Virus record (IMG/VR): IMGVR_UViG_2778261687_000008
Reading direction: 5' to 3' (one strand)
From: a virus
Lineage: Duplodnaviria; Heunggongvirae; Uroviricota; Caudoviricetes
Length of the DNA stretch: 15,253 bases
Shown here: positions 1 to 15,253 of the stretch, piece after piece
Layout of the letters: each line of letters starts with the position of its first letter
Numbering within the stretch: the stretch's first letter is position 1
Position numbers and translations under genes: made by a program
Notes under the pieces: generated by a model
Told to the model about the DNA's origin: nothing
What the model saw: the letters and a program-made list of their open reading frames with translations, nothing else
The model's database searches: none

Positions 1-207
1 TCAGTCAACCACCAGGGAATAATCCTTCATATTATTATCGTGCTTCACCAACGCTGCCTCAATTGCTCTGAATGCTTCCAGAGACACCTTATGTTCTATA
101 CATGCAATTACAACATCAGGGTAACTCATAGAAATGGTGCTATTAAGCATATTTTTTACACGAATCAGATCCACGGAGGGATCATCAGCAGATTGTTCTT
201 TATTCAT
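1..207 (-). CDS. ybcW: Small hypothetical protein, YbcW-like (68 aa)
   Basis: Complete ORF with TGA stop at the window start (1-3 on minus strand). Sequence and position (next to ybcV/bor) match my recollection of DLP12 ybcW. No function known. Confidence 0.55.
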
Positions 208-492
208 TTTGTCGCTCCATGCGCTTGCTCTTCATCTAGCGGTTAAAATATTACTTCAAATCTTTCTGTATGAAGATTTGAGCACGTTGGCCTTACATAC
301 ATCTGTCGGTTGTATTTCCCTCCAGAATGCCAGCAGGACCGCACTTTGTTACGCAACCAATACTATTAAGTGAAAACATTCCTAATATTTGACATAAATC
401 ATCAACAAAACACAAAGAGGTCAGACCAGATTGAAACGATAAAAACGATAATGCAAACTACGCGCCCTCGTATCACATGGAAGGTTTTACCA

Positions 493-903
493 ATGGCTCA
501 GGTTGCCATTTTTAAAGAAATATTCGATCAAGTGCGAAAAGATTTAAACTGTGAATTGTTTTATTCTGAACTAAAACGTCACAACGTCTCACATTATATT
601 TACTATCTAGCCACAGATAATATTCACATCGTGTTAGAAAACGATAACACTGTGTTAATAAAAGGACTTAAAAAGGTTGTAAATGTTAAATTCTCAAGAA
701 ACACGCATCTTATAGAAACGTCCTATGATAGGTTGAAATCAAGAGAAATCACATTTCAGCAATACAGGGAAAATCTTGCTAAAGCAGGAGTTTTCCGATG
801 GGTTACAAATATCCATGAACATAAAAGATATTACTATACCTTTGATAATTCATTACTATTTACTGAGAGCATTCAGAACACTACACAAATCTTTCCACGC
901 TAA
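493..903 (+). CDS. ybcV: DUF1398-family protein, YbcV-like (136 aa from ATG 493)
   Basis: ORF track frame 370-903. I chose ATG at 493 because it is preceded by GGAAGG about 8 nt upstream and gives the 136-aa length I recall for YbcV. Alternative starts are GTG 370 and ATG 451. Confidence 0.65.
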
Positions 904-1193
904 ATCATAACGTCCGGTTTCTTCCGTGTCAGCACCGGGGCGTTGGCATAATGCAATACGTGTACGCGCTAAACCCTGTGTGCATCGTTTTTAATTATTC
1001 CCGGACACTCCCGCAGAGAAGTTCCCCGTCAGGGCTGTGGACATAGTTAATCCGGGAATACAATGACGATTCATCGCACCTGACATACATTAATAAATAT
1101 TAACAATATGAAATTTCAACTCATTGTTTAGGGTTTGTTTAATTTTCTACACATACGATTCTGCGAACTTCAAAAAGCATCGGGAATAACACC

Positions 1194-1487
1194 ATGAAAA
1201 AAATGCTACTCGCTACTGCGCTGGCCCTGCTTATTACAGGATGTGCTCAACAGACGTTTACTGTTCAAAACAAACCGGCAGCAGTAGCACCAAAGGAAAC
1301 CATCACCCATCATTTCTTCGTTTCTGGAATTGGGCAGAAGAAAACTGTCGATGCAGCCAAAATTTGTGGCGGCGCAGAAAATGTTGTTAAAACAGAAACC
1401 CAGCAAACATTCGTAAATGGATTGCTCGGTTTTATTACTTTAGGCATTTATACTCCGCTGGAAGCGCGTGTGTATTGCTCACAATAA
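1194..1487 (+). CDS. borD: Bor-family outer-membrane lipoprotein (lambda Bor homologue, serum-resistance moron)
   Basis: 97-aa ORF with signal peptide and lipobox LITGC. Near-identical to my recollection of lambda Bor. Convergent with Rz, as in lambda. Confidence 0.9.
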   Translation: MKKMLLATALALLITGCAQQTFTVQNKPAAVAPKETITHHFFVSGIGQKKTVDAAKICGGAENVVKTETQQTFVNGLLGFITLGIYTPLEARVYCSQ

Positions 1488-1493
1488 TTGCAT

Positions 1494-1519
1494 GAGTTGC
1501 CCATCGATATGGGCAACTC
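1494..1519. terminator. Inverted repeat between convergent bor and Rz (candidate bidirectional terminator or RNA stabiliser)
   Basis: gagttgcccat-cgat-atgggcaactc forms an 11-bp stem with a 4-nt loop directly after both stop codons. There is no strong U-tract on either strand, so confidence is low. Confidence 0.3.
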
Positions 1520-1980
1520 TATCTGCACTGCTCATTAATATACTTCTGGGTTCCTTCCAGTTGTTTTTGCACAGTGATCAGCCTCTCTCTGAGGGTGAAA
1601 TAATCCCGTTCAGCGGTGTCTGCCAGTCGGGGGGAGGCTGCATTATCCACGCCGGAGGCGGTGGTGGCTTCACGCACTGACTGACAGACTGCTTTGATGT
1701 GCAACCGACGACGACCAGCGGCAACATCATCACGCAGAGCATCATTTTCAGCTTTAGCATCAGCTAACTCCTTCGTGTATTTTGCATCGAGCGCAGCAAC
1801 ATCACGCTGACGCATCTGCATGTCAGTAATTGCCGCGTTCGCCAGCTTCAGTTCTCTGGCATTTTTGTCGCGCTGGGCTTTGTAGGTAATGGCGTTATCA
1901 CGGTAATGATTAACAGCCCATGACAGGCAGACGATGATGCAGATAACCAGAGCGGAGATAATCGCGGTTACTCTGTTCAT
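1519..1980 (-). CDS. rzpD: Rz i-spanin (inner-membrane spanin subunit)
   Basis: Near-identical to lambda Rz as I recall it. N-terminal TM helix followed by a coiled-coil periplasmic domain. ATG at 1980-1978 overlaps the endolysin stop as ATGA. The ORF track's upstream start at 1992 is less likely. Confidence 0.85.
1578..1760 (-). CDS. rzoD: Rz1 o-spanin lipoprotein, embedded in the +1 frame of Rz
   Basis: 60-aa ORF entirely inside Rz in a different frame. Signal peptide with lipobox VVGC and a proline-rich mature part (PPPPPAW...PPPDW), matching lambda Rz1. Confidence 0.85.
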
Positions 1981-2474
1981 TGCTGACCCCACAAACAGAT
2001 TTCACGCTCAATCTCACGACGAGTCATGAGACCTTTCCATTGCTTACCGCCAGCATATGTCCAGCGACGTAGCTGATCACATGCGCCTTTGATATCGCCC
2101 TGGTTTATTTTGCGAAGAAGCGTCGATGTTCTGAAATTGCCAGCACCCACGTTGTAAACGAATGAGTAAAGAGCGCCGCGCGTTGTTTCCGGTATATCGA
2201 CTTTGATGTACGGGTTAATTTGTCTGGCGACAGTGGCAAGGTCTTTATTCAAGAGTGCTTTGCATTCTGCTTTGGTATACGTTTTACCGAGCATGATGTC
2301 TTTTCCTGTATGCCCGTGACATACAGTCCATACACCAACAATATCTTTATATGGTATGTAGCTGACACCTTCCAGACCATCATCACCACTCGGACCAGTG
2401 ATGAGCACAGACGCTATGGCAACAGCCCCACCACCAATAGCAGCTGCTACAGCCTTGCGTAATGATGGCGACAT
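1977..2474 (-). CDS. rrrD: SAR endolysin (T4-lysozyme-type, phage 21 R-like)
   Basis: 165 aa. N-terminal weakly hydrophobic Gly/Ala-rich SAR helix ([20 protein letters not shown]), then an E...D...T catalytic triad context (LEGVSY...KDIVGVWT). Start overlaps the holin stop by 1 nt (TAATG). Confidence 0.9.
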
Positions 2475-2689
2475 TATTCACCTCTCGCAGCCTTACGCTT
2501 ATCTTCTTTAATCTTGAAATAAAGGTTTGTCAGGTACGTCAGCAGGCCAAATACCAGGCTACCCAGCACTCCAATTGCCGCCCACTGTGAGGGCGTGACT
2601 TTATCTAGCAGCTGTAAAAACCAGTACCCGGCACTACCTGCTGAGGTGCCATAGGCGACACCCGTTGTTAACTTATCCATGGATTTCAT
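2474..2689 (-). CDS. essD: Pinholin (class II holin, S21-like)
   Basis: 71 aa with two TM helices and a charged C-terminus ([11 protein letters not shown]). Dual-start motif M1-K-S-M4, as in S21 holin/antiholin. Confidence 0.9.
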
Positions 2690-2810
2690 AACCCCACCTC
2701 GCAGACAAAGCGGGTGTAAATTGAGGGAATACTACGAAACGTAACAGACTCGGAGTCAGTGAATAACTCAGGTATTGGGTTATCAGCTAATATCGAGACT
2801 CAAAAAATGG

Positions 2811-2834
2811 AAAAACCCGCTCGACGGCGGGTTT
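2811..2834 (-). terminator. Candidate intrinsic terminator upstream of the lysis cassette (tR'-like position)
   Basis: Minus-strand reading is AAACCCGC-CGTCGA-GCGGGTTT followed by TTTTTCC: a GC-rich stem with a U-run, about 125 nt upstream of the holin start. Confidence 0.45.
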
Positions 2835-3262
2835 AAGCTGTGTGACGAAGTAACCACTCTTAACAGCATAACCAATTTTTTACGTACGTAAACCACTAAA
2901 TGATATTTGCGAGAATGCTACCGAGTATTGAAAACACCACTACAAATACATAAGCAAATCTCAACAAATAACCAACAAATAATTTACAGTGTTATTTTTA
3001 TCCGATTTAAATTGAACCTTCAAATTATAGATCACTTATAAATAACAGCCGTTAATATAAACTGGCTAATAGATTTATTTTTATTCAGCCACGAGCTATA
3101 AATAGGATTCGATAGAAAAAAGTTCAGATAAAAATAGAGATCTACTTCACAAATCAAACGAGAAACCAAAACTTACATCTTGAAATAATCACATTGATTA
3201 GATGAATATTTATCGCGCAGTGACATCATTTTTTAATAATAGTTCAAAAAAAAGGGCTCACG

Positions 3263-4345
3263 ATGAAAAAATTAACAGTGGCAATTTCTGCTGTAGCTGC
3301 ATCAGTACTGATGGCGATGTCTGCTCAGGCAGCTGAAATTTATAATAAAGACAGTAACAAGCTGGATCTGTACGGGAAAGTTAATGCTAAGCACTACTTC
3401 TCCTCTAATGATGCAGATGATGGTGATACTACTTATGCCCGTCTTGGCTTCAAAGGTGAAACCCAAATCAACGATCAGCTGACTGGTTTCGGTCAGTGGG
3501 AATATGAATTCAAAGGCAACCGCGCTGAATCTCAAGGTTCCTCCAAAGACAAAACCCGTCTTGCATTTGCAGGCCTGAAATTCGGTGACTACGGCTCAAT
3601 CGATTACGGCCGTAACTACGGTGTAGCATACGACATCGGTGCGTGGACTGACGTTCTGCCAGAATTCGGTGGCGATACCTGGACCCAAACAGATGTGTTC
3701 ATGACTGGTCGTACCACTGGTGTTGCAACCTATCGTAACAACGACTTCTTTGGTCTGGTTGATGGTCTGAACTTTGCTGCTCAGTATCAGGGTAAAAATG
3801 ACCGCACTGACGTAACTGAAGCTAATGGTGATGGTTTCGGTTTCTCCACTACTTATGAGTATGAAGGATTCGGTGTAGGTGCAACCTATGCTAAATCTGA
3901 CCGCACTAATAATCAGGTTATCTACGGTAACAACAGCCTGAATGCATCTGGTCAAAATGCTGAAGTATGGGCAGCTGGTCTGAAATATGATGCGAACAAC
4001 ATCTATCTGGCTACCACCTATTCTGAAACCCAGAACATGACTGTTTTTGGTAATAACCATATTGCCAACAAAGCACAAAACTTCGAAGTAGTTGCACAAT
4101 ATCAGTTCGACTTCGGTCTGCGTCCGTCCGTTGCTTACCTGCAATCTAAAGGAAAAGACTTGGGTGCGTGGGGTGATCAGGACCTGGTTGAATATATTGA
4201 TGTAGGTGCAACCTATTACTTCAACAAAAATATGTCCACTTTTGTTGATTACAAAATCAACCTGATTGATAAGAGCGATTTCACGAAAGCATCTGGCGTT
4301 GCTACCGATGATATCGTTGCTGTAGGTATGGTTTACCAGTTCTAA
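3263..4345 (+). CDS. nmpC: General bacterial porin, OmpC/OmpF/PhoE family (NmpC/Lc-type prophage porin), apparently intact
   Basis: 360 aa. Signal peptide ending AQA|AEIYNK, aromatic/glycine-rich beta-barrel pattern, C-terminal ...VYQF. AAAGGG Shine-Dalgarno upstream. Opposite strand to the flanking Q and lysis genes. Confidence 0.9.
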
Positions 4346-4360
4346 TTTGATTACTAAAAG

Positions 4361-4394
4361 ATATGTTGCGGGAGGCTTTGCCTCCCCAACATAT
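4361..4394. terminator. Long hairpin just downstream of the nmpC stop (candidate terminator or RNA structure)
   Basis: atatgttg-c-gggaggc-ttt-gcctccc-caacatat: 15 paired bases with one bulge. The minus-strand version is followed by CUUUU; the plus-strand version has no U-tract. Confidence 0.3.
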
Positions 4395-4482
4395 AAGTGG
4401 CTCCCTCAAGCCACTTCCTTTAGGAGCACAACCTTGCTTCTAACTATATAAACCTTCTGTTATATATTACCCTTTATTTTTG

Positions 4483-4506
4483 GGGGCGTTGCAACGCCCC
4501 ATTTTT
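4483..4506 (+). terminator. Candidate rho-independent terminator (plus strand)
   Basis: ggggcgttg/caacgcccc perfect 9-bp palindrome followed by A-TTTTT on the plus strand, about 140 nt downstream of nmpC. Confidence 0.5.
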
Positions 4507-4533
4507 AATAATTTTTAGTAAACAATTGGCATA

Positions 4534-4917
4534 TTAATTAGAGTTATTAACAACGATATCCATCTCTAACCGGATATCTAATGCCATTAACATCCCTTCA
4601 ATTATGCCCTCAGCCTTCTGTAACCTTTTCCCGATATAACCATCAGAGCAGCAATGCTTACCTGCCAGTGACATGAATGTCATACCGACTACATAATAAT
4701 CTACTAATAAATCGTGCAAATCGCTGTTGTTCTTTTTCAGACGGGCCATGCACCCGCAAATAATCATCGCGTCATCGTCACAACATTGCGGGCGAGATTT
4801 TACTTTTGAAGTAATTAATCCCTTAAAACCGGCGGCAATGGACGACCAGGTCACATCTTCATGATTATTAGCCGCCCACGCTCCCCAACGCTCAAGAACC
4901 ATCTGAATATCACGCAT
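4534..4917 (-). CDS. quuD: Late-gene antiterminator Q (phage 21/82-type)
   Basis: 127 aa from MRDIQMV. Cysteine-rich (CC...C..C and CC) zinc-binding pattern. Matches my recollection of DLP12 QuuD. The ORF track's 132-aa start at 4932 is probably too long. Confidence 0.8.
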
Positions 4918-5002
4918 CAACTTACTCCACAAAAATCAGACCAGAACGCCAATTACAAGCAAAAATCAACAAAACAGTATTAGTTGATTGTTATCTCTGA
5001 CT

Positions 5003-5140
5003 TCATACTCCTGCTCCTGTCAGGGTTTTGGCGTAATTCTTCAGTATTCGGTAATCGGTCAAAACAGAACCGGGGAAACGATATAAGCGCAGATGCCCCC
5101 AGCGGTGGCGAAGAAGTTCTGCCATATAAAACTCAAACAT
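5003..5140 (-). CDS. ylcG: Small protein YlcG-like (45 aa)
   Basis: Manually translated ([45 protein letters not shown]). Below the ORF-track length cutoff. Its ATG overlaps the rusA stop (TGATG). Confidence 0.55.
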   Translation of the reverse strand: MFEFYMAELLRHRWGHLRLYRFPGSVLTDYRILKNYAKTLTGAGV

Positions 5141-5501
5141 CATTCATTCCCCATTTCGGTGATGGTCAGTTCCAGCCTCCCACCTTTGGTAACAGGCATC
5201 TTCACAACGCGGTAATCAACGACCTGAGCATCATCCAGCCAGAAACCTGCTTTGGTGAGTGCGTCAAAAGCGGCTTTTTGCAGATTATCCAGGTCACGGC
5301 GACGGCGATCCGGCATGTGGCACTCAATACGGATTTTCACTGGCATAGCCAGGCCGATATCCAGCATTGCGTTTTTAATGATTCGGGTGACGTTATCGCG
5401 GTATGCCTGCCCTTCTGCGCTGATGTGTGTGCGCCCGCGATTATGGCGGTAATAGCGGTTATTGCTCGGAGGCCAGGGAATGTGATGCTGTAGGTATTCA
5501 C
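5140..5501 (-). CDS. rusA: RusA Holliday-junction resolvase; N-terminus is frame-disrupted (possible pseudogene or non-canonical start)
   Basis: The core ...[24 protein letters not shown]...[28 protein letters not shown]... is in one frame back to a stop at 5521-5523, with no ATG/GTG/TTG before the Met at 5365-5367. A GTG-NTYSIT N-terminus-like segment (5481-5501) sits in a different frame. Confidence 0.6.
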
Positions 5502-5788
5502 GCCTTAATAACCCCCTCTTTCAGCCAGATAACCTGCGTTCTCGCCATACCTTCCAGCGCGCATTCTTTTGCATACTCAGCATCGACAAAATATGTGCGG
5601 CGGTCGATTTCGTCGTGACAGGCAGAACATGCAATGGTGGCAATAAGGTCTGGCGGTTTAATACCGGTGCCGCACAATCCAGCCAGCCGGATATGTGCCA
5701 GTACAGACGTTTCAGGGTTGCCATTACATACGCCAGTGATTCTTACCTGGCATTCCCGACCACGCGCTGCTTTTCTCAAATCAGCCAT
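5498..5788 (-). CDS. ybcO: DUF1364-family protein YbcO-like (putative nuclease)
   Basis: 96 aa from [10 protein letters not shown]. Cysteine-rich. Start overlaps the ninE stop (ATGGCTGA). Gene-order context ninB-ninE-ybcO-rusA. Confidence 0.75.
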
Positions 5789-5951
5789 GATTCCTCCTTG
5801 CTGCCAGTCGCAACCATTTTTTATCAACCAGGCTGGCGGTATATCCGAGCAGTGTTGGTATTTCGGATGGCTTCAGCTCAGGTTTACGCTTACGACGATT
5901 TGGTACTCTGTAGATGTGTCCGTTCATGACACGAATAAGCGGTGTAGCCAT
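5781..5951 (-). CDS. ninE: NinE-family protein (56 aa)
   Basis: Manually translated [59 protein letters not shown] overlaps the ninB stop (TAATG). Not in the ORF track because it is under 60 aa. Confidence 0.75.
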   Translation of the reverse strand: MATPLIRVMNGHIYRVPNRRKRKPELKPSEIPTLLGYTASLVDKKWLRLAARRNHG

Positions 5952-6406
5952 TACGCCTCCTGCTTGTCGCGCAGCAGCTGGAACTCGCAGCTCTGCGGAA
6001 TAGTCAGGTGGCAGCCAATATTCATCGCCCAGGCTTCAACCTTACACAGGAAGACATACATCTCTCCGGCATCAAGATCGGAGGTATGGCGTAACGACTG
6101 GATAGTGGTGATTTCACCGGTTACGACATCAACCAGTTCTTTGGTTTCATAACCGAGGTATGTGTGTTTGAGAGCTTCTTTTACCCATGCTGCGGTAGCG
6201 AACGATTTCCCCCTGCTGATAAGGTATTCACTGATTTCGCTGTACCACATGTGGCTGAGTGCATTCTGGGAAAGACTGCGTTTCTCACGCCACGGTTTAA
6301 GCACCATGCGAAAGCATTTTCCGTCCTCCAGATAAGGCTGGATCTGCTGGCCGATAGCGGTGAAGTTGCCACGATGTAATTTGATGCCATCTTGTGGTAG
6401 GTTCAC
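5951..6406 (-). CDS. ybcN: NinB-family recombination protein (YbcN-like)
   Basis: 151 aa. GTG start preceded by GGAGGT. NinB-like pattern (R..SL.QN...) and position in the nin region. Confidence 0.8.
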
Positions 6407-6504
6407 GCTTCACCTCCGCAGAGGTCAAACGTTGGATGCAAAAAATCGCAGGTGCATTTCTGCATCTGTGAAGGGAGAAGAGAGTTTAGATTGTATGTGC
6501 GCAT
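6403..6504 (-). CDS. ylcH: Small cysteine-containing protein (33 aa), ylcH-like by position
   Basis: Manually translated [33 protein letters not shown]. Its stop overlaps the ybcN GTG start (GTGA). Identity rests on position and size only. Confidence 0.4.
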
Positions 6505-6832
6505 AAACGTCCCCGTTTAGCGCAAACCCACCGCCGGGTGTTCAGGCCGACAGTAACTATATTATTTCCTACTGTTTTTTAAAAATCAAAGGCCTTTATA
6601 CGTCACACGAGAGCAAATATTTCCGAAGAAGAAACCTTTCGCCTTGAAAGGATAAAGAGCTCATTTCATAAATTGAAATATTCAATAAGAATATTGCAAA
6701 AAATGAAATTATTTACTAGCGAGTCTATCTAACTGATAATTATGAAGATTGTAAGCGGTAGCAATCACCCGCATACACATTGAACAGGATTTAATACAAA
6801 ACGTCTTAAATTGTCCGTAAGGAATAGCACGA

Positions 6833-7849
6833 ATGACTCAAACTCCACTATTACTTGCAATCATATTTTTATTGGTTGTTCTTGTTCTATATATAGCTGC
6901 AATCAAACGCATCAAAAAAATACAATTAGAATTAAGTGATAGCAATCAAAAAAATGAAGAATACAAATCTCGCTTTGCAGATTATTTTAATGTGGAAGAG
7001 GAATGTAAGAAGCTTATTGAGAAAACAGAGCAAGAATGCTCCATTATAAAAGAAGAGTCCCAAAAAGTAAAAGAAAATGCCAATAATGAACTAACAAACA
7101 CCATTGAAAAAATGGATGGTATCAATAAACAAATCCAAGAACTAAGAAGAACTTATAAAGAGAAGAAAGAAATATATGATAAGCTAGTAAAGCAAATTTC
7201 TATTTATTCAGAAGATGTTGAACTAGCCGAACTAGGATTTTACGAACCTCATTTTAATTTTGAAGATTCAGAGCAATTTAAAAACAAAATAAAATCCATC
7301 AGGGATGAACAGAAATTAATGCTGCGGGATAAAACCCACTCTGGTGCAGTATATTGCACAACCCAATGGACTGTTGAAGGCTCTCGAGCAGAGGGTAAAA
7401 AAATGACAGACAGAAATATTAGGCTAACTACTAGAGCATTTAATAATGAATGTGATGCTGCAATTAGTAATTGCACGTGGAAAAATATCACTAAAATGGA
7501 AGAACGCATCACAAAGGCATTTGAGGACATAAATAAACTAAACGAGCAAAATCACATATATATAAATACTAAATACCTTAATAAAAAACTTGAGGAGTTG
7601 TGGCTTACCCATGAATATCGTGAGCAAAAACAGAAAGAAAAAGAAGAACAGGCAGAAATAAGGGCACAAATGAGAGAGGAGGAGCGTGCACAACGAGAAA
7701 TAGAAAAGGCCATGCAAGACGCAGAGGCAGAAGAGCGCCGTTATAAAAAAGCAATTGAAGCTGCAAGAAAGGAAATGGAAAAAGTTACTGGTGACATGAA
7801 GCAGCGCCTCGAAAATCGCATTGCCGAACTAGAACAGAGTTTGTCGTAG
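6833..7849 (+). CDS. Membrane-anchored coiled-coil protein (DUF4041-like N-terminal module; cargo gene A)
   Basis: 338 aa. Single N-terminal TM helix (LLLAIIFLLVVLVLYIAAI), then long E/K/Q-rich heptad-like coiled-coil segments and a highly charged C-terminus. AAGGA Shine-Dalgarno 10 nt upstream. AT-rich codon usage. Confidence 0.7.
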   Translation: MTQTPLLLAIIFLLVVLVLYIAAIKRIKKIQLELSDSNQKNEEYKSRFADYFNVEEECKKLIEKTEQECSIIKEESQKVKENANNELTNTIEKMDGINKQIQELRRTYKEKKEIYDKLVKQISIYSEDVELAELGFYEPHFNFEDSEQFKNKIKSIRDEQKLMLRDKTHSGAVYCTTQWTVEGSRAEGKKMTDRNIRLTTRAFNNECDAAISNCTWKNITKMEERITKAFEDINKLNEQNHIYINTKYLNKKLEELWLTHEYREQKQKEKEEQAEIRAQMREEERAQREIEKAMQDAEAEERRYKKAIEAARKEMEKVTGDMKQRLENRIAELEQSLS

Positions 7850-7879
7850 GCTGAATCAAAGCATCAAAGAGCATTATCC

Positions 7880-8335
7880 ATGGCACAACAAACCAAACAA
7901 GGTCATGTTTATATTATTTCGAACATAGGTTCTTTTGGGGAGAATGTTTATAAAATAGGCATGACACGACGTCTTGATCCACAAGACCGTGTAAATGAGC
8001 TTGGTGATGCATCTGTTCCTTTTATTTTTGATGTGCATGCCATGATTTATTCGGAGGACGCTCCATCATTAGAAAAAAAACTACATGATGTCTTCGATAA
8101 AAAGAGAGTCAATCTTGTAAATCGTAGAAAAGAGTTTTTCTATGTTACTCTGGATGAGATCAAAGAAGCTGTTAAAAAACACTCTGATTCAGAAATTGAA
8201 TTTATTGAGACAGCAGTCGCAAAAGACTTTAATGAGTCATTGGCTATTCGTAATCATGAAAATAAAAAAAGCGACAACAGCAACTCATCAATCATACTTG
8301 AGCGAAAAATCCCAGAGTTTGCAGATGTAATTTAA
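7880..8335 (+). CDS. T5orf172 / GIY-YIG-like nuclease-domain protein (cargo gene B); in frame with gene A across a single TAG
   Basis: 151 aa. Motifs GHVYIISN...VYKIGMTRR...R..EL...PF fit the GIY-YIG / T5orf172 (MUG113) pattern. Weak Shine-Dalgarno. Same reading frame as gene A with 10 sense codons between. Confidence 0.65.
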   Translation: MAQQTKQGHVYIISNIGSFGENVYKIGMTRRLDPQDRVNELGDASVPFIFDVHAMIYSEDAPSLEKKLHDVFDKKRVNLVNRRKEFFYVTLDEIKEAVKKHSDSEIEFIETAVAKDFNESLAIRNHENKKSDNSNSSIILERKIPEFADVI

Positions 8336-8604
8336 TTAATTTGTAGTTAAAACAAAACAGGCATCGTTGATACTTTTTGGTCAGCGATGCTTACATCCTC
8401 CTCTCGGAAAACGTCGATTACTTGCAACTTTATTTTTAATTTCCAGCAGCAAGTACTAATGCACAACCTCCATTACATACTGATTTGAACATCACGAATC
8501 CCGCCTCTAGCTTAAACTACAAAGTATTACCAGAATCAATCTTATTCATAACTAAACTCCACAGACCAATTGAACATATGAATCCATATTGATATGCTAC
8601 ATCA

Positions 8605-8633
8605 CAATGTGTTAACCATTAGATAACACATTG
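8605..8633. promoter_or_regulatory. Perfect 10-bp inverted repeat with 9-bp spacer upstream of the HD-domain gene (candidate operator)
   Basis: caatgtgtta-N9-taacacattg, 62-90 nt upstream of the ATG at 8695. Its right arm overlaps a TTGAAA -35-like hexamer (8631-8636). Confidence 0.3.
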
Positions 8634-8694
8634 AAACTATAAACATCATTACTATTTAAATTTCGTATTATAACTACAGCAAAAGGAAAGCCTC

Positions 8695-10242
8695 ATGACA
8701 AACAAAAACAAACTTGAGAACTTTGAAGACTTACTTCTGGGGAAGTTTTTAGATCCCATACATGGAGTGATTCGAATAACTAAGCTAGAAAAAAAGATAA
8801 TTGACCATCCTTTATTCCAACGACTACGAGATATCAGGCAGAACACGTTTCTATATAAAGTATTTCCTTCTGCAATGCACTCTCGCTTTGAACACTCTGT
8901 CGGTGTAATGCATTTATCGTATGAAATATTAAAAAATATTGATTTAAATGCACTAATTTACAATCGAAAAAATATGGGCATTGATCTATATTTAGATATA
9001 AAAAAAATGCCTTCAAGTCTTATACAGGAGTTACGTATTGCAGCATTGTTACACGATGTTGGGCATGGCCCACTTGCCCACCAATTCGATAGTTTTGCAA
9101 TATCCGTAAAAGATTTCAAAGAAAAATGCAAAACTGAAGGAAATAAACAATACGATAAGATTATATCTTTAAGTGATAATGACAAGTTAACCCACGAACA
9201 AGTATCATGTATTTTTATTAAAGAAATTATTGAAGAATTAAAAAATGAAGCCCAAGATAAATCAAATGACGACGATGTCTATAAAGAAAACATAGCGGCT
9301 ATTAATCCAGAAAGCATTATAAAAATTGTTGATAAAAGATATGATTTTAAAAATAACATTGAGGGAGTAAATGTATATCCTTTATTAGGTTCAATCATAT
9401 CATCTTCACCTATAGATGCGGACAGAATGGACTACCTACTTAGAGATAGCTACTTCTCCGGCGTTAAATATGGGATTTATGATTATGGACGATTATTAAT
9501 GTCATTTATTCCTGTGAAAGTTGAAAATAGTGTTTACCTGGCATATAAAGAAAGTGGTATGGATTCAATACTAGAATTTGCCAATGCAAGAAGTGGGCTT
9601 TATAGTCAAGTTTATTTTCATAAGACCAATCGTGCACTATCTGCGATGCTTAACAAAGCGTGTTCTAGAAAAAAAACTGATGATGTTGTCTATTTAAAAT
9701 CTAAAAACACTCTCATTGAGTCCATCAAACACTTTTATCGTGAAAACCCAGACAAAACGTTTTTAGAAAACACTCTTAAAAACACATTAGATAAAAATTC
9801 TCAAGCTATAATTCAAGATATTGTTGATAGAAATGTTTGGAAAAAAATATATGAAAAAAAACACACGTTTTCTAATGTTAACATTTCCGACAACAGATAC
9901 AAAGAATATAAACAAAATATATCTAAGAAAATCAACAAAATCATTGAGGATAATTTAAAAGGAGATGAATGGGTTCTTGATTTTCAGATTGAAGATAACT
10001 TTAAAGATATCGATACAAGTCAAGCTAAAATAATAAAAAAAGAAACAGGCGGCAAGTATACAATAAATGATTTATGTAAGTATAACGATGTACTTCAACC
10101 CTATCACTATGTTAAATTCTTTATTCGAGTTTTTGTTTCTAAGACAACTCAACTCCAAAACACCGAAGAAATTAATGTGTTAATAAAAAAAATAGATAAA
10201 TGTCTTAATGATGAGATTGATCATATTAAAAAAGACAAGTAG
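8695..10242 (+). CDS. HD-domain dNTP triphosphohydrolase, SAMHD1/dGTPase-like (cargo gene C)
   Basis: 515 aa. Motifs DPIHG (aa 20-24), RFEHSVGV (H67), LLHDVGHGPLAH (H120-D121) and DADRMDYLLRD (aa 241-251) align with the SAMHD1-type catalytic core as I recall it. AAGGAAAG Shine-Dalgarno. Lys-rich, divergent C-terminal third. Confidence 0.85.
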   Translation: MTNKNKLENFEDLLLGKFLDPIHGVIRITKLEKKIIDHPLFQRLRDIRQNTFLYKVFPSAMHSRFEHSVGVMHLSYEILKNIDLNALIYNRKNMGIDLYLDIKKMPSSLIQELRIAALLHDVGHGPLAHQFDSFAISVKDFKEKCKTEGNKQYDKIISLSDNDKLTHEQVSCIFIKEIIEELKNEAQDKSNDDDVYKENIAAINPESIIKIVDKRYDFKNNIEGVNVYPLLGSIISSSPIDADRMDYLLRDSYFSGVKYGIYDYGRLLMSFIPVKVENSVYLAYKESGMDSILEFANARSGLYSQVYFHKTNRALSAMLNKACSRKKTDDVVYLKSKNTLIESIKHFYRENPDKTFLENTLKNTLDKNSQAIIQDIVDRNVWKKIYEKKHTFSNVNISDNRYKEYKQNISKKINKIIEDNLKGDEWVLDFQIEDNFKDIDTSQAKIIKKETGGKYTINDLCKYNDVLQPYHYVKFFIRVFVSKTTQLQNTEEINVLIKKIDKCLNDEIDHIKKDK

Positions 10243-10283
10243 AGCCCCCCTGATGTTTTAAAAAACATCTTAACTATAAACAC

Positions 10284-10318
10284 AACGCCATTAGTTACTC
10301 TCAGTAACTAGTGGCGTT
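10284..10318 (+). terminator. Long hairpin downstream of the HD-domain gene (candidate terminator or processing/stability element)
   Basis: aacgccattagttact-ctc-agtaactagtggcgtt: 16-bp stem (one G-U wobble) with a 3-nt loop, 42 nt after the stop. No U-tract. Confidence 0.35.
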
Positions 10319-10612
10319 CATGTCTAATGATTGACCCGCAGTATTATCTGGTGCTTGTCAATCAGATTTATTCATTGTTTAATACTACCTCAGCATCCTG
10401 TTATACGCTACACAACCATTATTACTCATCCTTTGAGTTACATTTAATATCTAAAATATTTTTGTGTTAATCAATGTGTGGATATATTCCCTACTAATTC
10501 ACTAATTCATACAGCACCAAGCTAGAAACATTGTTATAGTTCCCCGCACAAAGCAAACCATTAAATTTGATTGGATGTTTTCGAGATAACCATCAAATCA
10601 AGTAATAACTAA

Positions 10613-10894
10613 TCACCCATATACCGCCAACACCCGCTTCATCGCGGCACTCTGGCGACACTCCTTAAAAATCAGGTTCGTGCTCACCTTTCCTTCCCGT
10701 TCTTCTCTGGTAGCGAACCGGTAATACACCGTTCGCCAGACCTTACCATCAATGACCAGGATTCCTGCCCGCGCCATTTTAGCTGCTGCCTGATTTATGC
10801 AGGTTACTGTCACACCTGTTGCCGCAGCAACGTCCTGCGCACAGAAGCTCTTGTGCGTCTCCAGATAATGAATAATTACCTCTTTGCCCGTCAT
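10613..10894 (-). CDS. ren: Ren-like protein (lambda ren homologue)
   Basis: 93 aa, near-identical to my recollection of lambda Ren. ATGA overlap with the P stop. Confidence 0.8.
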   Translation of the reverse strand: MTGKEVIIHYLETHKSFCAQDVAAATGVTVTCINQAAAKMARAGILVIDGKVWRTVYYRFATREEREGKVSTNLIFKECRQSAAMKRVLAVYG

Positions 10895-11592
10895 ACAGTT
10901 GCTCCTTTCAGTCCGAACTTCGCTTTGATTTCTGCGATCTTCGCCAGAGCCTGTGCACGATTTAGAGGTCTACCGCCCATGACAGGAAGTTGTTTTACTG
11001 GTTCAGGTATCGCCTCACCACGGTTAATTCGCGCGGTCATACAAGTCAGTTCATCGGCAGCCTTGCGCCGTAATTCCGCATCAGTAAGCGCATTGGCCCG
11101 CATGTTCTGGTACAGGTTGGTAACCAGCCAGTAGTGCGCGTTTGATTTCCACGGATAAGACTCTGCATCCGGATACAGGCCACGCTTCCGACAATACTCA
11201 TAGACCATATCAACCAGCTCGCTGACGTTTGGCAGCCCGGCGTTAACGGATGCTTCTTCCCGGCACCAGGCAACAAACTGCCCGGGTGATGGCAGGAATG
11301 GTCGATTCTGCCGACGGGCTACGCGCATTCCTGCGTTAACCTGTTCCATTGTGGTGATCCCGTTTTCCCGGAAAGCCAGCACCCACTGGCGGCGGATTTC
11401 GTTCAGTTCGTTCTGGTCCCGGTTAGCCAGGCTCGCCGGGAAAGTTGCCAGTAACTGGCTGAACACACCATTGATGATCTGCGCTACCTGTTGTACCTGC
11501 GGCTTTTCGTCGTACTGTTCCGGCATGTTGTTGGCGATCCGGCGCATCTGCTCACGGTCAAAGTTAACCATCTGTGCGGCGATGTTTTTCAT
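10891..11592 (-). CDS. P: Replication protein P (DnaB helicase loader), lambda P-like
   Basis: 233 aa, near-identical to lambda P as recalled. Start overlaps the O-fragment stop (ATGA). Confidence 0.9.
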   Translation of the reverse strand: MKNIAAQMVNFDREQMRRIANNMPEQYDEKPQVQQVAQIINGVFSQLLATFPASLANRDQNELNEIRRQWVLAFRENGITTMEQVNAGMRVARRQNRPFLPSPGQFVAWCREEASVNAGLPNVSELVDMVYEYCRKRGLYPDAESYPWKSNAHYWLVTNLYQNMRANALTDAELRRKAADELTCMTARINRGEAIPEPVKQLPVMGGRPLNRAQALAKIAEIKAKFGLKGATV

Positions 11593-11786
11593 AGCTCCAC
11601 CCCGTAAATCCAGTCAGTGTTCGTCAGGTCGAGTTTTGGTTTGCCGGCTGTCACGCCAGCCTGTTGCTTGTTTCGGTTGATTTCGAGCTGGGTCCACTTG
11701 TCGCGGAGTTTGGCCGGACTCAGCACGTTACCGGACCAGAAGTTGTCCTGGCATGCCCAGCGGAACAGTACACACATGTCGCGGTG
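11589..11786 (-). pseudogene. O: C-terminal fragment of replication initiator O (N-terminal origin-binding part absent)
   Basis: The frame ends ...FWSGNVLSPAKLRDKWTQLEINRNKQQAGVTAGKPKLDLTNTDWIYGVEL, matching the lambda O C-terminus. Upstream residues of the ORF are antisense to exo and not O-like. The upper boundary is approximate. Confidence 0.7.
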
Positions 11787-11787
11787 G

Positions 11788-11829
11788 TTCCTGAAACAGA
11801 AAGCCACTGAGCAGAAGGTGGCAGCATGA
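11788..11829 (+). pseudogene. bet: 3' remnant of bet (Red-beta) fused at a deletion junction
   Basis: Last about 13 codons encode [13 protein letters not shown] with the stop overlapping the exo ATG (ATGA), matching the lambda Bet C-terminus as recalled. Nothing Bet-like lies further upstream. Confidence 0.5.
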
Positions 11830-12506
11830 CACCGGACATTATCCTGCAGCGTACCGGGATCGACGTGAGAGCTGTCGAACAGGGGGATGATGCATGGCAC
11901 AAATTACGGCTCGGCGTCATCACCGCTTCAGAAGTTCACAACGTGATAGCAAAGCCCCGCTCAGGAAAGAAGTGGCCTGACATGAAAATGTCCTACTTCC
12001 ACACCCTGCTGGCTGAGGTTTGCACCGGTGTGGCTCCGGAAGTTAATGCTAAGGCGCTGGCCTGGGGAAAACAGTACGAGAACGACGCCAGAACCCTGTT
12101 TGAATTCACTTCCGGCGTGAATGTTACTGAATCCCCGATCATCTATCGCGACGAAAGTATGCGCACCGCCTGCTCTCCAGATGGTTTATGCAGTGACGGC
12201 AACGGCCTTGAACTGAAATGCCCGTTTACCTCCCGGGATTTCATGAAATTCCGGCTCGGTGGTTTTGAGGCAATAAAATCGGCTTACATGGCCCAGGTGC
12301 AGTACAGCATGTGGGTGACGCGAAAAGATGCCTGGTACTTTGCCAACTATGACCCGCGCATGAAGCGTGAAGGCCTGCATTATGTCGTGATTGAGCGGGA
12401 TGAAAAGTACATAGCGAGTTTTGACGAGATGGTGCCGGAGTTCATCGAAAAAATGGACGAGGCACTGGCTGAAATTGGTTTTGTATTTGGGGAGCAATGG
12501 CGATGA
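11826..12506 (+). CDS. exo: Lambda-type exonuclease (Red-alpha / Exo)
   Basis: 226 aa, near-identical to lambda Exo as recalled. Appears full-length. Confidence 0.9.
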
Positions 12507-12685
12507 CGCATCCTCACGATAATATCCGGGTAGGCGCGATCACTTTCGTCTACTCCATTACAAAGCGAGGCTGGGTATTTCCCGGCCTTTCTGTTATCAG
12601 AAATCCACTGAAAGCACAGCGGCTGGCTGAGAAGATAAATAATAAACGGGGGGCTGTATGCATAAAGCATCTCCCGTTGAGTTAA
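12503..12685 (+). CDS. Small phage protein, lambda orf60a-like (60 aa)
   Basis: ATG overlaps the exo stop (ATGA). Size and position match lambda orf60a. Confidence 0.55.
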
Positions 12686-12849
12686 GAACGAGTATCGAGA
12701 TGGCACATAGCCTCGCTCAAATTGGAGTCAGGTTTGTGCCAATACCAGTAGAAACAGACGAAGAATTTCATACGTTAGCCGCATCCCTTTCACAAAAGCT
12801 GGAAATGATGGTGGCGAAAGCAGAAGCAGATGAGAGAGACCAGGTATGA
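12658..12849 (+). CDS. Small phage protein, lambda orf63-like (63 aa)
   Basis: 63-aa [26 protein letters not shown]..., at the lambda orf63 position. It overlaps the preceding ORF by 28 nt in another frame. Confidence 0.55.
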   Translation: MHKASPVELRTSIEMAHSLAQIGVRFVPIPVETDEEFHTLAASLSQKLEMMVAKAEADERDQV

Positions 12850-12929
12850 CAACCACTGAATGCATTTTTCTGGCAGCGGGCTTCATATTCTGTGTGCTTA
12901 TGCTTGCCGACATGGGACTTGTTCAATGA
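12846..12929 (+). CDS. Putative 27-aa hydrophobic micro-protein (translationally coupled on both sides)
   Basis: Manually translated MTTTECIFLAAGFIFCVLMLADMGLVQ. Its start overlaps the orf63-like stop (ATGA) and its stop overlaps the next ORF's ATG (ATGA). Speculative. Confidence 0.3.
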   Translation: MTTTECIFLAAGFIFCVLMLADMGLVQ

Positions 12930-13141
12930 CACCTCAGCAGGAAAACGCCCTTCGCAGCATTGCCCGTCAGGCTAATTCTGAAATCAAAAAAGCCAGACAG
13001 CAGTTTCCGGATAAAAACGTCGATGACATTTGCCGTAGCGTACTGAAGAAGCACCGCGAAACGGTAACGCTGATGGGATTCACACCGACTCATTTAAGCC
13101 TGGCGATCGGCATGTTAAACGGCTTCTTTAAGGAGCGATGA
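12926..13141 (+). CDS. Hypothetical phage early-left region protein (71 aa)
   Basis: ORF from ATG 12926 (MTPQQENALRSIARQANSEIKK...). The ORF track's longer version from 12860 overlaps the micro-ORF. Followed by a terminator-like hairpin. Confidence 0.5.
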   Translation: MTPQQENALRSIARQANSEIKKARQQFPDKNVDDICRSVLKKHRETVTLMGFTPTHLSLAIGMLNGFFKER

Positions 13142-13161
13142 ACATGAAAAGCAAAATCATC

Positions 13162-13185
13162 AGGGAGCTACAGGCTCCTTTTTTA
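13162..13185 (+). terminator. Candidate rho-independent terminator
   Basis: a-gggagc-tacag-gctcct followed by TTTTTT, about 20 nt after the stop at 13141. Confidence 0.45.
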
Positions 13186-13239
13186 TTATTCGCATTCACC
13201 CTCAAGCGTATTAACCAACAATTCAGGGATTAATGGAAG

Positions 13240-13458
13240 ATGGCAGACATCATTGATTCAGCATCAGAAATCGAAGAATTACAGCGCAATACAGCAATAA
13301 AAATGCGTCGTCTGAACCACCAGGCTATATCTGCCACTCATTGTTGTAAGTGTGGCGATCCCATAGATGAACGAAGACGCCTGGCCGTTCAGGGTTGTCG
13401 GACTTGTGCAAGTTGCCAGGAGGAGATCGAACTTAAGAACAAACAATGGGGATTGTGA
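13240..13458 (+). CDS. TraR/DksA-family C4 zinc-finger protein (lambda orf73-like)
   Basis: 72 aa. Cys pairs CCKCG...CRTCASC with the spacing typical of DksA/TraR zinc fingers. Acidic N-terminal helix. Confidence 0.7.
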   Translation: MADIIDSASEIEELQRNTAIKMRRLNHQAISATHCCKCGDPIDERRRLAVQGCRTCASCQEEIELKNKQWGL

Positions 13459-13505
13459 TGGCCTCAAAGCAGCAAATTTCAACATCGTCCAACTGAGGTG
13501 TAAAA

Positions 13506-13745
13506 ATGTTCAGAATCATTTTTCCTGACACCTGGTACGTCGACCACCACGGCACTCCCTGCAAAATCCTGCGTTCTACCCACAACAAAGTTCACTACAT
13601 CCGAAAAGGCAGAACATGTATCGCCAGCATGTTCCGCTTTAATCATGACTTTGAACCTGTGAATAAAGCTGATGCAGATCGGATAGCAGAAGAGATCGAA
13701 ACGGCAGAACACATTAAGAAGTTACGTGCCATACGCAGGAAATAG
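13506..13745 (+). CDS. Hypothetical protein (79 aa)
   Basis: ORF track only; GAGG about 8 nt upstream. No recognised motifs. Confidence 0.4.
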   Translation: MFRIIFPDTWYVDHHGTPCKILRSTHNKVHYIRKGRTCIASMFRFNHDFEPVNKADADRIAEEIETAEHIKKLRAIRRK

Positions 13746-13884
13746 AAAAATTGATAAATTCAATACTGCATTTCTCAGCATTAAATTTATCTCTATGACC
13801 AGTCAAGAGATGTACCTGCCATGAGCTTAATATCATGTCAGATATATCGGTCACAAACTCCCTCAGCAGCTAAGAGGAGGACAA

Positions 13885-14121
13885 ATGTCTCGACTAATCA
13901 CTTTACAGGACTGGGCTAAAGAAGAATTTGGGGACTTAGCACCAAGTGAGCGAGTTCTGAAAAAATACGCGCAAGGGAAAATGATGGCCCCACCCGCTAT
14001 AAAAGTTGGTCGCTACTGGATGATTGACCGAAATTCCCGTTTTGTAGGAACGCTGGCAGAACCGCAACTCCCAATAAACGCAAACCCAAAACTCCAACGG
14101 ATAATCGCTGATGGCTGCTAG
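13885..14121 (+). CDS. xis: Putative excisionase / recombination directionality factor
   Basis: 78-aa ORF with strong AAGAGGAGG Shine-Dalgarno. Ends 11 nt inside the integrase ORF, the typical xis-int arrangement. Not lambda-Xis-like in sequence. Confidence 0.55.
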   Translation: MSRLITLQDWAKEEFGDLAPSERVLKKYAQGKMMAPPAIKVGRYWMIDRNSRFVGTLAEPQLPINANPKLQRIIADGC

Positions 14122-15253
14122 ACCCCGATCTCACAAAATCTCTATACCCAATTTATATTGCAAATTAGATAAGCGAACCGGAAAGGTATATTGGCAATAC
14201 AAACATCCACTATCCGGTCGTTTTCATAGCTTAGGAACTGATGAGAATGAAGCAAAACAAGTTGCTACTGAAGCAAATACCATTATTGCTGAACAACGTA
14301 CCAGACAAATATTAAGCGTCAATGAGCGTCTGGAAAGAATGAAAGGCAGGCGCTCAGACATTACGGTGACAGAATGGCTTGATAAATATATTTCTATCCA
14401 GGAGGACAGGCTGCAACATAATGAACTAAGACCCAACTCCTATCGGCAAAAAGGCAAACCCATTCGTCTTTTCCGTGAGCATTGTGGAATGCAACACCTC
14501 AAGGATATTACCGCACTTGATATTGCCGAAATAATTGATGCTGTAAAGGCTGAAGGTCATAACAGGATGGCGCAAGTCGTGAGAATGGTGTTGATCGACG
14601 TCTTCAAAGAAGCACAACACGCAGGACATGTTCCGCCAGGATTTAACCCAGCGCAGGCAACAAAACAACCGCGAAATCGAGTAAACCGCCAAAGATTGTC
14701 ACTGCCCGAATGGCAGGCAATATTTGAAAGCGTAAGCAGACGGCAGCCCTATTTAAAATGCGGCATGCTACTTGCTCTTGTTACTGGACAACGTTTAGGC
14801 GATATCTGCAATTTGAAATTCTCTGATATATGGGACGACATGTTGCACATTACTCAGGAAAAAACCGGTTCAAAACTTGCTATTCCGCTTAACCTGAAAT
14901 GCGATGCTCTGAATATTACCCTTCGTGAAGTTATATCTCAGTGCAGGGATGCTGTTGTTAGTAAATATCTGGTCCATTACCGTCACACTACCTCTCAAGC
15001 AAACAGAGGAGACCAGGTTTCTGCAAATACTCTGACAACGGCTTTTAAAAAGGCCAGGGAAAAATGTGGCATAAAATGGGAGCAAGGAACTGCGCCCACA
15101 TTTCATGAGCAGCGATCTCTGTCAGAACGGTTATATCGGGAACAGGGTCTGGATACGCAAAAGTTGTTAGGCCATAAATCCAGAAAAATGACCGACCGAT
15201 ACAATGATGATCGTGGTAAAGACTGGGTTATCGTAGATATCAAAACAGCATAG
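14111..15253 (+). CDS. int: Phage integrase, tyrosine recombinase family
   Basis: 380 aa. C-terminal catalytic pattern: Arg box, HEQRS (HxxR), LLGHKS and Tyr in DRYNDD. Stop TAG is at the last bases of the window, so att sites are expected outside it. Confidence 0.9.
   Translation: MAARPRSHKISIPNLYCKLDKRTGKVYWQYKHPLSGRFHSLGTDENEAKQVATEANTIIAEQRTRQILSVNERLERMKGRRSDITVTEWLDKYISIQEDRLQHNELRPNSYRQKGKPIRLFREHCGMQHLKDITALDIAEIIDAVKAEGHNRMAQVVRMVLIDVFKEAQHAGHVPPGFNPAQATKQPRNRVNRQRLSLPEWQAIFESVSRRQPYLKCGMLLALVTGQRLGDICNLKFSDIWDDMLHITQEKTGSKLAIPLNLKCDALNITLREVISQCRDAVVSKYLVHYRHTTSQANRGDQVSANTLTTAFKKAREKCGIKWEQGTAPTFHEQRSLSERLYREQGLDTQKLLGHKSRKMTDRYNDDRGKDWVIVDIKTA

Follow-up and report, generated by a model that had tools for sequence, protein, structure and literature searches.

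Introduction

In the stretch of viral DNA analysed here (15,253 nt, called the window below), the gene for the RusA resolvase lies on the minus strand with its N-terminal segment and its catalytic core in different reading frames. This raises the question of whether a base is missing from the assembly only, whether the gene is still read by way of a non-canonical start or a frameshift, or whether it is a pseudogene, these being the three explanations offered in the original prediction. The rusA of K-12 is normally silent, and it is solely the insertion of IS2 or IS10 upstream that activates it, while in the protein the residues D70, D72 and D91 are catalytic and the loop 15–28 is implicated in recognition (PMC1636454).

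The lesion itself, its inheritance and the frame structure favour the last of the three explanations. Very probably, rusA is here a recently formed pseudogene that goes back to the loss of the A from codon 8 (TTA) in a common ancestor of a small E. coli lineage, which has passed the defect on, as neutral decay of an unexpressed gene in a cryptic prophage.

Lesion and reading frames

The minus strand from 4534 to 6406 is the nin/Q segment of a DLP12-type lambdoid prophage, with the genes ybcN (NinB-like), ninE, ybcO, rusA, ylcG and quuD. The coordinates used in the following are collected in Table 1.

Table 1. Positions in the window of the rusA lesion, of the two reading frames that it separates and of adjacent genes.
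Feature	Position	Strand	Remarks
ybcO (DUF1364, 96 aa as annotated in relatives)	5498..5788	-	PF07102 at 140 bits
rusA pseudogene	5140..5501	-	362 nt vs 363 in the intact gene; GTG 5501-5499 to TGA 5142-5140
1-nt deletion site	5478..5479	-	A of Leu8 TTA gone (a T on the + strand)
Start-codon frame	5337..5501	-	54 codons; stop TGA 5339-5337
RusA core frame	5140..5520	-	open from just past TGA 5523-5521; stop 5142-5140
ylcG (46 aa)	5003..5143	-	ATG overlaps the rusA stop
quuD, late antiterminator Q (127 aa as annotated in relatives)	4534..4917	-	PF06530 at 178.8 bits

A re-reading of the minus strand bears out every coordinate and translation that had been put forward for the frame conflict. The GTG at 5501-5499 is followed by AAT ACC TAC AGC ATC ACA, down to 5481, and residues 1–7 of this frame are those of RusA (V/M-NTYSIT); from there on it is out of frame for 46 codons (FPGLRAIT...). 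The core frame, one base back from the start-codon frame, encodes Pro9 to Glu120 with the C-terminus ...TITEMGNE, and D70, D72 and D91 are all encoded in it (including WLDDAQ), the same as in the intact allele. Its translation (5140-5520) matches the Pfam RusA profile PF05866 at 80.6 bits, with a score cut-off of 22.8, over profile positions 1–123 of 124. The first ATG, GTG or TTG of the core frame is however ATG 5367-5365 (Met46), which opens an ORF of 75 aa (5140..5367). No single ORF thus connects the start codon with the catalytic core, the GTG and the core being in different frames.

The intact rusA of strain CV839-06 (WP_001099700.1, 120 aa) was aligned with 401 window bases (5130-5530), and the single difference is one missing base. 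The 1-nt indel that had been predicted near codon 8 is accordingly a 1-nt deletion inside this codon, where ACA TTA CCC TGG of the intact gene reads ACA TT- CCC TGG in the window. The deleted A is outside any homopolymer. No second lesion was found in the alignment over the 362-base gene and its immediate flanks, and since the rest of rusA is identical to the intact allele, the lesion is young. The intact allele is in turn identical to K-12 RusA (PDB 1Q8R) at 118/120 residues, aligned over the full 120, and the RusA N-terminus given in the original prediction agrees with the same PDB entry.

It is important to note that the GTG is not part of the anomaly. RefSeq gives intact rusA the same start, again in overlap with the stop of ybcO, so the prediction was right on this point; in the window the ybcO TGA (5500-5498) overlaps it in GTGA, which suggests translational coupling. 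Compared with the intact rusA (ybcP) of E. coli DLP12-type prophages (WP_001099700.1; K-12 RusA PDB 1Q8R, 2H8C, 2H8E), the window thus has the same gene, the same neighbours in the order ybcN-ninE-ybcO-rusA-ylcG-quuD and the same GTG/ybcO-stop overlap, but it is without one base in codon 8, and for that reason its start and its catalytic core are in different frames.

Occurrence of the deletion in other genomes

Single-base indels are the commonest assembly error, and some of the other assemblies with a broken rusA look error-prone, one of them (L007, GCA_949813155.1) also having split ydaT and O genes. The real rusA of the window could then be intact and the missing A be an artefact of the consensus. 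The occurrence of the deletion in other genomes bears directly on this point.

Among the 2088 complete E. coli genomes that have this stretch, not one (0/2088) matches a 61-mer across the site at 100%, and the best matches all have one extra base, that is, the A is present in the same context in 2088 complete genomes. The reference rusA genes, which could have turned out to have the window's sequence and frame, are intact. An exact 31-mer across the deletion likewise gave no match in the species-representative genome collection, IMG/VR or the JGI metagenomes. The absence from all 2088 complete genomes indicates that the deletion is young and confined to one lineage.

Carriers of the deletion could be found by an exact-product look-up of a marker of this lineage, namely the 338-aa truncated product of the SNIPE gene described below, which results from a TAG nonsense codon at 7847-7849. 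Three contigs were returned, and the deletion-bearing 31-mer is present in 3/3. The contig NLGV01000034.1 of the NCBI draft GCA_002226155.1 is 100% identical to the window (15253/15253), and so is the Logan assembly of SRR9914100 over 11980/11980 positions, while the Logan assembly of DRR386160 has 2 SNPs in 4271 nt relative to the window and keeps the deletion. The three are independent read sets from at least two strains. B-1109 and 730V1, which with 99.9% identity come closest to the window among the complete genomes, have neither the deletion nor the TAG marker; the deletion thus travels with the marker.

Over the 15 kb, the window differs from B-1109 and 730V1 by 8 and 9 SNPs, respectively, by a deletion of ~4.4 kb, and by 1–2 single-base indels. 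The sole single-base indel shared against both genomes is the one in rusA, the other being an extra base at window position 3116 relative to 730V1 alone. An assembly riddled with indels would not show so few of them over 15 kb.

The same deletion in independent assemblies and in a diverged strain, at a site that is no homopolymer, indicates a genuine mutation inherited in a small lineage. A consensus artefact would have to have arisen in the same place in three separately sequenced samples, one of them from a strain 2 SNPs apart, and to co-segregate with the SNIPE nonsense SNP, and we consider it very improbable. As at least three independently sequenced samples have the deletion in common, one of them from a slightly diverged strain, the assembly error entertained in the original prediction is effectively excluded.

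Possible protein products

If the deletion is real, the remaining question is whether any RusA could still be made from the gene. Were peptidyl-tRNAPro to slip by -1 at U_UCC_CUG_G, from CCU to CCC, the exact RusA frame would geometrically be restored and the full-length protein be made with L8F as the sole change; the gene would then be functional at a low, possibly regulated, level. CCC and CCU are decoded by the same proline tRNAs, which speaks for such recoding; against it speaks that sites of this type as a rule slip at a background rate well under 1%. Moreover, the X_XXY_YYZ tandem-slippery heptamer is absent. The sequence is A_UUC_CCU, at which re-pairing is possible for the Pro tRNA alone, while tRNAPhe would need to re-pair on AUU. 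A Shine-Dalgarno-like stimulator is absent ~10 nt upstream, the RNA fold of the downstream 93 nt is no better than that of shuffled sequences (z = -0.45), and an Rfam search gave no match.

The two-frame arrangement is also found in 0/2088 complete genomes and in none of the viral, genome and metagenome collections. A frameshift configuration that is absent elsewhere points to a fresh mutation rather than to a conserved programmed signal. Programmed -1 frameshifting as in dnaX, the IS1 and IS911 transposases or lambda G/GT resembles the window in that two overlapping frames are present whose -1 fusion gives a sensible protein. The window is however without the slippery heptamer, the stimulatory structure, the Shine-Dalgarno sequence and the conservation of these systems, and its unshifted ancestor is a single continuous ORF. 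We therefore give recoding into a functional gene very little credence.

Traces of active RusA (L8F) from a -1 slip of peptidyl-tRNAPro are possible in principle. That the deletion has by chance made a weak slip site (C_CCU to CCC) from which trace full-length RusA-L8F is still made is, in our estimate, a very slim prospect; if true, the lineage would keep a leaky backup resolvase instead of none.

A different option is a truncated C-terminal product with some function, either the 75 aa from ATG 5367 or 67–69 aa made by termination-reinitiation at ATG 5346 or GTG 5340. Such a fragment keeps D70, D72 and D91, the 75-aa ORF is routinely emitted by gene callers, and the frame-0 stop overlaps GTG 5340-5338 as GTGA, like the ybcO/rusA junction. 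On the other hand, a Shine-Dalgarno sequence is absent before ATG 5367, where the preceding bases are cccgaatcattaaaaacgca. Residues 1–45 would be gone, including the 15–28 loop implicated in junction and sequence recognition (PMC1636454). As more than one third of a 120-residue single-domain protein is missing, stable folding of a C-terminal fragment without residues 1–45 or more is unlikely. The arrangement has, in addition, arisen as a side effect of a deletion confined to one lineage and is not conserved. A functional fragment is thus highly unlikely.

The overlap of TGA 5339-5337 with GTG 5340-5338 (Val54), with ATG 5346-5344 (Met52) just upstream, is a chance mimic of the ybcO/rusA coupling junction in this part of the minus strand (5337-5346), and reinitiation at GTG 5340-5338 after the frame-0 stop is conceivable.

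As a non-canonical start, ATT 5481-5479, located in the core frame just before Pro9, was considered and rejected, a Shine-Dalgarno-like sequence being absent upstream of it. For the second explanation of the original prediction, a non-canonical start or a frameshift, there is consequently a signal for neither, and the lesion is not conserved. A search for exact copies of the 54-aa frame-0 product gave no hit, probably since it is passed over by gene callers.

The pseudogene can then be described as follows. One base would have been lost spontaneously in the ancestor of the lineage and passed on. Ribosomes starting at the GTG, coupled to the ybcO stop, would add seven RusA residues and then 46 out-of-frame codons before stopping at TGA 5339-5337. 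The frame with the recognition loop (15–28) and Asp70, Asp72 and Asp91 would offer no start codon with a ribosome-binding site, so that no full-length resolvase is expected at a meaningful level. Together with the missing Shine-Dalgarno sequence and the loss of the early promoters (see below), this frame structure leads us to infer that the gene is unexpressed and gives no functional product. For annotation, we recommend the label of a frameshifted pseudogene for rusA and no gene calls for the ORFs of 54 and 75 aa. Beyond correct annotation the lesion is of little importance. One consequence would be that, unlike in K-12, activating rusA by an IS would not make up for a ruv defect in this lineage.

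Comparison with other rusA alleles

The 75-aa RusA product is emitted by gene callers in very many assemblies. Five loci with this product were examined. Four of them have independent single-base indels elsewhere in the N-terminal half of rusA, and in the fifth rusA is intact and simply called short. The independent single-base indels in the N-terminal half in other E. coli assemblies are those of loci L004, L006, L007 and L008, with L012 also listed; in L007 an A is inserted 2–3 nt from the site deleted in the window. It appears that rusA has been lost repeatedly, although assembly errors may account for some of the cases.

The allele of L004 is that of the O104:H4 outbreak lineage, where PGAP labels it a 'frameshifted' pseudogene. 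This rusA (e.g. AAF13_RS14910, strain C227-11) is like the one in the window in having a single-base deletion in the N-terminal half, the same neighbourhood and clonal inheritance. Its lesion lies however around codon 30, in GCAGAGGGG, and not in codon 8, and the different position means that the two are independent events. The O104:H4 allele is present in 17 complete RefSeq genomes, whereas the window allele is present in none.

Prophage context

The prophage adjoins icd, with the integrase at 14111-15253 on the plus strand. A DLP12-like nin/Q/lysis module is here joined with an integrase immediately adjacent to icd (window 14111-15253; locus L009 15666-16916), where e14 and phage 21 attach; DLP12 of K-12 is instead located at argU.

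Two further lesions are present in the window. The first concerns the anti-phage defence gene PD-Lambda-1/SNIPE at 6833-8335 on the plus strand, with DUF4041 and T5orf172/GIY-YIG domains. The gene is intact in B-1109 and 730V1 (500 aa), and in the window a CAG to TAG change produces the nonsense codon used above as the lineage marker, which splits it into ORFs of 338 and 151 aa. This codon is common to the same lineage as the rusA deletion.

The second is the ~4.4-kb deletion relative to B-1109, whose junction at ~11785-11789 shows ~5 nt of microhomology and joins the 3' end of O, the replication gene, to the final bases of bet. On the map of B-1109, the loss comprises most of O, a ydaT-like gene, the regulators similar to cro and cI, kil, gam and most of bet; the deletion thereby takes out the immunity and early-promoter region. 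In 730V1, two IS5-family insertions are found in this region instead.

The loss of rusA would then be the neutral decay of an unexpressed gene in a cryptic DLP12-like prophage beside icd that is also without its immunity and early-promoter region; for a silent gene in an element without early promoters, decay is what one would expect. Selection for the loss of RusA, rather than neutrality, may be an alternative reading. The kind of event is already known, namely gene decay in a cryptic lambdoid prophage leading to an ordinary pseudogene. With three independent lesions in one lineage (the rusA frameshift, the PD-Lambda-1 nonsense codon and the deletion of the immunity region), the window provides a clean, datable case of the stepwise decay of such a prophage.

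Finally, some other genes of the window can be mentioned. The gene quuD and the lysis cassette essD-rrrD-rzpD (1519-2474 and upstream), whose genes appear intact, are separated by an intact gene for a 360-aa OmpC/NmpC-type porin (3263-4345, plus strand). The moron slot flanked by ren/P and ybcN contains, beside the broken PD-Lambda-1, an intact gene for an HD-domain protein of 515 aa (8695-10242, plus strand). PADLOC gave no match for it and Pfam only a weak one, to HD, and it may be an uncharacterised defence gene.

What the first reader, a model, noticed from the sequence alone, without database searches (positions are those of the whole stretch)
6505..10612. AT-rich, opposite-strand cargo island between ylcH/ninB and ren: candidate anti-phage defence module
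The flanking genes (ylcH, ninB, ninE on one side; ren, P on the other) are lambdoid backbone on the minus strand. The roughly 4 kb between them carries three plus-strand genes with visibly A/T-dominated codons and long intergenic spacers (6505-6832, 8336-8694, 10243-10612). They encode a TM plus coiled-coil protein, a GIY-YIG/T5orf172-like domain protein and a SAMHD1-like HD dNTPase. In K-12 DLP12, as I recall it, the same backbone position holds different cargo (emrE, ybcK, ybcL, ybcM). A variable cargo slot in a prophage holding a nucleotide-depleting enzyme next to a nuclease-domain protein fits the profile of a defence hotspot. I do not recognise this gene combination as a named system.
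Basis: partly seen in the sequence, partly recalled or inferred. Interest (0 to 1): 0.85.

Follow-up and report, generated by a model that had tools for sequence, protein, structure and literature searches.

The report
Broken SNIPE gene plus SAMHD1-like cassette
The AT-rich island holds two unrelated single-gene phage-defence cargoes, not a three-gene system: the known SNIPE (PD-λ-1) nuclease, inactivated here by a stop codon, and an intact, untested bacterial relative of the human antiviral enzyme SAMHD1.

Summary
The island is real: 32.8% GC (GC3 25-28%) against 48-52% (GC3 57-61%) in the flanks, plus-strand genes inside a minus-strand lambdoid backbone, in a slot that holds other cargo in K-12 and other strains. 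It holds two genes, not three.

ORF1 (6833-7849) and ORF2 (7880-8335) are one gene, SNIPE/PD-λ-1. SNIPE is a characterised membrane-anchored GIY-YIG nuclease that cuts phage DNA during injection. Here a C→T change (CAG→TAG, Q339*) splits it. The allele recurs in at least four independent assemblies, so it is a real pseudogene. None of 131 complete E. coli genomes with this SNIPE allele has it.

The third gene (8695-10242) is an intact SAMHD1/EF1143-type HD dNTP triphosphohydrolase homologue, with catalytic and allosteric-site-1 residues conserved. It fails the models for the validated Dgt-type defensive dGTPases. It moves as a self-contained cassette (8398-10616). Relatives sit in several prophage accessory-gene slots, an integron array, and next to CBASS, R-M and Lamassu. 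A 44% relative in Klebsiella is an ordinary chromosomal gene.

No SNIPE homologue accompanies it outside E. coli. Its defence role is plausible but I found no test of it. Overall: a known system plus a probable new branch of a known kind.

The parts
6403..6504 (-). ylcH-like 33-aa ORF; left backbone boundary of the cargo slot
   Evidence: Annotated as a hypothetical protein at the equivalent position in 730V1 and as ylcH in K-12.
6505..6832 (+). Non-coding region upstream of SNIPE, presumed to hold its native promoter
   Evidence: No ORF of 50 aa or more. Travels with SNIPE in SNIPE-only prophages; the match to L003/L004 runs from about 6436 to 8394. The promoter is inferred, not shown; one weak sigma-70-like site lies at 6712-6740.
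6833..8335 (+). SNIPE / PD-λ-1 gene (500 codons), here a pseudogene
   Evidence: 99.87% identical to the intact 1503-bp CDS of 730V1, with a stop at codon 339. PADLOC PD-Lambda-1 matches in two pieces, E 2e-105 and 4e-82.
6833..7849 (+). ORF1: N-terminal SNIPE fragment (TM helix, coiled coil, DUF4041), 338 aa
   Evidence: Pfam DUF4041/SNIPE PF13250, E 1.1e-19. PADLOC profile positions 1-337 of 491.
7847..7849 (+). Premature TAG (Q339*), from CAG by C→T at 7847
   Evidence: Absent from 131 complete genomes with this allele. The exact truncated product is present in at least 4 independent contigs.
7880..8335 (+). ORF2: C-terminal SNIPE fragment (GIY-YIG/T5orf172 nuclease, includes the Glu equivalent to catalytic E414), 151 aa
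   Evidence: Pfam T5orf172 E 3e-18 and MUG113 E 5e-20. PADLOC profile positions 350-485. E65 of ORF2 is residue 414 of the full-length numbering, counted; the role of E414 is from PMC13190303.
8398..10616 (+). HD cassette (2219 bp), absent from SNIPE-only prophages, where about 211 unrelated bp take its place
   Evidence: Breakpoints from alignment with L003. Present in 21 of 5426 complete E. coli genomes.
8540..8694 (+). Conserved 5' non-coding region of the cassette: putative promoter/leader, motif TTGAATATATGAATCCATATTGATATGCT, Shine-Dalgarno AAAGGAAAG
   Evidence: Conserved between E. coli, Proteus, Serratia and Enterobacter copies that lie in unrelated contexts. No Rfam match. Function is inferred.
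8695..10242 (+). SAMHD1/EF1143-type HD dNTP triphosphohydrolase homologue, 515 aa, intact
   Evidence: phmmer against PDB: Aq_1910 5e-30, EF1143 8e-27, human SAMHD1 about 1e-25 over residues 19-430. AF2 pLDDT 87.4. Foldseek top hits are SAMHD1, E about 1e-17, TM 0.6-0.7.
10285..10317 (+). Conserved 3' hairpin of the cassette (14-bp stem, 5-nt loop, no U-tract)
   Evidence: RNAalifold consensus on six copies; 3 of the 18 predicted pairs (two in this 14-bp stem, one in the short adjacent hairpin) keep pairing after changes on both sides, others through G·U. Function unknown.
10613..10894 (-). ren; right backbone boundary of the slot
   Evidence: Annotated 'protein ren' in 730V1, followed by replication protein P (Pfam, 8.8e-62).

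Best explanation
The island is two independently acquired single-gene cargoes stacked in the hypervariable ylcH-ren slot of a decaying lambdoid prophage.

Cargo 1 is SNIPE (PD-λ-1). It is an inner-membrane-anchored protein whose DUF4041 domain binds DNA and probably the phage tape-measure protein, and whose C-terminal GIY-YIG nuclease cuts siphovirus DNA as it is injected. In this window a single C→T change creates TAG at codon 339. The membrane/DUF4041 part is therefore made without the nuclease, and the gene is most likely non-functional.

Cargo 2 is an intact SAMHD1/EF1143-type HD enzyme. I infer that it hydrolyses dNTPs to deoxynucleosides plus triphosphate, and that it is switched on allosterically by (d)GTP/dNTP when phage infection perturbs nucleotide pools. 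That would starve phage DNA replication, as the validated bacterial dGTPases and human SAMHD1 do.

Shown here: gene identities, the lesion, the fold, conserved catalytic residues, cassette mobility, and genomic associations. Inferred: enzymatic activity, the trigger, and the anti-phage role of the HD protein.
For: SNIPE identity and lesion. The allele is real and inherited and is absent from 131 complete genomes with this SNIPE allele. Nuclease activity is required for SNIPE defence: E414A abolishes it (PMC13190303).

HD protein:
- Direct sequence homology to SAMHD1 across the whole catalytic core.
- Confident model and SAMHD1 as best fold match.
- Family-invariant H67, H120, D121, H124, H129, D241, D243, Y247, H309 and K310, aligning with SAMHD1 H167, H206, D207, H210, H215, D309, D311, Y315, H376 and K377. 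Q42 and R45 align with allosteric-site-1 Q142 and R145.

Independence of the two genes.

Cassette behaviour: conserved flanks in four unrelated contexts.

Conflict-type contexts of relatives:
- P2-like Baseplate/V-S slot, twice.
- Tail-fibre to tape-measure slot.
- DUF968 to KwaB-like.
- An island bracketed by icd fragments, beside CBASS.
- Beside a type II R-M system.
- HigBA islet.
- V. cholerae cassette array among toxin-antitoxin pairs.
- Zorya II, Lamassu, DarTG, dGTPase and PDC-S08 components among 120 neighbours of 16 loci.

The family is patchily distributed, in 54 species-representative genomes across several phyla. Dgt-type dNTPases are validated phage defences (Tal et al. preprint; PMC13519002; PMC12265719).
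Against: - I found no experimental test of this HD family. PADLOC v2 has no model for it.
- The 44% Klebsiella relative is a conserved chromosomal gene (cluster of 3530 sequences) in a metabolic neighbourhood. 'Phage' records that carry it merely over-extend into host DNA.
- Many of the 16 gammaproteobacterial loci have ordinary neighbours, and I ran no background control for the defence-neighbour count.
- SAMHD1 Q375 is F308 here, and the D137 equivalent is not invariant in the family, so substrate range and allostery may differ.
- The HD gene is itself truncated in some E. coli assemblies.
- For SNIPE, amber suppression, readthrough, or non-covalent complementation of the two halves cannot be excluded from sequence.
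Confidence: 0.55

Rival explanations
1. The HD protein has a non-defence role. It would be a dNTP-pool or other nucleotide-housekeeping enzyme (for example control of dNTP levels in non-growing cells) that happens to hitch-hike as an accessory gene, or that benefits the prophage's own physiology.
For: The Klebsiella relative is a conserved chromosomal gene between an SDR and a DJ-1/PfpI gene. Many neighbours of family members are metabolic genes. Dgt-type dNTPases are known to have cell-cycle roles (PMC11071499, listed). No phenotype is known for this family.
Against: The close subclade (64% identity or more) is found only as a mobile single-gene cassette: in prophage accessory slots, in an icd island beside CBASS, and in a HigBA islet. 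It is present in only 0.4% of complete E. coli genomes. It is AT-rich, foreign DNA. A housekeeping gene would not show this distribution.
Confidence: 0.25
2. The HD protein is not a dNTPase but another HD-superfamily hydrolase, for example a nuclease or a phosphodiesterase that degrades signalling nucleotides. That could even make it a prophage counter-defence factor.
For: The Pfam HD hit alone is weak (29 bits). SAMHD1 Q375, a substrate-contact residue as I recall it, is replaced by F308. SAMHD1 itself binds nucleic acids (PMC7854603, listed).
Against: Homology is full-length to the SAMHD1/EF1143/Aq_1910 clade, including the C-terminal lobe. The metal ligands, the R64/H124/H129/Y247/D251 equivalents and the allosteric-site Q/R are all conserved.
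Confidence: 0.1
3. SNIPE is still functional in this strain. This could be through amber suppression (a glnV/supE-type suppressor would restore the original Gln), through readthrough, or through re-initiation at ATG 7880 with the two halves working together.
For: The mutation is CAG→TAG, exactly the change a Gln-inserting amber suppressor reverts. A weak Shine-Dalgarno-like AAGAG lies 8 nt before ATG 7880. The allele persists in several isolates.
Against: SNIPE is destroyed in at least four other independent ways in sister prophages: a frameshift, a stop at codon 257, IS1 insertions, and an IS1-associated deletion. The same prophage has a frameshifted rusA and a deleted O-to-exo region. That pattern fits simple decay. 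Natural isolates rarely carry efficient amber suppressors (my own knowledge). Nuclease-less SNIPE does not defend.
Confidence: 0.07
4. One reading: the three ORFs form one new multi-gene defence system, made of a membrane sensor, a nuclease and a dNTPase.
For: Adjacency and shared strand in all 21 complete E. coli genomes that have the HD gene.
Against: ORF1 and ORF2 are one gene. SNIPE works alone (PMC13190303). SNIPE occurs alone in about 110 genomes. No SNIPE homologue lies within 10 kb of the HD gene in 69 other loci. A 360-bp spacer with the cassette's own conserved promoter region separates the two genes.
Confidence: 0.03

Closest known systems
SNIPE / PD-λ-1 (Vassallo et al. 2022, PMC9519451; Saxton et al. 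2026, PMC13190303)
   Same: Window 6833-8335 is this gene. It has the same 500-codon length and the same architecture (TM helix, DUF4041, GIY-YIG/T5orf172). A Glu sits at position 414. The PADLOC PD-Lambda-1 profile is matched end to end. The prophage location is the same as in phage PhiR26_1, where the gene is annotated PD-lambda-1.
   Different: Here it is interrupted by TAG at codon 339, so the nuclease is uncoupled from the membrane anchor and the DNA-binding domain. It is most likely inactive.
Human SAMHD1 and bacterial EF1143 / Aq_1910 (SAMHD1-type, COG1078 dNTP triphosphohydrolases)
   Same: Direct sequence homology over the whole catalytic core, and the best fold match. The H..HD..D metal site, the catalytic His residues, and Q/R of allosteric site 1 are conserved.
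   Different: No SAM domain. About 22% identity. Q375→F308. The oligomeric state, activators and substrate range are unknown. It is carried on a prophage as a mobile cassette.
Defensive dGTPases of the Dgt type (Tal et al. 2022; Vdg, PMC13519002; PADLOC/DefenseFinder 'dGTPase')
   Same: HD-superfamily enzymes that are predicted, or shown, to defend by hydrolysing dNTPs. They are single-gene systems often found in defence islands.
   Different: A different branch. PADLOC dGTPase gives only E 0.0018 over 95 residues, and TIGR01353 gives 21.8 bits against a cutoff of 152. No Dgt-type structure appears among PDB sequence hits at E ≤ 1. The authors say the Tal dGTPases could not be aligned directly to SAMHD1; this protein aligns directly.
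Clover (CloA dNTPase + CloB nucleotidyltransferase; PMC12265719)
   Same: An HD dNTPase effector under allosteric nucleotide control. This is a useful model for how a potentially toxic dNTPase can be kept off until infection.
   Different: No partner gene. The cassette holds only the HD ORF, and no nucleotidyltransferase was seen next to relatives in the contexts examined.
Ogmios (V. cholerae chromosomal-integron cassette, putative dGTPase; bioRxiv 10.1101/2024.07.02.601686)
   Same: A single-gene HD/dGTPase-like cassette with demonstrated anti-phage activity that escapes the standard dGTPase model. A 44% relative of the window protein also sits in a V. cholerae cassette array.
   Different: I could not obtain the sequence. 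Indirect clues suggest Ogmios is Dgt-type: it has BLAST homology to DefenseFinder dGTPases, and a homologue is predicted to form hexamers. The V. cholerae representative genome gave no hit to this family. Unresolved.

Membership tests
SNIPE / PD-λ-1 | N-terminal membrane anchor | tested here: met
   Residues 5-23 (PLLLAIIFLLVVLVLYIAA) form a hydrophobic helix, read directly from the translation. No TM predictor was run.
SNIPE / PD-λ-1 | Central DUF4041 (PF13250) domain | tested here: met
   Pfam E 1.1e-19, 70.5 bits against a cutoff of 27.
SNIPE / PD-λ-1 | C-terminal GIY-YIG/T5orf172 nuclease with the catalytic Glu (E414) | tested here: met
   T5orf172 E 3e-18 and MUG113 E 5e-20. Glu is at full-length position 414. 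The role of E414 is from PMC13190303.
SNIPE / PD-λ-1 | All three parts in one uninterrupted polypeptide | tested here: not met
   In-frame TAG at codon 339. The gene is intact in 730V1 and in the sister loci I read (L002-L004, L015, L020-L022), and none of 131 complete genomes has the TAG. So this copy is a pseudogene of a family member.
SNIPE / PD-λ-1 | Full-length match to the family profile | tested here: met
   PADLOC PDLC03976: ORF1 covers positions 1-337 (E 2.4e-105) and ORF2 covers 350-485 (E 4.2e-82) of 491.
SNIPE / PD-λ-1 | Protection against λ and other siphoviruses by cleaving injected DNA | not testable with these tools
   Needs plaque assays of the TAG allele and of the CAG revertant.
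SAMHD1/EF1143-type dNTP triphosphohydrolase | HD-domain metal site H...HD...D | tested here: met
   H67, H120, D121 and D243 align with SAMHD1 H167, H206, D207 and D311, and are invariant in 36 family members.
SAMHD1/EF1143-type dNTP triphosphohydrolase | Homology across the whole catalytic core, including the C-terminal lobe | tested here: met
   phmmer covers residues 19-430 against SAMHD1, E about 1e-25. Foldseek aligns about 510 columns, TM 0.62-0.71.
SAMHD1/EF1143-type dNTP triphosphohydrolase | Allosteric nucleotide site(s) | tested here: inconclusive
   The Q142/R145 equivalents (Q42, R45) are invariant. The D137 equivalent (D37) is present here but not invariant in the family. N119 is replaced by L19. 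H376/K377 are conserved.
SAMHD1/EF1143-type dNTP triphosphohydrolase | dNTP→deoxynucleoside + triphosphate activity; tetramer | not testable with these tools
   Needs enzymology and SEC-MALS or structure determination.
Defensive dGTPase (Dgt type; Tal 2022, PADLOC/DefenseFinder) | Match to the family HMM | tested here: not met
   PADLOC PDLC02374: E 0.0018, 15.7 bits, residues 59-153 only. NCBIfam TIGR01353: 21.8 bits against a cutoff of 152.35.
Clover (CloA+CloB) | Adjacent nucleotidyltransferase partner gene | tested here: not met
   No other ORF of 50 aa or more on the + strand in 8336-10612. Single-gene cassette in all contexts examined.
Ogmios | Sequence homology to the V. cholerae N16961 cassette protein | not testable with these tools
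   The sequence and HMM were not available.

The most novel reading that the evidence does not exclude
The HD cassette would be the first bacterial anti-phage dNTPase of the true SAMHD1 branch: directly alignable with the human restriction factor, and with the guanine-nucleotide allosteric site preserved. It would move between prophage accessory-gene slots, integrative islands and integron arrays as an autonomous one-gene unit with its own conserved regulatory flanks. That would give a much closer prokaryotic counterpart of SAMHD1 than the Dgt-type defensive dGTPases, and a tractable model for how dNTP-sensing allostery gates antiviral nucleotide depletion.
Probability: 0.4. Interest if true: 0.55.

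Novelty: new member of a known kind. Interest (0 to 1): 0.35.

Why it matters
The SNIPE half adds nothing new mechanistically. It does document natural decay of a potent defence gene: at least five independent lesions in one prophage lineage.

The HD half is the part worth following up. Nucleotide depletion is an established antiviral strategy from bacteria to humans, but the validated bacterial enzymes are only distant relatives of SAMHD1. A mobile, prophage-borne enzyme that aligns directly with SAMHD1 would tighten the evolutionary link, if it proves defensive. It would also extend defence-finder models to a branch they currently miss.

It is also a caution for annotation. A single stop codon can make a known system look like a new multi-gene one.

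Tried and rejected
- Rfam scan of 6300-10900 at E ≤ 1: no RNA family.
- Sigma-70 promoter and intrinsic-terminator scans: no more sites than in shuffled sequence (17 found against 18.3 expected; 2 against 2.6). They are not informative for the spacers.
- 'Phage' hits to the HD protein in Klebsiella phage records: rejected as evidence of phage carriage. The records include host flank, with the same LysR-SDR-HD-DJ-1 order as the chromosome.
- Attempts to obtain the Ogmios sequence or locus tag from the two integron papers and their supplements failed. A cluster look-up of the V. cholerae relative gave no link.
- PDB entry 9MR6, at first suspected to be a bacterial defence protein, is a fungal SAMHD1.
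- Three recent defence-discovery papers do not mention HD, SAMHD1 or dNTPase.
- My size-based guesses at which neighbours were Zorya proteins were wrong. Only Lamassu LmuB (L031) and an RtcR-like regulator (L036) were placed at locus level. So the number of loci with defence neighbours is only bounded, not counted.
- The sequencing-error explanation for the TAG was rejected, because the exact truncated product recurs in independent assemblies.

Full report
**1. The observation**

The window has a sharply bounded AT-rich block. Positions 6505-10612 are 32.8% GC, against 48.2% for the backbone on the left (4534-6504) and 52.1% on the right (10613-13141). Third-codon-position GC is 0.28 and 0.25 for the two island genes, against 0.57-0.61 for ybcN, ren, P and exo.

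All long ORFs inside the block are on the + strand. The flanking lambdoid genes are on the - strand: YbcO, NinE and NinB/YbcN on one side, ren and P on the other.

So the physical description is correct.

**2. ORF1 and ORF2 are one gene, and it is a known system**

PADLOC places ORF1 on positions 1-337 and ORF2 on positions 350-485 of the same 491-position profile, PD-Lambda-1 (E 2.4e-105 and 4.2e-82). Pfam gives DUF4041 for ORF1 and T5orf172/MUG113 for ORF2.

The two ORFs are in the same frame, separated by a single TAG at 7847-7849. The island differs at only three positions from E. coli O19:H7 strain 730V1, where the gene is one intact 1503-bp CDS. One of the three differences is T (window) for C at 7847, which turns CAG (Gln339) into TAG.

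PD-λ-1 was found in a functional screen (PMC9519451) and has been renamed SNIPE. It is an inner-membrane-anchored protein. Its DUF4041 domain binds DNA and probably the tape-measure protein. Its GIY-YIG nuclease cleaves phage DNA during injection. E414A abolishes defence, and deleting the membrane anchor makes it toxic (PMC13190303). The window's gene has the same length, and a Glu at position 414.

A stop at codon 339 uncouples the nuclease from the rest of the protein. Because a nuclease-dead full-length SNIPE does not protect, the 338-aa fragment should not protect either.

**3. The stop codon is real, and part of a pattern of decay**

- None of the 131 complete E. coli genomes that carry this SNIPE allele has the TAG. 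The best matches are 99.8% over 401 bases, which is one mismatch.
- The exact 338-aa product, followed by the 151-aa ORF, is nevertheless called on at least four contigs from independent samples. So this is an inherited allele, not a read error.
- Sister prophages that carry the identical HD protein have SNIPE destroyed in other ways:
  - a +1 A frameshift near nucleotide 81 (L016, L018);
  - a stop at codon 257 (L019 and seven similar places);
  - an IS1-associated deletion that leaves only the last 175 nt (L017);
  - IS1 insertions (three complete genomes).
- The window's prophage also has a 1-bp deletion in rusA and a deletion that joins a truncated O gene to exo.

The simplest reading is decay of a cryptic prophage. 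Amber suppression or complementation between the two halves cannot be excluded from sequence alone.

**4. The third gene**

The 515-aa protein has only a weak Pfam HD hit (29 bits). A direct search of PDB sequences is much clearer:
- Aquifex Aq_1910, 5e-30;
- Enterococcus EF1143, 8e-27;
- human SAMHD1, about 1e-25, in one alignment covering residues 19-430.

An AlphaFold2 model built from 36 homologues is confident (pLDDT 87.4, pTM 0.89). Its best matches among solved structures are human and fungal SAMHD1 (E about 1e-17, TM 0.6-0.7 over about 510 aligned columns).

Residues that align with SAMHD1's metal ligands and catalytic residues are invariant across the family. H67, H120, D121, H124, H129, D241, D243 and Y247 correspond to SAMHD1 H167, H206, D207, H210, H215, D309, D311 and Y315. 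Q42 and R45 correspond to Q142 and R145 of the guanine-nucleotide allosteric site. SAMHD1 residue roles are from my own knowledge of the literature.

Two differences from SAMHD1 stand out: Q375 is F308 here, and the D137 equivalent is not invariant in the family.

**5. It is not one of the validated defensive dGTPases**

- The PADLOC dGTPase model gives E 0.0018 over 95 residues.
- NCBIfam TIGR01353 gives 21.8 bits against a cutoff of 152.
- No Dgt-type structure appears among the PDB sequence hits at E ≤ 1.
- Tal et al. state that their dGTPases could not be aligned directly with SAMHD1. They only speculated that EF1143-like enzymes might also defend.
- Vdg is a Dgt-like V. cholerae protein.
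- Clover needs a partner nucleotidyltransferase, and there is none here.

The integron cassette Ogmios is a validated single-gene 'putative dGTPase' that also escapes the standard model. I could not obtain its sequence. Indirect clues point to the Dgt branch, but this stays open.

**6. The HD gene is an autonomous cassette, unrelated to SNIPE**

SNIPE-only prophages (L003, and phage PhiR26_1, where the gene is annotated 'PD-lambda-1') match the window up to 8397 and again from 10617. So the HD module is 8398-10616, and it replaces about 211 bp.

In complete E. coli genomes the module is rare: 21 of 5426. It is always in this position. SNIPE is present in 131 genomes.

Outside E. coli, none of 69 loci with an HD relative has a SNIPE homologue within 10 kb.

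Copies that are 75-77% identical in Proteus, Serratia and Enterobacter lie in unrelated neighbourhoods. They still share about 150-230 nt of upstream non-coding sequence and a 3' hairpin that is maintained through wobble and compensatory changes.

**7. Where relatives live**

| Context | Relative |
|---|---|
| P2-like prophage, between the baseplate genes and gpS | 68% and 64% identity |
| Between tail-fibre and tape-measure genes of another prophage type | 43% |
| Between a DUF968 gene and a KwaB-like gene | 47% |
| Next to a phage tail-tip protein J | 76% (Proteus penneri) |
| Island bracketed by icd fragments, beside a CBASS CD-NTase/Cap15 pair | 76% (Proteus mirabilis) |
| Beside HigBA | 75% (Enterobacter) |
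| Beside a type II R-M pair | 47% (Pantoea) |
| Among toxin-antitoxin cassettes of a V. cholerae cassette array | 44% |

Among 120 proteins within 5 kb of 16 gammaproteobacterial members, PADLOC finds Zorya II, Lamassu, DarTG, a Dgt-type dGTPase, PDC-S08 and an Argonaute-associated nuclease.

The family is scattered over 54 species-representative genomes from several phyla.

Against a purely defensive reading:
- the 44% Klebsiella relative is a conserved chromosomal gene, and the 'phage' records that carry it over-extend into host DNA;
- many neighbours are ordinary metabolic genes;
- I ran no background control.

**8. The slot**

Sampling other E. coli prophages with the same ybcN/ylcH and ren/P flanks shows these cargoes between them:
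- a YajG-type lipoprotein plus a hypothetical protein;
- an α/β-hydrolase with ybcK and emrE;
- a hypothetical protein, an antirepressor fragment, ybcK and emrE;
- a HEPN protein with an antirepressor fragment;
- SNIPE alone;
- Rha plus SNIPE.

It is a hypervariable accessory-gene ('moron') slot with mixed cargo, and only some of that cargo is defensive.

**9. Verdict**

It was misled by a stop codon into counting three genes and proposing an unnamed system.

Half of the island is the known SNIPE system, here a pseudogene. The other half is an intact SAMHD1-type enzyme, and its mobility and neighbourhoods make an anti-phage, nucleotide-depleting role the most likely one. That remains inference. 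I put about 0.8 on dNTPase activity and about 0.55-0.6 on a defence role.

The finding is of moderate interest. The mechanism class is known, and the specific branch appears unvalidated in the literature I could search.

Noticed in passing
window 14111-15253 (integrase); loci L017 and L018: The prophage integrase is the same 380-aa protein that abuts icd in sister loci. So this is a lambdoid prophage at the icd site (phage 21/e14-type), not at argU like K-12 DLP12. Only the nin/Q/lysis module is DLP12-like.
   Followed up: partly
window 5140-5501 (rusA): rusA carries a 1-bp deletion relative to strain 730V1, which splits it into 75-aa and 54-aa ORFs. The same 75-aa rusA is seen in the other assemblies that have the SNIPE Q339* allele.
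   Followed up: yes
window about 11785-11830: A deletion joins a truncated replication gene O directly to the exo gene region. In strain 730V1 two IS5-family elements, gam and bet lie between them. The immunity region is absent, so the prophage is defective.
   Followed up: partly
loci L016, L017, L018, L019; hits H7, H8, H15: SNIPE is inactivated in at least five independent ways among prophages that carry the identical HD protein: Q339*, a +1 frameshift at about nt 81, a stop at codon 257, IS1 insertions, and an IS1-associated deletion. I did not test whether this exceeds the rate in SNIPE-only prophages.
   Followed up: partly
window 8540-8694 and 10285-10317: The HD cassette's non-coding flanks are conserved across genera. 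The 5' region holds TTGAATATATGAATCCATATTGATATGCT, with the palindromic core ATATGAATCCATAT. The 3' flank holds a 14-bp hairpin without a U-tract that is kept by compensatory changes. There is no Rfam match. The roles (operator, mRNA stabiliser, recombination site) are unknown.
   Followed up: partly
window 3263-4345: An intact 360-aa OmpC/NmpC-type porin gene lies in the prophage between Q and the lysis genes. In K-12 DLP12 the equivalent nmpC is interrupted by IS5.
   Followed up: no
L083 (Klebsiella phage ST11-VIM1phi8.3, MK416019.1, positions 1-4700): This deposited 'phage genome' begins with host chromosomal genes (LysR, SDR, HD, DJ-1/PfpI) before the integrase. The prophage boundary was drawn too wide, which creates false phage hits for the HD family.
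   Followed up: yes
L090 (E. coli O157:H7 G5295) and L003/L087: The same prophage type carries other candidate defence cargo near the immunity region: a SIR2-family protein next to cI in O157:H7, and a HipA-family kinase plus DUF3037 pair in two other strains.
   Followed up: no
cluster of the window HD protein: Some E. coli assemblies carry truncated HD genes (247 aa; a 381 + 130 aa split). So the HD gene also decays in part of the population.
   Followed up: no

Follow-up and report, generated by a model that had tools for sequence, protein, structure and literature searches.

A derived amber codon divides the phage defence gene SNIPE (PD-lambda-1), a probable recent pseudogene, in a decaying Escherichia coli prophage

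Functional screening of the E. coli pangenome yielded the defence gene PD-lambda-1 (2022, PMC9519451), which was later characterised and renamed SNIPE, an anti-phage system made of one protein of 500 amino acids (Saxton et al., Nature 2026, PMC13190303). SNIPE was described as a single-pass inner-membrane protein that begins with a membrane anchor, continues through a coiled coil with DUF4041 and a linker helix, and ends in a GIY-YIG nuclease; DUF4041 and the nuclease lie on the cytoplasmic side, and residue 500 is taken as the C terminus (PMC13190303). The protein associates with ManYZ and with the phage tape measure protein, and phage DNA is cut during injection (PMC13190303). The defence is directed against lambda and other siphoviruses. 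Defence was lost with the substitution E414A or when DUF4041 was deleted, and SNIPE without its membrane anchor was toxic, the nuclease then cleaving host DNA; the published protein thus requires all three modules (PMC13190303).

We examined a relative of this gene in a 15,253-nt stretch of DNA, hereafter the window, which is a lambdoid prophage of E. coli. The published gene has the same kind of setting, being a moron of lambdoid E. coli prophages. On one side of the window gene lie bor, the lysis genes, a porin gene, Q, rusA, ybcO, ninE and ybcN, and on the other side an HD-domain gene, ren and P. The coordinates of the main features are collected in Table 1. Translation of 6833–8335 in one frame gave 501 codons with a sole internal stop, reading IAELEQSLS, stop, AESKHQRALSMAQQTKQGHVYIISN (closer around the TAG: AELEQSLS, stop, AESKHQRALSMAQQTK). 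The TAG is followed by ten sense codons and then by the ATG of ORF B, with no other stop between them. A first-pass annotation of this DNA had placed ORF A and ORF B in the same frame, separated by one TAG and ten sense codons, and the translation confirmed this arrangement.

Table 1. Features of the divided SNIPE gene and of the surrounding prophage (window coordinates), and lesions of other disrupted SNIPE alleles (codon positions).
Feature	Position	Strand	Description
Shine-Dalgarno AAGGAA of the SNIPE start	6819..6824	+	anti-SD duplex −6.1 kcal/mol for the 17 nt before ATG 6833
Whole SNIPE (PD-lambda-1) gene with Q339amber	6833..8335	+	500 codons plus stop; length and frame match the intact 1503-nt CDSs
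ORF A	6833..7849	+	338 aa, ATG start; coding part 6833..7846 = SNIPE residues 1–338; hydrophobic N-terminal putative anchor (about 5–23), coiled coil, DUF4041 (Pfam 198–252) and most of the downstream alpha-helix/linker
Amber codon TAG	7847..7849	+	derived from CAG (Gln339) by a C-to-T transition at 7847
Ten linker codons AESKHQRALS	7850..7879	+	SNIPE residues 340–349, end of linker helix
ORF B	7880..8335	+	151 aa, ATG start; SNIPE residues 350–500, GIY-YIG (T5orf172/MUG113) nuclease domain
Porin gene	3263..4345	+	360 aa
rusA	5140..5501	-	1-nt deletion at 5478
HD-domain gene	8695..10242	+	515 aa, directly downstream of SNIPE
Deletion junction	about 11589..11830		near 11789; 62-codon remnant of gene O fused to exo
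exo (YqaJ)	11826..12506
Integrase gene	14111..15253
HH45	codon 77		1-nt deletion
TB354	about codon 192; codon 414		IS1; deletion
LP-26-E1-261	about codon 200		IS5
Evo1	about codon 229		IS1
P0010	about codon 347		frameshift
P0014	about codon 441		frameshift

Profile searches assigned both reading frames to the SNIPE family. ORF A matched Pfam family PF13250 (DUF4041, now named SNIPE; E=1.1e-19, residues 198–252), and ORF B matched two GIY-YIG-type families, PF10544 (T5orf172, E=3.1e-18) and PF13455 (MUG113, E=4.8e-20); the coiled-coil/DUF4041 and GIY-YIG/T5orf172 domains named in the first-pass annotation were correct. The annotation had also mentioned fusions of DUF4041 to T5orf172 in proteins of about 450–500 aa, and such a fusion is real, being the PADLOC family PD-Lambda-1, or SNIPE. 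On the PADLOC model for this family (PDLC03976, 491 positions), ORF A covered profile positions 1–337 (E=2.4e-105) and ORF B positions 350–485 (E=4.2e-82). The 12 profile positions missing between the two hits correspond exactly to the stop and the ten linker codons, so that ORF A and ORF B together are collinear with a single protein. By comparison, an intact allele of 500 aa from E. coli (P0001) matched positions 1–485 in one stretch (657.9 bits, E=2.5e-198).

The conceptual read-through protein of the window agrees with published SNIPE in its 500 codons, in its end-to-end match to the PADLOC model, and in the order of its modules (coiled coil and DUF4041, helix, GIY-YIG nuclease, preceded by a putative membrane anchor). 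Each of the nine residues that PMC13190303 names occurs at the same number: E223, N250, L253, W257, E264, K305, I308, T319 and E414. The catalytic E414 is present in ORF B and is invariant across eight aligned homologues. Residues 5–23, read from the translation and numbered as in the protein whose topology was tested, form an uncharged hydrophobic run, LLLAIIFLLVVLVLYIAAI. As judged from these sequence comparisons, the window gene is SNIPE itself, formerly PD-lambda-1; that is, it is an already known and experimentally characterised defence gene. In contrast to published SNIPE, codon 339 is TAG and not CAG, and the anchor and DUF4041 are severed from the nuclease, so that modules which act together in the published protein are split and no single polypeptide read from this gene up to its first stop carries all three. 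We concluded that the locus is a member of the SNIPE family by descent, but a disrupted one.

The 1.8-kb region with this gene was found at 90% identity or more in 131 of 5,426 complete E. coli genomes, where most annotations show one 'DUF4041' or 'SNIPE associated domain-containing protein'; in phage PhiR26_1 the same gene is annotated 'PD-lambda-1'. The intact alleles at loci L001 to L003 are single 1503-nt CDSs with CAG at the position of 7847–7849. The closest of them, from E. coli 730V1 (WP_191113392.1) and B-1109 (WP_137044353.1), each differ from window 6833–8335 by 2 nt of 1503, and one of the two differences is the C-to-T change at 7847 that turns CAG (Gln339) into TAG; the linker and ORF B show zero differences. 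These two alleles, which bear the name 'DUF4041 domain-containing protein' or 'SNIPE associated domain-containing protein', sit in prophages that are 99.9% identical to the window over 11.8 kb and share its ybcN, HD-domain gene, ren and P as neighbours. They differ from it in having CAG at codon 339 and an intact rusA, and B-1109 also has an intact O-cII-cro-cI region.

Codon 339 was CAG in all seven of the non-TAG loci of E. coli and phage that were read (L001, L002, L003, L007, L013, L014 and L015), and among the loci read TAG occurred only in L004, L005 and L006. None of the 131 complete E. coli genomes with the locus contained, letter for letter, the 61-mer of the window centred on the TAG (best matches 60/61), and an exact search of one-genome-per-species contigs with a TAG 34-mer gave no match. 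We considered whether a Dcm hot spot had caused the change and ruled this out; the ancestral context, TCGCAGGCT, is not CCAGG and is not a Dcm site, which makes the lesion an ordinary C-to-T transition. These comparisons indicate that a single, derived and recent C-to-T change made Gln339 a stop. They support the first option of the first-pass annotation, that of a nonsense mutation in what was once a single fusion gene.

Homologues outside this allele class gave the same picture at the junction. A tblastn search with the intact protein matched 41 of 50,697 phage records, and nearly all of the 40 records listed aligned as one piece, in one frame, spanning residue 339 (for example, pieces 28–473, 33–472, 42–473 and 201–470). 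The hosts of these phages were Klebsiella, Salmonella, Clostridium, Streptococcus, Corynebacterium, Lactobacillus, Mycobacterium, Marinitoga and Synechococcus, and the annotated homologue CDSs were single genes of 409–522 aa. Five distant single-ORF relatives were compared with the window protein, in which codon 339 was written as X for the alignment: Salmonella phage ES18 gp19, Klebsiella phage ST13-OXA48phi12.3, Clostridium phage CDMH1 gp42, Streptococcus phage EJ-1 ORF3 and phiP27 L22. At 32–53% identity, they join DUF4041 and the helix to a GIY-YIG domain of the same kind; they differ in their variable N-terminal regions and have no stop or gene boundary at the junction. The stretch from the helix end into the nuclease domain (ALSMAQQTKQGHVYIISNIGSFGEN) aligned gap-free across homologues, including residues 330–360 and the whole linker. 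Residue 339 was Q, E, L or D in the homologues (E, L or D in the distant ones). Residue 350, the Met of ATG 7880, was Q or R in the homologues from ES18, CDMH1 and EJ-1. Because Met350 is not conserved as Met, ATG 7880 is best read as an ordinary internal codon and not as a conserved start. One of the relatives, phiP27 L22, had been a candidate stand-alone nuclease, and this was ruled out, since it is a single protein of 409 aa with a different N-terminal part.

The alignments thus indicate that the linker at 7850–7879 is former coding sequence and not an intergenic spacer. The first-pass annotation had cautioned that an open run of ten codons is not by itself strong evidence, and indeed the point was decided by homology and not by statistics. 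It had also named an outcome that would speak against an interrupted fusion, namely homologues consistently encoded as two genes with their own ribosome-binding sites and no alignment across the linker. What we found was the reverse: the homologues are single genes, and the linker aligns in close and distant relatives alike. No conserved split was found among them.

When the 338-aa product was looked up by exact protein match, three datasets proved to contain it, each with the 151-aa ORF following. In assembly GCA_002226155.1, bases 300–15552 of contig NLGV01000034.1 are the window and are identical to it. The Logan assembly of SRR9914100 is identical to the window over 11,980 nt, and that of DRR386160 (L006) shows 2 differences in 4,271 nt. 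One of the latter, at 3439 of the contig (window 7935, T to C), is F368S in the nuclease domain, a single change in one read-derived (Logan) contig. F368 is invariant in eight homologues, down to 32% identity. As a single observation, F368S goes the way that would be expected had selection on the nuclease part ceased.

Taken together, we believe that the locus is very probably a Q339amber (7847 C-to-T) nonsense allele of SNIPE, and so a recent pseudogene in a decaying prophage. Three other readings were weighed against this one. The first is that the gene depends on readthrough or on a suppressor, so that near-cognate or suppressor-tRNA decoding of UAG would yield a low level of full-length SNIPE and a reduced or conditional defence. 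The frame downstream of the stop is still open, and the ancestral codon was CAG, so that a glutamine-inserting amber suppressor (supE/glnV44 type) would restore exactly the wild-type protein. Against this, programmed readthrough predicts a conserved stop, and the stop is conserved in no relative; the junction RNA (7830–7930) was no more structured than its shuffles (z=+0.71); and no tRNA gene and no Rfam family match were found within the window. In short, none of these results suggests recoding. Furthermore, amber suppressors are not known as a normal trait of natural E. coli isolates. We consider readthrough very improbable, and the suggestion of a readthrough-dependent product in the first-pass annotation was not supported.

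The second reading is a functional split, in which ribosomes re-initiate at ATG 7880 and produce a free 151-aa GIY-YIG nuclease that works alone or in trans with the 338-aa membrane-anchored fragment. The geometry allows it: only 30 nt separate the stop from ATG 7880, which shares its frame, no other start codon falls between them, the minimal motif AAGAG is found 8 nt before the ATG, and ORF B is intact in the window. Re-initiation after termination over such distances is classical in E. coli, as in the restart mutants of lacI and of T4 rIIB. The allele has also lasted long enough to appear in three datasets. However, no homologue is so arranged, either among the 131 E. coli genomes or among the 41 phage records. 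The anti-SD duplex at ATG 7880 amounts to only −2.1 kcal/mol versus −6.1 kcal/mol at ATG 6833, and six other internal in-frame ATGs outscore it; the weak Shine-Dalgarno noted in the first-pass annotation was therefore confirmed, and with no dedicated ribosome-binding site, no conserved stop and no conserved Met350, its option of an evolved split was left without support. (A promoter and terminator scan gave counts not above those of shuffled sequence and was uninformative.) The F368S change at an invariant residue in one strain of the TAG lineage also argues against a nuclease that is still in use. Finally, anchorless SNIPE is toxic through cleavage of host DNA, and DUF4041, which defence needs, would be unlinked from the nuclease (PMC13190303). 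Because a free nuclease domain would be without the anchor and without DUF4041, both of which are required, it is predicted to be dead for defence. We regard the functional split as very improbable.

A related and more speculative form of this idea, to which we give just as little credence, is that Q339amber is a natural, tolerated split. Re-initiation at Met350 would free the nuclease from the anchor and from the DNA-binding DUF4041, while the anchor fragment would still sit at the ManYZ/tape-measure injection site. Such an allele might retain a residual or altered defence, or might be a conditional system that is fully active only under amber suppression, such as by a suppressor tRNA carried by a phage.

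The third reading, that the true codon is CAG and the TAG is a base-call or assembly error in an intact gene, draws on the single base that separates the window from intact alleles and on the draft status of the source assembly (NLGV01000034.1), but it is extremely improbable, because the TAG is shared by three separately sequenced and assembled datasets, one of which differs at two other positions and hence comes from another isolate. The sharing of the TAG shows that it is a real, inherited allele of a small clone.

Returning to the nonsense allele, its consequences can be sketched from the published mechanism, with the position of the break relative to the domains taken from Pfam boundaries and from the text of the SNIPE paper. 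In intact SNIPE, the N-terminal region and DUF4041 place the nuclease at the injection site (ManYZ, tape measure protein), where incoming phage DNA is cut. In the Q339amber allele, translation would run only as far as the linker helix, at its C-terminal end. This would give, as the main product, a 338-aa membrane-anchored fragment with DUF4041 and without the nuclease, and the 151-codon nuclease part would be left as an untranslated or poorly translated remnant. Expression of ORF B is expected to be low. ORF B is identical to intact alleles, as fits a very recent event, and an absence of expression can therefore not be read from decay of its sequence. The expected outcome is that defence is lost, because the fragment has no nuclease and the substitution E414A is by itself enough to abolish defence; on the published mutant phenotypes, loss of defence is the most likely result.

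Disruption of SNIPE is not peculiar to this lineage. In at least eight of the 60 best-matching complete-genome records, the gene is split or IS-interrupted in the annotation; the 90% cluster of SNIPE counts 975 members. The alleles HH45, Evo1, TB354, LP-26-E1-261, P0010 and P0014 (Table 1) resemble that of the window in that the gene is inactivated and annotated as two ORFs, and the 151-aa product of ORF B is also called in the frameshift allele P0010. They differ in the type and position of the lesion (codons about 77 to 441), and they keep CAG at codon 339. We asked whether lesions cluster at the linker, as selection for a split would predict, and ruled this out. The others lie at codons of about 77, 192, 200, 229, 414 and 441, and only the one at about 347 is nearby. 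Two close lesions among about eight are expected by chance, and the spread of lesions along the gene gives no sign of selection for a break in the linker.

The prophage itself is decaying. Compared with loci L002 and L003, rusA has lost one nucleotide, leaving an ORF of 75 aa in place of 120 aa. At the deletion junction near 11789, a remnant of gene O is fused to exo, and the cII-cro-cI-kil-gam-bet block of B-1109 and PhiR26_1 is absent. Without an immunity region or an intact O, the prophage is probably cryptic. The decay seen in rusA, at the O-exo junction and in F368S agrees with the reading of the SNIPE locus as a pseudogene. The rusA deletion is common to the DRR386160 contig, and is a second inactivating lesion in the TAG lineage.

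In practical terms, the two NCBI proteins WP_249538055.1 and WP_249538056.1 should be read as one SNIPE pseudogene, and the strain should not be scored as having active SNIPE/PD-lambda-1 by defence finders that accept partial hits. Beyond annotation and the scoring of defence content the allele is of little importance, being an ordinary broken gene. Of modest wider value are the repeated, independent knock-outs of SNIPE in E. coli prophages by amber, frameshift, IS1 and IS5 lesions, and such repeated loss is in keeping with a defence gene that can be spared, or is a burden, where the phages it targets do not occur. The allele of the window parts the anchor and DUF4041 from the nuclease at a domain boundary, and it could serve as a natural control in SNIPE experiments.

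Several other features of the prophage were observed. The protein encoded directly downstream of SNIPE carries an HD domain (PF01966, E=1.2e-6), and matched the PADLOC dGTPase only at E=0.0018. Its gene accompanies the 99% SNIPE allele class and is absent from the 97.7% class, in which ren directly follows SNIPE. The DNA between ybcN and ren is AT-rich, with about 30% GC over the HD gene and 33–37% over SNIPE. The HD gene may be a second, uncharacterised defence moron. The porin gene is intact (Porin_1, E=3e-153), is called ompC or OmpD in the annotation of relatives, and has the lysis genes on one side and Q on the other, which is where DLP12-type prophages carry nmpC. Lastly, on the source contig (L004), the integrase gene adjoins a gene for isocitrate dehydrogenase (PF00180) at contig bases 15666–16148, just past the window end at window position 15253, which places the prophage at icd, the attachment site of phage 21 and of e14-type elements.

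Follow-up and report, generated by a model that had tools for sequence, protein, structure and literature searches.

A SNIPE (PD-lambda-1) defence gene interrupted by an amber codon in a defective lambdoid prophage

PD-lambda-1, a single-polypeptide anti-phage nuclease that lambdoid prophages carry, was recovered by functional selection (Vassallo et al. 2022, PMC9519451). It was later renamed SNIPE, and the following account of its mechanism is that of Saxton and co-workers (Nature 2026, PMC13190303). There, SNIPE crosses the inner membrane once, with its N terminus in the periplasm and a cytoplasmic part comprising DUF4041 and a GIY-YIG domain, and the inner-membrane anchoring was established by PhoA-LacZalpha insertions and fractionation (PMC13190303). 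The N-terminal region, which is of low conservation, associates with the ManYZ mannose permease in the model of Fig. 5g of that paper. DUF4041 and the helix downstream of it localise to the nucleoid, so that they promote DNA binding, and DUF4041 probably also binds the phage tape measure protein (PMC13190303). Phage DNA is cleaved by SNIPE during injection, not afterwards. According to the same paper, defence is abolished by E414A or by deletion of DUF4041 and is enhanced by mutation of E223. SNIPE without its transmembrane helix is toxic, as it binds and cuts the host chromosome, and the anchor prevents autoimmunity; an untethered nuclease without DUF4041 is diffuse in the cytoplasm and less toxic than the protein from which only the transmembrane helix was deleted (PMC13190303). 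The naming of the family is in transition: newer RefSeq records read 'SNIPE associated domain-containing protein' and PF13250 is called 'SNIPE' in some Pfam labels, while older records and the copy of Pfam used here read DUF4041.

Here, we analyse a window of 15,253 nucleotides from a Caudoviricetes record, in which an earlier note, made from the sequence alone, had described a membrane-anchored, highly charged coiled-coil protein at 6833-7849, encoded upstream of the nuclease domain. We find that this reading frame encodes residues 1-338 of SNIPE (PD-lambda-1): the transmembrane anchor, the helical arm, DUF4041 and the greater part of the connecting helix. SNIPE is a known system whose mechanism has been characterised; the copy in the window is a nonsense-mutated allele of it and not a new scaffold protein. 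For the region 6833-8335 as a whole, we put the probability that it is a recently inactivated SNIPE allele at roughly 0.85. The features of the locus, all on the + strand, are the following.

6833..7849, + strand: truncated SNIPE (PD-lambda-1) open reading frame, residues 1-338 of 500 (PADLOC PDLC03976, phrog_1847, 99% identity to P0003)
6848..6904, + strand: N-terminal transmembrane helix, residues 6-24 (Kyte-Doolittle mean 3.37; AlphaFold2 helix)
6908..7231, + strand: N-terminal helical arm, charged and heptad-periodic, residues 26-133; corresponds to the variable 'adapter' region of SNIPE (shuffle test; AlphaFold2)
7232..7567, + strand: linker and DUF4041 globular core, residues 134-245, without heptad periodicity (Pfam PF13250 at residues 198-252, that is 7424-7588; AlphaFold2)
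7568..7846, + strand: highly charged connecting helix after DUF4041, residues 246-338, cut by the stop (AlphaFold2; 60% E/K/Q/R, 3.6-residue periodicity)
7847..7849, + strand: premature amber TAG in place of Gln339 (CAG), from comparison with 730V1 and other complete genomes
7850..7879, + strand: ten in-frame codons, AESKHQRALS, residues 340-349, between the two open reading frames (in-frame translation; homologue conservation)
7880..8335, + strand: orphaned C-terminal GIY-YIG/T5orf172 nuclease domain, residues 350-500, whose ATG is internal Met350 (Pfam, PADLOC)
8072-8074, + strand: codon of catalytic Glu414, inside the nuclease reading frame 7880..8335

One reading frame divided by a stop codon

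The 338-aa reading frame runs from ATG to TAG and spans exactly 6833-7849 on the + strand. The reading frame at 7880-8335 is in register with it, and the TAG at 7847-7849 is the lone stop between the two. Straight translation of 6833-8338 gives one stop only, in the context ...LEQSLS(stop)AESKHQRALSMAQQTKQGHVYIISN..., and the downstream frame is open to its normal stop. Both parts match the same protein families in consecutive order. The PADLOC profile for PD-Lambda-1, PDLC03976 (491 positions), is matched by the 338-aa frame at positions 1-337 (E = 2.4e-105) and by the 151-aa frame at positions 350-485 (E = 4.2e-82), and phrog_1847 (474 positions) is matched by the first frame at 2-331 and by the second at 343-473. 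The first 338 residues are 99% identical to the 500-aa E. coli cluster representative P0003. On the second frame, Pfam detects MUG113 (4.8e-20) and T5orf172 (3.1e-18), both of the GIY-YIG superfamily; the scores for these two and for DUF4041 in the first frame are well above the Pfam gathering thresholds.

The codons around the stop are those of a continuous protein. Within the stranded codons 340-349, A340, K343 and S349 are invariant and A347 is nearly invariant among 50 diverse homologues aligned, and the ATG at 7880 is internal Met350, which is nearly invariant in the same alignment. The SNIPE residues E223, N250, W257 and E414, named in PMC13190303, are found at identical numbers in the read-through translation of the window, with E223 within the DUF4041 core and N250 and W257 at the start of the connecting helix. 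The window therefore carries SNIPE itself or a near-identical allele. The nuclease frame is otherwise intact, with E414 and all invariant residues kept.

Comparison across genomes locates the lesion in a single base. We find the SNIPE gene in 131 of 5426 complete E. coli genomes, in every case on the chromosome. The closest complete genomes are those of strains 730V1 and B-1109, which are 99.9% identical to the window and have at this position one CDS of 1503 nt and 500 aa, annotated as 'DUF4041 domain-containing protein'. A 121-base alignment of the junction with 730V1 shows T in the window versus C at 7847 as the sole difference, TAG versus CAG. A 61-mer containing the TAG has no exact match in any of the 131 complete genomes; all of them match it at 98.4% with one mismatch each, and in the two nearest, 730V1 and B-1109, this mismatch lies at 7847, with C in both. 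An intact gene is also carried by a phage: the temperate, active phage PhiR26_1 has an uninterrupted 500-aa gene with 98.1% identity, annotated as 'PD-lambda-1'. As in the window, this gene is flanked by ren and by the ybcN side of the nin region. The best 120 homologues extend as well to Vibrio, Shewanella, Photobacterium, Klebsiella, Enterobacter, Yersinia and Pectobacterium. DUF4041 and T5orf172/MUG113 are joined in one chain of 323-545 aa in 117 of these 120; the three exceptions include a 223-aa entry (65% query coverage) and one entry on a 1.9-kb contig, and a conserved split at the junction is not evident among the 120. The separation of the upstream protein from the nuclease gene, as the earlier note had it, is thus given up in favour of one reading frame, which in the nearest genomes and in PhiR26_1 is a single 500-aa CDS.

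Membrane anchor, helices and the DUF4041 core

Transmembrane and coiled-coil character were assessed by hydropathy, by Fourier periodicity against shuffled sequences, and by AlphaFold2, which was run for the monomer of the uninterrupted 500-aa protein from an alignment of 50 sequences (mean pLDDT 79, pTM 0.42). The sole hydrophobic segment of the 338-aa protein is residues 6-24, LLLAIIFLLVVLVLYIAAI, where the Kyte-Doolittle 19-residue mean reaches 3.37; all other windows are at or below 1.6. Residues 6-24 are helical in the AlphaFold2 model. The N-terminal membrane anchor that characterises SNIPE/PD-lambda-1 is therefore present, and the single N-terminal transmembrane helix read from the sequence earlier stands.

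The helical part of the protein is more differentiated than the roughly 300 residues of heptad-like E/K/Q/R-rich sequence proposed in the earlier note. For residues 26-130, the proposal holds: E, K, Q and R make up 45% of the sequence, the 3.5-residue hydrophobic periodicity is matched by 0 of 2000 shuffles, and a single heptad register extends over residues ~78 to 140 with 75-88% hydrophobic residues in the a/d positions. It does not hold for residues 131-260, which contain 30% E/K/Q/R and lack the periodicity (p = 0.18). For residues 261-338, the E/K/Q/R content rises to 60%, and a 3.6-residue periodicity is observed (p = 0.0025), with the 3.5-residue heptad signal not significant (p = 0.09). 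This is the signal of a charged amphipathic or single helix and not of a canonical heptad. The charged C-terminal block that had been pointed out, EQKQKEKEEQAEIRAQ...ARKEMEK, is found verbatim at residues 264-316 of the 338-aa frame. A transmembrane helix and helical arms are both present, so this side of the original description survives.

The model of the intact allele agrees with this division; being a model of the monomer, it shows long helices but does not bear on oligomerisation. The N-terminal part is predicted to form helices at 4-47, 49-52 and 54-133, followed by a compact alpha/beta domain at 146-245, in which most 10-residue blocks have mean pLDDT values of 86-96. Helices at 246-317 and 321-355 then connect to the alpha/beta nuclease domain at 357-482. 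The Pfam search for DUF4041 (PF13250), which had been suggested as a check, gives a match at residues 198-252 with E = 1.1e-19 and 70.5 bits versus a cut-off of 27. The view of the protein as a membrane-tethered scaffold or sensor rather than an enzyme is borne out in part: there is a membrane anchor and there are long charged helices, but the centre is a folded DUF4041 domain that promotes DNA binding (PMC13190303). The stop at codon 339 falls within the predicted helix 321-355, which leads straight into the first strand of the nuclease domain. A search of PDB sequences with the whole protein returned no matches. Foldseek against the PDB gave nothing at E <= 0.001, and the long-helix matches (F-BAR, spectrin) all had E > 0.2; an elongated model with a pTM of 0.42 is ill-suited to such a global search.

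Consequences of the truncation and competing readings

A C-to-T transition has converted the Gln339 codon CAG to TAG within the helix that leads to the nuclease domain. The main product would be a membrane-anchored fragment of transmembrane helix, arm, DUF4041 and connecting helix without the nuclease. The nuclease domain would be left as a downstream in-frame reading frame whose first codon is internal Met350 and whose ribosome-binding site is poor; it could be made only via re-initiation at this codon, and its product would be untethered and devoid of DUF4041. The predicted Shine-Dalgarno pairing is -2.1 kcal/mol at the ATG at 7880 versus -6.1 at 6833. For most other genes of the window that were checked, values lie between -4.3 and -10.8 kcal/mol, with int (-3.3) as the lone exception. 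We infer that efficient re-initiation does not take place at Met350, and that this copy no longer defends, having recently become a pseudogene in a prophage that is itself decaying. Since E414A alone abolishes defence (PMC13190303), a fragment without the whole nuclease domain should not defend. The lesion is recent, as the nuclease frame is otherwise intact in the window. With an amber stop at codon 339 and intact relatives of 500 aa, we class this copy as a disrupted allele and not as a functional member of the family: the GIY-YIG domain is not joined covalently to the transmembrane and DUF4041 parts in one polypeptide.

For the suggestion that the upstream part places a GIY-YIG nuclease at the membrane or gates it there, the outcome is divided. 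This has been shown for intact SNIPE (PMC13190303), but there the two parts are a covalent fusion, and in the window the fusion is severed by the TAG. A partnership between the two products is probably not operating here, with the tether cut and the Shine-Dalgarno sequence at 7880 weak.

The amber allele is found in several samples. The exact 338-aa product is encoded on contigs of NCBI assembly GCA_002226155.1 and of the runs SRR9914100 and DRR386160. The window is 100% identical to contig NLGV01000034.1 of GCA_002226155.1 (positions 300-15552), and the SRR9914100 contig equals the window over 11,980 bases with no difference. The DRR386160 contig has two differences from the window elsewhere and retains the TAG. 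A sequencing or assembly error, with CAG and an intact 500-aa gene in the true genome, would agree with the one-base difference from every complete genome that has the gene. However, the DRR386160 contig differs at two other sites yet has the TAG, which indicates that the stop is inherited and not a read error. Sequencing error as the source of the TAG was rejected on these independent contigs, and we consider it highly improbable. The DRR386160 contig also carries F368S (contig 3384-3839, window position 7935; IGSFGEN to IGSSGEN), where the 50 aligned homologues show no variation; this single observation fits relaxed constraint downstream of the stop. The allele has lasted long enough to occur in at least two slightly different haplotypes, which fits neutrality but also a truncated form that is tolerated or useful.

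That the two products form a functional two-piece SNIPE, in which a 338-aa membrane sensor or scaffold re-associates non-covalently with a separately translated 151-aa nuclease and defence is kept, is very unlikely; this is the partnership suggested in the earlier note. The nuclease frame with E414 and its conserved motifs is present, its ATG lies 31 nt past the TAG, which makes termination-reinitiation conceivable, and the recurrence of the allele among samples would agree with a retained function. However, this ATG did not evolve as a start but encodes a conserved internal methionine, and the Shine-Dalgarno pairing ahead of it is weak. The cut lies inside a helix that is continuous in the AlphaFold2 model and leaves no obvious docking interface, the best 120 homologues give no sign of a conserved split, and the invariant F368 is already mutated in one TAG-bearing contig. 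A nuclease without its anchor cuts host DNA in the experiments reported in PMC13190303; set free, it would be a burden on the cell rather than a partner. A further version of this idea, to which we give a slim chance, holds that the amber allele is not simply dead, being either a nuclease-free transmembrane/DUF4041 variant that might partly block or modulate genome injection or act as a dominant-negative decoy, or a naturally occurring split SNIPE with a re-initiated 151-aa nuclease. The proposed contact regions for ManYZ, DNA and the tape measure protein are all retained in the membrane-anchored fragment.

Read-through of the UAG, by an amber suppressor or by near-cognate decoding, would leave the gene effectively intact and yield some full-length SNIPE. 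Read-through of UAG and supE-type suppression insert glutamine. As the mutated codon was CAG and the downstream frame is open to its normal stop, such an insertion would regenerate the exact wild-type protein. Amber suppressors are rare in natural isolates, however, basal read-through of UAG is typically ~1% or less, and UAG followed by G, as is the case here, is a fairly efficient terminator. F368S downstream of the stop in one contig likewise argues against maintained selection. We regard a gene kept effectively intact by read-through as very unlikely; some residual function through re-initiation at Met350 or low-level read-through is conceivable. The last reading to be weighed is that of an independent membrane scaffold or a structural phage protein, such as a piece of a tape measure or tail fibre, with no relation to the nuclease. 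Weak SMC-like and LmuB profile matches arise from the long charged helices, but these are far below the cut-offs (21 bits versus 300 for an NCBIfam SMC-related profile; E = 0.0046), and the matches to PD-Lambda-1, DUF4041 and phrog_1847 are overwhelming. No structural family was matched: the sole PHROG is phrog_1847, which has no assigned function, and searches of PDB sequences and of PDB structures by Foldseek gave no tape measure or tail fibre homologue, so that this source of doubt named in the earlier note has gone. The structural or scaffold identity is refuted by the Pfam, PADLOC and PHROG profile matches, and its probability is negligible. The most likely reading of 6833-8335 remains a SNIPE allele that lost its function recently.

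Prophage setting and comparison with known systems

The prophage is integrated beside icd, with int at 14111-15253. It is defective and decaying. Relative to 730V1 and B-1109, a 1-bp deletion at ~5478 (within 5140-5501, - strand) splits rusA into reading frames of 75 and 54 aa. Relative to B-1109, a deletion of ~4.4 kb with its junction at ~11785-11790 joins a truncated O (11589-11900, - strand) to exo (11826-12506, + strand). Lost with it are the greater part of replication gene O, the immunity genes (ydaT-like, cro-like and cI-like), kil, gam and bet. The Q antiterminator and the lysis cassette flank an OmpC/NmpC-like porin gene (3263-4345, + strand; Pfam Porin_1, E = 3e-153), an arrangement also seen in DLP12-type prophages.

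The reading frame at 6833-7849 sits in a stretch of low GC (~0.27-0.34, roughly 6500-10500), with the lambdoid prophage backbone otherwise at 0.45-0.56. A consensus scan for promoters and terminators gave no excess of sites over shuffled sequence; support for a promoter-like site at 6712-6740 is weak, and the scan does not call a hairpin that is visible 3' of 8335. Directly downstream of SNIPE and in the same low-GC cargo island, a 515-aa HD-domain protein is encoded at 8695-10242 (+ strand; Pfam HD, E = 1.2e-6). It matches phrog_35128, which has no assigned function, with E = 3e-136, and shows sub-threshold similarity to dGTP triphosphohydrolases (TIGR01353, 21.8 bits versus a cut-off of 152; PADLOC dGTPase, E = 0.0018). 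It is possibly an uncharacterised defence gene. We considered this gene as an obligate partner of SNIPE and rejected it, as SNIPE occurs without an HD neighbour in PhiR26_1 and LP-26-E1-261, which makes the HD gene a separate piece of cargo.

Other broken SNIPE alleles are found in E. coli. Strain HH45 has a 1-bp frameshift near the N terminus, strain Evo1 an IS1 insertion and strain LP-26-E1-261 an IS5 insertion, each annotated as two CDSs. For two further genomes, 23AR0806 and OZ547223, a match length of 1800 bases and a split annotation like that of HH45 point to a putative frameshift. In HH45, Evo1 and LP-26-E1-261, the same gene at the same locus is split in two as in the window, whereas type and position of the lesion differ. 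This suggests recurrent, independent loss of SNIPE in E. coli by nonsense mutation, frameshift, IS1 and IS5. Repeated disruption could reflect a fitness cost of the nuclease, with its risk of autoimmunity, or mere neutral decay of cryptic prophages. For annotation, what looks like a scaffold plus a nuclease is one known defence gene broken by a point mutation, and it should be recorded as a pseudogene and not as a two-component system. The membrane tether deduced from the raw sequence arrives independently at the published mechanism of SNIPE, which is reassuring but not new.

Among membrane-associated defence systems, Zorya and Kiwa resemble SNIPE in acting at the membrane while the phage genome is being injected, a parallel discussed in PMC13190303. 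Unlike SNIPE, they are unrelated multi-protein systems, and the PADLOC scan detected no similarity to them in the window. Compared with the known fusions of PF13250 with PF10544 (T5orf172) or PF13455 (MUG113), the window has the same domains in the canonical order but distributed over two open reading frames. The closest relation is to SNIPE/PD-lambda-1 itself. The order of transmembrane helix, N-terminal arm, DUF4041, connecting helix and GIY-YIG domain is the same, and so is the cargo slot in a lambdoid prophage between ren and ybcN/ninB, as in PhiR26_1. The difference lies in Gln339, which is an amber codon in the window, so that the nuclease no longer shares a polypeptide with the membrane/DUF4041 part; loss of defence is the probable outcome.

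Follow-up and report, generated by a model that had tools for sequence, protein, structure and literature searches.

The locus studied here raises the question of whether a 151-codon open reading frame (ORF) with the look of a GIY-YIG nuclease, found in prophage DNA next to a gene for a dNTPase-like protein, encodes a free-standing anti-phage effector or a part of a larger protein. In a first-pass annotation of the window, which is the whole stretch of DNA analysed (15,253 nt), the ORF had been read as a nuclease effector of its own, possibly cooperating with the dNTPase.

Organization of the SNIPE locus

By its sequence, the locus is a single SNIPE (formerly PD-lambda-1) gene split in two ORFs by one nonsense mutation, with the following features:

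6833..8335, + strand: entire SNIPE / PD-lambda-1 gene, 500 codons plus stop, with the amber codon inside, at codon 339
6833..7849, + strand: upstream ORF, 338 aa, with the N-terminal transmembrane (TM) anchor, coiled coil, DUF4041 and the larger part of the linker helix
6845..6904, + strand: predicted single TM helix, residues 5-24, PLLLAIIFLLVVLVLYIAAI, then KRIKK, read from the translation
7424..7588, + strand: DUF4041 core, residues 198-252 (Pfam PF13250, E 1.1e-19)
7847..7849, + strand: amber TAG from a C-to-T change at 7847; the wild type is CAG, Gln339, as in all four compared relatives
7880..8335, + strand: 151-aa ORF, SNIPE residues 350-500, with the GIY-YIG (T5orf172/MUG113) nuclease domain, C-terminal helix and tail
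7901..8179, + strand: T5orf172 match (Pfam), ORF residues 8-100, with Y11, Y24/K25/G27, R30/R31/R37, E65, N78/N81 and E85/F87
8072..8074, + strand: GAA codon of ORF residue E65, numbered E414 in SNIPE by the numbering map; motif APSLEKKLH; invariant

The 338-aa and 151-aa ORFs share the same reading frame, the TAG at 7847-7849 is the sole break in the translation of 6833..8338, and ten sense codons lie between this TAG and the ATG at 7880. When Gln is placed at codon 339, the read-through protein matches the PADLOC PD-Lambda-1 model (PDLC03976) at positions 1-485 of 491, with an E-value of 1.7e-198 and 658 bits, while the two halves taken singly match positions 1-337 (338-aa ORF) and 350-485 (151-aa ORF). 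Comparison with PHROG shows that phrog_1847 spans both halves as well (2-331 and 343-473 of 474). Since both ORFs fall collinear on the PD-Lambda-1 model and on phrog_1847, they represent one SNIPE gene and not two. NCBIfam had no model for the 151-aa nuclease ORF and gave just sub-threshold noise for the N-terminal half.

PD-lambda-1 emerged from a functional selection in which E. coli DNA was searched for anti-phage activity; a 2022 paper deals with the system (PMC9519451), which was later characterised and renamed SNIPE (PMC13190303, Saxton et al. 2026). All nine residues named in the latter paper (E223, N250, L253, W257, E264, K305, I308, T319 and E414) are found as the same amino acid with the same number in the window protein, therefore the window encodes a colinear copy of the published SNIPE. 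The likeness extends to the length of 500 codons, the succession of TM domain, coiled coil, DUF4041, linker helix and GIY-YIG nuclease, and the setting in an E. coli prophage. However, these modules do not stand on one unbroken polypeptide in the window: codon 339, which is CAG in the relatives, is TAG, and the nuclease is thereby unjoined from the anchor and the DNA-binding part, so that the copy is expected to be non-functional. Judged from its coding sequence, the locus is a disrupted SNIPE-family allele and not a working member. The proposal that the ORF belongs to an anti-phage system is borne out by the match to SNIPE/PD-lambda-1; the stand-alone 151-aa effector was a misreading, as the ORF is the severed C-terminal domain of this protein, 3' of the TAG.

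Domains and conserved residues of the encoded protein

The N-terminal anchor was recognised by eye as a hydrophobic stretch of 20 residues with KRIKK after it, and the upstream ORF also contains a long coiled coil following this stretch. In the 151-aa ORF, Pfam shows MUG113 (PF13455) with an E-value of 4.8e-20 and 72.4 bits (cut-off 22.3) and T5orf172 (PF10544) with an E-value of 3.1e-18 and 66.6 bits (cut-off 20). Both scores are far above the gathering scores, well past a chance resemblance and in agreement with the GIY-YIG domain of T5orf172/MUG113 type recognised at first pass, and both families are members of the GIY-YIG clan. The canonical GIY-YIG family PF01541 was absent from the Pfam scan of the ORF, even at E <= 10; divergent branches usually lack such a match, and membership of the superfamily does not depend on it. 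The nuclease domain shows the GIY-YIG alpha/beta core fold, and an HHpred result in the published work also ties this domain of SNIPE to the GIY-YIG clan (PMC13190303).

The motif strings on which the first reading rested are all present in the ORF at 7880..8335 (+): GHVYIISN at residues 8-15, VYKIGMT at 23-29, RRLDPQDR at 30-37 and EFFYVTLDE at 85-93. An alignment of 38 sequences, 37 of them homologs at 55-69% identity, shows G8, Y11, K25, G27, R30, R31, R37, E65, N78, N81, E85 and F87 as invariant, and Tyr or Phe at position 24; within the strings pointed out earlier, Y11, K25, G27, R30, R31 and R37 are thus conserved. The catalytic Glu had been sought in EFFYVTLDE; however, the essential Glu defined by mutagenesis, E414, maps to E65 in SLEKKLH, a position different from that of the likewise invariant E85, although E85 may matter. 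N78, 13 residues after E65, may be equivalent to the canonical GIY-YIG Asn.

Residues 8-100 of the ORF thus match T5orf172/MUG113 strongly and keep the Tyr, Tyr/Gly, Arg, Glu pattern, but the domain is here the C-terminal module of a membrane protein and not a protein on its own. Sequence identity to SLX1 (PDB 6seh, 7cq2 and 7wme), I-TevI (1ln0), Eco29kI (3mx4) and PD-T4-3 (9u75) is 12-16%, and to the N-terminal domain of UvrC (1ycz) it is 25% over 57 aligned residues. These nucleases also differ in their partner domains and in their biology (Holliday-junction resolution, homing, excision repair and restriction).

Origin and rarity of the amber codon

The gene was compared base by base with that of four fetched relatives (L001-L004), which show one CDS of 1503 nt at the equivalent place and do not keep the 151-aa ORF as a separate gene. 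The change at 7847 is a single-base difference in a gene otherwise 99.9% identical to the relatives, and lies in the helix that links DUF4041 to the nuclease. Besides 7847, the closest relative differs from the window at one further base across the gene, and the 151-aa ORF has zero amino-acid differences with this relative (L001).

SNIPE DNA is present in 131 of 5,426 complete E. coli genomes, with 95-99.9% identity, and is annotated there as one CDS, named "DUF4041 domain-containing protein" or, more recently, "SNIPE associated domain-containing protein". The 61-mer of the window centred on codon 339 was found identical in none of these 131 genomes and with exactly one mismatch in each; therefore, the amber allele is absent from this set. 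Four public contigs were recovered by an exact look-up of the 338-aa product; they come from separate data sets (NCBI GCA_002226155.1, Logan DRR031242 and DRR386160), carry TAG without exception, and include one that has an additional difference of its own. Over 7,017 nt, the sequence of the NCBI contig (GCA_002226155.1) is identical to that of the window. The amber codon is thus unlikely to be an error and is not private to one sequencing effort. Its occurrence in several independent data sets also means that the allele has lasted some time.

Prophage setting

Gene order, taken from the ORF list of the window and the annotation of the relatives, is bor, Rz/lysozyme/holin, porin, Q, rusA, ninE, ybcN, insert, ren, P, truncated O, exo, xis and int. 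The window as a whole represents a defective lambdoid prophage of the DLP12 type, with SNIPE as low-GC cargo. Two of its phage genes are damaged:

5140..5501, - strand: rusA, broken by a 1-bp deletion after codon 7 (about 5478) in relation to the intact 120-aa gene of L001
11589..11900, - strand: C-terminal part only of the O replication gene, which directly abuts exo (11826 onward, + strand)

The rusA deletion shifts the frame at codon 8 and leaves ORFs of 54 and 75 aa, a second loss-of-function lesion in the prophage; RusA is called as 75 aa in L005-L007 too. Gene decay is commonplace at this locus, as shown by the rusA frameshift and by the insertion sequences in other SNIPE copies described below. 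The immunity region (cII, cro, cI and N) and bet/gam are missing from the window prophage, which is therefore defective. In L001, IS5-family elements are found just past the truncated O, and B-1109 is about 4.4 kb longer than the window over the matched region. An Rfam scan of the window found no RNA family.

The insert forms an island of low GC content at 6500..10500 (29-39% against 47-56% in the flanks), between ybcN/ninB and ren/P. Its cargo consists of SNIPE and a gene of 515 codons encoding an HD-domain protein, both on the strand opposite to the surrounding phage genes. The slot acts as a variable cargo hotspot; in L004 it holds SNIPE alone plus others (a P22AR C-terminal domain protein).

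The adjacent HD gene

The neighbour of SNIPE in the window is as follows:

8695..10242, + strand: HD-domain gene, 515 aa, encoding a homolog of SAMHD1/EF1143-like dNTP triphosphohydrolases; a cargo module separate from SNIPE

That the adjoining gene is dNTPase-like had been noted at first pass and agrees with its homology to SAMHD1 and EF1143. Sequence matches in PDB range from E 5e-30 to 1e-25 (2hek, 5e-30; 2o6i, 8e-27; SAMHD1, about 1e-25, residues 19-430), Pfam shows an HD match, and phrog_35128, of unknown function, matches over the full length with an E-value of 3e-136. Homology to the SAMHD1 family is thus clear, but membership in the curated families of the bacterial "dGTPase" defence group is doubtful, as their models match the protein weakly (PADLOC dGTPase, E 0.0018; TIGR01353, 21.8 bits with the cut-off at 152). 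The gene may be regarded as a candidate for an uncharacterised prophage-borne dNTPase defence gene.

The copy of the HD gene in the window is identical to that of L001. Among the 131 E. coli genomes with SNIPE, the HD gene follows it in 21 and is absent from this place in 110. A gap of 359 nt separates the two genes, homology between the window and SNIPE-only prophages stops at about 8397, which is about 60 nt past the SNIPE stop, and ren directly flanks SNIPE in L004. Furthermore, the HD gene is cut to 333 aa both in L002 (3196..4197), where SNIPE is intact, and in L005 (4863..5864), where SNIPE has the amber codon; decay of the HD gene is therefore independent as well. SNIPE and the HD gene are independent modules, and cooperation between them is not indicated. 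A SNIPE-HD operon was considered and rejected on the distribution (21/131) and the 359-nt gap. The scan for promoters was uninformative (17 promoter-like sites in the window against 19.7 expected), and the terminator scan of the window found none on the + strand.

Predicted effect of the amber codon

SNIPE has been described as a single-ORF system whose expression from a plasmid confers defence, and the intact protein protects against lambda and other siphoviruses (PMC13190303). According to the same work, PhoA-LacZalpha topology mapping shows that the TM domain, the counterpart of the helix predicted here at residues 5-24, anchors SNIPE in the inner membrane, and SNIPE without this domain is toxic, moves to the nucleoid and causes double-strand breaks. 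Binding to DNA is promoted by DUF4041, and this domain is also the probable contact for tape measure proteins; SNIPE associates with ManYZ, the lambda DNA being cleaved during injection (PMC13190303). The E414A change abolishes both defence and toxicity, and deletion of DUF4041 leads to loss of defence; a construct with the nuclease but neither DUF4041 nor TM is spread throughout the cytoplasm, and for defence DUF4041 has to be part of the same construct (PMC13190303).

If intact, the 500-aa SNIPE would sit in the inner membrane by its N-terminal TM helix, its DUF4041 would bind DNA and, probably, the tape measure protein of the phage, and the GIY-YIG nuclease at its C-terminus would cut phage DNA at injection, as was found experimentally for the colinear protein (Saxton et al. 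2026). The C-to-T transition at 7847 turned Gln339 of the linker helix into an amber codon, and in a non-suppressor host translation would halt at the TAG and yield a 338-aa membrane-anchored fragment without nuclease. The 151-aa ORF is the orphaned nuclease domain, starting at the first in-frame ATG 3' of the stop, and its product would be made in traces at most, through re-initiation. Because defence is lost both with the E414A change in the nuclease and with the deletion of DUF4041, and so depends on the two domains, the allele is expected to be null; most likely, we infer, the copy is inactive and gives no defence.

Ribosomes of E. coli may re-initiate 31 nt past a stop codon. The Shine-Dalgarno pairing upstream of the ATG at 7880 is -2.1 kcal/mol, a value equalled or beaten by 47% of the 307 ATGs of the window, while the real starts of SNIPE and the HD gene reach -6.1 and -5.6 kcal/mol, respectively. 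In comparison with these 307 ATGs, no Shine-Dalgarno above background is present at 7880; without a ribosome-binding site, the 151-aa ORF would be made in traces at most, and it is presumably not expressed. The nuclease domain 3' of the stop is fully intact, which fits a very recent mutation and also continued use. An undamaged domain is no argument for function, since a very recent mutation would leave the same.

Disruption of SNIPE in other genomes

Three junctions between DUF4041 and nuclease ORFs or their equivalents (L008, L009 and L010), located on megabase contigs from unrelated metagenome and genome sources, were inspected; the SNIPE homologs there are also broken shortly before the nuclease domain. 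In L008 (2478..3941) the frame is interrupted by a TAA at another codon, which precedes the Met of MAQQTK by 20 codons; L010 (2854..3926), from an assembly at 11x, shows a frameshift farther upstream; and L009 (3501..3938), from Leptospira santarosai, is a lone domain remnant behind an unrelated gene, with no N-terminal part. A conserved two-gene form of SNIPE was considered for these junctions and rejected, as they represent three different situations (TAA, frameshift and remnant). In several other complete E. coli genomes, SNIPE is broken by IS1 (hits H5, H6 and H16) or IS5 (H27 and H28), and the pieces are annotated as "DUF4041" or "SNIPE associated" and "GIY-YIG nuclease family" proteins.

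Many homologs among the matches listed for the 151-aa query have 140-150 aa and begin at the Met of MAQQTK. The best 120 matches were all of 265 aa or less, and the full-length E. coli SNIPE, 99% identical, was missing from them; the list thus seems biased to targets of a length similar to the query, and the frequency of short forms in it is uninformative. Counts of "stand-alone" T5orf172 proteins made from lists of this kind would be affected by such a bias.

Alternative explanations

The data are very probably best explained by a recent loss of function in a SNIPE copy, with the 151-aa ORF as an artefact of the mutation. It would be different if the TAG were a sequencing or assembly error in a strain that truly has an intact SNIPE, as a lone base difference from relatives otherwise 99.9% identical might suggest; but the recovery of the same 338-aa product on four contigs from separate data sets, one with a private difference of its own, would require substitution errors to recur independently at one site, which is improbable, and we regard such an error as extremely unlikely. 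Full-length wild-type SNIPE could also still be made if the amber codon were read through, by a suppressor of the glnV(supE) type or by efficient natural read-through. From what is known of supE, insertion of Gln at a TAG derived from CAG would restore the exact wild-type residue, and the domain 3' of the TAG is undamaged. Suppressor tRNAs are, however, uncommon in natural isolates, and basal read-through of UAG usually amounts to about 1% at most; furthermore, nothing within the window points to a suppressor, and the rusA frameshift is another plain loss-of-function lesion in the same prophage, so that read-through is given little weight here. There is a similarly small chance that the amber allele is not dead: the TM-DUF4041 fragment might still bind ManYZ or the tape measure protein where the phage injects and modulate its entry, as a decoy or dominant-negative form, or traces of nuclease from re-initiation or read-through might give a partial, less self-toxic defence. 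In that event, breaks in the linker, found in L008 too, would be a recurrent way of tuning SNIPE.

Two further explanations give the 151-aa ORF a role as a gene in its own right. The TM-DUF4041 fragment and a nuclease translated separately from the ATG at 7880 might both serve defence as a split system, in line with the intact nuclease domain and with L008 and L010, in which a short nuclease ORF is also annotated from the Met of MAQQTK, right after the DUF4041 ORF. The lesions elsewhere differ in kind, however, which points to independent decay instead of a conserved architecture; the ATG at 7880 lacks a Shine-Dalgarno above background; the 61-mer of the window is missing from all 131 complete E. 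coli genomes having the gene; and the nuclease alone, with neither DUF4041 nor TM, is found throughout the cytoplasm, and defence calls for DUF4041 on the same construct (PMC13190303). A functional split system is thus highly improbable. The two-gene defence system put forward at first pass, in which the 151-aa ORF would be a GIY-YIG effector on its own that acts jointly with the neighbouring dNTPase, is hardly credible. The two genes adjoin on the same strand in one low-GC island, and both domain types are known from defence systems; but the ORF is a fragment of SNIPE, which as a single ORF defends from a plasmid (PMC13190303), and the HD gene does not follow SNIPE in 110 of the 131 genomes, with ren directly after it in L004. 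The 359-nt gap, the end of homology to SNIPE-only prophages at about 8397 and the shortening of the HD gene to 333 aa in L002, where SNIPE is intact, also speak against such cooperation. A recent loss-of-function SNIPE copy remains the preferred reading.

Significance

Because SNIPE/PD-lambda-1 is already characterised, the locus is a known system with a rare nonsense mutation and not a novel one, and it matters chiefly for annotation. Gene callers split it into a "DUF4041/SNIPE" protein and a "GIY-YIG / T5orf172" protein, which wrongly suggests a small independent nuclease that works with the adjacent dNTPase. Spotting a SNIPE gene disrupted by a nonsense codon avoids this error and keeps the strain from being counted as SNIPE-positive in surveys of defence systems. 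Furthermore, the allele adds a small data point on how SNIPE is repeatedly lost from E. coli prophages: the cause is an amber codon in this copy and an inserted IS1 or IS5 in others. We would only suggest that such recurrent loss would fit the cost of a nuclease that is toxic off the membrane.

Follow-up and report, generated by a model that had tools for sequence, protein, structure and literature searches.

The gene on the plus strand at positions 8695..10242 of the window (the whole stretch of 15,253 nucleotides analyzed here), which starts with ATG and encodes 515 amino acids plus a stop codon (hereinafter the HD gene and the HD protein), is predicted to code for a metal-dependent deoxynucleoside-triphosphate triphosphohydrolase (dNTPase) of the SAMHD1 type, carried by a self-contained cassette of approximately 2.2 kb with a GC content of about 30%. 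On comparative grounds and by analogy with known anti-phage enzymes, we consider that this gene, on balance, probably protects lysogens by phage-triggered depletion of dNTPs.

Fold and clade of the HD protein

The initial annotation had pointed out four ordered N-terminal motifs, DPIHG, VFPSAMHSRFEHSVGV, LLHDVGHGPLAHQFD and DADRMDYLLRDSYFSGVKYG, and had related them to the catalytic core of SAMHD1. These motifs are indeed present, at residues 20-24, 56-71, 118-132 and 241-260, respectively, and the relationship is borne out by matches far past chance in a phmmer search of the PDB sequences, namely to 2hek (E 5e-30), EF1143 (E 8e-27) and human SAMHD1 (approximately 1e-25, query residues 19-430), as well as by a Pfam search that retrieved the HD domain (1.2e-6) and otherwise just a weak match to HD_assoc_2. 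The best homology is not to a cyclic-nucleotide phosphodiesterase or a (p)ppGpp hydrolase, the unrelated HD subfamilies that had been named as alternatives; folds of the GppA and phosphodiesterase types are remote.

As judged from sequence, the HD protein is a stand-alone member of the EF1143/SAMHD1 clade. It is 22-27% identical to the SAMHD1 proteins of human, C. elegans and fungi (PDB 4BZB, 7UJN, 6PWY, 9MR6) and approximately 27% identical to EF1143 of Enterococcus faecalis (PDB 2O6I, 3IRH, 4LRL), 2HEK from Aquifex and 2Q14 (BT4208). Among these bacterial relatives, EF1143 is a characterized tetrameric, dGTP-activated dNTPase (PMC3190883), whereas 2HEK and 2Q14 are uncharacterized proteins with chains approximately 100-150 residues shorter than the HD protein; a defense role or a mobile context has been reported for none of the three. 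Unlike SAMHD1, the HD protein has neither a SAM domain (only 16 residues precede the core, and Pfam detects no domain there) nor a counterpart of the C-terminal regulatory tail with T592, and its gene resides on mobile elements of bacteria. The family is distinct and small, with about 8 full-length clusters at 50% identity that are retrieved at E 1e-60 or better from 1.84 billion representatives. The PHROG family that includes the HD gene, phrog_35128, is currently labelled 'unknown function'.

The C-terminal 180 residues are rich in lysine, as originally noted (16.1% compared to 9.9% in the remainder of the protein), but the suggestion that they form a motif-less regulatory or sensor module does not hold. 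The profile alignment to SAMHD1 extends up to approximately residue 560, and the whole-chain fold, including the C-terminal lobe, is shared with SAMHD1/EF1143-type enzymes in Foldseek alignments of approximately 510 columns. The beta-sheet/helix lobe that ends the chain (residues 425-515; 9967..10239, plus strand) is homologous to the C-terminal lobe of SAMHD1, with FIRVFVSK aligned to LIRVYCKK of SAMHD1, and the AF2 monomer model includes confident strands at residues 426-481; the profile alignment, these strands and the fold match together rule out a new sensor domain.

The precedent of phage defense that the initial annotation had invoked stands for bacterial HD-domain dNTPases in general, dNTP depletion by such enzymes being presented as an established defense (Tal et al., 2022; PMC13519002), but not for the clade of the HD protein, because the reported cases belong to the Dgt-type sister clade, whose TIGR01353 and PADLOC dGTPase models the HD protein fails. 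The score against NCBIfam dGTP_triPase is 21.8 bits, compared to the cut-off of 152.35, and the PADLOC matches are weak (dGTPase, E 0.0018 over 95 residues; Cas3 HD, E 0.021), so assignment to a known defense family was rejected. The HD family profile matches no Dgt-type chain in the PDB at E 1e-3 or better, and the closest fold relatives are not Dgt, TT1383, CloA or VC1979. Because the known defenders are of the Dgt type, the defense role predicted for the HD protein is an extrapolation to another clade.

The Dgt-type defenders, which comprise Sp-dGTPase and its relatives (Tal et al., 2022), CloA of the Clover system (PDB 9P8S) and V. cholerae VC1979 (PDB 7LWZ; it may be the protein denoted 'Vdg' in PMC13519002), nevertheless resemble the HD protein in the HD superfamily membership, the predicted reaction (dNTP to deoxynucleoside and PPPi), the logic of starving phage DNA synthesis, the single- or near-single-gene organization and the location in defense hotspots. 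The published anti-phage evidence that we found covers the dGTPases of Tal et al., CloA and Vdg, all of the Dgt type and only remotely related to SAMHD1; the homology of these enzymes to SAMHD1 has been described as 'too limited' to judge ancestry (Tal et al., 2022). In contrast, the HD protein is alignable with human SAMHD1 along the entire catalytic and regulatory chain and is missed by the PADLOC and NCBIfam dGTPase models. A review of January 2026 still refers to SAMHD1-like bacterial defense proteins as 'unidentified' (PMC13276650), our literature search found no paper on the SAMHD1-type clade in phage defense, and the DefensePredictor, domain-centric discovery and P2/P4 hotspot papers do not mention HD, SAMHD1 or dGTPase.

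Catalytic and allosteric residues and their evolution

The first part of the conserved core (residues 17-134; 8743..9096, plus strand), when mapped onto human SAMHD1, contains the allosteric-site-1 motif (K17, D37, Q42, R45), followed by the substrate residues Q49 and R64, the metal ligand H67, the HD motif H120-D121, and H124, H129 and D132; the counterparts in SAMHD1 are K116, D137, Q142, R145, Q149, R164, H167, H206, D207, H210, H215 and D218. Among 53 homologs, all these residues are invariant apart from two: D37, which is replaced by N in 13 sequences and by G in 2 (D in 36), and D132, which is replaced by E in 2 (D in 51). A variable helical insert (residues 135-227; 9097..9375, plus strand), in which the invariant catalytic histidine H167 is embedded (THEQ; SAMHD1 H233), separates this part from the second half of the catalytic core (residues 228-324; 9376..9666, plus strand), with the metal ligand D243, R244, Y247, D251, R299 and Y307 as well as D263, R266, K285, H309 and K310, which resemble allosteric site 2. 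The metal-binding tetrad H67, H120, D121 and D243 (H167, H206, D207 and D311 in SAMHD1) is invariant in 53/53 homologs, and so are the catalytic and substrate residues R64, H124, H129, H167, Y247, D251, R299 and Y307 (SAMHD1 R164, H210, H215, H233, Y315, D319, R366 and Y374), whereas D132 (D218) is retained in 51 of the 53.

The substrate pocket differs from that of human SAMHD1 at several positions (L150 to N, which is invariant in the family; K312 to R; H370 to Y/F; Q375 to F/Y). These substitutions, the fact that the structures matched most closely, 2hek and BT4208, are of uncharacterized proteins, and the statement in PMC7854603 that the allosteric sites of SAMHD1 bind nucleic acids could all be accommodated by a different chemistry on the same fold, such as a nuclease or nucleic acid-binding activity or hydrolysis of ribonucleotides or (p)ppGpp. 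Such an activity seems very improbable in view of the invariance of all metal ligands and of the eight catalytic and substrate residues listed above, the proven dNTPase activity of the equally distant EF1143, and the remoteness of the GppA-type and phosphodiesterase folds.

The residues of allosteric site 1, which is guanine-specific (SAMHD1 K116, D137, Q142, R145 and, from the neighboring chain, R451 and K455), are present at the level of sequence: K17, Q42, R45 and R379 are invariant, and at the position of K383, 23 homologs have K and 19 have S. Allosteric site 2 is only partly retained. The equivalents of V156, F157, R333, H376 and K377 are invariant, D330 is kept in 48/53 and R352 is replaced by K, but the HD protein differs from SAMHD1 by K354 to S, N358 to S, R372 to Q and the lack of a counterpart of N119; K523 of SAMHD1 corresponds to an invariant Lys in the HD family, K437 or K449 depending on the alignment used. 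In non-mammalian SAMHD1s, allosteric site 2 is generally weakly conserved. Conservation of the allosteric residues does not imply gating because a fungal SAMHD1 with the same allosteric site 1 is active as a monomer and is stimulated by GTP only up to 2.4-fold (PMC12042053).

The HD gene is subject to purifying selection, with dN/dS of 0.12-0.27 in all pairs of six homologs, but the constraint is unevenly distributed along the gene when the two E. coli alleles, those of the window and of strain SCU-111, are compared. The core (residues 1-82 and 228-324) shows 30 synonymous and 1 non-synonymous differences (dN/dS 0.007), compared to dN/dS of 0.28 for residues 83-227, of which the insert at 135-227 has a mean family conservation of 0.44. 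In the fast-evolving helical region (residues 325-424; 9667..9966, plus strand), where R379, the equivalent of SAMHD1 R451 of allosteric site 1, is invariant, there are 15 synonymous and 44 non-synonymous differences (dN/dS 0.61) at a dS equal to that of the core. A recombination mosaic was ruled out as the source of this allelic variation because dS is uniform across the regions of the gene (0.32-0.40). It can be speculated that phage triggers or inhibitors make contact with the surface formed by residues 325-424.

Taken together, the allosteric residues and the fast-evolving region allow a bolder reading, which we put forward tentatively: the HD protein might be a single-gene, self-regulating immune dNTPase that senses the nucleotide pool via its allosteric sites (guanine nucleotide and dNTP) and fires upon the phage-driven rise in dNTPs, residues 325-424 might be engaged in an arms race with phage inhibitors comparable to that between primate SAMHD1 and Vpx, and SAMHD1, together with its regulation, might have its counterpart in prokaryotic immunity. 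If so, SAMHD1 and its regulation would join the animal antiviral factors that can be aligned directly with a prokaryotic counterpart, and the gap left by the Dgt-type dGTPases with respect to SAMHD1 ancestry would be filled.

The prophage cassette and its candidate expression signals

The initial annotation was right in placing the HD gene in a prophage: the window matches, at 99.9% identity, a lambdoid prophage that is integrated beside an icd fragment in E. coli B-1109. The carrier is a defective, lambda-like E. coli prophage that has lost 4.4 kb and has acquired nonsense and frameshift mutations; the HD gene is nonetheless intact and identical to that of H1. The cassette spans 8395..10616 on the plus strand (2,222 bp), as defined by blastn break-points relative to phage PhiR26_1, which carries SNIPE but not the cassette. 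SNIPE lies just upstream of the cassette, and the lytic pR operon runs in the opposite direction. The neighboring SNIPE (PD-lambda-1) gene (TM-DUF4041-GIY-YIG; 6833..8335, plus strand; identified from the annotation of H1 and PhiR26_1) is a pseudogene here, with an in-frame nonsense codon at 7847-7849 that results from a C to T change at 7847 relative to H1. On the right, the boundary falls approximately 5 nt inside the 3' end of a ren-like exclusion gene (10613..10894, minus strand; phrog_142, E 5e-40), and the blastn homology to PhiR26_1 resumes at 10617. This gene is followed by replication gene P (10891..11592, minus strand; H1 annotation), a marker of the early-right operon, whose transcription is antisense to that of the HD gene. 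In E. coli, the cassette occupies a variable slot of lambdoid prophages, with ren/P on one side and the nin genes on the other. A search of the cassette ends for direct or inverted repeats, as traces of an insertion mechanism, gave just short AT-rich chance matches.

The cassette appears to bring its own conserved 5' region, ribosome-binding site and 3' stem-loop. The spacer between SNIPE and the HD gene is 359 nt long, and within its conserved part a candidate promoter can be read at 8570..8598, plus strand (-35 TTGAAC, 8570-8575; 17-nt spacer; -10 TATGCT, 8593-8598), with an internal palindrome, ATATG-AATC-CATAT (8576-8589). This block is retained in E. coli, Enterobacter, Proteus and Serratia although the surroundings are unrelated. 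We infer a promoter here as a conservation-based guess because its score, 8/12, lies below the threshold of the consensus scan; that scan, for sigma-70 promoters and intrinsic terminators, gave no excess over shuffled sequence and placed no site in the 5' spacer. The ribosome-binding site AAAGGAAAG (8681..8689, plus strand) ends 5 nt before the ATG, and its AAGGAA is invariant in six homologous loci. A 15-bp stem-loop without a T-run (10284..10318, plus strand), located 42 nt past the stop codon, belongs to a 3' flank of at least 250 nt that is conserved in the cross-genus alignment, and RNAalifold shows compensatory changes at 3 stem pairs.

Several other assignments for the flanks were examined and dismissed. 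The conserved flanks contain no Rfam match at E 1 or better; the downstream ORFs of 47 and 38 aa are not frame-conserved across genera, the alignment containing indels; the arms of the 3' hairpin were judged by eye not to fit the integron core-site consensus of an attC-like site; and an upstream NrdR-box-like operator shows only a loose resemblance to the NrdR-box consensus, so that no claim is made.

In these respects the cassette resembles the defense morons of temperate coliphages (SNIPE/PD-lambda-1, lambda rexAB and sieB, P2 old and tin), which are likewise AT-rich, have their own expression signals, lie between conserved phage modules in slots that vary among related prophages, and are transcribed either in opposition to the lytic operons or without regard to them; the type of effector differs from that of the HD protein.

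Under the favored scenario of phage-triggered dNTP depletion, transcription of the HD gene in the lysogen would start at a promoter of its own. The protein is predicted to oligomerize via the C-terminal lobe, probably into a tetramer, with a guanine nucleotide possibly bound in the SAMHD1-like allosteric site 1, for which the residues are in place, and would convert dNTPs to deoxynucleosides and triphosphate at the H..HD..D metal center, the residues of which are likewise present. The genomic context suggests that the dNTP pool would be capped or would collapse once a superinfecting phage replicates its DNA, so that the lysogen population is protected. More speculatively, upon induction of the resident prophage, convergent transcription from pR may silence the HD gene.

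Genomic distribution and alternative roles

The HD gene is rare, being present in 21 of 5,426 E. coli genomes. In all 21 of these complete genomes, it occupies the ren/P-nin slot, with SNIPE directly upstream on the same strand, and this strict association is what a single two-gene defense system would predict, in which the HD protein is needed for SNIPE or regulates it. Several observations make such a system highly unlikely: SNIPE is an anti-phage nuclease validated as a single-gene defense that acts alone (PMC13190303); 110 of the 131 genomes with SNIPE lack the HD gene; the two genes are set apart by a spacer that includes the conserved 5' region of the HD gene; SNIPE does not adjoin the homologs in Yersinia, Proteus, Serratia, Enterobacter, Klebsiella and Vibrio; and in the window SNIPE is disrupted, whereas the HD gene is intact.

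Outside E. coli, a P2-like prophage of Yersinia carries a homolog with 68% identity as an antisense moron between genes S and V. A homolog with 76% identity is found in Proteus, flanked by icd fragments and next to CBASS, and an integron of V. cholerae contains another, in a cassette surrounded by toxin-antitoxin cassettes. Every relative with at least 68% identity resides in a locus that is mobile or variable, namely in one of two prophage types, in an icd-fragment island or in a slot beside HigBA. Among the genes immediately next to the homologs, in a set of 35 loci, are Lamassu, Zorya, ThsB, DarG, HerA, AbiH, a dGTPase and PDC candidates, the PADLOC results being family counts for the loci taken together. 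The GC content of the gene is up to 0.31 below that of the flanks, so it is compositionally foreign nearly everywhere. The recurrent setting of the family is defense islands or prophage defense hotspots on mobile DNA, but this signal is not universal.

Indeed, K. pneumoniae carries a homolog with 44% identity as a fixed gene of the chromosome, found in thousands of isolates (approximately 3,530 member sequences), and many of the remoter homologs are located among housekeeping genes, for example adjoining GroEL in Chryseobacterium. Because of these two features, a non-defense role in dNTP homeostasis is possible: the HD gene could be a moron with dNTPase activity that trims the pools in slow growth or stationary phase (fidelity, cell cycle, salvage), as proposed for chromosomal Dgt. 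The intact catalytic machinery fits this role, a Dgt is described in PMC11071499 as promoting cell-cycle progression in Caulobacter, and Tal et al. weighed housekeeping roles for more distant dGTPase homologs. We nevertheless regard it as unlikely for the HD gene, considering the confinement of close relatives to mobile and variable loci, the rarity in E. coli, the foreign composition and the adjacent validated defense gene.

The occurrence of the gene as a moron in two unrelated temperate-phage families could also reflect a service to the prophage itself, either tuning of dNTPs for stability of lysogeny or timing of induction, or counter-defense against nucleotide immune signals or modified nucleotides. 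Variable slots of phages also house anti-defense genes, and the HD superfamily includes signal-degrading phosphodiesterases. To this role we assign a low probability.

If the HD gene does defend its host, a detectable family would be added to defense annotation, a tractable bacterial model of SAMHD1 allostery would become available, and the finding would bear on the prokaryotic inheritance of SAMHD1 immunity; if it does not, it would illustrate how temperate phages spread a moron of dNTP metabolism.

No conserved partner gene was detected among the 35 or more homologous loci. In particular, unlike the Clover system, in which CloA is paired with CloB, the HD gene has no adjacent CloB-type nucleotidyltransferase in the window, where its neighbors are SNIPE and ren, and none is conserved in the other loci. 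As a separate observation, a single V. cholerae integron locus carries an NTP_transf_6 cassette upstream of the HD homolog.

SAMHD1-type features of the HD protein

The HD gene (8695-10242, + strand, ATG start) encodes 515 residues. GC drops locally to about 30% at the gene, from about 50% on either side. The initial annotation had proposed a SAMHD1-like dNTP triphosphohydrolase on the basis of four motifs, all of which were found in the claimed order (residues 20-24, 56-71, 118-132 and 241-260). Among the HD and dGTPase models, Pfam yielded only the generic HD domain (1.2e-6) and an HD_assoc_2 match under threshold, and the NCBIfam dGTP_triPase model remained below its cut-off. The best matches among PDB sequences are not to another HD subfamily but to Aquifex 2HEK (5e-30), Enterococcus faecalis EF1143 (8e-27) and about 25 SAMHD1 sequences of human, mouse, fungal and nematode origin (about 1e-25). 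With the single sequence as the query, the SAMHD1 alignment covers residues 19-430; the profile of 53 homologues extends it to about residue 560, with FIRVFVSK of the query opposite LIRVYCKK of SAMHD1. The last 180 residues are indeed Lys-rich (16.1% vs 9.9% elsewhere in the protein), but the suggested sensor region turns out to be the normal C-terminal lobe of the SAMHD1 fold, which in SAMHD1 contributes to the tetramer and the allosteric pockets.

For residue mapping, human SAMHD1 116-560 was rebuilt from HMMER printouts and then added to the alignment of the 53 homologues; the rebuilt fragment matched the numbering of all 29 landmark residues drawn from the literature on SAMHD1 structure. 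The metal ligands H167, H206, D207 and D311 correspond to H67, H120, D121 and D243, which all 53 homologues share; this bears out the proposed match to the catalytic core. Likewise invariant are the catalytic and substrate residues R164, H210, H215, H233, Y315, D319, R366 and Y374 (R64, H124, H129, H167, Y247, D251, R299 and Y307), and D218 (D132) is kept in 51 of 53. The pocket differs from that of SAMHD1 at K312 (R in the family), H370 (Y or F) and L150 (an invariant N). In allosteric site 1, K116, Q142, R145 and R451 (K17, Q42, R45 and R379) are invariant and D137 (D37) is D in 36 homologues and N in 13. In allosteric site 2, the equivalents of V156, F157, R333, H376 and K377 are invariant, K523 is represented by an invariant Lys, 48 of the 53 homologues retain D330 and R352 is replaced by K; K354, N358 and R372 are substituted and N119 is without a counterpart.

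Given this residue map, the traits of a SAMHD1-type dNTPase that has a regulatory site for guanine nucleotides are complete as far as they are visible in sequence, with a SAMHD1-type fold and with the active site and the guanine-type allosteric site intact, and the protein is very probably such an enzyme. That the same fold performs a different chemistry is highly unlikely: the substitutions in the pocket would leave room for it, and the metal ligands and the eight further catalytic and substrate residues are those of SAMHD1. Proteins of the SAMHD1 clade in bacteria, and the dNTPase activity of one of them, EF1143, have been known since 2011 (PMC3190883). Strict gating does not follow from the conserved residues because in fungal SAMHD1, where allosteric site 1 is the same, the monomer is active and GTP raises activity at most 2.4-fold (PMC12042053).

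A decaying prophage and the SNIPE neighbour

The description of the gene as prophage cargo holds: a lambdoid prophage integrated beside a truncated icd gene in Escherichia coli B-1109 and 730V1 matches the window at 99.9% identity. From left to right, it carries bor, Rz/R/S (- strand), a porin gene, Q, ylcG, rusA, ybcO, ninE and ybcN (all - strand), the DUF4041 and HD genes (+ strand), ren, P and O (- strand), and exo, xis and int. Compared with B-1109, 4.4 kb including the rest of O, cII/YdaT, cro, cI, kil, gam and most of bet are missing, so that at the junction (11785-11789) the truncated O is joined to the bet/exo region; rusA has lost 1 nt at 5479, and C to T at 7847 puts an in-frame stop, Q339* (codon 7847-7849), into the DUF4041 gene. 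Given these lesions, the prophage is defective and decaying while the HD gene stays intact and identical to the B-1109 copy. A different, larger prophage deletion in strain 2 HS-C likewise spares both genes. The OmpC/NmpC-like porin gene (3263-4345) is flanked by Q and the lysis genes, where Stx phages carry stx; with the porin gene and bor (1194-1487), the fragment carries at least four genes of the lysogenic-conversion type.

The DUF4041 gene (6833-8335, + strand) is SNIPE, also known as PD-lambda-1, a single-gene defence consisting of a membrane-anchored GIY-YIG nuclease that cuts phage DNA during injection (PMC13190303). In the window, Q339* leaves a 338-aa product with the TM and DUF4041 regions, and a separate ORF (7880-8335) holds the whole nuclease domain; anchor-less SNIPE could not be cloned under normal expression and required an inducible promoter (PMC13190303). 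Among 5,426 complete E. coli genomes, SNIPE is present in 131 and the HD gene in 21, in all 21 directly downstream of SNIPE (five of these contexts were read in detail). This arrangement would suit an obligate SNIPE-HD pair, which is less probable still than a different chemistry: most SNIPE copies in these genomes stand without the HD gene. The functional temperate phage PhiR26_1 has the DUF4041 gene (annotated PD-lambda-1) and lacks the HD gene.

Mobility and selection of the HD cassette

Relative to PhiR26_1, the 2,222 bp of window 8395-10616 are inserted, with the end of the DUF4041 module on one side and the 3' end of ren on the other. Both SNIPE and the HD gene run against the pR early-right operon (P, ren, nin, Q). 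The roughly 130 nt that precede the HD start codon are conserved across E. coli, Enterobacter, Proteus and Serratia, and the DNA further out is unrelated. This block contains an AAGGAA ribosome-binding site and a candidate promoter, TTGAAC-17-TATGCT (8570-8598; below the consensus-scan threshold), enclosing a perfect palindrome, ATATG-AATC-CATAT, that may be an operator for some regulator. In the same genera at least 250 nt of non-coding sequence 3' of the gene (10243 to about 10500) are conserved, including a 15-bp stem-loop (10284-10318), 42 nt past the stop codon, with compensatory substitutions across the four genera and no T-run after it, which may mark the mRNA 3' end, stabilise the transcript or act as a regulatory RNA. 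Neither an Rfam family nor a conserved small ORF was found in these flanks, nor terminal repeats at the cassette ends. Given the conservation of both flanks amid unrelated DNA, the mobile unit comprises the HD gene with its own flanks.

The word-indexed search returned at least 7,875 proteins, few of them close relatives, and an exhaustive search of 1.84 billion representatives gave 14,411 matches at E <=1e-3, only 308 of these at <=1e-30. Homologues with 68-77% identity come from Proteus, Serratia, Enterobacter, Raoultella, Klebsiella sp. and Yersinia, those with about 41-50% from Vibrio, Photobacterium, Aeromonas, Shewanella, Pseudoalteromonas, Dickeya and K. pneumoniae, and a genome scan added Flavobacteriia and some Bacilli (33-41%). 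The Yersinia enterocolitica gene (68%) is a moron of a P2-like prophage, where it lies antisense in the slot that separates tail gene S from baseplate gene V (L096, 8102-11030); this slot corresponds to the orf30 moron position of P2; a recent P2/P4 hotspot survey does not mention orf30. The Proteus mirabilis gene (76%) stands between two short icd fragments (L093, 1-11017), next to a CBASS operon (CD-NTase and Cap15) and mSLOG/DUF4326/DUF488/DuOB genes; its position suggests serial integrations at icd, the attachment gene shared with the prophage of the window. The gene is a singleton downstream of proBA in Serratia (76%), adjoins HigBA and an Hcp/Tlde1 pair in Enterobacter (75%), occupies a superintegron cassette amid toxin-antitoxin cassettes in V. 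cholerae, and in K. pneumoniae (44%, about 3,530 member sequences) has a fixed chromosomal site by a T6SS cluster. Matches labelled 'Klebsiella phage' proved to be this K. pneumoniae host flank.

The survey of two genes on each side at 35 full-length loci (132 proteins) detected, with PADLOC, LmuA/LmuB, ZorA/ZorB, ThsB, DarG, HerA, a canonical dGTPase and PDC-S45/46/49/66 and, with Pfam, AbiH, TIR and KAP NTPases, along with housekeeping neighbours such as GroEL at three Chryseobacterium loci. No recurrent partner gene was found among these loci, and non-coding gaps of more than 90 nt separate the HD homologue from both neighbours in nearly all of them. The homologues have 26-42% GC everywhere, up to 0.31 below their flanks (Aeromonas, Dickeya, Enterobacter, Serratia, Shewanella), which marks an accessory gene that moves horizontally, not a housekeeping gene passed on by vertical descent.

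Two E. coli alleles and the genes of four other genera were compared by the Nei-Gojobori method, and dN/dS is 0.12-0.27 in all pairs. Between the E. coli alleles, protein identity is 84% and the 82 differences are clustered: residues 1-82 and 228-324 (the catalytic/allosteric core) show 30 synonymous vs 1 non-synonymous change (dN/dS 0.007), and residues 325-424 show 15 vs 44 (0.61). Given the similar dS in the two regions (0.32 and 0.34), a recombination mosaic was rejected. Thus, the chemistry is very strongly constrained and one helical surface evolves fast, a pattern that is typical, although not proof, of immune proteins.

Proposed role and relation to Dgt-type dGTPases

The gene is a stand-alone cassette under purifying selection that occupies prophage and integron slots and adjoins defence genes, and we lean towards the view that it is an anti-phage defence gene. 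The lysogen would make the enzyme, which would form an oligomer and, by hydrolysing dNTPs, block DNA replication of superinfecting phage; this logic of nucleotide starvation is established for Dgt-type dGTPases and SAMHD1 and is here proposed for the HD protein. Given the allosteric sites, activity may rise with (d)GTP and the dNTP pool, tying activation to the dNTP surge made by many lytic phages; Clover, from a different clade, is a precedent for dNTP (dTTP) sensing. Since the gene is antisense to the lytic operon in both the lambdoid and the P2-like prophage, it might, speculatively, be silenced while its own prophage replicates. A moron for dNTP homeostasis without a defence role is unlikely; it would fit the intact catalytic core, and the adjacency to a validated defence gene speaks for defence. 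A prophage-serving or counter-defence role, with which residence in two prophage types would agree, is distinctly unlikely.

The initial annotation had further noted that bacterial homologues of this family have been reported to protect against phage by dNTP depletion. This has to be amended, as the published anti-phage dNTPases that we found are all Dgt-type and the HD protein lies outside that family: Dgt-type membership was rejected given 21.8 bits vs a cut-off of 152 (NCBIfam dGTP_triPase) and E 0.0018 over 95 residues only (PADLOC dGTPase), and the family-profile search of PDB returned no Dgt-type chain at E <=1e-3. The Dgt-type clade includes Clover CloA, with its H126/E129 dyad and partner NTase, and Vdg, an octameric dGTPase-like protein of V. 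cholerae (PMC13519002); hexameric HD dNTPases are "often mistakenly referred to as SAMHD1-like" (PMC12042053). In the literature, we found no paper that validates a defence role for the SAMHD1 clade or catalogues it under defence; in PHROGs the family carries the label 'unknown function', and SAMHD1-like bacterial defence proteins are 'unidentified' according to a review of January 2026 (PMC13276650). Accordingly, nucleotide-depletion defence by an HD dNTPase is known, and the candidate novelty is the SAMHD1 clade with predicted SAMHD1-type regulation. A specialist would find this idea unsurprising; the candidate is still clean, cheap and testable, and could tie SAMHD1 immunity directly to prokaryotes.

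In V. cholerae, the cassette directly upstream of the HD cassette (L010, 2677-3213) encodes a PF06042 (NTP_transf_6) nucleotidyltransferase, recalling the dNTPase and NTase of Clover, although it was seen only once and adjacent integron cassettes are as a rule independent. At one of the surveyed loci (L013-L048), the canonical PADLOC dGTPase (E 2.9e-135) is among the two genes on either side of a SAMHD1-type homologue; the two dNTPase clades can thus share one island. Seven proteins from the exhaustive search (P0191, P0193, P0214, P0222, P0239, P0254 and P0257; 1,100-1,650 aa) carry a related HD core mid-chain or terminally and may be the NLR-, TIR- or other fusions described in PMC13519002.

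Follow-up and report, generated by a model that had tools for sequence, protein, structure and literature searches.

How does a lambdoid prophage come to have its replication genes and its recombination genes head-to-head, with little more than the tails of O and bet between P and exo? The question is raised by a 15,253-nucleotide stretch of viral DNA (the “window” in what follows), for which an earlier note, made from the letters alone, had proposed a true deletion junction, in which a 3′ remnant of bet meets an internal point of O. Alignment with the prophage of E. coli B-1109 (NZ_CP117971, 3062391–3082026) confirms this. All 15,253 bases of the window have counterparts in the B-1109 prophage, at 99.9% identity, and the two agree in gene order, integrase and cargo; B-1109, however, keeps a further 4,382 bp that begin in O, run through YdaT, cro, an S24 repressor gene, kil and gam, and end in bet.

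The join and the missing segment

In a BLAST comparison, window positions 1–11789 correspond to positions 6001–17790 of the B-1109 locus and positions 11790–15253 to positions 22173–25636, collinear on both sides of the 4,382-bp gap and with identities of 99.93–99.97%; the additional B-1109 sequence falls exactly between 11789 and 11790. The alignment to lambda and its relatives that the earlier note had suggested for finding the breakpoint was thus run against B-1109 and lambda, and it placed the join to the base. Compared base by base with B-1109 locus 17741–17831 and 22133–22213, the window joins at 11789/11790 (the junction is marked by the sequence ACATGTCGCGGTGGTTCCTGAAACAGAAAGCC), and the two parental ends overlap by TT at 11788–11789, the sole microhomology, at the end of the interval of about 11780–11790 in which one had been guessed. 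Neither an IS scar nor a target duplication was seen at the join in this comparison. A Chi-like GCGGTGG at the left breakpoint was rejected by eye, with mismatches at three of eight positions (GCTGGTGG). In lambda, the equivalent positions are 39385 (in O) and 32064 (in bet), about 7.3 kb apart as against the 4,382 bp lost from the parent of the window.

The content of the gap was read from the B-1109 annotation, its open reading frames and Pfam. Lost from the parent are O residues 1–273, a YdaT-domain gene, a YdaS/Cro-like gene, the S24 repressor, kil, gam and nearly all of bet, with Pfam matches to Phage_rep_O, YdaT_toxin, YdaS/P22_Cro, Peptidase_S24 plus HTH, Gam and RecT. Five palindromic iterons of 17–22 nt (B-1109 locus 18052–18168) lie within the deleted part of O and adjoin a stretch of 30–37% GC, also inside it, and an operator-like palindrome with a 9-bp stem separates the cro-like gene from the divergently oriented repressor gene. 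The list of lost genes drawn up beforehand therefore holds for the repressor and cro, kil, gam, the O N-terminus and the origin, but not for N, rex, cII and cIII, which are neither annotated nor seen in the B-1109 parent.

The missing functions were also sought elsewhere in the window. By tblastn, the 15.25 kb contain no match to lambda N, cI, cro, cII, cIII, kil, gam, rexA or rexB, and no further match to the repressor, cro, YdaT, kil or gam of the parent, so that no cI/cro/N region is contiguous with the junction within this stretch. The origin iterons have no match in the window when up to three mismatches are allowed, and searches of the whole window with Rfam (gathering threshold) and for tRNAs found nothing.

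The stumps on either side

On the minus strand, the O remnant (11589–11789) consists of the stop codon at 11589–11591 and the last 66 codons at 11592–11789, that is, residues 274–339 of the 339-residue B-1109 O, to which they are 100% identical; identity to lambda O residues 233/234–299 is 97%. Only the C-terminal domain is present. The remnant matches PHROG 277 (“replication initiation O-like”) at profile positions 250–317 of 318 only, and the Phage_rep_O origin-binding domain, parental residues 51–145 and deleted, has no Pfam match in the 103-aa open reading frame that crosses the junction. The O segment is thus a pseudogene fragment rather than a divergent initiator that has kept its full length. 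The stop of the O remnant overlaps the start of P (10891–11592, minus strand; 233 aa; PF06992 Phage_lambda_P, E 8.8e-62), an intact replication protein gene that does not differ at any base from P of B-1109 (locus 16892–17593). P is followed downstream, in what used to be the pR operon, by a ren-like gene (10613–10894, minus strand; 93 aa; PHROG 142 “Ren-like exclusion protein,” E 1.3e-40), annotated as “protein ren” in the related prophage of strain 730V1.

On the plus strand, the bet remnant (11790–11829) comprises the last 12 codons, or 13 (FLKQ…) if the TT is counted, and a TGA stop. Its translation was compared with the tail of lambda Bet, which reads FLKQKAAEQKVAA before the stop, and tblastn maps Bet residues 249–261 to 11788–11826. 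The RecT domain (PF03837; residues 24–183 of the 261-aa parental Bet) is gone, and only residues 249/250–261 survive. Codon counts of about 65 for O and about 13 for bet, estimated at the outset, were accurate. The TGA of bet overlaps the ATG of exo as ATGA at 11826–11829; exo itself (11826–12506, plus strand; lambda exonuclease, 226 aa) is intact, with an uninterrupted frame and a full-length YqaJ domain at residues 24–167 (PF09588, E 6e-30), as had been supposed when a bet tail abutting an intact exo was first described. Base by base, it does not differ from exo of B-1109, and the exo side is 97.4% identical in nucleotides to lambda 30653–32066.

The exo gene of the window now stands without bet and without pL. 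The promoters of P and exo have been lost because they lay between these diverging genes, in the deleted segment. The view that exo has no native promoter is thereby upheld, and P shares this condition. Nor did the join create a substitute: a promoter scan found no promoter-like site in 11300–12200, and a terminator scan around the junction returned one weak terminator-like hairpin only, at chance level. Any residual expression of exo or P would have to come from read-through or from host-controlled promoters.

Origin, age and consequences of the deletion

The arrangement is best explained, with a probability of about 85% together with its consequences for the prophage, by one 4,382-bp deletion, which would have arisen by illegitimate recombination at a 2-nt TT microhomology in a lambdoid prophage at icd. 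The deletion took everything between O codon 274 and bet codon 249, so that the surviving stumps, P-ren-nin-Q leftward and exo-xis-int rightward, now diverge from a promoterless join. With the core lost, the sequence predicts a prophage incapable of repression, of induction via repressor cleavage and of replication from its own origin, much as the earlier note had held for repression and replication, the repressor/cro switch, the origin and the DNA-binding domain of O all being gone. No repressor-controlled induction is predicted under mitomycin C or SOS conditions. For the host, the deletion may have been neutral to mildly advantageous, because the SOS-inducible kil, replication and lysis programme of the prophage would be disarmed. 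In both of the closest relatives head and tail genes have been lost, with truncation of portal, protease and tail genes, although B-1109 keeps the immunity region; judging from these two relatives, since the window stops outside the head/tail region, the prophage probably could no longer make particles.

The junction is rare. A 201-nt query found no spanning match in any of 5,426 complete E. coli genomes, the exact 32-mer of the junction found nothing in GTDB species genomes or IMG/VR, and no record of the phage collection spans the join. Twenty matches to a junction 19-mer in unrelated bacteria, archaea and metagenomes were rejected as chance, because their flanks differ (25–36 of 61 positions identical). 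Being absent from the 5,426 genomes and the three other collections, the junction looks recent and private, and a recent deletion event is also what flanks only about 0.03% diverged from those of the relatives would suggest. The intact immunity segment is present in 1,951 of the 5,426 complete genomes (36%), and keeping it is therefore clearly tolerable.

Could more than one event, or none at all, have produced the join? The prophage of 730V1 (E. coli O19:H7, NZ_CP061764) has flanks 99.9% identical to the window, likewise adjoins icd and has also lost its immunity region, but it differs in carrying two IS5-family elements between a 435-nt O remnant and gam, with gam and bet intact. An IS5-mediated rearrangement of this kind might thus have come before a deletion that removed the IS5 copies and more of O, gam and bet: everything missing from 730V1 falls inside the deletion of the window, and the window shares four SNP states with 730V1 against B-1109. 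Those four states, however, are equally well changes private to B-1109, 730V1 has five private changes that the window lacks, the three copies are about equidistant in SNPs, and two events are invoked where one suffices, with no IS scar or target duplication left behind; we consider this route unlikely. That the contig is a chimera, assembled from two lambdoid prophages of one genome, is highly improbable. O/P and bet/exo do occur in many copies in E. coli (at a median of two places per genome, in many genomes), but repeat-driven misassembly joins shared repeats in the same orientation, and here unrelated sequences with 2 nt in common meet head-to-head, while both flanks lie in one prophage, in the same order and orientation, in B-1109 and in 730V1. 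Both comparisons leave the single deletion as the preferred reading.

A separate matter is whether what the deletion left behind, or made, does anything for the host. Two chimeric frames arose at the join: a 17-codon mini-ORF (11775–11829, plus strand), found on translating 11617–11850, which ends in the ATGA overlap with exo and is a fact of the sequence only, and a putative 103-aa ORF with a GTG start (11589–11900, minus strand), in which 37 codons antisense to the bet remnant and exo precede the 66 C-terminal codons of O. The latter belongs to no Pfam family. Lambda O interacts with P through its C-terminal part. One might accordingly imagine that the 103-aa product, whose frame is open from the GTG at 11900 through the last 66 residues of O, titrates P of incoming lambdoid phages and so excludes them, the more so as the C-terminal domain of O makes up most of a 124-aa phage family, PHROG 2357. 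Yet the frame has neither a promoter-like site nor an upstream ATG start, its N-terminal extension is antisense junk without a family match, the junction is private and recent, and comparable O stumps are annotated as pseudogenes, so that the chance of a working fragment is next to nil. The broader proposal, made with the first description of the locus, was of a domesticated element whose cargo is retained by selection, that is, one in which benefit to the host maintains the porin, bor and defence genes and possibly exo and P as well. In its favor, the porin, bor, Q, the lysis genes, an HD/SAMHD1-like gene, P and exo are intact in the window, and immunity-less versions can evidently persist, since a different O′|exo junction is common to 23 genomes from varied hosts. 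With a private junction and flanks that have diverged by about 0.03%, however, intact genes prove nothing here: too little time has passed since the event for it to inform on retention. The relatives were already defective, and two of the five changes private to the window, in comparison with B-1109 and 730V1, are inactivating. These are a frameshift in rusA (a 1-nt deletion at 5478/5479) and a nonsense codon in PD-Lambda-1/SNIPE (TAG, 7847) that severs the nuclease domain, which is essential for SNIPE (SNIPE paper); both genes are intact in B-1109, and none of 131 strains that carry the SNIPE gene has the nonsense allele. SNPs at 1572, 3062 and 6526 are also private to the window, and five private changes are too few substitutions for dN/dS of the retained genes. 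Domestication does not follow from these observations, and we think it improbable.

Other junctions and known prophages

The deletion in the window is not the only one of its type. Among E. coli prophages, at least 10 other junction classes join stumps of the replication module to stumps of the recombination module, and in 7 of the 10 IS-free classes the ends overlap by the dinucleotide TA. Several sites have been re-used: one in P at parent coordinate 17496 with three partners, and those at 22234 (exo), 22913 and 22609 (exo) with two each. Together, TA overlap and re-use would point to an enzyme that prefers certain sites, for example a transposase with TA as its target or a serine recombinase that uses pseudo-sites. 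The IS5 target YTAR does not account for the TA sites (only two of nine fit), inspection of the ends of TA-class deleted segments for the terminal inverted repeats of pseudo-transposon excision saw none, and PMC13320796 contained nothing relevant on prophage-inactivating deletions under SOS stress. It is possible, if doubtful, that lambdoid prophages in E. coli are recurrently “disarmed” in a partly directed manner, with the TT junction of the window, which lies at unique sites, belonging to the spontaneous background.

The wider importance of the window deletion is small: it is a base-level record, with the parental sequence at hand, of how the core for regulation and replication disappears from a defective lambdoid prophage. 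For annotation, O and bet become pseudogene fragments and exo and P promoterless genes. Repressor-based immunity cannot be assumed for the carrier, nor, provided that the stop at 7847 is genuine, can SNIPE defence. The many independent junctions, mostly at re-used TA sites, are a by-product that could matter more than the deletion itself and deserve a proper survey.

A join of similar type is that of the O′|exo class of 23 genomes (e.g., Z1323CEC0018), whose prophage adjoins icd in the one locus examined. Its ends are displaced from those of the window by only 37 nt on the side of O and 62 nt on that of bet/exo, and it represents an independent event: it retains a further 37 nt of O, has lost the end of bet and the initial 26 nt of exo, and overlaps by TA. 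Its flanks match the window at only 95–98% identity, and in place of the PD-Lambda-1 and HD cargo it has emrE and a serine recombinase. We put the closeness of the two sets of ends down mostly to ascertainment rather than to a hotspot, because the query retrieves nearby junctions only and other classes end elsewhere.

Such decay of the immunity region is ordinary and long known from DLP12 of E. coli K-12, which was compared at the exoD′–peaD′ junction (NC_000913, 566098–566687). As in the window, a recombination stump (in DLP12 a remnant of exo) stands head-to-head with a replication stump (in DLP12 a remnant of P), gam, kil, repressor and cro are missing, and ren, the nin region, Q (quuD) and the lysis cassette are kept. 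The late region of the window is the DLP12 set according to the annotation of its 99.9% identical relatives (ybcW, ybcV, bor, rzpD, rrrD, essD, quuD, ylcG, rusA, ybcO, ninE and ybcN); positions 1–5000 are collinear with quuD, essD, rrrD, rzpD, bor, ybcV and ybcW of B-1109 and 730V1, with three base substitutions, one of them in rzpD, and neither an indel nor a new stop. The differences are equally clear. DLP12 sits at argU with intD, whereas the window element carries an icd-site integrase (14111–15253), after which icd, or a remnant of it (icd′), comes next in the B-1109, 730V1 and Z1323CEC0018 loci. In K-12, the ends that met lie within P and within exo (parent coordinates 17203 and 22610) and overlap by TA, and bet and O are absent; the overlap in the window is TT, and because its breakpoints fall within O and at the bet terminus, these two genes survive as remnants and P and exo are intact. 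The window element is thus of the same kind as DLP12, an immunity-deleted cryptic lambdoid prophage, and not DLP12 itself.

The deletion junction and what remains of O and bet

The 15.25-kb window takes in the half of a lambdoid prophage that carries its regulatory and late genes. The two prophages closest to it, in E. coli B-1109 (NZ_CP117971) and in E. coli O19:H7 730V1 (NZ_CP061764), are each 99.9% identical over the whole window. By the annotation of these relatives, the window runs through ybcW, ybcV, bor, rzpD, rrrD, essD and an OmpC/NmpC-type porin, then quuD (Q), ylcG, rusA, ybcO, ninE and ybcN, followed by two cargo genes on the plus strand (DUF4041 and HD-domain), the ren-like gene and P, and finally exo, DUF1317, DUF1382, a TraR/DksA-like gene, DUF4222, xis and the integrase. 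Either icd or an icd' remnant follows the integrase in both relatives and in the prophage of Z1323CEC0018 (L001); the late region is of DLP12 type and the integration module of the icd-site type. In the B-1109 locus (L002), right-end prophage genes are found at both flanks of the element (1–5253 and 27733–31636), namely the AAA ATPase of an McrBC-like pair and, after it, remnants of tail fibre, J, protease and portal genes. With an icd' remnant also present behind int, the arrangement points to two tandem prophage copies or a duplicated end.

Alignment shows that window 1–11789 corresponds to L002 6001–17790 (7 mismatches, one 1-nt gap) and 11790–15253 to L002 22173–25636 (1 mismatch), with the 4,382 bp of L002 17791–22172 absent from the window. 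The O-side parental end reads ...GCGGTGGTT followed by ACGTCC, the bet-side end ...CTTGGATT followed by CCTGAAA, and the window ...GCGGTGGTTCCTGAAA over the join; the lambda equivalents of the ends are 39385 (O) and 32064 (bet). The deletion is thus seen directly, and the junction that the earlier note had placed within 11589–11830 is located to the base, with a microhomology of TT (11788–11789). These are the only bases common to both parental ends, which is the signature of illegitimate recombination, not of homologous or site-specific recombination; replication slippage or break repair at the 2-nt microhomology would be the cause, following the standard inference for such joins.

P is intact (10891–11592, minus strand; PF06992, E 9e-62), its start overlapping the stop of the O-like frame, of which only 66 codons are left (11592–11789, minus strand). 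This remnant is O: it matches residues 274–339 of B-1109 O (339 aa) at 100% identity and residues 233–299 of lambda O at 97%. On the plus strand the last 12 codons of bet persist (11790/11791–11826; 13 if the shared TT is given to bet), and the sequence ATGA holds both their TGA stop and, overlapping it, the start codon of an intact exo (226 aa). Remnants of O and bet in front of P and exo had been described correctly from the sequence alone. The alternative considered there, a full-length divergent initiator, is ruled out, since the remnant aligns to no more than the extreme C-terminus of the PHROG profiles for O-like initiators, and a Pfam search finds no Phage_rep_O domain in it. The immunity proteins of the parent itself have no homologue elsewhere in the window, and neither have lambda N, cI, cro, cII, cIII, kil, gam and rexAB.

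Two gene runs lead away from the junction in opposite directions, P-ren-nin-Q on the minus strand and exo-xis-int on the plus strand. The promoters formerly between the P and exo operons are gone, and a consensus scan of 11300–12200 finds no promoter-like site on either strand. Two chimeric frames cross the join. One is a minus-strand ORF of 103 aa with a GTG start, in which 37 antisense codons precede the O C-terminal domain; the other is a plus-strand mini-ORF of 17 codons whose end lies in the ATGA shared with exo. No sign of expression was found for either. The most plausible source of residual exo transcripts would be read-through from the two cargo genes, since these are the only plus-strand genes upstream of exo and just one weak terminator-like hairpin lies between.

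Content of the lost segment

The lost segment encodes O residues 1–273, including the Phage_rep_O domain, and holds five palindromic iterons (TTACCTGATTCRGGTAA; L002 18052–18168) beside a 30–37% GC stretch, which together make up an ori-lambda-type origin inside O. The iteron motif has 0 matches in the window, even at 3 mismatches. Beyond O the lost segment continues, in this order, with a YdaT-domain gene (at the position of cII), a YdaS/P22-Cro-like gene, a divergent intergenic region bearing an operator-like palindrome, a LexA/cI-type repressor (S24 peptidase plus HTH), 590 bp with no convincing ORF, and kil, gam and bet. The losses enumerated in the earlier note were those of lambda; in the real parent, B-1109, N, rex, cII and cIII are not evident. 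Its conclusion that the element can neither repress nor replicate from its own origin holds, as repressor and origin lie within the lost segment, and the element is predicted not to be inducible through its repressor.

The intact module O-YdaT-YdaS/cro-S24 repressor-kil-gam-bet (L002 17591–22212) is present in 1,951 of 5,426 complete E. coli genomes (at least 80% coverage, 95–99% identity) and is among the commonest lambdoid immunity modules in E. coli; some copies bear IS21 or IS5 insertions.

Age of the deletion and the proposed domestication

The exact junction occurs in 0 of the 5,426 complete E. coli genomes, and is absent from the GTDB set (one representative genome per species), from IMG/VR and from the phage collection; a 19-mer of the junction has matches in genome and metagenome collections, but these lie in unrelated organisms and are due to chance. 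Within 15.2 kb the window, B-1109 and 730V1 copies have 4–5 private changes each. So few private changes, with a junction absent from the collections, mark the deletion as apparently recent and, as far as the searched collections show, private to the source strain.

The proposal that the element is domesticated, its cargo kept by selection, is not supported, given prior defects in the relatives, the youth of the event and inactivating private changes. Portal, protease and tail genes are truncated in both close relatives, one of which still has a complete immunity region, so the prophage was probably already defective before the deletion, with the caveat that the window stops short of its own structural genes. 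Intact reading frames are uninformative because the event is too young, and two of the five private changes of the window are inactivating. In rusA (Holliday junction resolvase; 5140–5501, minus strand) a 1-nt deletion at 5478/5479 shifts the frame at codon 8: the window has GGGAATG where the two 99.9% relatives have GGGTAATG. This may be a true pseudogene or an error in the sequencing. In the DUF4041/T5orf172 gene (6833–8335, plus strand; 500 aa), whose product is PD-Lambda-1 (PADLOC, E 2.5e-198), since renamed SNIPE, a C-to-T change at 7847 turns codon 339 from CAG to TAG (7847–7849) and removes the GIY-YIG nuclease domain (residues 357–449 here), which SNIPE requires for defence against lambda (PMC13190303). 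This TAG allele is found in 0 of the 131 complete E. coli genomes with the gene. If the rusA and SNIPE changes are not sequencing errors, the window copy is decaying, not maintained.

The adjoining HD-domain protein (8695–10242, plus strand; 515 aa; PHROG 35128) is intact in the window, matches human SAMHD1 (E ≈ 1e-25, residues 19–430) as well as bacterial HD dNTPases, and has no PADLOC v2 match. It is a SAMHD1-like dNTP triphosphohydrolase homologue, and a candidate nucleotide-depletion defence gene.

An advantage of the loss itself can also be envisaged: in a defective prophage with an SOS-cleavable repressor, kil, O/P/ori, Q and a lysis cassette, induction could kill the host and yield no phage, a risk that would disappear with the 4.4-kb core. 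The same loss ends repressor-based immunity to superinfection, and the wide occurrence of intact copies argues that the cost of keeping the immunity region is small. Overall, we see a recent, private loss of the immunity, origin and recombination core from a prophage that was probably already defective; the deletion is real and precisely described, yet ordinary.

Comparable losses in other prophages

A synthetic query of P-3' and exo-3' recovered further junction classes: P–bet (two joins), P–exo (three), P–DUF1317, O–DUF1317 and ren–exo. When ten IS-free classes (related loci L001, L003–L005, L008 and L029–L034) were placed on the B-1109 sequence, 7/10 had an overlap containing TA (TA, GTA, GTACC or TTAC), and breakpoints were re-used (L002 coordinates): P 17496 is joined to bet 22017, to exo 22234 and to position 22913; the last two have second partners in O, at 17827 and 17731, respectively; and exo 22609 has P 17203 (K-12) and ren 16814 as partners. 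Under a random-join null, TA occurs in only 2.8% of joins with at least 2 nt of overlap, and its presence in 7/9 has a binomial P of ≈ 4e-10, uncorrected for classes that are not fully independent; the pattern is far from the random-join expectation. No terminal inverted repeats were found at the TA-class junctions, and the IS5 target rule fits these sites poorly; as ideas only, one may think of serine recombination at pseudo-sites or of a transposase that targets TA. The window join (TT, unique sites) belongs, with those of L029 and L034, to a minority that looks like plain illegitimate recombination.

Another O'–exo join is common to 23 genomes; its ends lie 37 and 62 nt from those of the window, and the two are independent because each keeps bases absent in the other. 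In 730V1 the immunity core was lost by another route, with two IS5-family elements between a 435-nt O stump and gam: an ISKpn26-like element and IS5, in opposite orientation with 55–58 nt of O sequence between them, replace the core (15110–17419 of its locus), one of them having entered the origin region of O at TTAG. Junction classes are many, yet the O-to-bet segment is intact in 1,951 of the 5,426 genomes, so that loss is recurrent and retention the common state. In the cryptic prophage DLP12 of K-12, an exo remnant (exoD', 264 nt) lies head-to-head with a P remnant (peaD', 312 nt), with nothing left of bet, gam, kil, the immunity genes or O; the deletion in the window is an already known, ordinary type of event, as in DLP12.
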